Source of the DNA: Mobula hypostoma
Taxonomy: Eukaryota
Length of the DNA stretch: 64,000 bases
Reading direction: 5' to 3'
Assembly: GCF_963921235.1 (NCBI RefSeq)
Contig: NC_086107.1
Span: forward strand, 101,434,001 to 101,498,000
Below are positions 1 through 64,000 of the stretch, piece after piece (position 1 is the stretch's first letter; each line of letters begins with the position of its first letter). The notes beneath the pieces are model-generated. The model was not told the DNA's origin. It worked only from the letters and a program-made list of their open reading frames with translations, and searched no databases. The position numbers and the translations under genes are program-made.

Positions 1-29
1 AGACAATAGCTTTAAATTTCAATGAGTTA

Positions 30-470
30 ACATATGAGATGACTTGTCCTGGCCCTAGCTCTAGATACAATCACAAGGAAAGCACGTAAGTATCTTTCTT
101 AGGAGGTTCAGCTTGTCACTGAATTCTCCAACAAAGATGCTGTAAAAATCATCCTGGATGGTTTACATCATGAAATGTTACAGCATCTCGAATGCACAGG
201 AATGTGAGAAGCTGCACAGGGTATTGTGCTCTGCCCGGTGCATCACAGGCACATCCCTCCCCACCATCGGTAATATCTACGCGAGGTGCTTCCTTAAGAT
301 GGCAACATTTATCATCAAAGCTCCCCACCATTCAGGCCGTGCCATCTTTTCCCAGCTCCATCGAGCAGGAGAATCAGAATTAGGTTTAATATCCAGCATA
401 TGTTGTGAAATTTGTTAACTTTGCGGCAGCAGTACAATGAAATACATGATAAATATAGGAAAGAACCTGA

Positions 471-515
<45 letters not shown>

Positions 516-975
516 ATTAAATTGTTAAATTAAAATAAAACTGAAACTTAAAAGAAGTCGTGAGGTAGTGTTCATGGGTTCAATATCCATTTAGAAATCG
601 GATGGCAGAGGGGAAGAAGCTGTTCCTGAATCGCTGAGTGTGTGCCTTCAGGCTCCTGTACCTCCTCCCTGATGGTAACAGTGTGAAGAGGACATGGCGT
701 AGGTGATGGGGGCCCTTAATAATGGACGCTGCCTTTCTGAGACATCGCTCCTTGAAGATGTCCTGGATACTACGGAGGCCAATGCCCATGATGGTGATAA
801 CTAAGTTTACAACTCTCTGCAGCTTACTTCAATCCTGTGCAGTGAACCCCCCCCCCCCGCAATACCAGACGGTGATGCAGCCTGTCAGGGGGTGCAGAAG
901 CCTGAAGCCCCACACCAACAAGTTCAAGAACAGCTGCATTCCTTCAACCATTTGCTTTCTGAACCAACTGGAAAA
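30..975. mobile_element. Cluster of Rex1/Babar-like 3' fragments in both orientations
   Basis: ORF 158-418 (+) and ORF 580-789 (-) both carry the RCL.KA..IIK.PHH..H.LF.LLPSGRRYRSL motif. Confidence 0.8.
472..514. repeat. (TG)n microsatellite
   Basis: Direct observation. Confidence 0.95.
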
Positions 976-2519
976 ATCCTAATGACTGCAGTTTAGATTA
1001 CTTTCCACTAAAATTGACCTATTTTGTTCTAATGTTGTGCTTTCCTGTAAGAATTGTGTATAATTTATCTTTAATTTGTGTCTTTCTTCTGAATCCTCTT
1101 TCTGGTGCTCTTAGCCTGCATCAGTGTCACAGCCACAGAGGTTCAAACAACACACAGAGAGAAGTAATATGACACATTTAAGTTATATAAGACTGTGAAA
1201 AAAACAAGAAATGAGTGGGAAGGCACACAATCAGAGATGCCGAGCATGAAATTGGACCCAGTGGCCTGTTTCTGTGTCATTCAGTTTAAAGAAGAGCAAT
1301 CATTTGGGAGATGTCAGGGCTCCTCCCACGCACTTTTTAAAAAAATCACGGTGGCCCGTGTTGAGGTAGAGGTTTTGGCGGAGGTGGAGCCAGGTGGCAA
1401 AAGGTTACTGGGGGTAGACAGAAATTCATTGAAGCTACAATTAAATTATCCACAACCTTACTGAATTATGAAGAACATTCCTAGCTTATTCATTTCAATG
1501 GCCCCTGGGTATTTTTAAGTTTGATTTTCGTTTGATGGCTTGAGAATTTTTACTTGAGAGCGTTGGAGAATGAAAATTTTAGACTTCTAAGGTTTTAAGG
1601 TTATTTCAACGTGTTTCATGATTCAGTAGCGTTCATGGAATTTCAATGCGTTGACAGTCCCGTTGAACTCAAAGATAATGGCTTAAGAGACGGTCGGAAT
1701 TGTTTTATTTTACACACCAAACATATTCTCTCATGCTGATGAAATGCCTCCCAGGAACGCTCCAACATGGGTTTGAAGTTATTTTGGAAACTTGGATAAG
1801 GTGCCTTCGGGGGCATTCAAGGGCAAAAGCAGCTTTGAAGTAGTTCAGTCTGGGACCTTTGTAGTTAATCTGCACGGCCCCATAGCTCGGATGGGTGTGG
1901 GAGTGGAGAGAGACTGAATCTCCATCAAACCAGTTAAATAAGCCCTGGTATGTATTATGCACAGGACGAAAAGCTGAACATTTAGCGCAGGGATGGGGAG
2001 AAAAGTCTTTAATCAGTGGCTTAGCGATTCTCTATCATGGAGAACTGTGAACAAGAGCATTGGAAACAAGCATTTCAATTGACTAATCCACCCCCTGAGC
2101 CCCTTCTACCAGTTAGTAAAATGACAGCTGGTTGGTTGCCTGCCTCTACTCTACTTCCTGCCTAAACCCATGACTCCACATTCCTGAAAAAAATTACATT
2201 TTCCAGCTTTAACTGAATCAGATTTCATAGCTGTGTGCAGAAGGGGTTCCCAGGGTGATGCCTTGATTGGAGAGTTCTAGCTATATTGAGAGGTTGAACA
2301 AACTTGGATGGTTTTCTCTGGAGTGTCAGGGGTTGAGAGGTGACCTGATAGGAGTTTACGTGATTATAATGATTTTTTTCCCCCCAGGGTGGAACTATCA
2401 CATACTAGAGGACATGGGTTTAAGGTGAGCACTGGAATATTGAAAGGAGAGTTGCAAGACACGTTATTTTTACAGAGAGTGTTGGGCGCCTGGAGCACGC
2501 TACCAGGAGAGGTCATTCA

Positions 2520-2895
2520 ATCATTCATTATGTGCCGCGTCGTGTGACGTGTGCGATCATGAGCTTCACTGTGATTGTTCTTGGCAAGTTTTTCTACAGA
2601 ACTGGTTTGCCATTGCCTTTTTCTGGGCAGGGTCTTTACAAGACGGATGACCCCAGCCATTATCAATACTCTTCTGAGATTGTCTGCCTGGCGTCAGTGG
2701 TTGCAAAACCAGGACTTGTGATGTGCAGCAGCTGCTCATACGACCATCCACCCCCTGCTCCCATGGGTCCCCGATCAGAGTGGGGTGTGGGGGCTGAGCA
2801 AGAGCTACACCTTGCCCAAGGGTGACGCAGGGTAGTGGAGAGAAGAAATGCCTTACTCCTCCTTTGGTAGAGAAGTACCTCCTTCCCAGCACCCT
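2520..2895 (-). mobile_element. RTE-related short non-autonomous element (second copy at about 49630-49995)
   Basis: Two homologous copies. The minus strand has a BovB-like AAGGCAATGGCAAACCA motif and a 3' end ...ggcaca(taa)tga.. resembling the RTE tail. Confidence 0.6.
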
Positions 2896-3138
2896 AATCC
2901 TAGTAGACAGACAAAATAAAAGCCTCTGCTAAGTGGCTCCTAATTTCCCTCCACAAAGCGACGCCCCCACACGTCCTGTAACTGCCCCCTAAACAGCTGT
3001 GACTCCGCTACCATATCAGGATGTTGGAGCTTCGCATCTTTTAATATCTGAGCTGCTACTATGAACCACACTGAAAAATAAAGTCAATTATCATCAATTT
3101 TCGACGATCACATGTCAAATTGAGCAGGTTTGCTAGAG

Positions 3139-3696
3139 CAGGGGCCCCCAACCTTTTTTGCACCGCGGACCAGTTTAATATTGACAATATTCTTGCAGAC
3201 CGGCCGACGGGGGGGGGGGAGGGGGGAGGTGTTCAAGTCGGGTCGCCAACTTTCTCACTCCCAAATAAGGGACAAAAGTAGCAGTCAAATACGGGACGCT
3301 CGTGTTTACCCCGAGAAAGACTACCACGACCATGAAGCCTTGCGCGGGCACCTGTACGCACCGATTTTTTTTCTACAAATCGGTTTTGGCTTAATCTTCC
3401 CGATTCTGTTAAGTGAAACTACACTGTACATACATTATTTCTACTTTATATAGGCTGTGTATTTATCATATCATTCCTGCTTTTACTATATGTTAGTATT
3501 ATTTTACGTTTTATGTGTTATTTGGTATGATTTGGTAGGTTATTTCAAGTTCAACAGTGGGTGTGACAGGGAATGAGGAAAGGTGCAGCTGACTCATATC
3601 GTCTCATATCGCCAAATCATATCGTTTCCTCGCGGCCCGGTAGCATATGCTTTGCGGCCTGGTACCGGTCCGCGGCCCGGTGGTTGGGGACCACTG
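3139..3696. mobile_element. hAT (Charlie-like) non-autonomous element
   Basis: TIRs CAGGGGCCCCCAACC / GGTTGGGGACCACTG. Perfect 8-bp TSD TGCTAGAG at 3131-3138 and 3697-3704. Confidence 0.88.
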
Positions 3697-3869
3697 TGCT
3701 AGAGCAAGTGAAGAAACTGGACATTGTCAAAGTAGAGAGCACAAATATAAAGCAGAAAGGAGATGGTGCTGAACGTGGGCTTCGTGGCATGGTGCCTTGG
3801 TGAACAATACACACCGGGACAGTAGCCTCACTCCCCTCTCAGTGGGTCAGCACACTCACACTTCTCTGT

Positions 3870-5125
3870 TCCATTCACTGGTGGTGATGAGTCAGCATAT
3901 AGAAGAGAGATTGAAAATCTGTCTGAGTGGTGTTGTCACAACAGCCTCCCACTCAATGTCAGCAAGACCAAGGAGCTGATTATAGACCAGGAGAGGGAAA
4001 CCAGAGGACCATGAGCCAGTCCTCATCAGAGGGTCAGTAACTTTCAATTCCTCCCTGTTATTATTTCAGAGAACCTGTCCTGGGACCGGCACGTAAGTGC
4101 AATTATGAAGAAAGCATGGCAGCACCTCCACTTCCTTGGGAGTTTGCAGAGATTTGCCATGACAGCTAAAATGCTGACAGACGTCTGTAGATGTGTAGTA
4201 GAGAGAATATTGACCGGCTGCATCACAGCCTGGTATGGAAACACCAATGCCCTTGAATGGAAAATCCTACAAAAAGTAGTGGATACAGCCCAGTCCATCA
4301 CGGGTAAAGCCCCCCCACCATGAGCACATCTACATGGAATGCTGTCGCAGGAACGCAGCATCCATCATCAGGGACCCCCATCACCCAGGACATGCTCTTT
4401 TCACACTGCTGCCATCAGGAAGGAGGCACAGGAGTCTCGGGACTCACACCACCAGGCTCAGGAGCGGTTATTACCCCCTCAACCATCAGGCTCTTGAACT
4501 AAAGCGGATAACTTCAATTGCCCCATCACTGAAATATTCCCAAAACCAACAGACTCACTTTCAAAGACTCTTCATCTCATGTTCTCGATATCTATTGCTT
4601 ATTGATTTATTTACTATTATTTCTTCCTTTAGTATTTGCACAGTTTGTTGGACAGTATGTTGATTCTGTTATGGTTATTATTCGATACCTCTTTTTCCAT
4701 TATTAGGGGTTGAGAGAGCCTGTAGTATGTCGAGTTACTGGGTGAACGAGTAGTCTTTGGAGTACTGCAAGTCTGTGTCTTTATTGATGCTTTGCTGCAC
4801 ACTTGAGTGCTCGGTGGGGGGGGTTGATACCGGTGGGGAGGGGGGTCATCGCTTTGCTGCTGCTTACTTGTTGCGGGGGGGAGCTGGGGGGGTGCTTTGG
4901 GGTTCTAATATTTAACTGCCATTCATTCTTTGGGGCACTCCTCTGTTTTTGTGGATGGTTGCGAAGAAAAATAATTTCAGGATGCATATTGTATACGTTT
5001 CCCTGACATCAAATGTACCTTTGAAACCATTGAATTTACTGAGTATGCCCACAAGAAAGTGAATCTCAGGGTTATATACGGTGACATATATGTACTCAGA
5101 TAATAAATTCACTTTGAACTTTGCA
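3870..5125 (+). mobile_element. Rex1/Babar-like LINE 3' fragment with a second repeat in its tail
   Basis: ERILTGCITAWYGN; SIIRDPHHPGHALFTLLPSGRR; tail ...actttgaactttg. Confidence 0.8.
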
Positions 5126-5295
5126 CTTTGGTTTCAAAGAATTCGCCTCAGCATCGGGAGGCAGAGGTTTCCCTGTCTTTGCTACTCAATGTCATCCAGC
5201 ACAAGATCCGGTATGTTTTACTCTCGCTAGTTCAACAGGTCTCTCCTGAGAACTGGGTCCATGAGCAAATGGCATTTGGAAAAGGCTCTGTAGAG

Positions 5296-5375
5296 CAGGG
5301 GTCCCCGACCTGGGGACTATGGACCCCTGGATTAATGGTAAGGCTCATCGGCATAAAAAAGGTTGGGAACCCCTG
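5296..5375. mobile_element. 80-bp hAT-Charlie MITE (related copies at about 13175-13258 and 58033-58112)
   Basis: TIRs CAGGGGTCCCCGACC / GGTTGGGAACCCCTG. 8-bp TSD CTGTAGAG at 5288-5295 and 5376-5383. Confidence 0.85.
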
Positions 5376-5394
5376 CTGTAGAGGGGCAGGGCAG

Positions 5395-5837
5395 CCTGGG
5401 ACAGCCTGCAAACTAATGTGCTCCATGTCAGCCTCCCAGCCTCCATCCAAACCCTCCCTTGACCTGCACCATACCAGCCACCAGCTGCCCCATTTAGCAA
5501 CACCCTCCAATATCTCACTACTCCCTGGCTCTAACCTCCTGCAGCCCGTTATACAACCCACCAGGATCTCTGCAATTCACCACAGGCGTCAAGAGGAGAG
5601 CACCTCACTTGGAAACTATAATTTCCTTCACTCTTAGGCCGTGTCTTCAGCAGCCTTGGCCTCAAGGGATTCAAATGTGCCAATGAAACCTTGAACAGTT
5701 GATCTGACACAGACGCAAAGCACATTGTAGTAAAGTTCCTCGGCTGGGTCAGGGAAGTGGAAAGGACAGGCCTCCTGATCTGGTTCACCAGCCAGCAAAA
5801 ATGAAGTTGAGAATGGATTTGAAAGTGACACGGTAGT
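5395..5837 (+). repeat. 443-bp inverted duplication, copy A
   Basis: Reverse complement of 15714-16156, roughly 20 substitutions and no indels by hand alignment. Confidence 0.95.
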
Positions 5838-6234
5838 TTGGTGCGACTCAGGCTGTTTCAGAAGAATGACTAGTTGCTGAAGAAGCACACAATCTTTCGG
5901 GGGGAAGGGGCCTGCTCTAGTTTCACTTCATTCAGGCTGTTTATGAAACCTGCACTCTAGAAATTCCACAATGTGGCCCAACGATATTGGGAGATCCGGA
6001 ATTAAAAAAGAACCGATGCTGGAGTTTCATAATGTGGAAGGATGCAGTGCAAACACCGGGTATTGTTCCAGAGCCCTGTGCCCATGATGCATACTCCGTG
6101 GAGCATGCTGGCTCCGTGGCAGGAAGTTAACTGGTGCGTCATACTCCTGATTTTGGGTTAAACTGTATTGTGCAGGTGCAACCGTGGACAGCTGATTCAT
6201 ATCTAGCCAAAGCCAGCCTAATCCAGAACTGAGG

Positions 6235-6390
6235 GCAACACGGTTTGGTGGTGGTTAGTGTGATGTTACTGCAGTGCCAGTGACCCTGGTTTCAATTCTG
6301 CTGTCTGTAAGGAGTTTGTACGTTCTCCCCGTGACCATGTGGGTTTCCTCTGGGTGCTACAGTTTCCTTCCACAGTCCAAAGGAAAGGGC
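6235..6390 (+). mobile_element. V-SINE/HE1-like tRNA SINE fragment (others at about 24580-24830, 36420-36615 and 57390-57545 on -)
   Basis: ggagtttgtacgttctccccgtgaccatgtgggtttcctctgggtgct..agtttcct.ccacagtccaaag resembles the V-domain. Confidence 0.7.
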
Positions 6391-6419
6391 TATGCATTCT
6401 CTGACATCAGACTGAACCA

Positions 6420-7600
6420 TTGAACCATGAATTCGCCGATGACAGCACCGCTGGGAGAATTTCAAAAGGCAATGAGAAGACATACAGGAGTGAGATACGT
6501 ATATCGGCTGGTTGGGTTGAGCAACAATAACTTCACACTCAACTTCAGCGAGACCAAGGAAATGATTGTGGACTTAAGGAAGAGGAAAGCTGGGGAACAC
6601 ACTCCAGTCTCCAATGATGGGCCAACAGTGGACAGGGCGAGCAACTCGAAAATCCTGGGCATCAGTCATGAATGTCATCCCGAAGAAGGCACACCAGTGG
6701 CTCTGCCATATTAGGAGTCTGAAGAGGTTTGCTGTGTCACCAAAGAGTTTTGCAGATTTCTACAGACGTAGGGTGGAGAGCATCCTGACTGGTTCCACCA
6801 CAGTTTGATACGGAGCCTCCAATGCAGAGGCTACAGAGGGTTAGTCACTCCCCACCGTTGAGGATATCTTCAGGAGATGGTGCCCCAAGAAGATGGCATC
6901 CGTTATTAAGGATTCTGACCATCTGGGACATGCCCCCTTCTCTTTACTGTCACAACCACAGATCCGGCAGCGCGGCAGATACGGCAATTGCACTCATGAA
7001 TATGCACGTGTCAGTTAATTTTTATCTCATTGTGATAGTATTTAACTCCATTCATTCCATCATAGTATTTGTCGAGACTTGGACACGGCTACGCTTTGTT
7101 ATCTACATTGCGCCTTGCCTGAGAAATTGGACTGTCGAGTCAACTGACTCTGAAGACTAGCGATATTCATTTTATTCTTAGTTGTCTTTTCAGCCGCAGT
7201 GTAGTCTTCGTTTTCCGTTCGAGAGTTCTAGTCAACAGCCCTGTTTTGGCCCAGCATTTATTGTTTTCTTTTCTCTTTAACATTGTTCATATTAAAGTCT
7301 GTGAACTATCGACCAGCCTCGGTGCCTCTCACTCTGCCCTTGGGCCATATCCGAACCTAGTGACATCCACTCCCATCAGTAAGGAAGTACAAGAGCCTGA
7401 AGATCCACACTCAGGGATTCAGAAGCAGCTTCTTCCCCTCCACCGTCGGGTTCTGAACCGCACATGAATCTGCGAACACTACCTCACTATTTGCTTTTTC
7501 ACACCATGTATTTTTGAAACTTTTAGCAATTTTTATGTATTGTGCTGCTGCAAAGCAACAGGTTTTATGACGAGGATCAGCAATAATAAACCAGATTCCG
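6420..7600 (+). mobile_element. Rex1/Babar-like fragment interrupted by the putative solo LTR
   Basis: LNFSETKEMIVDLRK and FYRRRVESILTG. The sequence continues after 7365. Confidence 0.75.
6948..7365 (+). mobile_element. Putative solo LTR
   Basis: Ends TGTCAC...GTGACA, interrupts a Rex element, contains TATTTAA and ATTAAA, and is relatively CpG-rich. The TSD is imperfect (TTTAC/TCCAC). Confidence 0.55.
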
Positions 7601-7680
7601 ATCCCAATGTGTAGGATCTCAGAGGTCTGCAAAGGTTCATAGGCTGATCTGAATGGTCTATGAAACCACAAACACTAACT

Positions 7681-8231
7681 GTCAGTCCACAGCCTCCTCT
7701 ATTGTCACGATGGGGCCACACTCAGGTTGGAGGAACAACACCTTATATTCTGTCTGGGTAGCCTCCAATCTGATGGCATGAGCATCAATTTCTTGAATTT
7801 CCAGTAACTGCCCTTCCTTCTCTATTCCCCATTCCCATTTCCCTCTCTCACCTTATGTCCTTACCTGCCCATCACTTCCCTCTGGTGCTCCTTCCCCTCT
7901 TCTTTCTTCCATGGCCTTCTATCCTCTCCTATTAGATTCCCCCTTCTCCAGCCCTGGATCTCTTCCACCTATCAACTTCCCAGCTCTTTACTTCCCCCTT
8001 CCCCCTCCCGTTCCACCTATCACCTGCCACCTTCCTCCTCTCTCTACCCCCCCGCACCTTCATACTCTGACTTCTCCCCTTCTTTTCCAGTCCTGCTGAA
8101 GGGTCTCGGCCCAAAACATCGACTATTTATTCTTTTCCATGGATGCTGCCTGGCCTGCTGAGCTCCTCCAGCATTCTGTGCATGTTGCGTGGATTTCCAG
8201 CATCTGCAGACTTTCTCCTGTTTGTGATTTG
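7681..8231 (+). mobile_element. Penelope-like element 3' fragment
   Basis: LLYCHDGATLRLEEQHLIFCLGSLQ, then a pyrimidine-rich tract and the hammerhead module. 10-bp TSD AACACTAACT at 7671-7680 and 8232-8241. Confidence 0.85.
8089..8124 (+). ncRNA. Degenerate hammerhead motif
   Basis: AGUC-CUGCUGA-A-GGG-UCUCGG-CCC-AAAA-CA-UC-GACU. Stems kept, core mutated. Confidence 0.45.
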
Positions 8232-8529
8232 AACACTAACTCATTACTCTTTTCATTGCACTATAGATTTAATTTGTAATTTATAGTAACCTTATGACTT
8301 TGCAATGCACTGCTACCGCAGAACAGTAAATTTCATGTCACCTAAGACAGTGATAATAAACTTGATTCCGAATCTAACCTCTGGCCGTGAATCCCCCATG
8401 TGGTAGCACTGTCCCAGCATCCTCTTTGTCAAGCCCCATCAACACTTTATTCAATGCGACCACTTCTCCTTTTAAATTGCGGAGGGTATCAGCCCATCCT
8501 GCTGAACTGCTCTGCACAGGGCACCTCTT

Positions 8530-8960
8530 CCTTCACAGGAATCAGTCTGATGAAACTAGAAAGGCTGGCTCTGTCTCAGGAGTCAAACTGGACACACTGG
8601 AGGCTGTGGTAGAACAAAGGATCCTCTGGAAAATCCTGCAAATTCTGGACGATGTTTCTCACCCTCTGTATGCCACCTTGTCTGAACAGAGGAGCAATTT
8701 CAGTGACAGACTAAGACAACTGCACTGCTCCAAAGAGCGCTATGAGGTCTTTCTTACCCTCGGCCATTAAGCTCTATAATGAGTCAACTATAGCCATGGA
8801 AATGATTACACCCCCCCCGCTTGTAAGACTGTCTGAGGTAACTTATTTTTTATTCTTTCTTACTTCTCTTCTAATATTTGTATATCTGTGCACTTGTAAT
8901 GCTACTGTGACACTGTAATTTCATTTGGGATCAATAAGGTATCTATCTATCTATCTTCCC
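8530..8960 (+). mobile_element. Rex1/Babar-like LINE 3' end (second subfamily)
   Basis: LDTLEAVVEQR...ILDDVSHPLY...RLRQLHCSKERY; tail gggatcaataag(gt)(ATCT)n. Confidence 0.75.
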
Positions 8961-9009
8961 AGAGCTGCCTAATTTAAGTAAGTCCTTTCTGAATGAGAGA
9001 AAGTTAGCT

Positions 9010-10550
9010 AACGACTTAGCATTCATTTCGAGGGGGCTAGAATATAAAAGCAAGGATGTAACGCTGAGGTTTATAAAACACTGGCGAGCCTCGCATGGAG
9101 TATTGTGAGCAGTTTTGGTCTCCTTACCTAAGAAAGGATGGAGAGGGTTCAAAGGAGGCTGTATCGAAAATGATTCCAGGATTGAAAGTTTATCATACGA
9201 GGAGTGTTTTATGACTATATAGGGACATAGCCTCAAGATTCGGGGGAGTAGATTTAGGACGGAGATGACTGGGAACTGCTTTTCCCAGAGAGTGGTGAAT
9301 CTGTGGAATTCTCTGCCCAATGAAGCAGTGGAGGCTACCTCAGTAAATATATTTATGATTATGAAGACACATAGTCCTATTTTATTGTCATTTAGTAATG
9401 CATGCATTAAGAAATGATACATTATTTCCTCTGGTGTGATATCACAAAACACAGGACAAACCAAGACTGAAAAAACTGACAAAACCACATAATTATAACA
9501 TATAGTTACAAACAGTGTAACAATACCATAACTTGATGAAGAAGTCCATGAGCACAGTAAAGTTCAAAGTTTCTCAAATGTCCCACATCTCACGCAAATG
9601 GGAGAGGGAAGAAAAATTCTCCCTGCCATGCCGACCACAGTCCGACTCTGAGTCATCTGAAAACTTCGAGCTCTGATCAGCTCTCCGACACCGAGTACTG
9701 AGCACCATCTCTATCCGAATGATTCAACCTCCTTCTCGGTCGCCAAAACCAGGCAAGACCAGGGATTTTGAGGCCTACCCTCCAAAAGATTCCCGACCAC
9801 ACAGTAACGACAGCAGCGGACGGGCGTTTCAGAAATTTCTCCAGATGTTCCTTTGTGCTTTCACGTCCATTCTCCATCAAATCAGAATTATCCACGGCCC
9901 CTATTTAACAGATTCAATATCATTTTTCACCGGAGGGCTACACACGCACAGCGCCATCTTCTCCTCCCGCTTTTAAGACAAGGTTGGATAGATTTTTGCA
10001 TAGTAGGGGAATTTAAGGTTATGGGGAAAAGGCAGGTAGGTGGAGATGAGTCCATGGCCAGATCAGCCATGATCTTATTGAATGGCGGAGCGCGTTCGAT
10101 GGGCCAGATGACCGACTCCTGCTCCTATTTCTTATGTTCTCATTGCTCTGGGCCTCTGCTCACTGGAATTCAGAAGAACGAGGAGTGACCTAATTGAGGA
10201 AAGGCCTCGATAGAGTGGATGTGGAGAAGTTGTTTGCTATGGTGGGGAGTCTAGGACCAGAGGACACAGCCTTAGATTTGCGGTCTGTCCTTTTCGAATG
10301 GAGGTGAGGAGGAATTTCTTTCACCAGAGCATGGTGAATCTGTGGAATTCATTGCCAATAGCAGCTGTGGAGGCCAAATCATTGGGGTTATTTAAGGCAG
10401 AGGTTGAAAGATTCTTGATTGGTTGGGCATGAAGGGATACAGGGAGAAGGCAGGAGATTGAGGCTGAGTGGAAAAATGGATCAGTCACAATGAAATGGCG
10501 GAGAAGACTTGATGAGCCAAATAGCCTAATTCTGCTCCTATATCTTATGG
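9010..10550 (+). mobile_element. Two CR1 3' fragments, the first interrupted by the 9357-9972 element
   Basis: CR1 3' motifs (cagagagtggtgaatctgtggaattc, gcagtggaggc, ctgctcctatttcttatg). The sequence resumes at about 9973 after the insert. Confidence 0.75.
9357..9972 (-). mobile_element. Uncharacterised interspersed repeat of about 620 bp (second copy at about 23278-23900)
   Basis: Two clearly homologous full-length copies with matching ends. Minus strand starts GCGGGAGGAGA and ends aatgac.ataaaa..ggact...cataatc. Confidence 0.75.
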
Positions 10551-10829
10551 TGCTATTGATGTATTTGCAGCTGAAGGACAGGTATTTGAATGTCAAACGA
10601 TGTCGGAGGTATGATGAGGTGGGAATGTGAAGCTACAGCAGACCAACAGCCGCAGGACGATATTCCAGCTCCTGAGGTCGGTGGCCGCCTGCATCATCAT
10701 CATCATCATCATCAGGTACCGTGCCCAGTTTGAGCTCTGACTGCCATGGTCCACACACTCCTGTTTCAGGTCAAGTGGATCAATTCATTGTATTCATTTC
10801 CAGTTCTCTGGCTGCTGTCTCCATCATCA

Positions 10830-11627
10830 GAACACTCACAATGTGCTGGAGGAACTCAGCAGGTCAGTCAGCATCAGTTGAAAAGATTAGTCGACGTTTC
10901 GGGCCGAAACCCTTCGTCAGGACTGAAGGAAGAACTTTGGGGAGGGTTTGAAGAATGCTGGTAGTTGAAAAAAACAGTAATTTGAAAGACAAAGGGGTGG
11001 GGGAGAGGAAGCAGGGAGATGATTGGCAGGAGAACAATAGTAGAAGGAGGCAGAACTATGAGGGAGGTGATGTGAAATAGGGATAGAGGAAGGGAGGGGG
11101 AGGGAATTACCGGAAGTTGGAGAATTCTATGTTCATATCAAGGGGCTGGAGACTACCTAGACGGTATATGAGGTGTTGCTCCTCCAACCGGAGTTTAGCC
11201 TCATCATGGCAGTAGAGGAGGCCATGTATGGACATATCTGAATGGGAATGGGAAGCAGAGTTGAAGTGGGTGGCTACCGGGAGATCCTGTCTGTTGTGGC
11301 GGACTGAGTGGAGGTGCTCGACGAAGCGGTCCCCCAATCTGCGTCGGGTTTCACCGATGTAGAGGAGGCCGCACCGGGGGCACCGGATGCAATAGATGAC
11401 CCCAACAGATTCGCAAGTGAAGTGTTACCTCACCTGGAAGGACTGTTTGGGGCCCTGAATGGTGGCAAGAGAGGAGGTGTAGGGACAGGTATAGTACTTA
11501 CACTTACAGGGATAAGTGCCGGGTGGGAGATTCGTGGGGGTGGATGTGCGGATAAGTGAGTCGCGGGGGGATCGATCCCTGCGGAAAGCGGAGAGGGGTG
11601 GAGCGGGAAAGATGTGCTTAGTGGTTA
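10830..11627 (-). mobile_element. 5'-truncated Penelope-like element (GIY-YIG endonuclease C-terminus plus 3' hammerhead module) nested in an RTE
   Basis: Minus strand encodes ...VIYCIRCPRCGLLYIGETRRRLGDRFVEHLHSV...LRLEEQHLIYRLGSLQP (GIY-YIG). 13-bp TSD GTCTCCATCATCA at 10817-10829 and 11628-11640. Confidence 0.9.
10889..10924 (-). ncRNA. Minimal type I hammerhead ribozyme (Penelope-associated), intact
   Basis: Minus strand reads AGUC-CUGACGA-A-GGG-UUUCGG-CCC-GAAA-CG-UC-GACU: helix I AGUC/GACU, complete core, helix II GGG/CCC, loop-less palindromic helix III (ACGU), GUC cleavage triplet. Confidence 0.8.
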
Positions 11628-12123
11628 GTCTCCATCATCATTTGACTTTGTCTTCCTCCTGCTTTCTTCCCTTCAGTCTTTTCCATAATTACCGTGCATT
11701 CTAACTCCTCTTTCCTAATCACATGTCCAATAAAGTTACGTTGCCTTTCCGTGATCTCATACATTATTTCTCTTTCTGTGTTTGCTCTGTTCATGACATC
11801 CTCGTTAGATATTCGTTTCGTCCATGATATTCTTTGCATCCTCCTCAAAAACCACATCTCTGCTGCTACAATTCGTTTTCTCATGTTACTAGATATTGTC
11901 CAACATTCTGAGCCATATAACATAACTGGATAAACGTAACATTTCAGTATTCTGAGACGGATTGTCATGCCTAGTTTAGTATTGGTCAGTATACTCTTCA
12001 TTATCGTAAAGGTGTCTTTTGCCATCCCTATTCTTCTTTTGATGTCCCATGTCGCACCTGCCATCTGATGTCACCCAGCTTCCTGAGTTGCAAAAGTTCT
12101 GTACTTGTTTTATGTCGTCTGCA

Positions 12124-12274
12124 GCTGTCCCTTTAAAAGATCTGCCCTCGGTTCTGATTGGTGAAGTAAAGCTACGCCCCGACCGACGCCCCTCTCAGTG
12201 ATTGGATGTTGGTCACCCGCCCCCCCGATGATAACATTAGTCCCGCCCCTCCTGGCCTGGGTGTCTCGGTTGTC
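12124..12274 (+). promoter_or_regulatory. gcat proximal promoter / 5' UTR in a small CpG island extending through exon 1 to about 12700
   Basis: Two inverted CCAAT boxes (ATTGG at 12157-12161 and 12201-12205), two GC boxes (CCGCCC at 12217-12222 and 12243-12248), and high CpG density against a CpG-poor background. Confidence 0.7.
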
Positions 12275-12470
12275 ATGTTGTCGCGGAGGGTTGTGGCGGC
12301 GGCGGCTCGCCGGCTCTCCGGGATCGGCCGGCCCAGCAGTGCCCTGGTGCAGCTCAATGCGGTGCTGGAGGCCGAGCTAGAGCGCATCCGCGGGGCGGGC
12401 ACCTGGAAGAACGAGCGGGTCATCACCTCCCGGCAAGGGCCGCACATCAATGTGCAGGGCAGCGAGGGAG
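12275..12470 (+). CDS. gcat: gcat exon 1 (coding part, 196 nt): mitochondrial targeting peptide plus N-terminus
   Basis: ATG in context gtcATGt. Translation MLSRRVVAAAARRLSGIGRPSSALVQLNAVLEAELERIRGAGTWKNERVITSRQGPHINVQGSEG has an Arg-rich, acid-free leader and the KBL-typical ELxxIRxAGTWKxERVI motif. Donor GAG|gtaggc. Confidence 0.96.
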
Positions 12471-13799
12471 GTAGGCCCGACGGCGGGGGTGGAGGGAACG
12501 GGACCTACAAGGGGGGAGTGGACATTTGGGGGTGGGCGAGGCTCGGAGAGCGGGGCGTGGGGCTTGCGGGGCTGGGTACCGGGGAGAGGAAGTAAAGGTA
12601 AGATATTCTATAGGTCTGGGGCCAGTTGTTTTCAGGCCCCGGGGCTGGAGGCCGGGATTTGGGGTTGCAGAGCCCCGAGGCCAGGACAGAAGGTCTGGGG
12701 AGAGTATGTGGATAAGGCTTACAGCGGAGTGTTTTCGGGTGGGTATTATCATAGACAGGAGTATTGCCCCTCCAGGGTCTTGGTTCTGGTTCCATTTGAT
12801 GGAGCTGAATCATCACCACACAGGGGACCCTGCTGAGTATCTCACAGGCTGAAGATAACTTGCTTCGCATAGCTCCTTTCAGTGTGCTGCGGCTTGATGA
12901 TCGAGGTTGGGGTGTCTAGGTTCTGGAGTGGAGGTTCTCATTAGCTCCACTCCACAGTGGGAGATACACACACCAAGGAGAGAAGGGTGAAGGCAGGGAT
13001 TCCCAACATGGAGTCCACAGACCCCTTGCCTAATGGGGCATTGGTCTCTTGATGCAAGAGATTGCAGGTGCTGGATTCTGAAGCAATATATAAAGTTCAG
13101 TAGGTCCAGCAGAATCGATGCAGGGAAATGGACAGCTGATATTTCAGCTCAAGACCCTTCACCTAGATTGTGTGGGGGGGGGGGGTCTCAACCATTTTCA
13201 TGCCATGGACCCCTACCATCAACCGAGGTGTCCATGGACCCCAGATTGGGATCCCCTGGTCTAGACTGGTTCAAGTTTACAGGAAGGCATCAGTAACTTA
13301 AATAACCACAGTGATGTGCAGAAGAACATCTCTGAATGCACGACGTGTTGAACTTTGAAATGGATGGTCTATAGCAGCAAAAGACCATGAGCATACACTC
13401 AGTGGAATTTAATAAAGTGGTGTATACAGCATATGGTCCTTCTCTTCCCCGATCTGAGAGATGAAATTGTGAATCAGTAACCAAAATTCCTTTCCACCAA
13501 GTTTCAGAGGTCAGCAAGAAATCTGTCCGCCTCCAAGGCCTTGTGTTTTTTTCAGTTGTTTATAGCCTTTCCAGTTTTCCCTTGGTTGGTAGACGGCCAG
13601 CAAGATTGTACTGGATAGTTTGATGGGGTTTGCTGTCAATTTTGGAGTGTCGATAGACCTGAATGTTCTAGACTTGGTGACAATCAAGTTTATCATCAAA
13701 CTCAACCTGACCTTTCATTGTAATGGTAGAACAGGGCTTAGGTTAGTAATCCTGGTGTCAACCTCACCAGAGTTGGTGCTGTTGAACTAACTGCTGAGA

Positions 13800-14565
13800 G
13801 TTTTATCTAAAATGCCTCACTGACCTGTTCCTTCTCCGGATCATTCGGGAGGCTGAAGGGGTGATCGGACATATAGAGAGGTAGCTACACCGAAGGTGCA
13901 GGACACAGGAAACTGGGTGACAGTCAGAAAGGGGAAAGGGGTTAAGGAGCCAGTGCAGAGTACTCCTGTGGCCATCCCGCTCAACAACAGGTATATCACT
14001 TCGGATTCTGTCGGGGGGATGACCCAGTGGGAAGGTCACGGTAGTCAGGTCTCTGGCACTGGGTCTGCCTCTGTGATGCAGAAGGGAAGGAGGAGGAGAG
14101 GCACGCTGTGGTGGCAGGGGAAGTTGGGGGGACAGACGAACAGGAGGCTTGTGGGCAAGAACGAGATTCTAGGATGACATGTTGCCTCCAGGGCCTGGGA
14201 TAGCTGGGATCGAGTCATCAACATTCTTAAGTGGGAGAGTGAACAGCCAGAAGTCATGGTCCATTAGGTAGGTACCAATGACATGGGTAAGACAAGTGAC
14301 GAGTTTCTGCATAGGGAGTTCAGGGGGTCAGGTGCTAAGTTAAAGGGCAGGACCTCCAGGGTTGTAATCTCAGGATTGCTACCCATGCTATGTGCCAGTG
14401 AGGCCAGAACTATGAAGATTATACAGTTTAATACGTGGCTACGGAGTTGGTGTTGGGGGGGGGGGTGCATAAGATTTTTGGATCATTGGGCTGTCTTCCA
14501 GGGAAGGTGGGACCTATACAGAAGGGACAGTTTGCACCTGAAATGGAGGGAGACTAATATCCTAG
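13800..14565 (+). mobile_element. CR1 ORF1 remnant (SGNH esterase domain)
   Basis: PEVMVH*VGTNDMG...RVVISGLLP...NTWLRSWC...FLDHW...DLYRRDSLHL matches SGNH blocks of CR1 ORF1p. Confidence 0.8.
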
Positions 14566-14566
14566 T

Positions 14567-14835
14567 GACACACACAAAATGCTGGTGGAACGCAGCAGGC
14601 CCAGCAGCATCTATAGGAAGAAGTACAGTCGACATTTCGGGCTGAGACCCTTCGTCAAGACTAACTGAAAGACGAGATAGTAAGAGATTTGGAAGTTGGA
14701 GGGGGGGGGAGATCCGAAATGATAGGAGAAGCCAGGAGGGGGAGGGATGAAGCTAGGAGCTGGAAAGTTGATTGGCTAAAGGGATACAAGGCTGGAGAAG
14801 GGTGAGGATCATGGGACAGGAGGCCTAGGGAGAAA
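14567..14835 (-). mobile_element. Penelope-like 3' module fragment
   Basis: Matches the reverse complement of about 32780-33030. Confidence 0.75.
14627..14662 (-). ncRNA. Degenerate hammerhead motif (C3 to U)
   Basis: Minus strand reads AGUC-UUGACGA-A-GGG-UCUCAG-CCC-GAAA-UG-UC-GACU. Confidence 0.5.
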
Positions 14836-15626
<791 letters not shown>

Positions 15627-15713
15627 TGTGTTCTGCGGAGAGACTTCCTATAGAAAGATATGGTCTTCCAGTAGACTTGTTATTGAAAAATATAGTCTGC
15701 TGATAGTCTTGTT

Positions 15714-16156
15714 ACTACTGTGTCACTTTTAAATCCATTCTCAACTTCATTTTTGCTGGCTGGCGAACCGGATCAGGAGGCCTGTCCTTTCCACTTCCCT
15801 AATCCAGCTGAGGAACTTTACTACAATGTGCTTTGCGTCTGTGCCAGATCAACTGTTCAAGGTTTCATTGGCACATTTGAATCCCTTGAGGCCAAGGCTG
15901 CTGAAGACACGGCCTAAGAGTGAAGGAAATTATAGTTTCCAAGTGAGGTGCTCTCCTCTTGACGCTTGTGGTGAATTGCAGGGCTCCTGTTGGGTTGCAT
16001 AACGGGCTGCAGGAGGTTAGAGCCAGGGAGTAGTGAGGTATTGGAGGGTGTTGCTAAATGGGGCACTTGGTGGCTGGTATGGTGCAGGTCAAGGGAGGGT
16101 TTGGATGGAGGCTGGAAGGCTGACATGGAGCACATTAGAATACAGGCTGTCCCAGG
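15714..16156 (-). repeat. 443-bp inverted duplication, copy B (gcat intron 1)
   Basis: Reverse complement of 5395-5837. The ORF-track peptides 5634-5888(-) and 15720-15917(+) are near-identical. Confidence 0.95.
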
Positions 16157-16448
16157 GCTACCAACAGCCAACTTACGGACATTTCTACTGAAGAAGGTGC
16201 CCCCTTAATGTTATTAAGTATAAAAGTTTTAATATGCATTTGTTCCTACAAACAGCAGGTGTAGTTTTTTCTATGTCTGCTTTTAGTATTTTCTTTCTTA
16301 TCAGCCCTGCGTGTTTTTGATGTCACTCGTTACAGTACTGTTAATGTATAGTTACCATATTGAGTGATTTTTGTGTTTACTGAGTTACAGACAAACTGAT
16401 GGACGTCTGTAAATACGGGACCTGTTCGTTCCCGGGGGATGGGCTGTA
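16141..16448. mobile_element. Old Tigger/pogo-like MITE
   Basis: Imperfect TIRs TACAGGCTGTCCCAGGGCTACCAACAG... and ...CTGTTCGTTCCCGGGGGATGGGCTGTA with TA ends and subterminal (C/T)TTAC(G/A)GAC motifs. Confidence 0.55.
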
Positions 16449-16505
16449 GTGGAATTTGGGGGTAAGCTGGTGAGAGTCAGAAGCAGAGAATCTGATCAGG
16501 AACTA

Positions 16506-17070
16506 GTCATAGTCATACTTTATTGATCCCGGGGGAAATTGGTTTTCGTTACAGTTGCACCATAAATAATAAATAGTAATAAACCATAAATAGTTAAATA
16601 GTAAAAAGTAAATTATGCCAGGAAATGAGTCCAGGACCAGCCTATTGGCTCAGGGTGTCTGACCCTCCAAGGGAGGAGTTGTAAAGTTTGATGGCCACAG
16701 GCAGGAATGACTTCCTATGACGCTCTGTGCTGCATCTCGGTGGAATGAGTCTCTGGCTGAATGTACTCCTGTGCCCAACCAGTACATTATGTAGTGGATG
16801 GGAGACATTGTCCAAGATGGCATGCAACTTAGACAGCATCCTCTTTTCAGACACCACCGTCAGAGAGTCCAGTTCCATCCCCACAACATCACTGGCCTTA
16901 TGAATAAGTTAGTTGATTCAGTTGGTGTCTGCTACCCTCAGCCTGCTGCCCCAGGACACAACAGCAAACATGATCGCACTGGCCACCACAGACTTGTAGA
17001 ACATGCTCAGCATCGTCCGGCAGATGTTAAAGGACTTCAGTCTCCTCAGGAAATAGAGACGGCTCTGACC
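16506..17070 (-). mobile_element. Rex1/Babar-like LINE 3' end (second subfamily)
   Basis: ORF 16642-16884 contains LDSLTVVSEKRML..ILDNVSHPLH...RHRKSFLPVAIKLYN; tail gggatcaataaagta. Confidence 0.8.
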
Positions 17071-18259
17071 CTATATCTCCCTAAATAGAGATATAGGGAG
17101 CTAGAATTTGTTGAATGTGTGATATGTGATATGACTACAACTGTATATTGGAATATGAAGTAAATTTTTCATGCCTGCCTCCCTGTCCTCCTCTAGTCCA
17201 CCTGTCAGTAGGAATGTTTCACACGTTTCTGTTCATTGAAGTGCCCAGCATCTTTTACTGTCTATGTTCCAGTGTTTCATTCCTCCATCTTTCCAATCCC
17301 TTATTTAAATGTCTCCCTTTGCACCTCCATTCTGAATCTCCACTTGTTGTTTCCTGGGAAGCAATTTTCACAATTTGACTCCGTTTAAGCAGCATATCTA
17401 GATTACATGAATACTGCTTCTCCTCGTGCCCAGTTTTCACTGGTCCTGTTCCTCCACAGTGCCCTTTCCAAATTGCCATTTGTTTATGGACCCATTTGTT
17501 ATCAGAATTAGAATCGGGTTTATTGCCACTGGCATATGTCGTGATGTTGTTATGTGGCTGCAGTACATTGCAATAAATAATACTGTAAATTACAGTAGGA
17601 ATGTGTGTGTATGTAATATATACGTACAGACTAACAAAGGAACCTCAACTATGCTTTCATTTTACTCTAGTAACCATTCTGGACTGGTTAAGAAACCTGG
17701 TTAACGGGTACTGACTGGACAGGTTTGTATAGTTCATTTGGGACTATACTTCTGCAGGAACAACACAACTATAGAAGCAAGTTAACTGCTAAAAAATTAA
17801 AAAGTTTATAAATAGGTGGTTTTGCAAACATGTAAACAAGTGTAAAGGAACTTAAAACTACAAGGGAAAAAAACCACAATAAAGCAACTGTCTGGATTCT
17901 AATCCAACAATCGGGTGTATTTAGCTTTCCAAAAGGCATTTGGCAAAGTGACGCATATGAGGCCGGTGCCCAGGTTATGAGCCCGAGGTATGGGAGGGTG
18001 TGTGTTGGTGTGGTTTCAAAACTGTCTGTCTTGTAGAAAACAGAATTGGAATTAGCGGGTCTGCCATTAGCAGTCTGAGGAGGCTTGGTATGTCACTGAA
18101 AAATCTTGCAAACGTCTACAGATGTATGGTAGAGCATTCTGACTGATTGAAACACCAGCTAGCATGGGGGGCTCCAGTGCACAGGATCAGAAGAGGCTGC
18201 AGAGGGCTGTCAACTCCATCACGGGTACTAAACCTCCCCACCATCGAGGACATCTTCAA

Positions 18260-20470
18260 AAGGGTCAAAGGTTAAAGTACCTTTATTATTATGTCACCAT
18301 GTACAACCCTGAGGCTTATTATCTTTCGGGAATACTCAATAAATCTATAGAGAAGTAACAAGTATAGAATGAATGAAAGACTACATCAGCTTGGTTGTTC
18401 AACCACTGTGCAAAAGACAACAAGCTATGCAAATACAAAAATAAAGAAATAATAATTAAATAATCACTGAATATCGATAATGTGAGATGAAGAATCTTTG
18501 AAGTGAGTCTATTTGTTTGGGATTTATGAGACTGGAATAATACCAGAAGAGATGAAAAAATCAGTATTTATCACTCTTCCTAAGAAACCTGGAGCAGTAG
18601 AATGTGAATCACATAGGACCATAAGTTTAATGAGTCATATCACCAAGATACTTCTAAGAATTTTGATGACAAGAGCTAAAAGTAAGATACAAGCTGAAAT
18701 AGGCAAGGAGCAATGTGGTTTTGTGAAAGACAAAGGTACAAGAAACGCAATATTGATGTTAAGGATACTATCAGAACGAGCTATTCAAGTGCAAAAAGAT
18801 TGTTTTATCGACTACACCAAAACATTTGATAAGGTGAAAAACAATAAGTTATTTGAAATACTACAGAAAACTCTTGATCTAGATTCGAAAGACCTCCGCC
18901 TAATTAGAAATCTTTACTGGAAACAAACTGCCGCTGTAAGAATAGATGGAGAAGTGAGTCAGTTTATGAAAATCAAGAGAGGTGTTAGACAAGGGTGTGT
19001 TTTCTCCCCGATTTGTTTAATGTGTACAGTGAAACAATATAAAAAATAAGAGACATCTTGGGAATCAAAGCTGGCGGTGAAAATATCAATAATTTCAGAT
19101 ATGCAGATGACACTGTGTTAATTGCAAGTACGGAGGAAGAACAACAAAACTTAATTGATATAGTTGTTGAAGAAAGTGCAAAAATGGGTCTATCTATCAA
19201 TTGCAAAAGGACAGAATATACGGTGATATCCAAAAAGAAGGAAAATCCTATCTGCAGGCTGAGAATAAATGGGGAAGACATAAAACAAGTACAGAAATTC
19301 TGCTACTTAGGAAGCTGGGTGACATCAAATGGCAAGTGTGACATGGACCTTAAAAGAAGAATAGGGATGGCAAAAGACACCTTTATGAGAATGAACAGTA
19401 TATTGACCAACATTAAACTAGGCATGACAACCCATCTCAGAATACTGAAATGTTACGTTTATCCAGTTATGTTATATGGCTCAGAATGTTGGACAATATC
19501 TAGTAACATGAGAAAACGAATTGTAGCAGCAGAGATGTGGTTTTTGAGGAGGATGCAAAGAATATCATGGACGAAACGAATATCTAACGAGGATGTCATG
19601 AACAGAGCAAACACAGAAAGAGAAATAATGTATGAGATCACGGAAAGGCAACGTAACTTTATTGGATATGTGATTAGGAAAGAGGAGTTAGAATGCACGG
19701 TAACTATCGGAAAGATTGAAGGGAAGAAAGCAAGAGGAAGACAAAGACAAATGATGATGGAGACAGCAGCCAGAGAACTGGAAATGAATGCCAATGAATT
19801 GATCCACTTGACCCGAAACAGGAGTGTGTGGGCCACGGCAGTCAAAGCTCAAACTGGGCATGGCACCTGATGATGATGATGATTTGTTTGGGAACATTTC
19901 AATGATGAGGCAAGTGAAATTATCCCCTTTGGTTCAAGAGCCTAATGGTTGAGGGATAGTAACTGTTCTGAAGCTGGTGGTGTGAGTCCTGAGGCTCCTG
20001 TACCACCTTCCTGATGGCAGCAGCGAGAAGAGGGCTTTACCTGTGATGGACTGGGCCGTATCCACTACTTTTTGTAGGATTTTCCATTCAAGGGTGTTGG
20101 TATTTCCATACCATGCTGTGATGTGGCCAGTCAATATACTCTCCACCTCACATTTATAGAAGTTGTTCAAAGTTTTAGATGTCATGCTGAATCTGCACAA
20201 ACTCCTAAGGAAGTAGAGGTACGGCAATACTGTCTTTGTAATTGCACTTGCGAGCGAGGCCCAGGACTGGTTCTCTAAAATAATAACACCGAGGAATTTA
20301 AAGTTGCTGACCCTCTCCTCCTCTGACCTTATGGCGAGGTGGCCCATGGAACCCTGGTTTCTACTTCCTGAAGTCAACAATCAGCTCCTTGATCTTGCTG
20401 ATGTTGAGTAAAAGGTTGTTGTTAAGGCACCACTCAGCCAGATTTTCAGTCTCATGCTGATTCATCACCA
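18260..20470 (-). mobile_element. Rex1/Babar-like fragment hosting the RTE insertion
   Basis: ORF 19934-20380 contains ERVSNFKFLGV...ESILTGHITAWYGN. The tail continues at 18260-18510 across the RTE TSD. Confidence 0.8.
18523..19881 (+). mobile_element. RTE-clade LINE, 5'-truncated (RT domain, frameshifted)
   Basis: ORFs 18513-19049 and 19058-19870 contain RTISLMSHITK, FIDYTKTFD, GVRQGC, RYADD and LYGSECW. (TGA)n tail. 12-bp TSD ATTTGTTTGGGA at 18511-18522 and 19882-19893. Confidence 0.93.
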
Positions 20471-20759
20471 TCAATTGATGTCTCAAAAAAGGGGTATCCA
20501 TCACTGAGGACATTCAGCAACCAGGACATGCCCCTCTTCTCATTACTGCCATTAAGGATGAGGAACAGGAGCTTGAAGACCCACACAATCAATGTTTTAG
20601 GAGCAGCTTCTCTTCTGGCATCACTATTCGTCTTTCACATTAATTAATTTATTTTTATTGTAACTTACAGTAATATTGCCTCACATTGTACTGCTTCCAC
20701 AAAAGAACAATTTTCATGACATACGTCAGTGATAACAAACCTGATTCTGATTCTTTTCA

Positions 20760-21870
20760 GGCTGAAGGGATGTAACTAAGAGTATCCCAGGGACCAGTTC
20801 TTGGCCTCAGTTGTTCAGTGTTTGCGTAAGAGGAGGAAGGAAGTGTTAAGATTTCCAAGTTTGTCAATGAAATGGAAATGTGTGACAGGACATGTGATGA
20901 GGACATCATGAGACAGTAGCAGGGTATAGATAGATAGAGTGATCAGGTGAAAACCTGGCAAATAGTGCTGAATGTTGGAAGGTGCACGAACGACCCTACA
21001 CTTCAGTAAGAGGAATCAAAAGGCAGATCATTATCCTATTTGTACACTTTCTCCATTGAGTAAAGTTCAAAGGGGTCGAGGTGTTCTGGTGCATGAGTCG
21101 CAAAATATTAACAGGCAAGTCCAACAGTAGCTAAGAAGGGAACTGGCCTGTATGGATAGGGGTTGGATTTCAAGGATGGTGATGTTTTGTTAGTTGTACA
21201 GGGCATTGGTGTGACCACATTTGGACAATTTTCATCCCCTTCCCTACAAAAAGATACAGTAGCGTTGGAGGTAGTCGCAAGAAAAATTCATCAAGCTAAT
21301 TCCTGGGATGAGTAGGTTGCCAAATCAAAAGAAGTTAGACAGTCTGGGTCCTTGTTCCTATAAGTTTTGAAGAATGAGGGGTGATCTTATTCAAACATCC
21401 CAGATCCTAAGAGGGCTTCACACATCAAAATTGCTGGTGAACTCAGCAGGCCAGGCAGCATCTTTGATGTGTGTTGCTTGAATTTCCAGCATCTGCAGAA
21501 TTCCTCATGTTTGTGTCCTAAGAGGGCTTGACAGATTAGGTGTTGAGAAGTTCTCACTTACGGGGAAATTCATGAACTGGAAGGCATTACTGCAGAATGA
21601 GAATCTGGAAATTTAAAACTGAGAGGTGCAGGAATGTCTTCTCTTGAGAGGGTAGTGAATTTCTGGAATTCTCTGCCCGAGGGTGGTGAAGGTCAGATTA
21701 TTCGATATATTTAAAAGGGAGATGGATAAATATTGGCAAGATAATGGAACGGAAGCTTACAGAGAACTGGCACGGAAAAAGAGTTGAGGCCAGCATAGGT
21801 CAGCCATGATCATGTTGAAAGGTGGGTGAGGCTCGAGGGGCTCCCACTCTTGTTTGCTTGTTCTTGTATT
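20760..21870 (+). mobile_element. Old degraded CR1 RT/3' fragment
   Basis: Decayed homology to 55950-56950, including tccaagtttgtcaatga, ctggcaaat...aatgttggaaggtg and gggtagtgaatttctggaattctctgccc. Confidence 0.65.
21419..21515. mobile_element. 97-bp inverted mini-insertion of the Penelope 3' module inside an old CR1
   Basis: 14-bp TSD TCCTAAGAGGGCTT at 21405-21418 and 21516-21529. Confidence 0.85.
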
Positions 21871-22250
21871 CCTGCCTAGGTTGAGGGGTTGTCAGGGAGT
21901 AGTACTTATAGAGGGCTAGCAGTCATTGAGGGCAGTGCTTGTTGAATAGTCAGTGGCTGGGGAGGGGGGGGGTATAGCAAGGGGCAGCAGTTGTTGGTGC
22001 ATATATAAATGGCTAATTATTTGTAGCTGTGATTGGTGGGAGATGAAGAAGTCCCAGTCAGAGGGCTTGTAGTGTTATCAGCAAAGCTCTGGCATTTGGG
22101 AAGGTCACAGAGGGCAAACCCTGTTGGTTCCTTGAACTGAAACATGCTCAGATGGGGGATTGTGGTGATAGAACCTCCAGGGAATGATCAGACAGTGTAC
22201 TATTGTGTGCCCACTGTTAATCACCGATTCCAATTGCTCTCCTTCCATAG

Positions 22251-22381
22251 CGATTCTGAATTTCTGTGCGAACAACTACCTGGGCCTTTCCAGCCACCCT
22301 GCAGTGATACAGGCAGGAATCGAAGCCCTGGATCAGTACGGAGCCGGTCTAAGTTCTGTCCGATTCATTTGTGGCACTCAG
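22251..22381 (+). CDS. gcat: gcat exon 2 (131 nt)
   Basis: Acceptor ccttccatag|, donor CAG|gttagt. Encodes (A)ILNFCANNYLGLSSHPAVIQAGIEALDQYGAGLSSVRFICGTQ, an alpha-oxoamine synthase family motif. Confidence 0.98.
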
Positions 22382-23004
22382 GTTAGTCCAAGAGAGCATT
22401 TAGCATTAAAGTGACGTTATTGGACTTAACTCCACAGTCCCAATGTCATGATCAACCCAGTGCAAGCCTTCTAATCCACCAGTATTGAGCTGAGTGATCC
22501 GAAGTTCTTAATCTGGCCCTTGGACAATAAGCTAGTTGTTGGAAATCAACAGATCAGCGTCACCCTGCAAGTATCATGTCACACCAACCTTTCAGCTTTG
22601 ATGTGTGTGTGCGCCCTCTTCTCTCACCCATCTAGGACACATCTCCCTTTTTCCTTCTCTTATTTCCCTTCTCCCGTCATCTCTCCTTTTCTTCCAATCT
22701 TGAACACTTCCCAGATTCCCCCTTTCCCTTCCTATCCATCCCAGATATTCATCTCCTTCCATCCCCATCACCTCTTCCCACCCTTTACCTATTCCTTTCC
22801 TTCCCTCCAACTTTACCATTCCAAATTCTCCTCTATCCTCCCTCTTTGTCCCACTTTCAGCATGGATGCCCATTCCCCCCATTGACCCATGAGGCCTTGC
22901 ATCTCCCACAAAGCAGGAATCTGGGGAATGTTTTCACCAGAGGAAGAATGAAGGTGGAGAGAGAACTAACCATTCTCCCTCTTTCTCTGTATTTTTATCC
23001 CTAG

Positions 23005-23106
23005 AACTTGCATAAGAACCTCGAGGCCAAGATTGCTAAGTTTCACAAGCGGGAAGATGCCATTCTCTATGCTAGCTGTTTTGATGCCAATGCTGGGATT
23101 TTTGAG
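23005..23106 (+). CDS. gcat: gcat exon 3 (102 nt)
   Basis: Acceptor tttatccctag|, donor GAG|gtggga. Encodes [34 protein letters not shown]. Confidence 0.97.
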
Positions 23107-25576
23107 GTGGGATATATACCATCTAAATACGCTATTTTATGTTGAAACCTTTTGTAGTGATATAACCTGCTGAAGAGTGAGCTTTCTGCTTTTCTGAGGT
23201 CCATTTGGAGAAATTTGTGATCGCAAGCTGAGACAAATTATTAATCTAAGTCAACTGCTGGGGTGAATTTTTAGATTTAGATTATGAAGACATGCAGTCC
23301 TCTTTTATCGTCATTTATTAATGCATGCATTAAGAAATGATAGAATATTTCCTCCGGTGTGATATCACAAAACACAAGACAGACCAAGACTGAAAAAAAC
23401 TAACAAATCCACATAATTATAACATATAGTTACAACAGTGCAACAATACCATAACTTGATGAAGAAGTCCATGAGCACAGTAAAAGTTCAAAGTCTCTCA
23501 AATGTCCCACATCTCACGCAGACGGGAGAAGGAAGAAAATCTCTCCTTGCCATACCCAACCACGGTCTGACTCTAAGTCATCCGAAAACTTTGAGCTCTG
23601 ATCAGCTTTCCGGCATTGAGTATTGAGCGCCATCTCTGTCCGAACAATTCGACCTCCATCTCGGTCGCCAACAGCAGGCAAAGCCGGGGATTTTGAGGCC
23701 TTCCCTCCGAAAGATTCCCAACCGCACAGTAACGACAGCAGCGAACGAGCGTTTCAGAAATTTTTCCAGATGTTCCTCTGTGCTTTCACGTCCATTCTCC
23801 GTCAAATCAGAATTGTCCATGGCCCCTATTTAACGGATACGATATCATTTTTCACCGGAGGGCTGCGCACGCGCGGTGTGCTGCTTCCCTCTCCTCCCGC
23901 TGTTTTTATTTTCAGTTGTGCAGGTTGGACACACTTTATCCTAGAATATGGCAATCAGTTGAGTTTGCATGCATCTGAAGCGCAATAGCAGCTGAGCAGA
24001 CAAACTGAGACACTGAAAACTAACTTAATTTAAGAGAGTTCTCACCTCTTTTGTCTCCTTCCCGGTTCTGGCAAAGGGTCTGCAACCTGAAACGTCATCT
24101 CTGTTTCTCTTCCCACTGACGTGGCTGACCTGCTGAGTATTTCAAGCATTTTCTGTTTTAGTTTTAAAACTAACTTGTTTTTGTCTCTATCACAATCCTC
24201 ACAAAGGATTCCGTCCTAAAACATTAATTGCTTCTCCCTCCTTAGATGCTGCGTGATCTGAGTGTTTCCAGGCGTTTCTGGGTTTGAGACTGAGAAGCTG
24301 CCTATACATGGCCTTGTGCAGGACAGTGCTTAGTTAACTCATTATCCCTACTTGAAGCCCCATGCTACTTCATCTTGTGCAGATATTTGATTAGAACATA
24401 GAACATAAAATAGTTCAATATAGACCCTTTGGCCCTTGTATTGTGCTGACCTTTTAACTTTAAGATCAATCTAATCCTTCCCTTCCACATAGCCCAATTT
24501 TCTTTCATTCATGTGCCTATCTAAGAGTCTCTTAAATGTCCCTATTATTATTATTATTATCATATTGTTATTAAAATACAGCATGTAATAGTCCCTTCTA
24601 GCCCTTCAAGCCACACTGCCCAACGACTACTGATTTAACCCTAGTCTAATCACGGGACAATTTACAATGGCAATTAACCTACCAATCAGTATGTCATTGG
24701 ACTGTGGGAGGAAACCCACACAGTCATGGGGATAACATACAATCTCCTTGCAGGCAACGGTGGGAATTGTACCCGGTTCGCTGGAATTGTAAAGCATTGT
24801 GCTAACCACTATGCTACCATGTGCCCATAAAACTTACTGTAAGATCAATCTAATCCTTCCCTCCCACGTAGCCCTCCATTTTTTTTTTTCATTCGTGTGC
24901 CTATCTAAAAATCTCTTAAATGTCCCGTGTGTCTGCATCTACCACCACCTCGGCAGCGCGTCCCACTGATTGTTCTGTCCCTGACGGCCTCTCTGAACCT
25001 GTGTGGTTCTCACCAGTGCCAAAGTGAGCCATTTCTTGTGGCAAGTAGGCAGGTAACTAGTTAATATTTTTAAGCTAGCTGGTGTACAGAATAACAATGC
25101 AGGCTGGTAGAAGATGAGAACAGTTTCTGTTAAGTGACAAATTTCTATGATCGTTCATCTGAAAGAGCAGGAGCAGATTCAACAAGTACCTACAAATGGG
25201 AATTGGATTTGTATTGCTGGGAGTAAAAGTGATCCCAGTGTTATTAAGAACTGCTATTGCTTTTCCAGTCTATTGTTCATTTACATTCTAATCCTGTTCT
25301 AGGTGAAATTGCAGTATTTTGAAAAATGAGGTGGTTGGACTTGTTCAAACATACATTAACCTCACCCTGGGATTGTAACCTTTTACTTTTATTGGCTTTA
25401 AGCATATAAATTCATTGGTTACAGGCTTATAAAAAGCATCACCCATCAAGTCCTGTGGGATCTCCTTCCTTGAGAAATATGTCCTTTGATAGCTGGAACT
25501 GTACGTGTGAGCAGTCAGAATCTTGGCCGCTACATTGTGGGCGGGGGGGGGGGGTTGTTGCAGCTGACTATTGGGC

Positions 25577-25579
<3 letters not shown>

Positions 25580-25608
<29 letters not shown>
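25580..25608. repeat. (GA)n microsatellite about 80 bp upstream of gcat exon 4
   Basis: Direct observation. Confidence 0.95.
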
Positions 25609-25611
<3 letters not shown>

Positions 25612-25690
25612 GGGGAGATGGGATGTGGTTGAAAACAATGTTGAAGTAAGCCTAACACAAGCTCCCCTTCTGTCCTCTTGCCTCCTGCAG

Positions 25691-25837
25691 GCCATGTTGA
25701 CTCCTGACGATGCGATTCTCTCTGACGAGCTGAACCATGCCTCGATCATCGACGGGGTCAGGCTGTGCAAGGCCAACAAGTACCGTTACAAACACCTGAA
25801 CCTCGGCGACCTGGAGGCCAAGCTGAAGGAAGCTCAG
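25691..25837 (+). CDS. gcat: gcat exon 4 (147 nt)
   Basis: Acceptor cctcctgcag|, donor CAG|gtacac. Encodes [49 protein letters not shown], including the [12 protein letters not shown] motif. Confidence 0.97.
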
Positions 25838-26971
25838 GTACACTCAGCTGAGGTCTGCTTGTACTGGGTGGCACAGCGGGTAGTGCAGCTGTCCGACAGC
25901 TCTGGCGCCCAGGTTTTATTCTGACTATAAGTGCTCTCTGCATGGAGTTGTGTGACTACGCATTACCCCCGGGTGCTCTAGTTTGGACAGGCATCATGGT
26001 TGGCACAGAGCCTATGGGCTGAAGGACCTATTCCTGCACTGTACTGTCACATGTCTGTGGAACAAATGGTGACAAATGAACCACTTAGTTTCGATGTATC
26101 ACGTTCATGTTTACAAATAGTTGAAGGTGCTGATACAGGTGGAATGTGTACAGGAATGTTTTAGATTTATTCACGGTGTGGCGTACAGATACAAGGTAGC
26201 TGTGCTCCAAGTTTAGACATTATTAGGCACTTTAAGGATGATGCCAAGGCTGTAGAAAAGAAAAGATAAAACGTTAGCTCTATTTGTCACATGTACATTG
26301 ATACAGACAGTGAAATGCATCGTTTGTGTCAAGTCAGATCGGTGAGGATTGTGTTGGGCAGCCCACAGTGTCAACAATTTCTTGCAAGCCTTTACAAGGA
26401 AAAAGCATTACAATAAAATTTCGCAAATAAGCTATACATAAACAACAAAATTTGACAAAGGCCGTTGGCACACTAAGATGAACGGTGCGAATAAAAATAA
26501 CACTGAGAACGTGCGCTGTAGAGAGTCCTGGAAAGTGAGCCTTTTGGTTGTTGAACCAGTCAGAATGCTCTCTGCTGCACATTTACCAATAGCCCCATCG
26601 CTGTACCACAGTGCTTTTCCCGTGGCTGTTACCCAGCTGCAAGATGTGGCTCCAACGTGCTGTACAATATTCATGATGGTTGTGGGTCCCAGACTGCGAG
26701 GTCCCTACAGATGTGACTGCTGTCTGGGGAAGTTAACTTGAGTGCACTAGTGAGGACAATACCAGAGAGCTGATGCTGCAGGAGACCACCCAGTAGAGGA
26801 TGGGAGCCCACTGGTTTTCCTCCTAACCTGACGGCAGTATGAGCATCAATTCTAGAAGTTCAGGAAGGCCCCAGAACAGTGTAGAATAATTTCTAGCCCT
26901 ATGTATGTTGCTGGGACTTGAGGACCCAAGTTACAGGGAAAGTTAAATAGGTTAGGACTTCATTCGCTGGT

Positions 26972-27275
26972 AGTGTGGCGCGTGGCCAAGCAGTTAAGGC
27001 GTCGGTCTAGTGATCTGAAGGTCGCTAGTTCGCGCCTCAGCTGAGGTAGCCTGTTGTGTCCTTGAGCAAGACACTTAACCCCACATTGCTCTGCGATGAC
27101 ACGGTGCCGAGCTGTATTGACCCTAGTGCCCTTCCCTTGGACAACATCGGTGGCGTGGAGAGGGGAGACTTGCAGCATGGGCAACTGCCGGTCTTCCATA
27201 CAACCTTGCCCAGGCCTGCGCCCTGGAAACCTTCCAAGGCGCAAATCCATGGTCTCGCGAGACTAACGGATGTCT
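26972..27275 (+). mobile_element. tRNA-derived SINE (related head at about 33745-33970)
   Basis: A-box-like TGGCCAAGCAGTTAAGGCG and B-box-like AGTTCG, followed by gtgtccttgagcaagacacttaac. Inserted in a CR1 fragment with a near-TSD TCATTC(G/A)CTGG. Confidence 0.75.
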
Positions 27276-28358
27276 ATCATTCACTGGAGTGTAGGAGAGT
27301 AAGGGAAGATTTGACAGAGGTGTACAAAATTATGAGGGGTATAGATAGAGTATATTAAGTAGGCTTTTTCCACTGTGGTTGGGTGAGACTAGAACTGGAT
27401 GTCATGGGTGAAGGATGAAGGGTGAAATGTTTAAGGGGACATGAGGGAGAGCTTCTTCAATCAGAGGGTGGTGAGACGTGGAATAAGCTGTCAGCAGGAA
27501 TGGGAGCTTGATGGCCAACATGAATTCAGTGGGCAAGGGGCCCATTTTCCTTCTATGACTCTACTAACATTTTAAACCGTGTTCCACTCTGTCTTGGAGC
27601 TCCACGTTACTCTGTAAGGAAACCAAGGTTGTTGGTTCTATCTCATTGCAACCCTTGCCCAGAGCTCCTGACCTGATCAGTCTTCCCTGCCCTTTCATCA
27701 TTTCCTCTGTGAATAGTTTTGTTCCTCATAGTCTTAACAATGACATTGAAACTGAAAAGGGTGCGGAAAGATTAATCAGTAAAAGCACACCTGAAGCATC
27801 TTGTATTTCAGGAAACTGGGGAGTGGGGTCTGGAGTAAATAAAGGAATCACGAGATGAAGGCTTTAAGTTAGCACTTGGAGGAGGTTTAGATTCAGAGGA
27901 AGTTTCTACTTGTAGGAGCAGCCATTATCAGTGTCTGTAAAGTATAAATCCAGCTGAAAGTTCAGGAGAAACTTCTTTAACCAAAGAATTGTGAAGGAGT
28001 GGAATAGGTTTCCATTTACATGGTGTCTTGTAGGATCTAAGTTGCTTATCCAGGTACACATTAAATATAAAGAGTTTCTGCCTCCTTTGCCCTTCCAGAA
28101 CCCTACTTCAGGTGAAAATTTTCCTCCACTTCACTCTAATCTTCTGCCTATTAAGTTCAGTCAATTAAAGCAAGCAAAATGCTGTCAAGTTGCTACCAGA
28201 AGGACTGAATAATGTACCCATTTACAGGGGAGCTGAGTGTAGTCGCAGGAGAGGTGCATATGGTGCGATGTGGAGGGGTAGGCAGCTGTGTGTGGATCAG
28301 GTGTGCTTGGCCCAGTTGAGTTGAATGATCTGTTTCCATACTGTAAACTCTCTTCCAG

Positions 28359-28513
28359 AAATACCGGATCCGACTGATAGTTACGGATGGGGTTTTCTCA
28401 ATGGATGGCGATGTGGCTCCACTTAAAGAAATTTGTGACCTGTCAGAGAAATACAACGCCCTGGTCTTCATTGACGAATGTCATGCCACTGGGTTCTTGG
28501 GACCCAATGGACG
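28359..28513 (+). CDS. gcat: gcat exon 5 (155 nt)
   Basis: Acceptor ctctcttccag|, donor CG|gtatgg. Encodes [51 protein letters not shown](R), including the PLP-binding DxxH. Confidence 0.98.
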
Positions 28514-29393
28514 GTATGGAGCCCTGCCTTGTGGCAAGCCATTTGCTGATGTGTCTGGGGAGGAGCGGATTAGGTGTTTGGTGTGCCTAACATAATTAAC
28601 TTAAGCTGGTGTACTGTACCAGCCTGAATGTGGCCATTGGCTGAATAATGGTAATGTCTTTGTTGGTAGAGGATACTGGCTGGTGCCTTTATTACTGATA
28701 CATATGACTTGAGTGGGGTTGTGGAAAACTTCAGGGGTGTTATACTGAAGTCGCCATGGGAACAGGCCAGCAAGCAGTACCCTAACCTGACTGTCCAAGG
28801 ACTCCTTAATCTTCTCCCTCACACAGAAAACTTGCTACACTGAAGAAAACCATTGGCATTATCAGGTCTGGACTTAATCACCAAAGATAATAGAATCATA
28901 GAGCTATACAGAATGGAAACTCTTCCATGCTGACCAAGATGACTATCTAAACTAGTGCCATTTGCCTGAATGTGGAACATATCTCTTAAGGCCCTTCCTA
29001 TCCATGTATCTCTTGATGTGCCTTTTAAAGCATTATCATTGTAGCCACCTCTATCATCACCTCTGACAGCTCATTCCATATACCAGCCACTCCCTGTGTG
29101 GAAAACTTCCCCTTGAGTCCCCTCTAAGTCTGTCCCCTCTCAGCTTAAATCTGCCCTCCAGTTTTGGATTCCTTCCCTCCCTGAGAAAAGTCTGTGATCA
29201 TTCACCTTATCTATCCTGATGTCTTTGTAAACCTCCTCAAAGTAAGTGTGTTCTGTTTCCATCTCTGTAGCGTACGTCGCATTCACCTTCTCACCACTGC
29301 TCCCGTTTCACAACGTCAATCAGGCATTCAGATGCTTCCCGTAAACTAAGAGCAGTGTAACTGAGTGAAATTTTGTTCTGTTTTCTGTGACAG

Positions 29394-29476
29394 GGGCACT
29401 GATGAGCTGCTGGGAGTGATGGATCGTGTTCACATCGTCAACTCCACTCTTGGGAAGGCGCTGGGTGGAGCAGCAG
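29394..29476 (+). CDS. gcat: gcat exon 6 (83 nt), contains the PLP Schiff-base lysine
   Basis: Acceptor tctgtgacag|, donor CAG|gtgagt. Encodes GTDELLGVMDRVHIVNSTLGKALGGAA(G) with the STLGKALG motif. Confidence 0.98.
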
Positions 29477-31012
29477 GTGAGTGCCTGGGCCAGGGACACA
29501 ACTGAAAAGCAGAGGCATTGTGTTATAAATTAATTTCAGACCATGGTGAGATCATACGGAATACTGCACGTATCCAGCCTCTAATTATATCAAGGAGCTG
29601 GAAAAGATGCAGGAAGGGTTCATCAGCATTCTGCCATTTCTAAGTCTAAACCTATTGAAACTAATCACTAGGCTTGGCTGAATTCTCCAAGACAGAATTT
29701 GACAAAGGGGTAGGGAAAGTAAATAATTACTCACCAGTCCAATAGTGGCTTCTCAATACTCACAGTGGTACAGACTTTCTTTATCACAGGGAGTGGTAAA
29801 GGATTATTTAAGGAGATTACCAGATATGGATGCCAGGGAGGGAGGAATAGAAGGCTATTCTGTTGGTTTGAGCTAAAGGGAGGGCAGGGCATGAAGTCAG
29901 TGATGTAAAGTTGGGTGGGTGGGGACAGATGGTGCAACATCAGCATTGACCAGCTGTACTCAGCGGCCTCTCTCTAAGCTCCAAATCCTCCATAAATGGT
30001 GCCCCACCCATCTGCTTCCCGATTCGATACGACGGTGTCTTATCTTTTTTTCGCAGCCCCAAGAGATTCTGCAGATGCTAAAAATATCAAGCAACACGCA
30101 CAATGTGCTGGAGGAACTCTGCAGGTCAGACAGCATCTATGGAGGGGAATAAACGGTCAACGTTTTGGACCGGACTGCCGTAGATTCCCCACCATAGTTG
30201 CTGCCCGACCTGCTGAGTTTTGTGTGTGTTGCAGCACCGCTCTATTAACCCCAAATCCCACACTTTTCTTAAAATGCAACTATCAGTCGATTTCTGGAAT
30301 ATACTGAGCTTCTGGGGTGCTACCGCTGATTACTACTCACCAGGAAAAGAAATTACTCACTTCAGTTCTGAGTGACTGACCCCATGTTATGAGCACCCAG
30401 CCAGGTGAAGTATCATCATGCACCCGTGGAATGTTGTAGTCTTAAATGTGATCTGCTTAATCTTTCCTCATGGGACAAGACTCCATCCCAGAATTCCTTC
30501 TTTGTACTCCTCTATCACAAGTGTATTCTCTCTGAAGAAAGACCAGACCTATACAAGTTATTCAATCCATGGTCTCACCGGAGTCCATTGTAACTGGAGC
30601 ACGATTTTGTTCCTCATACAAAATCCTTTAGCAGTAAGGGTAATATACAGTTCAACTTCCTAGTCCTCTGTTCTATCTGCAAGTTAACTTTCAGTGTGCA
30701 TGTGAGGACACCTAGTCCCTCTGACTGAAACCAGTTTCAATCTCTCACCATTTAAAAATATCCTACTTTTCTATTTTTTTCTTCCTGGAAGTGGATAACC
30801 TCACACTTTCAGAACTGCTGTGTCCAGGTGGGCATCTGTTAGCTTTTGTGCGAGGGGTGGGGGTTTGTGAGTTTTGTCCCTTTTTCTTTTTTGTACAGCG
30901 GTGGGGGGTTTAATGGTTGAGGACTTCTTTTCTTTCAAGGACTTCCATGGTTTTTCTGTATTTTGTGGCTATCTGGAGAAGACTAATCTCAGAGTTGTAT
31001 TCTGCGTACATA

Positions 31013-31628
31013 CAAGGAGTGATTGATAAGTTTGTGGCCTAGGGTAGAAGGAGTCAATTTTAGAAAACCTAGCATATTTATTTTTCAACATAGTCCCCTT
31101 CTACATGTACACACTTAGTCCAGCGGTCATGGAGCATATGGATCTTTTTGTAGAAGTCGGCGTCTTGGACCTCCGGAAGTGGTCCACAGTAGGGGTAATT
31201 GATAAGTTTGTAGCCTAAGGTAGAAGGAGATCAGTTATTAACTTCAAACTTTCTGCATTATCACTCAAAGAGTTGAACTGCACGTGCAGGTAACAAGAGC
31301 ACCTTGGACCTCCAGGTGGTCCACAGCAGAGGTGATTGATAAGTTCGTGGCCTTGGGTAGAAGGCGATGAGTTATACAGCTTTTGTTACGTGCACGTGCA
31401 GTTCAACTCTGAGTGAAGACGCAAAGTTTGAAGTTAATAACTCATTTCCTTCTACCTTAGGCCACGAACGTATCAATCACTCCTGCTGTGGACCACTTCT
31501 ACAAAGAAGGGATCCGTATGCTCCATGACCACTGGACTAAGTGTGTAAATGTAGGAAAAATAAATGTGCTAAGTTTTCTAAAATTGACTGCTTCTACCTT
31601 AGGCTACGAACTTATCAATCACCCTTCC
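31013..31628. mobile_element. Palindromic mariner-derived MITE (gcat intron 6)
   Basis: TA TSD at 31011-31012 and 31629-31630. TIR motif GTGATTGATAAGTT(C/T)GTGGCCT..GGTAGAAGG occurs five times. Arms encode a mariner C-terminus (IHMLHDRWTKCVHVEGDYVEK*). Confidence 0.85.
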
Positions 31629-32457
31629 TACTTTGATAACAAAGTGAACCTTTGAACGTACTAGACCATAGAACGGTACAGCATAGTACAGGCCCTGTAG
31701 CCCACAATATTGTTCAGACTCTAACCTACTCCATGATCAATCTAACTGTCTAACACAGTCCTCCATTTTACTTTCATTTCTCCCCCATTCATTTTCCTTT
31801 CCATTTCTATTCTATCTGCCACAGTCCTTGCCCATTCAACCTGGTCAATCTGGGTGATGTCATGGGGAGTGGTAAATTTGTCCTCTGTGAGCCTGTCACT
31901 TCTACCTTTGAGTGTCACCTAGTTGCCATGCCACTGTAGTTAGTGTGTACACAGAACATCCCGGGTCCCACGAGTGCTGTTGGCCAGTGGAATTAGATTC
32001 AGTGCCTGTCACAGATCCAGTGGCCAGCAATGGCTCTTTTCCTCCCCCTCCCGTGCAGTGTTCATAAGCAGAGCGGGTTCCCAACTCTGCTGTGCTGGGA
32101 GAGGTAAATTCTGCTGGATAACTGGGGTGAAAATCTTGTCGGTTCAGAACATGGACTCCTGCACCTGCCCTAAGTGATTCCCGTGCACTCTGTTACTGAA
32201 TGGCAGCTGGAACATCGTTACCAACTGATTCTGGCTGGTGAGCATCCACACCTTGTCTTCCCCCTCGCTGGGACAGTCCCACCAGGCCGAGGAGCAGCAG
32301 ACGGTAGAGTCTACATGGTCCCGCTACCACAGGGAACTGTGAGGAGCCTCTTGGTGCTGGTGTGAATGACTGGGTTCTTTTGGGCTCACTCAAGCTTGTG
32401 CTAGGGATTGCAGTCAAGGGACATAGATTTAAAATGATGAACAAAGTAACTTTGCTT

Positions 32458-33070
32458 GGCAGGATCTCCCAGTGGCCGCACATTTTAATTCCATGTCCCA
32501 TTCCCATTCTGTCATGTCTATCCACGGCCTCCTCTACTGTAAAGATGAAGCCACACTCAGGTTGGAGGAACAACGCCTTATATTCCGTCTGGGTAGCCTC
32601 CAACCTGATGGCATGAATATTGACTTCTCTAACTTCCGCTAATGCCCCACCTCCCCTCATACCCCATCTGTTATTTATTTATATATACACACATTCTTTC
32701 TCTCTCTCTCTCTCTCTCTCCTTTTTTCTGTCCCTCTCACTATACCCCTTGCCTATCCTCTGGGTTCCCCCCCCCCTTCCTTCTCCCTGGGCCTCCTGTC
32801 TCATGATCCTCACATACCCCTTTTGCCAATCACCTGTCCAGCTCTTGGCTCCATTCCTCCCCCTCCTGTCTTCTCCCATCATTTTGGATCTCCCCCTCCC
32901 TCTTTCAAATCTCTTAGTAGCTCTTCCTTCAGTTAGTCCTGACGAAGAGTCTCGGCCCGAAACGTCAACTGTACCTCTTCCTAGAGATGCTGCCTGGCCT
33001 GCTGCATTCACCAGCAACTTTGATGTGTGTTGCTGGAATTTCCAGCATCTGCAGAATTCCTCATGTTTGT
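32458..33070 (+). mobile_element. Penelope-like element 3' fragment (gcat intron 6)
   Basis: Same GIY-YIG C-terminus (DLPVAAHFNS...LRLEEQ), (CT)n tract, hammerhead module and shared 3' tail. Confidence 0.85.
32935..32970 (+). ncRNA. Minimal hammerhead ribozyme motif, core intact, one mismatch each in helix I and helix II
   Basis: AGUC-CUGACGA-A-GAG-UCUCGG-CCC-GAAA-CG-UC-AACU in the 3' part of a Penelope-like fragment. Confidence 0.6.
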
Positions 33071-33304
33071 AATTATTTGCTTTGTTGCTTTTAGCTTGGG
33101 TTTGCAATGCATTGCATAAAAGGGCAGAGAAAGGGCAAAAATAGCTTTCAAAAGAAAATGAGGAAATACAGCTGCTTCTAGGGCAGATGCTTGCAGGTGA
33201 GAGGGACTAGACTGGAGAATTCTCAGACTGGTCATTGGATTAGTGGGTTGACAGTCCTATTGTGGCTGCATCATGACCTGAACCATTCCCTTTTTTTTTT
33301 GAAG

Positions 33305-33476
33305 GTGGATACACCACAGGGCCCAAGGCTGTCGTTGACCTGCTGCGTCAGCGCTCCCGGCCCTACCTCTTCTCCAACACCCTGCCCCCTCCTGTGGTCG
33401 GATGTGCCTCCAAAGCTCTGGACCTCCTGATGGACAGTAACACAATTGCCCAAACCATGGCATCAAAGACCAGGCG
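33305..33476 (+). CDS. gcat: gcat exon 7 (172 nt)
   Basis: Acceptor poly-T gaag|, donor CG|gtaggt. Encodes [56 protein letters not shown](R). Confidence 0.97.
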
Positions 33477-34564
33477 GTAGGTGTCATGCCTTCCCAGTTG
33501 ACCTCTGTCTCAAGTGTGGTTAACTTGTCAGGACATTTGCTTGTGGTTCCTGCAGGTGAAAGGAAGACTCTTATTCCCGGATAAATCTGGTTTCAAGTTT
33601 CAAGTTTCAAGTTGCTTTTATTGTCATTTCAACCAGAACTGCTGGTACAGTGCACAGTAAAAACGAAACAACGTTCCTCGAGGACCATGGTTCCTATCTT
33701 TTCCATCCTGCAGATGGATTGGGGGTTTGGGGTTTGTGTTGGGCACGTGGGCACGTGGCCAAGTGGTTAAGGCGTTCGTCTAGTTACCTCAAGGTTACTA
33801 GTTCGAACCTCAGCTGTGGCAGCGTGATTGTGCCCTTGAGCAAGGCACTTAATCACAGATTGCTCTAGTCTGTGCGATGAGTGGCGCCCCACACAGACTT
33901 CCAATATGCGCCTTGTAAGGCATGAAAATGCCCGACGCAGGCCTCTCATGGTCTGAGTTGATGTTCCTTCCCTTTGGGGGAGCAGGCGAGTGCCGGTGAG
34001 GGTGGGGAAATCACTCTATGGTTGGAGAGTTGGCTGGATCAGATATGAGAAGCTGGGCAGACTGTAGTGTTTAAAACTAGAACTAGGCATTCGGAGTGAG
34101 ATCAGGAACGGGGCAGTTTCCTTCCCTTTCTACAACACTCCTCAAAAAGCTGCTGAGTCTGGAGATCAAACAACATAAATAACATTCAAGATATTTCTGT
34201 TTTGGGGACACAGGACCAGTCCAGGTGGCTGATGTTCATCAGAGATCACTGAAACCTACTGAAAGCCAGAAAAGACCCTGAGGTTCCTGACATGTGTCTC
34301 TGAAGACCACGTTCCACGGCCTTGACCCTGTGCAGGCAGACTCAGTAGATGGTTGATTTTATTTAAAATAAATTTTCCGGGCCTGTTCCCTCTCATCCTT
34401 TAATGAAATGCTGCCTTGCTTGGTGTGGATATTAAGGGATACCACGTGCCCTCCAGTCTATCTTTGAGATGCTGGTTGTTCACCTTTGTGTTGCCTTCCC
34501 CTGAGGCCAGTCAGTAATTACCACTGAGGGGAGAGATAAATAGATCAATTAGTTAATCAATCCT

Positions 34565-35535
34565 ACCACCCCACTAGCCTCCGTGTCTAGTACATAATTC
34601 TCCGTAACTTCCTCCATCTCCAATGGGATCCCATCGCCGAACACATCTTTCCACACTTTCTGCTTTCCCCAGGGATTGCTCCTTGTGGGACTCCCTTGTC
34701 CACTCATTCCTCCCCATTGATCTCCCTCCTGTAACTTAGCCTTGCAAGCACAGCAAGTGCCACACCTGCCCCTACACCCCCTCTCACACTACCCTTCAGA
34801 GCCCCAGTAGTCCTTCCAGGTGAGGCCACACTTCACCTGTGAGTCTGTTTGGGTCATCCTGGTGCTGCGGGTGTTGCTTTCTGTATATCGGTGAGCCCCG
34901 ACGTAGATTGGGAGACCACTTCGCCAAGCACCTTCACTCTGTCCACCAGAAAAAGCATAATCTCCCAGTGGCCACCCATTTCAATTCCACTTCCTATTCC
35001 CATTCTGACATGTCAGTCCATGGCCTCCTCTACTGCCACAATGAGGCCACACTCAAGTTCGAGGAGCAACACCTTGTATTCCTTCTGGGTAACCTCCAAC
35101 CTGAAGGCATGAACATTGATTTCTCCAACTTATGCTCATTTGCCCCCCGACCCCACCTTCACCGTTCCCCATTCCTGATTCCCTCTCTCATATTATCTCC
35201 TCACCTGCCCATCACCTCCCTCTGTTGCCTCTCCTATCAGATTCCCCCTCCTCCGGCCCTGATCTCGTTCACCAATCAACTTCCAAGCTCTTTACTTCAC
35301 CCCTCCCCTCTCCTCTCCCAGTTTCACCTATCACCTTCCATCTTGTACTACTTCCTCTCCTCCCCCATATTCTTACCCTGACTTCTCCCCTTCCTCTCCA
35401 TTCCCGATGAAGGTTCTCAGCCCAAAACATTGACTGTGTACTCTTTTCCATTGATGCTGCCTGACCTGCTGAGTTCCTCTGCAACATTTTGTGTGCTCTG
35501 GTTTTCCAGCACCTACAGGTTTTCTCATGTTTCTG
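34565..35535 (+). mobile_element. Penelope-like element fragment (gcat intron 7)
   Basis: ORF 34839-35381 contains LYIGEPRRRLGDHFAKHLHSV...LPVATHFNS...EEQHL. Degenerate hammerhead near 35400-35435. Confidence 0.85.
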
Positions 35536-36829
35536 ATCACCCTCTGGTACAGCCCCCTGTGTATTAATCGATCTCTGCTTTCCTGCTGAGTCCACATGCA
35601 TTTTATTTGCTGCTTCCCACCCAGTAAGCTTGTTCATTCATTCACTGCCTTCTCTGTAACATTGCCCAGCTGCTCGGTTCCTCATTCACATTGTCTGTAG
35701 GGTTCATGAACCAGCATTGGCAGTCTGCCTTCCCTCTGGCGCATTCTGTAGGTTATTTGCACTGAAGTCCTGCAAGTCCTGCCATCCAGGTTTCATTCAC
35801 ACTCAACCAGCAGCCCTGCTTTCACTAGCCTCTTTAACACCTCCGCCCTGTTATTTAAGCTCAGTCTTCGTCCTGAGTGTAAGTTCTTCATCCAGCTCCA
35901 GTGGTCTGCTCCTGAGCTACATCCTTCGTGTGCTCCCTTCCTCCAGTATTACAACACTGAAGAGAACCTTGGGTGAGGTGGTTGTACCCGACAGTATAGA
36001 GGTCTTCAGGGCAAAGGTCTCTGAGCATGAGGTGAGGTAACACAGCACTTGCAGTGTTGAAAGTCCTTGCATTTCTCCAGCTGAGGGTTTTATAAATGCT
36101 GACAGTTTTAAAGCTGGTGGGATTTTGGAACTGTAGGTAGAGCAGAGTGGAGTTGGGTTGAGGATTGTATTAATTAGCAGAGTTGTGGAGCTAAGTGGTG
36201 TTCTTATGACGGGTGACATGTGGTGTTTCCCTTGGAGAGATTGAGGGGGCTCCTGTTGTTTGAAGGTTTGGCAAAAGGGGCAGAGGGAGAGCAGGGAGAT
36301 GGGGACTGCTGTAGAGGTGAGCGTTTGTTGTTCCACAGAGTGGCGGCCCTGTTGCTCAGTCAGGGTGGAGCAGTTCATGCTGCACACAGTTCATTGATTT
36401 TTTATTCTTTTAATTTAGAGATACGTGCGGTAACAGGCCACCAAGCCCACTCTGCCCAATTACACCCATGTAATCAATTAACCTACAAGCCCATTCGTCT
36501 TTGGAATGTGGGAGGAAGCCCGCACAGACACGGGGAACGTACAAACTTCTCACGGACAGTGGTGGGAATTGAACCGGTCGCTGGCTCTGTAAAACATTAA
36601 GCTAACTGTGGTGGCAAGGAACACACTTAAAAGAATCCCAGTTGTTCTGTCTCTGAGTAAAGTCCATCAGCTCCTTAACCTTGCTCTTCTATTTTTAATT
36701 ACATCTACCTAGCTCGGTTCTGTAACGTTTTAACCCTTGCTCTCCAACTTTGACCAAGGGTGATTGGGAGGGGGAAAGGTGGCAGGCTTACACCTTTCTC
36801 ACTGGATTTTGATTGGCTGTTTTGCACAG

Positions 36830-36951
36830 GTTCCGCAGTCAGATGACAGCCGCAGGGTTCACCATTGGTGGAGCAGACCATCCCATCTGCCCGGTGATGC
36901 TGGGCGATGCCCGGCTGGCATCAGCTATGGCAGAGGACATGCTGCAACGGG
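36830..36951 (+). CDS. gcat: gcat exon 8 (122 nt)
   Basis: Acceptor tttgcacag|, donor G|gtaagt. Encodes FRSQMTAAGFTIGGADHPICPVMLGDARLASAMAEDMLQR(G). Confidence 0.97.
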
Positions 36952-37699
36952 GTAAGTCACAAGGCAGTGACTGAGTCTGAAAGTCCAGTGTGGGCTCCAT
37001 CCTCTGGTTTTGTTCCTGTCTGTGTGGGTGACCGTAGCCAGTGCACCCTCTTCCTGTAGATTTAACCACTTCTACTGTTTTGTGGCTGTGCCCAGCTGTC
37101 AGAGTGATGTTCCATGCGTTCCCATTGACCATCAAGCTGCTTCTGACTCGATACAAAATGGAAGCAGGAAGAGGCTGCTCTGTCCATTAAGCTTCCCCGC
37201 CATTCTTATCTACCCGCGGGCCTAAATCCACCTTATGAACTCCATTCCCTGAACTTTTTTCCACTTTAACTTTAGCCTCCACACCTCTGGATAGCAAAGT
37301 CCAGACATTTCCCATCCTCCACAAGAAATGTCCGCACACCTCAGTTGAAAGTGACCGCCTCCTTATCTTGAACCTACGTCCCCTGTGAACCAGTGCCAGT
37401 CGCAGTAGGGCCGGATATTGTAGGAGGTTGTAGGTGATGACCCATCAAAATCTGGGACCTCCCTGTTCCCCAGTCTGCCTGACCCAGCCGAGCATGGTCT
37501 CCCTTGGGACCCATTCCATGTGGCTCCCTGACAGTGGAGCTGTCCTTCACCGTCCCTCGCCCTCCGGGTAAGAAGGCCGAGGCCAACTCCAGAGACCTAG
37601 GTGCGCAAACCTGGCAGATCCCTCAGTGCAGTGCCCGGGGTGTGCTGCACTGTCAGCCTTGATATTAAACTTCAGGAGTAATCCCAGGGAGCCAGGCTA

Positions 37700-38715
37700 G
37701 TGAGAGTTTTCAGACCCCAATCAGTATGGATGAGGAACATTATATCCCCCACAATCACTATCAGCACAGGTGCATCACAAGGCTGTGTGCTGCCTACCTG
37801 CTTTATACTTACGACTGTGAGGCTAAGCACCGCTCAAATGCCGTATTAAAGTTTGCTGACGACACCACCGTTGTCAGCCGAATCAAAGGTGGTGAAGAAT
37901 TGGCATACAGGAGAGAAACTGAAAATCTGTTTGAATGGTGCCATAGTGACAGCCTCTCTTTCAACGTCAGCAAAACCAAAGAGCTGGTTATTGACTACAG
38001 GAGCAGGAAACTGGAGATCCATGAGCCAGATTACATGAGGGCATTATCATATCAGAGGACCTGTCCTGGAAGCAGCATCGCAAAGGAGGCAGGGCTGCAC
38101 CTCTACTTTCTTAGACGTTTGCGCGTATTTGGCATACTGTCTAAAACTTTGACAAACTTGCATAAATTCCTGGTGGTGAATATCCTGACTGGTGGCACCA
38201 ATGCTCAAGAATGGAATAGTCTACAAAAGAATTGGTGGATTTAGCCCAGTCCATCTGTGGCAAAGCCCTCTACAAGGAGCCCTGCCACAAGAAAGCCATC
38301 ATCAAGGAACCCCACCATCCAGGCCATACTCTCTTCTCACTGCTGCCATCAGGACGGAGGTACAGAAGCCTTGGGTCCAGGAACAGTTACTACCCTTCAA
38401 CCACCAGGCTCCTGAGCCAGTGTGGATAACTTCACTCACCTCAACACTAAACCTGATTCCAGCAACCTAAGGACTCACTTTTAAGTACTCAACATCTCAG
38501 GTTCTCCATCTTATTTGTTTGTTTATTATTATTATTATTTTTGGGATTTGCACAATTTGTCTTTTGCATATTGGTTGTTTGTTAGTCTCAGTGTATGGTT
38601 TTTCACTGACTCTGTTATATTTCTTTGTTCTAAATGAATGTCTTCAAGGAAATGAATCTCAGGGTAGCATACGGTGACATGTGTACTTTGATAAATTTAC
38701 TTTGAACTTTGAGTT
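37700..38715 (+). mobile_element. Rex1/Babar-like LINE fragment
   Basis: LYTYDC...KFADDTTVV...LYFLRRL; PHHPGHTLFSLLPSGRRYRSL; (TTTGAAC)n tail. Confidence 0.85.
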
Positions 38716-39144
38716 ATTCAATTAATTCCACTGAAACAGTTACCACATTTTTGAGGTTCAGTTGTATGTCTTACATCATCAGCAATGATCGTTCAACAAC
38801 ACTTTATATAAATGCACCATTTTCTTTCAATTTGACTTGATCTTTTCCAGCTCTGTTGTTATTTTGTACCACTGGCTACTCATTGTCATGTCAAGATTCC
38901 CAGTTTATGCAGTCTTTCCCTGTTCACTTCTTTAGGAACCCTCCCTACAAACTGCTGCAGCAAAGCTAACTTGCATTACTCAGTCTGTTGTAACAAAAAC
39001 AGTAAATGCTTGCAACAGTTAGGTCAGGCAACATCAGTAGGAAGAAAACTAATGCTTGAGTGGGATACCTTGTCAGAAATGCAGAGCAAGTGATTTGGTG
39101 GGGGCATTTACATGAACTGTTACCTTTTAGAGATATCCCCTTTA

Positions 39145-40232
39145 ACCATATAACCATATAACAATTACAGCACGGAAACAGGCCATCTCGGCCCTTCTAG
39201 TCTGTGCCGAACTCTTACTCTCACCTAGTCCCACCGACCTGCACTCAGCCCACAACCCTCCATTCCTTTCCTGTCCATATATCTATCCAATTTAACTTTA
39301 AAGGACAACATCGAACCTGCCTCAACCACTTCTGCTGGAAGCTCATTCCATACAGCTACCACTCTCTGAGTAAAGAAGTTCCCCCTCATGTTACCCCTAA
39401 ACTTTTGTCCTTTAACTCTCAACTCATGTCCTCTTGTTTGAATCTTCCCCACTCTTAATGGAAAAAGCCTATCCACGTCAACTCTATCAATCCCCCTCAT
39501 AAATTTAAACACCTCTGTCAAGTCCCCCCCTCAACCTTCTACGCTCCAAAGAATAAAGACTTAACTTGTTCAACCTTTCTCTGTAACTTAGGAGATGAAA
39601 CCCAGGCAACATTTTAGTAAACCTCCTCTGTACTCTCTCAATTTTATTGACATCTTTCCTATAATTCAGTGACCAGAACTGCACACAATACTCCAAATTT
39701 GGCCTTACCAATGCCCTATACAATTTCAACATTACACCCCAACTCCTATACTCAATGCTCTGATTAATAAAAGGCCAGCAAACCAAAAGCTTTAATCACC
39801 ACCCTATCCACATGAGATTCCACCTTCAGGGAACTATGCACCATTATTCCTAGATCCCTCTGTTCTACAGCATTCTTCAATGCCCTACCATTTACCATGT
39901 ATGTCCTATTTTGATTAGTCCTACCAAAATGTAGCACCTCACATTTTTCAGCATTAAACTCCATCTCCCATCTTTCAGCCCACTCTTCTAACTGTCCTAA
40001 ATCTCTCTGCAAGCTTTGAAAACCTACCTCATCATCCACAACGCCACCTATCTTAGTATCATCTGCATACTTACTAATCCAATTTACCACCCCATCATCC
40101 AGATCATTAACATATATGACAAACAACACTGGACCCAGTACAGATCCCTGAGGCACACCACTGCACACCGCTACACACCGTCCTCCAATCTGACACACAG
40201 TTATCCACCACTATTCTCTGGCGTCTCCCAAC
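39145..40232 (-). mobile_element. CR1 LINE 3' fragment (gcat intron 8)
   Basis: ORFs 39764-40198, 39505-39786 and 39225-39521 contain SGVPQGSVLGP, KYADD and RPNLEYCVQFW. (AACCATAT)n tail. Confidence 0.93.
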
Positions 40233-40787
40233 CCTTTGTCCTACCCAACCCTCTCAACCTTCGCTACTGAAAACTAACTTCTTTTCTCTCATTTCTTTTT
40301 CTGACTATGGCCTCCACACCTGAAATGTTACTGGTTTCTCTTTCCACAGATACTGCCTGACCTTTTGAGTGTTTCCTGTCTGTTCTGTTTTTATTTGGAG
40401 CTCCAGCATTTTGATTTTCATTCACTGAGTCAGCTCCCTGCCATCTGATTGGTCTTTCCATCAGGGCCTTGAATGCCAGGATTTCAGCAGGGTTGTTGGA
40501 CGTGGCCTTCCAGACTGGAGTGGGAGTTAAATCCACTCCTTTGGTTTGTTTTGAATTGAGTGGGCTTCTGTACTTCAGAGACTGAAGGATAGATTAACCA
40601 GGTTAGCCACATCGTTCCTCTGAGTCAACCCCATGCTGGCTGATCAGAATCTTCCAGCAAAGATTCAGCTGGCTTTATCCTCTGCAGCAGGATTTGATGA
40701 CGTACACACTGTAATTATCAGGAAATACTTCCCTATCCAGGATTTGTTAAGCCAATCTAATATTCAGCTTGTCTTTCCTTTCCTCAG

Positions 40788-40939
40788 GAATATACGTGAT
40801 AGGCTTCAGCTACCCTGTGGTGCCGAAAGACAAAGCACGGATCCGTGTGCAGATCTCTGCGTCCCATAGCGATGAGGATATCGACCGGTGCGTGCAGGCC
40901 TTCCTCGAAGTTGGACACAAACATGGAGTGATTCAGTGA
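40788..40939 (+). CDS. gcat: gcat exon 9 (coding part, 152 nt, to TGA stop)
   Basis: Acceptor ctttcctcag|. Encodes [49 protein letters not shown]. The nine exons sum to 1260 nt (419 aa + stop) with consistent phases. Confidence 0.97.
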
Positions 40940-41160
40940 AAGCCGCTTGAAGTACAAAAAATTCTGAACATTATTTTCCAGACAGTTCAATTCAAGGTTT
41001 ACTGAGTCTGATTTTTAACCCTGCTTTTGGAAGGGTGTATCAGACTAGTGAGAAACAATTTCCTTTTTTTGATTGCATTTGAAAATAGAGTATTGCAATT
41101 ATTCCATTGATTGTTTTAGACTTGTTCTATTCACTCACATCCCAAGCTCCTGAGTATTTG

Positions 41161-41360
41161 GGAACATGAGATCCTGCAGATGTTAGAAATCTAGAGCAAA
41201 ACACACAGGAACTCAGCAGGTCAGGCATGAGCAATGGAAAGGAATAAACAGTCATTTAATGTTTCAGACTGAGACCATTCATCAGATTCTCAGCCTGAAA
41301 TGTCGACTGTTTACTCCTTAACATAGATACTACCTGACTTTCTGAGTTCTTCCAGCACTT
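41161..41360. mobile_element. Fold-back Penelope 3' module insertion downstream of the gcat stop
   Basis: Inverted arms. 10-bp direct repeat TGAGTATTTG at 41151-41160 and 41361-41370. Confidence 0.7.
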
Positions 41361-43034
41361 TGAGTATTTGCAATCCCTCATTCTGATGTACCACGGAGCT
41401 GTGCTGTCTGGTCTGGTTGGTAGGTCTCCAGCTGTTTGAGGAATTTATTTACACATGGAAACACCTTCACCATGTCTTAACCATTTACAACCTGACAGAT
41501 CCTTGTCCATTCAGTTCTGTCTTCTCTTTCCTAGATAAAAGCCCCAGCCTGCTTGGTCTTTCCCGATGGATGTCACCTCTCTATTCTTGCTGCTCTTTTC
41601 AGCGTATCTATGTTCTTTGTTATATGGATCTGGAGCTGTATGCCATGCTCCCACTGTGGTCTCCAAAGCACTTCAAAACCTCTGACACCTGGAATTTCCG
41701 CCATACTGCTAGTGTCTTCCACAGTGAAGACATGCTAAATAATTACTCAGTTCATCCGCCATTTCCTTGTCACTAATTACTATCTCTCGATCATTGTTTT
41801 TCCAGCAGTCCGATATCCCCTCTCGCCTCTTTTACACTTAATGTATCTGAAGAAACTTTTGGTATCGTCTTTAATATTATTGACTAGCTTTCTTCTTGCC
41901 TTCTTAATTACTCTTTTTTTTAGTTGCCTTCTGTTGGCTTTTAAAAGTTTCCCAATCCTTGAACTTCCCCCTAATTATAGCCCTCTCTTTGGCTTTTATA
42001 TTGGTTTTGACTTCTCTTGTTAGCCATGGTTGTGAGATCTTTCTTTTAGAATACTTTGTCCTCTGGGATGTATATATCCTGTGCCTTTGCTACTCTGCTA
42101 TCGTCCCTGCTAGTGTTCTTTTCCAATCAATTCTATCTAGCCAGTTCCTCTCTCATGCCTCTGTAATTCCCTTTACTCCACTATAATATCTAGTGTATTA
42201 TCTAGTACTGGTGAATAAACCTGGTCAGGTGTCAGATCCCTTGGTGGGTGAGCATTTCAGAGACACTGATCACAGCTCCCTGACTTTTTAGCATAGCTTT
42301 AGAAAGGGATAGGAGCAGACAGTATGGCAAAGTATTTAATTGAAGGAAGGAGAATTATAATGCAATTTAGATAGGAACTCTGATGCATGAATTGGTAACA
42401 AATGTTCTCAAGAAAATGTATAATGGTAATGTAGAGTTTAAAGGAAAATGTTCTTTTCAGGAGGATTTTGTGTGTAGCATGTATGACTACAGAGATAACC
42501 TTAACCTTTCAGCTTCATGTGTGTGAGTGCAGTTCTGTTCCGATGTCGGAGGACACCTTGACACAGAGTTGGCCTTGGGTCAGCTATCAGCCAAGTTCTG
42601 AGCTCACAAACTACCAGAGATAGGGAAGGAAATGGTTTATAATATCCAATATTTTCCACCAACCTCCTGAGACAATCTCCAGAGTCCTTTGAGAGGCTGC
42701 ATAGATTTATCAGAATCTGCAGAGAATTTATCAGGGATGTTTGCCTTGCAGCAGAGAGGGTTAAAGAGAAATTTAATTAAGGTGTACTACATAATGTGTT
42801 GTTTGACAGTAAATTGAGAGAAATTATTTCCAACAGTAGGGCATGGGTAACAGGAGGTGAATTAATTGTCAAATTTTCCAAATACAGCTGGAGTTGTTAT
42901 CATTTGAAGTGAGCTGTTGGAATAAGACCTGATAATTTATAGAGATACCCAGCAGCCACAGACCCTTTAGTCCATCTTGCCCATGATGACCATCGGTACC
43001 CATCTACATCTGTCATAATTTAGTACACTTCCAT

Positions 43035-44345
43035 TAGAATCAGAATCAGATTTATTATCGCCAGCATATGTCATGAAATTTGTTAACTTAGCAGCAGCAA
43101 CAATGCAATACATAATATAAAAGGAAAAATAATAAATCAATCACAGTATATGTATATGAATAGATTAAAAACCATGCAAAAACAGAAATAATATATATTA
43201 AAAAGTGAGGTAGTGTTTATGAGTTCTATGTCCATTTAAGAATTGAATAGCAGAGGGGATGAAGCTGTTCCTGAATCACTGAGTGTGAGTCTTGAAGCTT
43301 CCGTATCTCCTACCTGATGATAGCAAAGAGAAAAGGACATGTTCTGGGTGCTGGGGGTCCTTAATAATAGATGCTGTCTTTCTAAGATGCTGCTCCCTGA
43401 AGATATCCTGGGTACTTTGTAGGCTAGTACCCAAGATGGAGCTGACTAAATTTACAACCCTCTGCAACTTCTTTCAGTCCTTTGCAATAGTCCCCCCCCG
43501 CCATACTAAACAATGATACAGCCTGTCAGAATGCTCTCCATGGTACTTCTATAGAAGTCTTTGTTGACACACCAAATCCCTTCAAACTCCTAATGAAGTA
43601 TAGTCACTGTCTTGTCTTCTTTATAGCTGCATCGATATGTTGGGACCAGGTTAGGTCCTCAGAGATCTTGACACCCAGGTACTTGAAACTGCTTACTCTC
43701 TCCACTTCTGATTCCTCCGTGAGGATTGGTATGTGTTCCTTCCTCTTACCCTTCCTGAAGTCCACGATCAGCTGTTTCGTCTTACTGACGTTGAGTGCCA
43801 GGTTGTTGCTGCGACACCACTCCACTAGTTGGCATATCTCGCTCCTGTACACCCTCTCGTCTCCATTTGAGATTCTACCAACAATGGTTGTATCATCAGC
43901 AAGTTTATAGATGGCATTTGAGCTATATCTAGCCACACAGTTATATGAGTATATAGAGAGTAGAGCAGTGGGCTAAGTGCACACCCCTGAGGTGCACCAA
44001 AGTTAATCGTCAGCGAGGAGGTGATATTATCACCAATCCGCATAGATTGTCGTCTTCCAGTTAGGAAATTGAGGATCCAATTGCAGAGGGAGGTACAAAG
44101 GCCCAGGTTCTGTAACTTATCGATCAGGGTTGTGGGAATGATGGTATTAAATGCTGAACTATAGTCAATGAACAGCATCCTGACGTAGGTGATGGTACTG
44201 TCCAGGTGGTCTAAGGCCGTGTGGAGAGCCATTGAAATTGCATCAACCATTGACATCTTGTGGCAATGGGCAAATTGCAATGGGTCCAGGTCCTTCCTGA
44301 GGCAAGGGTTCAGTCTAGTCATGATCAACCTCTCAAAGCATTTCA
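43035..44345 (-). mobile_element. Rex1/Babar-like LINE, RT and 3' end
   Basis: [55 protein letters not shown], and C-terminal IIKDPQHP..LFSLL.SGRRY. Confidence 0.9.
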
Positions 44346-44754
44346 TAGGTCCCCCCTCAGCCAATTCTGCTCCAAGGAAAATAACCCCAACTCTCCAGTC
44401 TCCTGTAACTGAAGCACTCCATCCAGCCCACATCCTGGTGAATCTCCTTTGAATGATCTCTGGTGCAATCACACCCTTCCTGTAGTGTGATGATTGAACT
44501 GTGTTCAATACTCCAGTTGTGGTCTAGCCACTGCTTTATAAAGTGGTGTTATGATGCCCCTACTCGTACGTTCTGTGCTCTGGCTAATGAAAGTAAGTGT
44601 TGTATTTGCCACCTTCACCAGCTTATCGACCTGTGCTGTCAAGGATTCTTGGATATACATCAATGTCCATCTGTTCCTCAACACCTCCTAGGGCTCTACC
44701 ATTCATTGTGTGTATCCTTCCCTAATTAGACCTCCTACATTTCATTAACACACA

Positions 44755-45295
44755 ATAATCTGCAGATGCTGGGGTCAAAGCAACACTCACAACACGCTGG
44801 AGGAACTCAGCAGGTCGGGCAGCATCCGTGGAAATGATCAGTTGACGTTTTGGGCCGGAACCCTTCGTCAGGACTGTAGGGGGAAGGGGCAGAGGCCCTA
44901 TAAAGAAGGTGGGGTAAGGTGGGAAGGAGAAGGCTGGTAGGTTCCAGGTGAAAAACCAGTAAGGGGAAAGATAAAGGGGTGGGGGCGGGGAAGCAGGGAG
45001 GTGATAGGTAGGAAAGGTGAAGAAAGAATAGGGGAAAACACAATGGGTAGCAGAAGGAGGCGGAACCATGAGGGAGGTGATAGGCAGCTGGGGGAGGGGT
45101 AGAGTGACATAGGGATAGGGGAAGGGAGGGGAGGGAATTACCGGAAGTTGGAGAATTCTATGTTCATACCAAGGGGCTGGAGACTACCTAGACGGTATAT
45201 GAGGTGTTGCTCCTCCAATCTGAGTTTAGCCTCATCATGGCAGTAGAGGAGGCCATGTATGGACATATCTGAATGGGAGTGGGAAGCGGAGTTAA
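44755..45295 (-). mobile_element. Penelope-like element 3' fragment
   Basis: ORF 45138-45326 is nearly identical to the 11107-11337 peptide. Flanking direct repeat TTTCATTAACACACA at 44740-44754 and 45311-45325. Confidence 0.85.
44840..44875 (-). ncRNA. Degenerate hammerhead motif (GAAA changed to AAAA)
   Basis: Minus strand reads AGUC-CUGACGA-A-GGG-UUCCGG-CCC-AAAA-CG-UC-AACU. Probably inactive. Confidence 0.5.
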
Positions 45296-47744
45296 CATTG
45301 CTTAACTCTGTTTCATTAACACACACTCACAGGATTAAATTCCATCTGTTATAACCCTGCCCAGTTTACCAACCACTCAGTATTACCTAGTGGCCCAGGT
45401 TCGATCCTGACCTTCGGTACTATCTGTATGGAGTTTGCATTTTCTCTCTGCAGTAATATGTGTAATATACAGTTTGTATAGGGATTACTCAGTATGTATT
45501 CACATGTATAGGTACCTTCAGGGTGGACTTTGAGATGTTTTTACAGCTGGAAGAATCTTGAAAAGGAGGAGCTGTGGATCCAAAGATGAACCGGAGGTCT
45601 GGGGTAGAAGGAGTAGAGAGGGTTGGAGAACAGCTGGGCATCACTGGTTGGGTCAAAGAGCCAGGTAATCCCTTGCCTGCTGCAGCCCCTGAGGATGGGC
45701 AACGGGCTTCAGATACTCGTTCAGCGCCCAATACCCTGTTGTTCCCCCCAAGTGTTGTCTGCCCCCCCAGCTGGGGGTGGGGGGAGGGTTGGGGTGTGGG
45801 GAGTTTATTCTGCCCTTCCACACACACAGTTCACCTGTCATCCCCACCAGATGCTTGAGTCTGGAGAGAGTTGGTGTCCAGCACAGATCTGGAGGCTTCC
45901 TGAGTATCTGTGCTTCACACCAACATCTGCATCCCATCCCTTTGTACGATCGGAGAGTCAGAACACAGAAACAAGTCTTTGGCCCATCTATTCCATGACG
46001 GCCTGGTTCTCTGCCTAGTCCCACCTACCTGCACCTGGACCATAGCCCTCCGTGTCTCTGCCATCTATGTACCTGTCCAAGCTTCCCTTCAGTGTTCCAA
46101 CTGAACCCATATCCACTGGCAGCTCATTCCACACTCTCACCACTCCCTGAGTGAAGATCCCCCTCAGATTCACTTTAACATTTCACCTTTCACCCCAAAC
46201 TAATGACTTCTCATTCCAGTCTCACCCAACCTGACAGGAATTAGCCTGCATCCATTTATCCTATCTATACCCCTCATAATCTTGTACGCCTGTGGTGTAA
46301 AGAGGCAGGCAAGGGGTAGGTGCTCACCCTTGGTCCCTCACAGACTTAAACCCTCATGGGCGGTGACAGGAAAGCAGAGAGCTGCAGGCACTGGAAATCT
46401 GAGCTAAACAGCAGAAAGCACCAGCGATGCACGTCAGGCCAGGCAGCGCCTGAGGAGAGAGAAGGATCAGTGAGTGTCCTGCGTTGATGGCCCTTTATTA
46501 GAACTTTGAGGAATCTTCAGCAGGCTGACAGGGGGCTGGGAGGAAACACAGGAGCCTTCAATAAAATAGTTCTGCTTCCTTTGTGAACAGCTGTGGCTCC
46601 TGATCAATGAAACATCTGCAGAGGAGGTGGGGGTTTGTAGAATACATCCCGGAGAGCAAGCATGGAAAATGGTGGGCTGAATGGCCTCCTGACTTGTGTC
46701 ACTCTAAGATTTCAGGTGCTGGGGTTGACTTGGTTGGCAGTGAAGTCTCTGCCTCTAACCCAGCAGAACCACCAGGCTCTCAACAGCTCTGGTGACACTT
46801 GAGAGTGAGAGACAGGGAAACTGGTTGAAATGCAAAGGTGGTAACCTGCAGGGTTCGATTGGTCAGCAAGAGCAGATCAGTGCTTGCGTGAATGGAACTG
46901 GGCAGCTGTGGAATGGACTGGGGTCACAGCTGGAATTCCACAAAGTAAAACAGAAAAAGCTGGAGATACCCGTCAGGTTGGACAGCATCTGTAGAGAGGG
47001 AAACCGTTAATGTTTTCAACTTGAAACGTTAATTCTGCCTCTCTCTGTCCATGGATGCTCTCAACTTGCGGGATATTCCCTGTTCTTAGTTCCTGACTCT
47101 TAACAGAAAATCTACAGATGCTGGAAATCAAAGTAATACACGCAAAATGCTGGAGGAACTCAGCAGGCCAGGCAGCATCCTGCAGAGTTCCTCCAGCATT
47201 TTGTGAGTATTTCTCCGAACAGTGGGACGTACATCATTAACCCTAAAGAGCCATGCGACTACGTGAGCAGCGTGAGTATCAGACCAGAAACGCATTGAAC
47301 ATACAACTAGAAATGGAGCCAAATTCCCTAACATTACTTTAAATAAGAACACCAGATGTTAATGTTGCATTTGTTCTGACCCAACTATATTTATCTATAG
47401 GTGTGACTGAGGGTCCAGTCCCTGTCTGTGTGAGTACAATGATCAGTTCCACACCACTTGGCCTGTAATATAATAGATGCTGTTCTGGTTTTGTCTAATC
47501 AGCTGACTCAAACCCTTCACTGTACCAATACACTCAGTGGAAATGGATTAGGGGCTGCTTTCTTCTTCAAAGATTCCTGCTGTAACTGTACACCCTTGTG
47601 TCTTTACTGCCTAATGGTTTTCTAATGGGGGTCCTGGGTTTATGGAAAGCTTTTCATACTCTAAGAGAATTTAGTTGCGTCATCGGTGTGGGTGTCACCA
47701 GTCTTGGGGTCATCAACCACCTGTTACTGATCTGGTTGTCACCG

Positions 47745-47910
47745 GTCTAGGTTTCAGCACTCTGGGTGTCACTGGTATGGGGTGTTGCTAGTTTGGGTGT
47801 CACTAGTATGGGTGTTGCTGGTTTGGGTGTTGCTAGTTTGGGTGTCACTGGTATGGGTGTTGCTGGTTTGGGTGTCACTGGTATGGGTGTTGCTGGTTTG
47901 GTTGTTACTG
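47745..47910. repeat. 15-bp tandem repeat GGGTGT(TG/CA)CTGGT(T/A)T
   Basis: About 10 alternating units. Confidence 0.9.
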
Positions 47911-48354
47911 ACTGACAGTGGTCTAGTAACTGGAATAACATTGGGTGTGTTTGGAGGAGCTGGATCAGTTTTGGCTGGGAGGTCGAGGGAGGGGACATTT
48001 CCACCGGATGGGGGTCAGGAACACAGAGACAGAGCACGATTTAAAAAAAAAAGCAGATGGAGCAAGGTAGGGAGAGGAGTACAGAGAATGGAGACGGCTG
48101 CTGGAGGGAGATAGACAGGACACCATGGGCTTGGATCGGGTAAGTATAGAAGGTAAGTGTGGGAATCATAAAGGGGAGAGGAGAAAGGCAAATCAGAAAC
48201 AGGTGGGGGGAGGTGTTGATGAGGGAGCCTCAGGGTGGTGTGTGTGTGTAGTGAGTGGATGGGATGGGGGGTGGGGGCGCAGGAAGGACGAGGACAAAAA
48301 TAAGAACACCACTGGAGAGGATGGGGGGGGCAGGAGGAGAGAAAAAGAAAAGAG

Positions 48355-48630
48355 GAGGATTACCTAAAATTGGCAAACCCAGTGTTCGTGCCCTCGGGTT
48401 GTAGACTACCCAGGTGGAATACAAGATGCTCCTTCAGTTTGATTTGGGCTTCGTCCTGGCCATAGAGGAGACTGAAGATGGGCAGGTCGGTGTGGGAGTG
48501 GGAGTGGGAAGGGGAACTGGAATAGTCAACAGCTGAGAGCTCGGGATGGCCACTGTGGAGTGCGTGTAGGTTCTCTGCGAAACAGGTGCCCATTCTGCGC
48601 TGGGCCTCGTGGATGTAGGGGAGGCCACCA
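48355..48630 (-). mobile_element. Diverged Penelope-like GIY-YIG fragment
   Basis: ORF 48360-48593 contains SHSHSHTDLPIFSLLYGQDEAQIKLKEHLVFHLGSLQPEGTN. Confidence 0.7.
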
Positions 48631-49044
48631 AATGCAGATGTATCTACTGCCCTTTGTCGTTCCTCACAACAGAGGAGGTGAAGCCTTGTAGGAGATGGGG
48701 AGGCTTGGGGGTGTCCATAGGTGACACACTCTCAACAGTAGTCTCAGCCTCTGTCCTCATCTTAAAGCTGTAGTATCCAGGCGGCTGATCTAGTTGTGTT
48801 TCTGGTTAGTGGGGTCCGCCAGGATGTCAGTGGAGGGAGCATTCAGTGATGGCGATGTTACTGAATGCCGAAGGTAGCTGCTGAGATTCTCCTTTGTTGA
48901 AGGTAGTCATTGTCTGGTACTTAGCGGCATTAATGTTATCTACCACTAAATCATGAGTGAATGTTACACTGCCTTATCATTTCCTCTTATATAACAAGGT
49001 CAAAGACAAGTTTATCACCATCTGCAGAAGGACAAATGTGCACA

Positions 49045-49595
49045 GACACGAGAAAATCTGCTGAAGCTGGAAATACAAAGCAACACACACAAAATGCTGG
49101 AGGTACTCAGCAGGTCAGGCAACCTGTATGGAAAAGAGTAAACAGTTGATGTTTTGGGCCCAGACTCTTCTTCAGTACTGAGAGGGAAGTGGGGAGGTGC
49201 CTGAATTAAAAGGTGGGGTGAGGGGAAAGAGGCTAGCATAAGAGGCTAGATAGGTGAAGCCAGGTGGGTGGGAAAGGTCAAGGGCTGGAGAAGAAAATCT
49301 AATAGGAGAGGAGAGTGGACCAAAGGAGAAAGGGAAGGAGGAGGAGGGTCAGGAGGGAGGAATAGGCAGGTGAGAAGGAGTTAAAGGTCTGAGTGGGGAA
49401 TAGAGGAGGGGGGAGAATTTTGTTCACCAGAAGGAAAGATCGTTATTCATACCATCAGGTTGGAGTCTACCTGGATGGAATATAAGGTGTTACTCCTTCA
49501 CCCCGAGGGTGGCCTCACCTTGGCACAAGAGGAGGCCATGGATCAACACTTCAGAATGAGAATGGGAATTGGAATTAAAATGTTTGGTCACAGGT
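49045..49595 (-). mobile_element. Penelope-like element 3' fragment
   Basis: HFNSNSHSHSEVLIHGLLLCQGEATL plus the same 3' module with a decayed hammerhead. Confidence 0.75.
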
Positions 49596-50810
49596 TCAAC
49601 ACTTGGAACAGCATCGTAGGGATAATACATTATCATCATCATGTGCTGTGTCATATGGCATAGATGGTTAAGATCTGGGACCATGATTGTCCTTGACAAA
49701 TTCTACAGAAGTGTTTTGGCATTGTCTTCTTCTGGACAGTGTCTTTACAAGACAGGTGAGCCTAGCCATTATCAATACTCTTCAGAGATTGTCTGGTGTC
49801 ACTGGTTGCATAACCAGGACTTGTGATGTGCACCAGCTGCTCATATGACCATCCACCACCAGCTCCCATGACTTCACATGACCCTGATCGAGTGGGGGGG
49901 GGGGGCCCTAAGCAGGTACTGCACCTTGCAGGCTAGTGGAGGGAAAGAGCGCCTTACACCTCTGGTAGAGACGTACCTCCACCCTGCCACTCTAGTTAAC
50001 CAGCAATCACAAGAAAAACATAACTTATAAAGTGTACACCATTTTGTAAGATAGTGCACAATTAGAACAACAGTCCATTGTAGTACAAAGTGATCACCAC
50101 ATCAGTCGTGTTACTATACTGAGGTAGCAATTAGGATTGTACAAGTTGGTTCCAGAAGCAAAAGGTTGAAGGGAAGTGGCTGTTCTTGAACTTGCTGGTC
50201 TGGGACTCCAGGCTTCTGCCTAATGGTAGCTGTGAGAAGGTGGCATGGTACAGGTGGTGGAGACCTTGACAATGAAGGTTGCCTTCCTGAGGCAGTGTTT
50301 CCTGTAGGTACGTTTGTACTACAGATGGAGTGCTGGGACGTGCCCATGATGTTTCGGGCAGAGTTCACTGCTCTCTATTGATCCTGCGCATTTGAATTGG
50401 CGCATCGGATGGGGATGCAGCAATGACACAAACTGGAAAGAGCAGTCGTAAGCAGGCGCAAGAAGACTCAGCGTGTGGATAGCTTTAGCGCTCAGTCTGA
50501 CAAGCAAACGACTACCTCTTAAATGTTACTGTTATGTTAATACAGAGCAGGCACGCTATATGATTCTCCAACAGGTTCACACTGCATTTACAGTCCATAT
50601 GCTACAGATTTAGATGAAGATTTATTTATTACAAGTACATTGTAACATACAGTGAAATGCATCTTTTGAGTTAACAACTAACACCTATGCAGTCACAAGT
50701 GCCACCACACATTCCAGCGTCAGCAGAGCGTGCCCACAATGTTTAGGAAGACAACACTAAACACAGCAAGACATAATACAACAGGCAACAGAACAACAGC
50801 AGCAAATGAA

Positions 50811-51014
50811 AACACCAGGAATTCTGCAGATGCTGGAAAGTCAAGCAACACACATCAAAGTTGCTGGAGAACGCAGCAGGCCAGGCAGCATCTCTAGGAG
50901 GAGGTACAGTTGACGTTTTGGGCCGATGAAGGGTCTCGGCCTGAAACGTCGACTGTACCTCTTCCTAGGGATGCTGCCTGGCCTGCTGCGTTCACCAGCA
51001 ACTTTGATGTGTGT
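50811..51014. mobile_element. Fold-back mini-insertion of the Penelope 3' module
   Basis: Two inverted copies of the module with arms of about 75 bp. 13-bp TSD AGCAGCAAATGAA at 50798-50810 and 51015-51027. Confidence 0.85.
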
Positions 51015-51969
51015 AGCAGCAAATGAAGGCCCTTTCCTCCCTCCATCCAACCCAGCCACACACATGGACGGCCCTCCAACTCCAGGACGGGCCGCCAGGC
51101 GTCTGGTCTCCAGGCCTCAGCCATCGGATGTCAGCTTCTGGACTTCCAACCTTTGGTCTCTGGTGTCGATGACAGGAACCCGAACTCAATACAAACGCTA
51201 CATAAGCACATTGCAACAACTAACTACTGTCAGTCACTGTTGAATGTTTATACTTTTGGACCCGGTTTTAGGCACCAGATTAACAGCTCACTAAAATAAT
51301 GCCAAAGATTTGTCCAGCATTAAGCAAAATCCCAGTTGAAGAAGTAGGTTTTAGGGATTATTTTAGAGAGGTGGGTGGTGGAGATTGGAGATGCCTGATT
51401 CACGGCTCCTAATGGTGAGGGCGGGATGAATAGAGGAGCATACGGCGATGGGAGAGCTGCTCACAAAGAGGGCATGGATTGGAATACACATGTATTTATC
51501 CGTTAGGAAGAAAACAAGAGTTTAAACCAGAGTGTAATCTCAAACTGGCAACCTTCCTGCCCCAGTTAATTAGCTTGAGTGGATTAGTGAGTTTTCATCT
51601 GCTGCCGGCTCAGCTCTCTATGATAAGTGAGTGTCACCCGCCTGCAGTACTCCTGACTGCACGATAATTAACATCAATCCCAGTCTCCAGTAGTGCCTCT
51701 GTTCACCCGCACCTCATTTCAATTACTCCATCCTTTTACCTGGACCTCGTAACTCACAGAGGCTCTTGTTTGTTAGAGCACGTCAGCCCGTCGCCCACCC
51801 TAAACATTCGCTTCCACCGCCATCAATGCAGATCTCGACCTCTCACTCTCCCTCCACTTCCTCACTCAAAGCTTATCAATCACCGACATTGCTGTAGCTC
51901 ACCCAGGCAGTTCTGACTTACACCCCATTGCACTGAGGCTGTTTAAGGACAGCAGTGAAGTTCCTCCAG

Positions 51970-52270
51970 AACCAGAGGCCACAGTTTAAGAATGAGGGGT
52001 AGACAATTTAGAACGGAGTTGAGGAAAAACTTTTTCATACAGAGAGTTGTGGTTCTGTGGAATGCTCTGCCTCAGAAGGCAGTGGAGGCCAATTCTCTGG
52101 ATTCTTTCAAGAAAGAGTTAGATAGAACACTTAAAGATAGTGGAGTGAAGGGATATGGGGAGAAGGCAGGAAAAGGGTACTGATTGTGGATGATCAGCCA
52201 TGATCACAGTGAATAGTGGTGCTGGCTTGAAGGGCTGAATGGCCTACTGCTGCACCTATTGTGTTGTCTA
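51970..52270 (+). mobile_element. CR1 3' end fragment
   Basis: ORF 51992-52183 contains FRTELRKNFFIQRVVVLWNALP...FKKELD. Confidence 0.8.
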
Positions 52271-52954
52271 TTGTCCTCCTTCAATGAATGTCATACTGTT
52301 GCACTCAAATGTAGAAGGATTCTTCATTGCTGTTTCCGTAACAATTTTGTTTTGATCAGTCAGGTTTGTTAGCCCTGAGCTGAACCCACCCAAACCTGGA
52401 GGACCGGTGGACCACTCTTGGTCTGGTCTCTGACCTTTGATTTGTTTGGCATGGGTGACCCTACCAGGAATCAAAGCACAAAGCCCTGACTCCAGCCAGC
52501 ATGGCTCTCTGGGTCACTGAGGGACGCAAGCCTCCAAACCAAAACAAGGTTGTGGTCCTCTTGGAGGAGGCAGTTCCTCACCACCTGGAAGGGCTGTGGG
52601 TCATTAGGAACACCACCACCTGCAGGTTCCCCTGGCACGCTCCACACCATGCCCGCTTGGGAATATAATCCACCTGCCCGGTGGGTATAAACTCCCTCAA
52701 CGGCACCGCGGGAGCACCTTCTCCAGAGGGACTGCAGATGTTCACCACTGCCTTCTCCAGGGCCACCCAATGTGGGTGTCACCAGGGCCACCCGTGTCCT
52801 GAAAAGTGAATCGGAGGTGACAGGATTAACTCCCAATGATCCAATGTCATTGTTTCTCCCATCTCACTTCTCATCGATAAGGCACAGAAGATGACTCCAT
52901 GCCGATCATCAACCACCCCGTCACACCAGCACTACACCGAGCCGGTTTTATTCT

Positions 52955-55900
52955 CAGAGTCAGAATCAGGTTCAATATCACCGGCATATGTCGTGAAATT
53001 TGTTAACTTTCTGGCGGCAGTACAATGCAATACGTAATAGAAAAAATCTGAATTACAGTAAGTATATATATATGTATTAAATAGTTAAATTAAATTAGTG
53101 CAAAAAAAGAAATTAAAAAATAATGAGGTAGTGTTCATGGATTCGATGTCCATTCAGAAATCGGATGGCAGAGGGGAAGAAGCTGTCCCTGAATCACGGA
53201 GTGTGTGTCTTCAGGCTTCTGTACCTCTCCCTGATGGGAGCAATGAGACGAGGGCATGTCCTAGGTGATGAGGGTCCTTAATGATGGACGCCGCCTTTCT
53301 GAGGCATCGCTCCTTGAAGATGTCCTTGATACTACGGAGACGAGTGCCCATGATGGAGCTGACCGAGTTTACAACTCTCTGCAGCTTACTTCAATCCTGT
53401 GCAGTCGCCCCCTCCCACCCCCCGCACCAGCCAGTGATGCAGCCAGTCAGAATACTCTCCACAGTACGTCTGCCGAAATTTGCGAGTGTTTTTGGTGACA
53501 AACCAAATCTCTTCGAATCCCTAATGAAATTGAATTGAATTGAAATGAGTTTATTACTTACATCCTTCATATACATGAGGAGTAAAAATCTTTACGTTAC
53601 GTCTCTGTCCAATTGTGAAATGTGCATTTATAGTAATTTATAATAAATATTATGTACCACAGGATAATCAACATAACAGAAATACAGTTGCGTTAGTCTG
53701 ATGGCCTGGTGGAAGAAGCTGTCCTGGAGCCTGTTGGTCCTGGCTTTTATGCTGCGGTACCGTTTCCCGGATGGTAGCAGCTGGAACAGTTTGCGGTTGA
53801 GGTGACTTGGGTCTCCAATGATCCTTCGGGCCCTTTTTACACACCTGTCACTGTAAATGTCCTGAATAGTGGGAAGTTCACATCTACAGATGTACTGGGC
53901 TGTCCGCACCACTCTCTGCAGAGACCTGCGATTGAGGGAAGCACAGTTCCCATACCAGGCAGTGATGCAGCCAGTCAGGATGCTCTCAATTGTGCCCCTG
54001 TAGAAAGTCCTTAGGATTTGGGGGCCCATACCAAACTTCTTCATCCGTCTGAGGTGAAAGAGGCGCTGTTGTGAGTGGTGGTAAAAATCTTCCGAGGTGT
54101 ATATATTTCAATGCTAGGAGTATTGCCGGGAAGGCGGATGAGTTGAGGGCGTGGATTGACACGTGGAATTATGACATTATAGCAATTAGTGAAACTTGGC
54201 TACAGGAGGGGCAGGACTGGCAGCTTAATATCCCAGGGTTCTGATGTTTCAGATGTGATCAAGGCAGGGGAATGAAAGGTGGGGGAGTAGCATTGCTTGT
54301 TAGGGAAAATATTACAGCAGTGCTCAGGCAGGACAGATTAGAGGGCTTGTCTACTGAGTCCTTATGGGTGGAGCTGAGAAACAGGAAAGGTATGGCCACA
54401 TTAGTGGGATTGTATTACAGACCACCCAATAGTCAACGAGACTTGGAAGAACAAATCTGCAGAGAGATAGCAGGCAACTGCAGGAAACATAAAGTTGTGG
54501 TGGTAGGGGATTTTAATTTTCCATACATTGATTGGGACTCCCATACTGTTAGGGGTCTAGATGGTTTAGAGTTTGTAAAATGTGTTCAGGAAAGTTTTCT
54601 AAATCAATATATAGAGGGACCAAGTAGAAGGGATGCAATATTGGATCTCCTGTTAGGAAACAAGTTAGGACAAGTGACGGAAGTCTGTGTAGGGGAGCAC
54701 TTTGGTTCCAGTGATCATAACACCATTAGTTTCGATTTGATCATGGACAAGGATAGATCTGGTTCTAGGGTTGAGGTTCTGAACTGGAAGAAGGCCAAAT
54801 TTGAAGAAATGAGAAAGGATCTAAAAAGAGTGGATTGGGACAGGTTGTTCTCTGGCAAGGATGTGATTGGTAGGTGGGAAGCCTTCAAAAGAGAAATTTT
54901 GAGAGTGCAGAGTTTGTATGTTCCTGTCAGGATTAAAGGCAAATTGAATAGGAATAAGGAACCTTGGTTCTCAAGGGATATTGCAACTCTGATAAAGAAG
55001 AAGAGGGACTTGTATGAAATGTATAGGAAACAGGGAGTAAATCAGGTGCTTGAGGAGTATAAGAAGTGCAAGAAAATACTTAAGAAAGTAATCAGGAGGG
55101 CTAAAAGAAGACATGAGGTTGCCTTGGCAGTCAAAGTGAAGGATACTCCAAAGAGCTTTTACAGGTATATTAAGAGCAAAAGGATTGTAAGGGATAAAAT
55201 TGGTCCTCTTGAAGATCAGAGTGGTTGGCTATGTGTGGAACCAAAGGAAATGGGGGAGATCTTAAATAGGTTTTTTGCGTCTGTATTTACTAAGGAAACT
55301 GGCATGAAATCTATGGAATTGAGGGTATCAAGTAGTGAGATCATGGGAACTGTATAGATTGAAAAGGAGGAGGTGCTTGCTGTCTTGAGGAAAATTAAAG
55401 TGGATAAATCCCTGGGACCTGACAGAGTGTTCCCTTGGACCTTGAAGGAGACTAGTGTTGAAATTGCGGGGGCCCTGGCAGAAATATTTAAAATGTCGCT
55501 GTCTACGGGTGAGGTGCTGGAGGATTGGAGAGTGGCTCATGTTGTTCCATTGTTTAAAAAAGGATCGAAAAGTAATCCGGGAAATTATAGGCCGGTGAGT
55601 TTAACGTCGGTAGTAGGTAAGTTATTGGAGGGAGTACTAAGAGACAGAATCTACAAGCATTTGGATAGACAGGGACTTATTAGGGAGAGTCAACATGGCT
55701 TTGTGCGTGGTAGGTCATGTTTGACCAATCTATTGGAGTTTTTCGAGGAAGTTACCAGGAAAGTGGATGAAGGGAAGGCAGTGGATATTGTCTACATGGA
55801 TTTCAGTAAGGCCCTTGACAAGGTCCCACATGGGAGGTTAGTTAGGAAAATTCAATCGCTAGGTATACATGGAGAGGTGGTAAATTGGATTAGACATTGA

Positions 55901-57312
55901 CTCAATGGAAGAAGCCAAAGAGTGGTGGTAGAGAATTGCTTCTCTGAGTGGAGGCCTGTGACTAGTGGTGTGCCACAGGGATCAGTGCTGGGTCCATTGT
56001 TATTTGTCATCTATATCAATGATCTGGATAATAATGTGGTAAATTGGATCAGCAAATTTGCTGATGATACAAAGATTGGAGGTGTAGTAGACAGTGAGGA
56101 AGGGTTTCAGAGCCTGCAGAGGGACTTGGACCAGCTGGAAAAATGGGCTGAAAAATGGCAGATGGAGTTTAATACAGACAAGTGTGAGGTATTGCACGTT
56201 GGAAGGACAAACCAAGGTAGAACATACAGGGTTAATGGTAAGGCACTGAGGAGTGCAGTAGAACAGAGGGATCTGGGAATACAGATACAAAATTCCCTAA
56301 AAGTGGCGTCACAAGTAGATAGGGTCGTAAAGAGAGCTTTTGGTACATTGGCCTTTATTAATCAAAGTATTGAGTATAAGAGCTGGAATGTTATGATGAG
56401 GTTGTATAAGGCATTGGCGAGGCCGAATCTGGAGTATTGTGTTCAGTTTTGGTTACCAAATTACAGGAAGGATATAAATAAGGTTGAAAGAGTGCAGAGA
56501 AGGTTTACAAGGATGTTGCCAGGACTTGAGAAACTCAGTTACAGAGAAAGGTTGAATAGCTTAGGACTTTATTCCCTGGAGCGTAGAAGAATGAGGGGAG
56601 ATTTGATAGAGGTATATAAAATTATGATGGGTATAGATAGAGTGAATGCAAGCAGGCTTTTTCCACTGAGGCAAGGGGAGAAAAAAAACCAGAGGACATG
56701 GGTTAAGGCTGAGGGGGGAAAAGTTTAAAGGGAACATTAGGGGGGGCTTCTTCACACAGAGAGTGGTGGGAGTATGGAATGAGCTGCCAGACGAGATGGT
56801 AAATGCGGGTTCTTTTTTTAACATTTAAGAATAAATTGGACAGATACATGGATGGGAGGTGTATGGAGGGATATGGTCCAGGTGCAGGTCAGTGGGACTA
56901 GGCAGAAAATGGTTCGGCACAGCAAAGAAGGGCCAAAAGGCCTGTTTCTGTCCTGTAGTTTCTATGGTTTCTATGGTACAAACTGCGTGAGATCCTTGGT
57001 GATACTTATGCCGAGGAACTTAAAGCTGTTCACCCTCTCAACCCCAGATCCATTGATGTCTATAGGGGTTAGCCCGTCTCCATTCCTCCTGTAGTCCACA
57101 ACCAGCTCCTTTGTTTTTGTGATGTTGAGGGAGAGGTTGTTTTCTTGGCACCACTGTGTCAGGGTGATGACTTCCTCTCTGTAGGCTGCCTCATTATTAT
57201 TTGAGATTAGGTTAATCAGTGTAGCTGCTGTTGTCCCTTCTTTGTAGCCGCATCGATATGTTGGGTCCAGCTTAGATCCTCAGAGATATTGACACCTAGG
57301 AACTTCAAATTG
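52955..57312 (-). mobile_element. Two nested Rex1/Babar-like copies (52955-53530 + 57222-57312, and 53530-54072 + 56978-57222) surrounding the CR1
   Basis: ORFs 53391-53576 and 53628-54044 contain ESILTGCIT.W. Homology resumes after the CR1. Confidence 0.8.
54073..56977 (+). mobile_element. CR1-clade LINE, near-complete ORF2 (APE endonuclease + RT) with stops and frameshifts
   Basis: ISETW, GGGVALLV, YRPPN, VVVGDFN, SSDHN (endonuclease); NYRPVSLTS, QHGF, GVPQGSVLGP, KFADD (RT). In-frame stops near 54242, 55355 and 55898. (TTCTATGGT)-type tail. Confidence 0.95.
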
Positions 57313-58699
57313 CACCCCTTATTCCCATCAACTACTCCCCCCCCCCGGATTCTTCATCGACACACGAGGGTGCAAACTTATACCGGCCAGTATAAACCCA
57401 CATGCCTTTGGGATGTGGGAGGAAACGGGAGCCCCCTGAGGTGGCCACAGAGAGAACGGGTAAACTCCCTGCGGACCGTGCCTGAGGTCAGGACTGAACC
57501 TGGATCACCGGAACCGTGAGGCAGAGGCTGTACCTGTCACACCACTAACGTGAAGTCAGTAAATTTCCCTGCTGCCATGGCGAGGCAGGGGAACACAGCT
57601 GAGCCCATCGTTTTCTCAAACAGCCTTGAGCAACGCTATTCTGCTGATGTATTTATCACTCGGAGAGAAGAAAAGCCAAGGTTATTACTGCAAAACTCGC
57701 ATCAAAAGGAGCTGGAAAAGAAAGGAGGAGTGAGTCAGTGTTGTAGCGTTTCCCACTTAAAGGTTCCTGTCTGTGCTGCAGCACAAAGGGTCTTCACTGA
57801 GTGGCCTCTCTGTTGCCGAGGTGGGCAGAGGTGACGAGTTCCATGATGTGGGGGCTTTAGGAAATATTGTGCCTGATTGAACACAGCTCAGCTTGTCTGG
57901 CACTTCTGTGTGTGCCGGAGAGAGGATGAGGTCACACAGCCTACTTCCCACTCCACTCCTGGCATCATCGCTGCTCCCCAGGGAAGGAGGGGAGGTTGCT
58001 GAACGGACTGTGACGTAGAACACAGTGTAGGCCAGGGGTTCCCAACCTTCTTTATGCCACGGACCAGGACCAATCAGCAAGGAGTCTATGGACCCCAGGT
58101 TGGGAAGCCCTGGTACAGCCTCTTTGGACAAGACGTTGTGCCAACTTTTTAACCTACCCTACAATTAATCAAACCCATCCCTCCTACATAACCCTCTATT
58201 TCTCTATCCAATGTGCCCATCTAAGAGTCTCTGAAATGGCTCTAATGTATGTGCCACGACCACAGAGCATTCCAATCTCGGTGTAGAAAACTTTCCTCTG
58301 ACAACAACCCCCCCCCCACCAATACTTTCCTCCAATCACTTTAAAATTATGCCCTCTCAGATTCGCCATTTCCACCTAGGGACATGTTTGAATCGGGTTG
58401 TCCACTCTACAGAATATCCAGTTATTTCACTTGGTTGTAGCCTTTTACAGAGCTTTTTCTCATACTTCTTTATTTTCAACTTTAATTTTTGTTTAGTAAT
58501 CTTAAAAAATAATTGGAAAGGCTTTTAAACCTTCCTGCCTTCAAAAGCTATGCTGCCAACATTTGTCAGTACGTTCTGGGCAGTGGTCGGGGGAGAGTAC
58601 AGGGCTTCAGGACGTACCACCTGGTGTTTAGTCACTATTCGGACATCCCACTCCTCCATAGGTTCAGCTAGTACCATCCCTCACAGGTAGCAGAGGAAA

Positions 58700-58850
58700 G
58701 TCCAGTCGGGGGACACACCAGGTAATTGATAAGTCCAACTGGCATCACACCAGGTAAGGCTGGTCAGGAGACACACCAGGTAACCAGTAAGTCCAGATGG
58801 GGGACACATCAGGTAACCAGTAAATCCAGATGAGGGACACACCAGGTAAA
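58700..58850. repeat. Short imperfect tandem repeat with core GACACACCAGGTAA
   Basis: Five imperfect copies of acac(c)aggtaa spaced about 25-35 bp apart. Confidence 0.75.
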
Positions 58851-59074
58851 GGGTCTAGCTGGTGGCTGGCTCAAGATCTAAGTGGTCCACTGAATTAAGG
58901 AGGCTTTATGTCATTACAGGTAAGATGAGGAGAGAGGGGGAGACAAAGAGGTGAGGAAAGGAGGAGATGGGGAGAAGGAAAGAGGTGAGGAGAGCAAGGA
59001 GAGGCAGAAGGGGGAGAGAGATAGAGGGATGGAGGGGGAGAGAGAGAGAGAGAGAGAGAGACAGAGAATAAACT

Positions 59075-60115
59075 ACAGAACCTGGGTTTCTGTACCTCCC
59101 TCTGCAATTGGATCCTTGACCTCCAAACTGGAAGACCACAATCTGGAGATGTCTCCTCGCTGACAACTAACACTGGCGCACCTTAGGGGTGTGTGCTTAG
59201 CCCACTGCTCTACTCCCTTTATACCCACGACTGTGTGGCTAGGCATAGCTCAAATACCATCTATAAATTTGCTGATGATACAACCATTGTTGGTAGAATC
59301 TCAGATGGCGATGAGAGGGTGTACAGGAGCAAGATATACCATTTAGTGGAGTGGTGTCGCAGCAATAACCTTGCACTCAAGGTCAGTAAGATGAAAGAGT
59401 TGTTTGTGGATTTCTGGAAGGGTAAAACGAGGGAACACGAACCAATCCTCAGAGAGAGATCAGAAGTGGAGAGAGTGAGCAGTTTCAAGTACCTGGGTGT
59501 CAAGATCTCTGCGGATCTAACCTGTTCCAACATATCGATGTAGCTATAAAGAAGGCAAAACAGTGGCTATATTTCATTAGGAGTTTGAAGAGATTTGATT
59601 TGTCACCTAAAACACTTGAAAACTTCTACAGATGCACCGTGGAGAGCATTGGGGTGGCTACTGCACAGGATTGAAAGAAGCTGCAGAAAGTTGTAAAATT
59701 AGTCAGCTCCATCTTGGGCACTAGCCTCCACAGTATCCAAGACATCTTCAAGGAGCCGTGCCTCAGGAAGGTGACATTTGTTATTAAGGACCCCCACCAC
59801 CCAGGACTTGCCCTCTTCTCGTTGTTACCAGCAGGAGGGAGATACAGAATCCTGAAGGCAATTCAGGAACAGCTTCTTCCCCTCTGCCATTTGATTTCTG
59901 AATGGACATTGAATCCATGAACACTAACTCACTTTTTTTTTTCTTTTTTTAAATATATATATTTCTGTTTTGCACTATTTTCAATCTATTCAATATACAT
60001 ATATTGTAATTGATTTATTTTTCTCTTCTTTCCATATTATCAGGTATTACATTGAACTGCTGCTGCTAAATTAACAAATTTCACAACACAGACCGGTGAT
60101 AATAAAACTGATCCT
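59075..60115 (+). mobile_element. Rex1/Babar-like LINE fragment
   Basis: [13 protein letters not shown]...[10 protein letters not shown] and IKDPHHPG.ALFSLLP.G.RYR, with an AT-rich tail. Confidence 0.88.
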
Positions 60116-60547
60116 GAAAAAGGAGAGAGAAAGTGAAGAGAGGAAGGGAAGGTGAGAGAGAGTAGGCGGAAGGAGAGAGGGAGAGAAGGTAATGAGAAAG
60201 AGAAAAAGAGAGGCGGTGATGAGAAAGGGAGGGAGAGAGAGAGAGAGAAAGAGAGGGGATGGGGTGAAAGAAGAGCGAGAGGGAGAGGGGGTGGAGAGAG
60301 AGAGACACCGCAACGAATGTTGAGAAAAACAGCTTTGTGAGGGACAGGCTCTGTCATGTTAGCTGTCAACCATCGGTTACTATACCACACACATGGGGGA
60401 TCTGTTGACAGCAATATGCTTCTCTTCATCTGAGTGAAGAGGTGTCAGGCAGTGGACTAACCTTCATGTGTGACATGAGACACGGCATGGTGGGGGGGGG
60501 GTGCTGTGAGCTGGGTTTATTAAAAACTGCAAACACACCTTCCCATT

Positions 60548-60850
60548 CTTCCCCAGTTAAACCCCCCTCTCTTCCCCAATTAACCCCTCCCTCTCCTCCC
60601 CAGTTAACCCCTCACTCTCTTCCTCAGTTAACCCCTCCCTCTCCTCCCAGTTAACCCCTCACTCTCTTCCACAGTTAACCCCTCCCTCTCCTCCTCAGTT
60701 AACCCCCTCCCTCTCCTCCCCAGTTAACCCCTCACTCTCTTCCACAGTTAACCCCTCCCTCTCCTCCCCAGTTAACCCCTCACTCTCTAACACAGTTAAC
60801 CCCTCCCTCTCCTCCCCAGTTAACCCCTCCATCTCCTCCCCAGTTGCTAA
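60548..60850. repeat. Minisatellite, about 23-25 bp unit CAGTTAACCCCTC(C/A)CTCTC(C/T)TCC
   Basis: About 12 tandem units in two alternating variants. Confidence 0.95.
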
Positions 60851-61127
60851 CGCCCCCCATTGTGGACAGTATTTTATAAACTCAGTGTAGAAGCTCCCCA
60901 CCCGACTGCCAGGATGAGGCACACAAGAAGTCACCAGCCAGATGAACCAAAGGGCTGTACCGTCACAAGCCAGAGGGAGGCCGGCCCTGAACGGAGTGAA
61001 CGGTTACAACTCTGCCACCACTTCCACCCCAAGCGCAGCTGTTTCCTGGAGATAAACCTGTGTTAAACCTGCCACACACACAACAGGGTATTCATTGCAG
61101 ATGACCTCACCACAAGTCATTGCTGGG

Positions 61128-61383
61128 GCGCGCGCGCACACACACACACACACACACGCACACGCATACACACACACGCATACACACACACGCACACACA
61201 CACATACACACGTATACACACACACACACACACATACACACACACGCATACACATACACATACACACACACGTATACACACACACACACACACATACACA
61301 CACACGCATACACACACACACACACACACGTATACACACACACACACACACATACACACACACGCATACACATACACATACAC

Positions 61384-61416
<33 letters not shown>

Positions 61417-61445
61417 TACACACACACACACAGACGTATACACAC

Positions 61446-61477
<32 letters not shown>

Positions 61478-62180
61478 GCATACACACACACGCACACACA
61501 CACACATACACACACGTATACACACACACACACACGTATACACACACACGCACACACACACACACACATACACACACACGCATACACATACACACACACA
61601 CGCATACACACACACACACACGCATACACACACACGCACACACACGTACACACACACACACATACACACACACGTACACACACACACACATACACACACA
61701 CGCATACACATACACATACACACACGTATACACACACACACACACACATACACACACACGCATACACACACACACGCATACACATACACACACAAACACA
61801 CACACACACAGATGTATACACACACACGCACACACACACACACACGTATACACACACACATACACATACACACACACACATACACACACACACACACAGA
61901 TGTATACACACACACGCACACGCACACACACACACACACACATACACACACACGCACACACGCACACACACACACACATACACACACACGTATACACACA
62001 CACACACGTATACACACACGCACACACACATACACACACACGCATACACATACACACACACACACACGTATACACACACACACACACGTATACACACACA
62101 CATACACATACACACACACACACACATACACACACACACAGACGTATACACACACACGCACACACACACACACACACACG

Positions 62181-62224
<44 letters not shown>
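61128..62224. repeat. Compound (CA)n microsatellite of about 1.1 kb with CATA/CGCA/CGTA variants
   Basis: Direct observation of an almost uninterrupted purine-pyrimidine alternation. Confidence 0.98.
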
Positions 62225-62226
<2 letters not shown>

Positions 62227-62689
62227 GCAGTGTAGACAGAGTCTCCACTAGTAACGAGGTCATGGCTCCCAGCTACAGGCCCTGGATTGGACTCTGGTCA
62301 TTTATGGAAATCCGGCGTCTGGGTCTCTGCGGTGAAGTCAAGGTCACCTGAGCCAGTAGATCCTGACCTCTGACCCCACCAGTTGAGAGCCAGAGGCCTG
62401 TAGATGACACAGCTCTGACCCCTGACCCCAAAGCCCCTGTGCCCGGTGCCAGGACTTGGTGGCGGGAGGAGCGAGGGTCTGCTCACCTGATGCTGGGGGA
62501 CCTCAGGCCAGGCTTGTCCTTCCTTGCAGAACACCTGACCATGGGAACTGGGAGCTTGCACGTTGGTGCAGCAGTTAGTGCTGCTGCCTCGTGTGAGGGG
62601 GAGGGGTCAAATGTGAGGAGAGTTGGAATTAGTTTAGTTATTGTCACATCCACTGAGACACAGCGAAAAGCTGGTCTTGCACACTGTCG

Positions 62690-63720
62690 ATGTTCAAAGT
62701 AAATTTATTATCTAAGCACATATGTCTCCATCTGCAACCCTGAGACTCATTTTCTTGCGGGCATACCCAATAAATCCATAACAGAATCAATGAAAGACCA
62801 CACCGACTTGGGTTTTCAACCACTGTGCAAAAGACAACAAACTGCGTACATACAAAAAGAAAGAATTAATAATAAGTAAACAAATAAGCAATAAATATTG
62901 AGAACATGAGAAGAAGAGTCCTTGAAAGTGAGTCCATAGGGTGTGGGAACAGTTCAGTGGTGAGGTGAGTGAAGTTATATCCTCTGGTTCAAGAGCCTGA
63001 TGGTTGAGGGATAATAACCGTACATGAACCTGGTGGTGCGAGTCCTGAGGCTCCTGGACCTTCCTCCCGATGGCAGCAGTGAGAAGAGAGCATGGCCTGG
63101 GTGGTGGGGTCCCAGACGAAGGATGCTACTTTCCTGCGACAGTGTTTTGTGTAGATGCGCTTTTCCTGTGATGAGCTATCCGTACGGATCCAATCATTAC
63201 AGGGTAAAGCAATAACAACGCAGAATAAACACAGAAACATAGAAAATAGGTGCAGGAGTAGGCCATTCAGCCCTTTGAGCCAGCACCAGCATTCAATATG
63301 ATCATGGCTGATCATCCAACTCAGAACAGGGCGTCACAGCTACAGAGAAGGTGCGGGGCGGATGAACAGTAAGGTGCAAGATCATAACTTGGTAGATCGT
63401 GAAGCCAAGATGCATCTTATCGTAGAAATGGTCCATCAAGAGTCTGATAACAGCCGGATAGAAGCTGTTCCTGAGCCTGGTCGTACTGTGCATGCTTTCA
63501 GGCTTTTGTGCCCTCTGCCCGATGAAGGTGGAGAAAGAGAATGTCTAGAGTTGGATATGCTGGCTGCTTTACTGATGCAGCGAGAAGTACAGACAGAAAC
63601 AGTAAGTGGGAGGCTGCTTTCCGTGATGTCCGCGACCCTCTGCGGTTTTGTGCTGTCAGCTGCAGAGCAATGGCAAACCAAGCAGGGATGCATCTGGACA
63701 GAATGCTTTCAATGGCGCAT
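62690..63720 (-). mobile_element. Rex1/Babar-like 3' fragments
   Basis: Motifs equivalent to PHHPGHALFSLLPSG and RLRNSFYPAVIRLL. Confidence 0.7.
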
Positions 63721-64000
63721 CCAGTGTGGCGAGAACAGGTCACAGGGGAATGGGACTGACGAGGTTGCCCCAAGAACCAGCATGGACTTGATGGGCTGAA
63801 CGGCCTCTGAAAATGAGTCCGCTCCCCCCCCCCCCCAGCACAGCTCCGTGCCACGTGCTCAGGACATGAGGCTCATCTCTGGAGCAGCACTGGGTTGGGG
63901 GAACGGAGATGTCTTCACTGGGGATCAATTCCACTCACTGGCAGCTGGATTCAGGGCCCCTGCCGGAAACGTGAGCATTGGGCTAGGGGTGTGGGACTGG

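Follow-up and report, generated by a model that had tools for sequence, protein, structure and literature searches.

The window analyzed in this work is a 64-kb stretch of the genome of Mobula hypostoma (contig NC_086107.1, positions 101,434,001 to 101,498,000 of the forward strand), and all coordinates below are counted from its first letter. It contains gcat, a gene of nine exons on the plus strand (12275-40936) whose best protein match comes from Mobula. Beside the CpG island, ~650 bp ahead of the start codon of gcat and on the strand opposite to the gene, lies an inserted Penelope-like element (PLE) that carries a hammerhead motif. The features of this region are the following.

10700..12070, minus strand: host LINE fragment, RT-bearing, interrupted by the element (flank identity to a paralogue)
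10817..10829, no strand: target-site duplication (TSD), 3' copy, 13 bp (flank comparison)
10830..11627, minus strand: whole insertion, a 798-bp 5'-truncated EN+ Penelope-like element, typed as Neptune on indirect support (TSD, empty-site joint)
11628..11640, no strand: TSD, 5' copy, 13 bp (flank comparison)
11107..11627, minus strand: 3' part of the RT-EN ORF (ORF, Pfam, 75-89% identity to ray proteins)
10925..11106, minus strand: pyrimidine-rich spacer (3' UTR or pseudo-LTR); the sister copy at 44840 has a longer one
10889..10924, minus strand: minimal type I hammerhead motif (strand reading, descriptor, published consensus)
10830..10888, minus strand: conserved 59 nt 3' of the ribozyme, up to the "short" 3' end
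12275..12472, plus strand: gcat exon 1 (2-amino-3-ketobutyrate CoA ligase), CpG island; not part of the element

The CpG-island promoter of gcat has CCAAT-like boxes near 12157 and 12201; the putative RNA runs give no cover at 12140-12199, upstream of the gene, which is no evidence either way. Elsewhere in the window we observed a fragment of a Tc1/mariner-type DDE transposase in gcat intron 1 (14851-15399, plus strand; DDE_3, E 1.3e-18), a long LINE ORF2 with endonuclease and RT that is interrupted by a few stops (54245-56728, plus strand), and a degenerate CA/TG microsatellite of ~1.2 kb (61050-62300) that is the source of spurious mir-297 Rfam matches and of long pseudo-ORFs.

The ends of the insertion are well defined. 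The element sits in a LINE fragment, which we take to be RTE-like, and an uninterrupted paralogue of this LINE is present near 19323-19883 (plus strand; RVT_1 by Pfam, E 2.1e-6), to which the flanks of the insertion are identical at 422 of 443 and 110 of 118 positions. The empty-site joint, from 10816 to 11628 with 13 shared letters, was found in contigs of three of the four public sequencing runs, and loose contig ends occur at 10831 in all four. The 3' end of the insertion lies 63 nt past the predicted cut site. The focal copy, cleanly bounded by a TSD, shows that reading of the cDNA that was integrated had continued across the ribozyme cut site.

From 5' to 3', what is left of the RT-EN ORF comprises the end of the thumb, a Cys linker, an in-frame stop, a GIY-YIG endonuclease with its CCHH residues, and the terminal stop at 11107. 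The RT core is cut off; in ray relatives, a YIDD-type motif lies upstream within one ORF. The first-pass annotation had placed the hammerhead behind the end of a GIY-YIG ORF and the profile search agrees (PF01541, E 3.4e-5, 24.5 bits vs a cut-off of 22.6), with 187 nt between the terminal stop and C3 of the hammerhead. The closest relatives of the endonuclease are Hypanus and Mobula proteins (P0001-P0005, 75-89% identity). Residues C279, C282, H301, and H323 of the CCHH set are invariant or nearly so in the protein alignment, and GIY-YIG alone was reported by Pfam in four of four ray relatives. Pieces of the element ORF are also contained in three ray gene models (P0001, P0002, and P0018, annotated as DIPK1C, mucin-2, and ABHD14A isoforms), which are probably annotation artefacts.

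The ray relatives have a complete C-x3/4-C-x2-C linker, which matches the CX2-5CxxC pattern expected between RT and EN, and the second Cys of this linker is changed in the focal copy. According to the account of the clades in Craig et al. 2021 (PMC8557442), a Cys linker marks Neptune or Nematis and is absent in Poseidon. The linker and a match to an Acropora Neptune motif (see below) give indirect, sequence-based support to a Neptune-type rather than a Poseidon-type element; the choice between Neptune and Nematis rests on the same two observations. Other traits of EN+ PLEs are present, namely a hammerhead in the pseudo-LTR (pLTR), an optional tail (30-40 bp in the published description), and inverted 5'-truncated partners (cf. 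Fig. 2 of PMC8557442). Among the copies matched by nhmmer in the 64-kb window, none has two pLTRs in a full or partial tandem.

The hammerhead is composed of the following parts, all on the minus strand.

10924-10921/10892-10889: helix I, 4 bp, AGUC/GACU
10920-10914: core CUGACGA
10913: extra unpaired A before helix II
10912-10909/10904-10901: helix II, with a UUCG loop
10900-10897: GAAA
10896-10895: palindromic CG replacing helix III
10894-10893: UC before the predicted cut

Our reading of the strand from 10924 to 10889 reproduces the 36-nt motif of the first-pass annotation letter for letter. The predicted cut between 10893 and 10892 is also correct, as C17 is 10893, and so is the loop-less self-complementary helix III, represented by the palindromic CG. 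The 3-bp helix II of that annotation was wrong: it has 4 bp, GGGU/GCCC with one U-G pair, and a UUCG tetraloop. The strand reading and the descriptor both give the CUGANGA ... GAAA ... NUH core of minimal hammerheads (min-HHRs). One unpaired base separates position 9 from 10.1, the G10.1-C11.1 pair is present (G10912-C10901), and the motif fits the >80% min-HHR consensus that PMC4209133 gives as its Fig. S3.

A relaxed hammerhead descriptor gave two matches in the 64-kb window, the focal site and a weak site at 10830 with a 13-nt helix III. The same descriptor gave a mean of 0.06 matches over 100 approximate dinucleotide shuffles, with any match in 5 of the 100. The Rfam covariance-model search found no hammerhead among its 18 matches with E<=5, and the focal 36-mer does not fold better than shuffles (z -0.96). 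These last two results count in favor of a chance look-alike within a repeat. Such a look-alike is hard to reconcile with the rarity of descriptor matches in shuffled DNA, and it is refuted by the motifs found at the same position, with covarying stems, in distant relatives, so that we give it practically no weight. Rfam is blind to the ray motifs, and annotation therefore overlooks them, as had been anticipated.

These distant relatives come from a protein-alignment scan of metagenomes that confirmed 452 loci, and the best 80 of them (32-50% protein identity) were retained. When the stems were required, a sense motif was found behind the endonuclease in 15 of the 44 loci with 500 nt of room, and an antisense one in none of the 44. 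When the core was searched for without stems, 28 of the 48 loci with room had one in sense, at 84-169 nt from the endonuclease on its 3' side, and 3 of the 48 had one in antisense. The three inner pairs of helix I are kept in 28, 27, and 23 of these 28 cores, the four pairs of helix II in 28, 28, 26, and 26, and the palindrome 15.2-16.2 is Watson-Crick in 21; the 28 cores are not independent, since 23 belong to one family. The stems and core of this main family are those of the Acropora digitifera motif typed as Neptune in the entries of Table S1 of PMC4209133. A different arrangement was observed at L018:2030 (minus strand), where a hammerhead with a true palindromic helix III insert and a 6-bp helix I, of canonical or retrozyme type, lies antisense to a Penelope-like ORF. 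Inverted second min-HHR copies are found near the element at L036:2289, L041:4593, and L063:308 (all minus strand), which is the usual inverted-partner arrangement.

Covariation was scored on 14 hand-picked motifs, made up of 5 window copies and 9 of the 28 metagenome loci and covering all five families. The score is 0.60 in this set, vs 0.25 when shuffled (none of 500 shuffles reaches it) and at most 0.10 when slid, and 84% of the pairing cells are paired vs 69% in shuffles. All five helix I pairs of the 14 motifs have two-sided changes, whereas the G10.1-C11.1 pair is invariant in all 14. The core and its place behind the endonuclease are conserved while the helices covary. This supports the assignment to the minimal type I hammerheads of PLEs, thought to work as dimers, and the link to the GIY-YIG ORF, as the first-pass annotation had it. 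The proposal that helices I and II covary holds across distant families; within the ray copies of the window, decay alone is seen. For this reason, function in rays rests on the distant relatives. Searches of viral contigs returned no match to the family-specific motif pattern, three pattern matches and no confirmed one for the ray RT-EN protein, and 47 loci for the generic hammerhead core pattern.

Much of this is in line with published systems. Cervera & De la Peña 2014 (PMC4209133) described min-HHRs in the pseudo-LTRs of metazoan PLEs, with thousands per genome (~4,000 in coelacanth and ~9,000 in X. tropicalis), and large dispersed populations are the main message of their account. There, the Schistosoma motif is uncleaved as a monomer and weakly cleaved as a dimer or trimer. 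The min-HHRs presented in that paper share with the ray motif a U-rich flank, a short helix I, CUGANGA followed by one unpaired base, the G10.1-C11.1 pair, a loop-less palindromic CG, and a NUH site, and they too are mostly single 3' motifs on truncated elements. The ray helices AGUC/GACU and GGGU/GCCC are new as a sequence family, and no chondrichthyan motif is among those that we examined in its Fig. S3. The A. digitifera Neptune (BACK01051917, Table S1 of PMC4209133), whose motif is that of the main family among the protein relatives of the focal element, shares the core CUGACGAA, a 4-bp helix II with tetraloop, and CGUC; its helix I has 3 bp (GCU/AGC) vs 4-5 bp in the ray, its spacer ~100 nt vs 187 nt, and protein identity is 40-58%. 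The Neptune-type element of the ray carries a min-HHR of a new sequence family, while the class, the abundance, and the dimer idea are already in print. Our literature searches, whose results were judged in part by title, found no paper on the ray copies.

Animal non-LTR retrozymes were reportedly described by Cervera & de la Peña in 2020. A preprint of Li, Clavereau & Pollet (2026) presents them as PLE-derived repeats with type I hammerheads and counts them in the sole chondrichthyan sampled. Retrozymes are non-coding, repeated in tandem, and carry two or more intact motifs. We rejected this identity for the focal copy, which has a single intact motif, retains ORF remains, and is bounded by a TSD.

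The window contains other copies of the element, listed here from left to right.

8089..8124, plus strand: decayed copy; insertion ~7681-8231, 10-bp TSD, endonuclease remnant
14627..14662, minus strand: decayed copy with C3U and a broken palindrome, short tail
21419-21515, no strand: head-to-head mini-insertion, long and short tail, 14-bp TSD
24058..24155, plus strand: old divergent copy, motif plus tail
~30060-30235, no strand: head-to-head mini-insertion, long and short tail, TSD none found
32935..32970, plus strand: copy with intact core, broken 2.1-1.1 pair, and a mismatch in helix II; sense orientation within a gcat intron
35400..35435, plus strand: decayed copy; sense, in a gcat intron
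41161..41360, no strand: head-to-head mini-insertion of the same design as at 50811..51014, 10-bp TSD
44840..44875, minus strand: decayed copy, belongs to the subfamily of the focal copy, 15-bp TSD
~47100-47213, no strand: head-to-head mini-insertion, long and short tail, TSD none found
49144..49179, minus strand: decayed copy
50811..51014, no strand: head-to-head mini-insertion, arms truncated inside the ribozyme, long and short tail, 13-bp TSD

An ungapped scan of the window gave seven further copies within 11 mismatches. The nine other coordinates at which decayed copies had been named all match motif plus tail (nhmmer, E 8e-19 to 2e-5). There is an additional match at 30174, and weak or tail-only matches occur at 13171, 21463, 24192, 39101, 40303, 46999, and 47201. 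We also observed divergent motif-plus-tail relics at 24058-24155, 24192-24271, 39020-39101, 40274-40406, 46930-47015, and 13094-13170, which probably belong to other Penelope-like families. The copies are indeed decayed: none of the six other full-length motifs is intact, and the core is broken in five of them and kept in the sixth, at 32935. The idea that they represent mostly non-coding elements needs a qualification: they are 5'-truncated relics of a coding element rather than a non-coding family of their own, with endonuclease remnants upstream in six. Of the 12 insertions searched, 6 gave TSDs of 10-15 bp and the other 6 gave none. A fifth helix I pair is present as C...G in the copies at 35400, 44840, and 49144 and as U...G in those at 14627 and 32935; it is missing in the focal copy and at 8089.

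In the six other full-length copies, CpG cells are changed in 18 of 60 cases (16 of deamination type) vs 14 of 156 for the other cells, and five of these 14 are at a single loop position, at which it is the focal copy that deviates. This concentration of changes on CpG points to neutral decay after insertion. Along the focal copy, the rows listed contain at least 15 differences that are private to it or nearly so, none of them in the motif, and the resulting private divergence of ~2% is a lower bound. At 2%, the probability that 36 nt remain unchanged is ~0.5. The core of the focal copy is thus likely to be whole because the copy is young, not because it is selected.

One may nevertheless ask if the host has kept it, the ribozyme acting on an antisense RNA transcribed upstream from the promoter of gcat, ~1.3 kb away. 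It is the sole intact motif among seven full-length copies and it is sense to the divergent transcript of a CpG-island promoter. In addition, a putative RNA run from a related species contains a 143-nt contig that is identical to 10862-11004 and reaches 31 nt past the cut site, while the same species has 8 differences over 342 nt at the promoter; if the contig is orthologous and neutral, 0 in 143 has a probability of ~0.035. However, this contig may be a unitig common to many young copies (the summed depth at 10940-10999 exceeds 2e5 in DNA runs), or DNA, and it carries no strand information. A young subfamily explains the match, and a dead relic has no need of it. The ORF with a stop, the helix I of only 4 bp, and the predicted rod fold (see below) also argue against retention, and youth accounts for intactness with P ~0.5. 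We find retention by the host extremely unlikely and keep to youth as the explanation.

The spacer upstream of the motif suggests another possibility. In six of the seven full-length copies, an AG opens helix I (10923-10924) behind the pyrimidine tract, and GT donors are found near the stop codon (11092-11156, minus strand). The pyrimidine-rich spacer might accordingly be a retained spliceosomal intron whose acceptor provides the first two bases of helix I, in which case splicing would alter the ribozyme; an intron of the D. virilis Penelope, as shown in PMC4209133, does end at helix I. Yet a U-rich 5' flank belongs to the general min-HHR consensus of that paper, the coral-type relatives have no AG there, and a GT..AG joint ending at 10923 is not among the 15 listed of 470 joints. 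An intron at this place seems to us quite unlikely, and we treat the tract as UTR or pLTR spacer.

The 3' ends of the copies are informative on how they were made. Copies terminate at either of two 3' ends ~35-45 nt apart, the longer one corresponding to the optional tail. The sites named near 41290 and 50925 are real, and each consists of two inverted truncated arms. In all five head-to-head minis, three of which have a TSD, a long-tail arm is paired with a short-tail arm, which suggests priming from both strands of a staggered cut at different RT start sites. Six of the 10 short arms mapped start inside the motif, at positions -1 to 26 (50918/50926, 41285/41288, 30175, and 47015), and none of the 10 starts at the cut site after position 32. 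More precisely, in two minis one arm extends to the start of the core and the other stops at loop II. Finally, every copy of the window that has a 3' end extends past the cut site, so the templates were presumably uncut or re-ligated.

A close parallel is the Poseidon element PAc of Anolis carolinensis, in the experiments of Frangieh et al. 2024 (PMC11167929). Its hammerhead cleaves only with the element protein, uncut RNA is the main template, cutting and extension affect both DNA strands, and the optional PLE tail arises from the use of two internal RT start sites. Like the ray element, PAc has a C-terminal GIY-YIG and a hammerhead near the pLTR end, its two start sites downstream of the hammerhead recall the two 3' ends of the ray copies, and its uncut template recalls copies that run past the cut site. 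It differs in clade, as Poseidon is described without a Cys linker (PMC8557442) and the ray relatives carry one, and in its ORF, which begins within the ribozyme, while the focal ray core CUGACGA has no AUG. An ORF start inside the ray ribozyme is unsupported, as four of the seven full-length copies read CUGACGA or UUGACGA.

The absence of arms starting at the cut, together with arms starting in the motif, makes a structural role conceivable. The ray motif could be a vestige, or a structural signal such as a protein docking or RT pause site, that does not cleave even in active elements. Besides the copies that pass the cut site and the position of the short arms, this would fit the reported Anolis core mutants, with insertion unaffected and no reads ending at the cut site among the data presented (PMC11167929), and the single dimer of nine from Xenopus that cleaved in vitro in the account of bioRxiv 10.64898/2026.07.22.740005. 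It fits poorly with a core and NUH site kept at 32-50% protein identity while the stems covary, with Anolis cleavage that depends on C3-G8 in the presence of protein (PMC11167929), and with the weak cleavage of Schistosoma dimers and trimers (PMC4209133). We regard a non-cleaving motif as unlikely, though far from negligible, and favor a ribozyme that cleaves under certain conditions.

The first-pass annotation had called the ribozyme intact. Its core is complete, which does not make it active. In a folding model that leaves out Mg2+ and tertiary contacts, the monomer is predicted to form a rod of -11.9 kcal/mol in which GACG pairs with CGUC and buries the core. In the same model, the active dimer is disfavored (-14.7 kcal/mol; two rods give -23.8 and the best co-fold gives -28.7). 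Since helix III consists of the palindrome ACGU alone, it would form just between two copies, or with the help of the element protein, and the 64-kb window has no second intact motif that could serve as a partner in cis. Cleavage by hammerhead dimers has reportedly been described by Lünse et al. On the basis of these predictions, the focal copy alone is likely inactive, a passenger without partner, and would cut RNA only together with a second copy or the element protein.

We infer from these elements that the motif is a conditional and slow RNA-processing element of an active tandem parent. Such a parent would produce a tandem transcript with two hammerhead motifs, which, once paired, would slowly cut after GUC, trimming and perhaps circularizing the RNA of the element. 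For the focal insertion, the endonuclease would have made a staggered cut of ~13 nt, reverse transcription would have begun at an internal position of the RNA, using the nearer of its two start sites, passed an uncut or re-ligated ribozyme, and halted after ~800 nt. Overall, our main reading, to which we give a probability of about 85%, is that of a minimal type I hammerhead in the pseudo-LTR of a Neptune-type PLE, borne by a 798-bp 5'-truncated and TSD-bounded copy that is likely a dead passenger.

Some 10 motif-bearing copies in 64 kb correspond to one per ~6 kb. The summed contig depth of the motif relative to unique gcat is 3.9e5 and 6.4e4 in two DNA runs, ratios that are not copy numbers and are sixfold apart. 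They make the very large genome-wide population proposed earlier plausible, and we consider 10^4-10^5 or more relics likely; the existence of such populations has been in print since 2014. Judged by density in the 64 kb, the number in the ray is likely higher than the ~4,000 motifs of coelacanth and the ~9,000 of X. tropicalis. One could go further and propose that rays hold the largest known ribozyme population (10^5+), that sense copies act as split ribozymes on host RNA, and that selection purges intact sense-intronic copies. With a self-complementary helix III, two sense copies, whether within the same pre-mRNA or on separate transcripts, would complete each other, and both full-length sense copies inside gcat (32935 and 35400) are broken, with the sole intact copy outside the gene. 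Taken jointly, these propositions are very unlikely.

Hammerheads in the pLTRs of Penelope elements and their large dispersed populations were already published, and the focal copy adds little in kind. What rays bring is their copy number, which lets the role of the ribozyme be tested statistically, from the strand bias in introns, the 5' ends, and the use of RT start sites.
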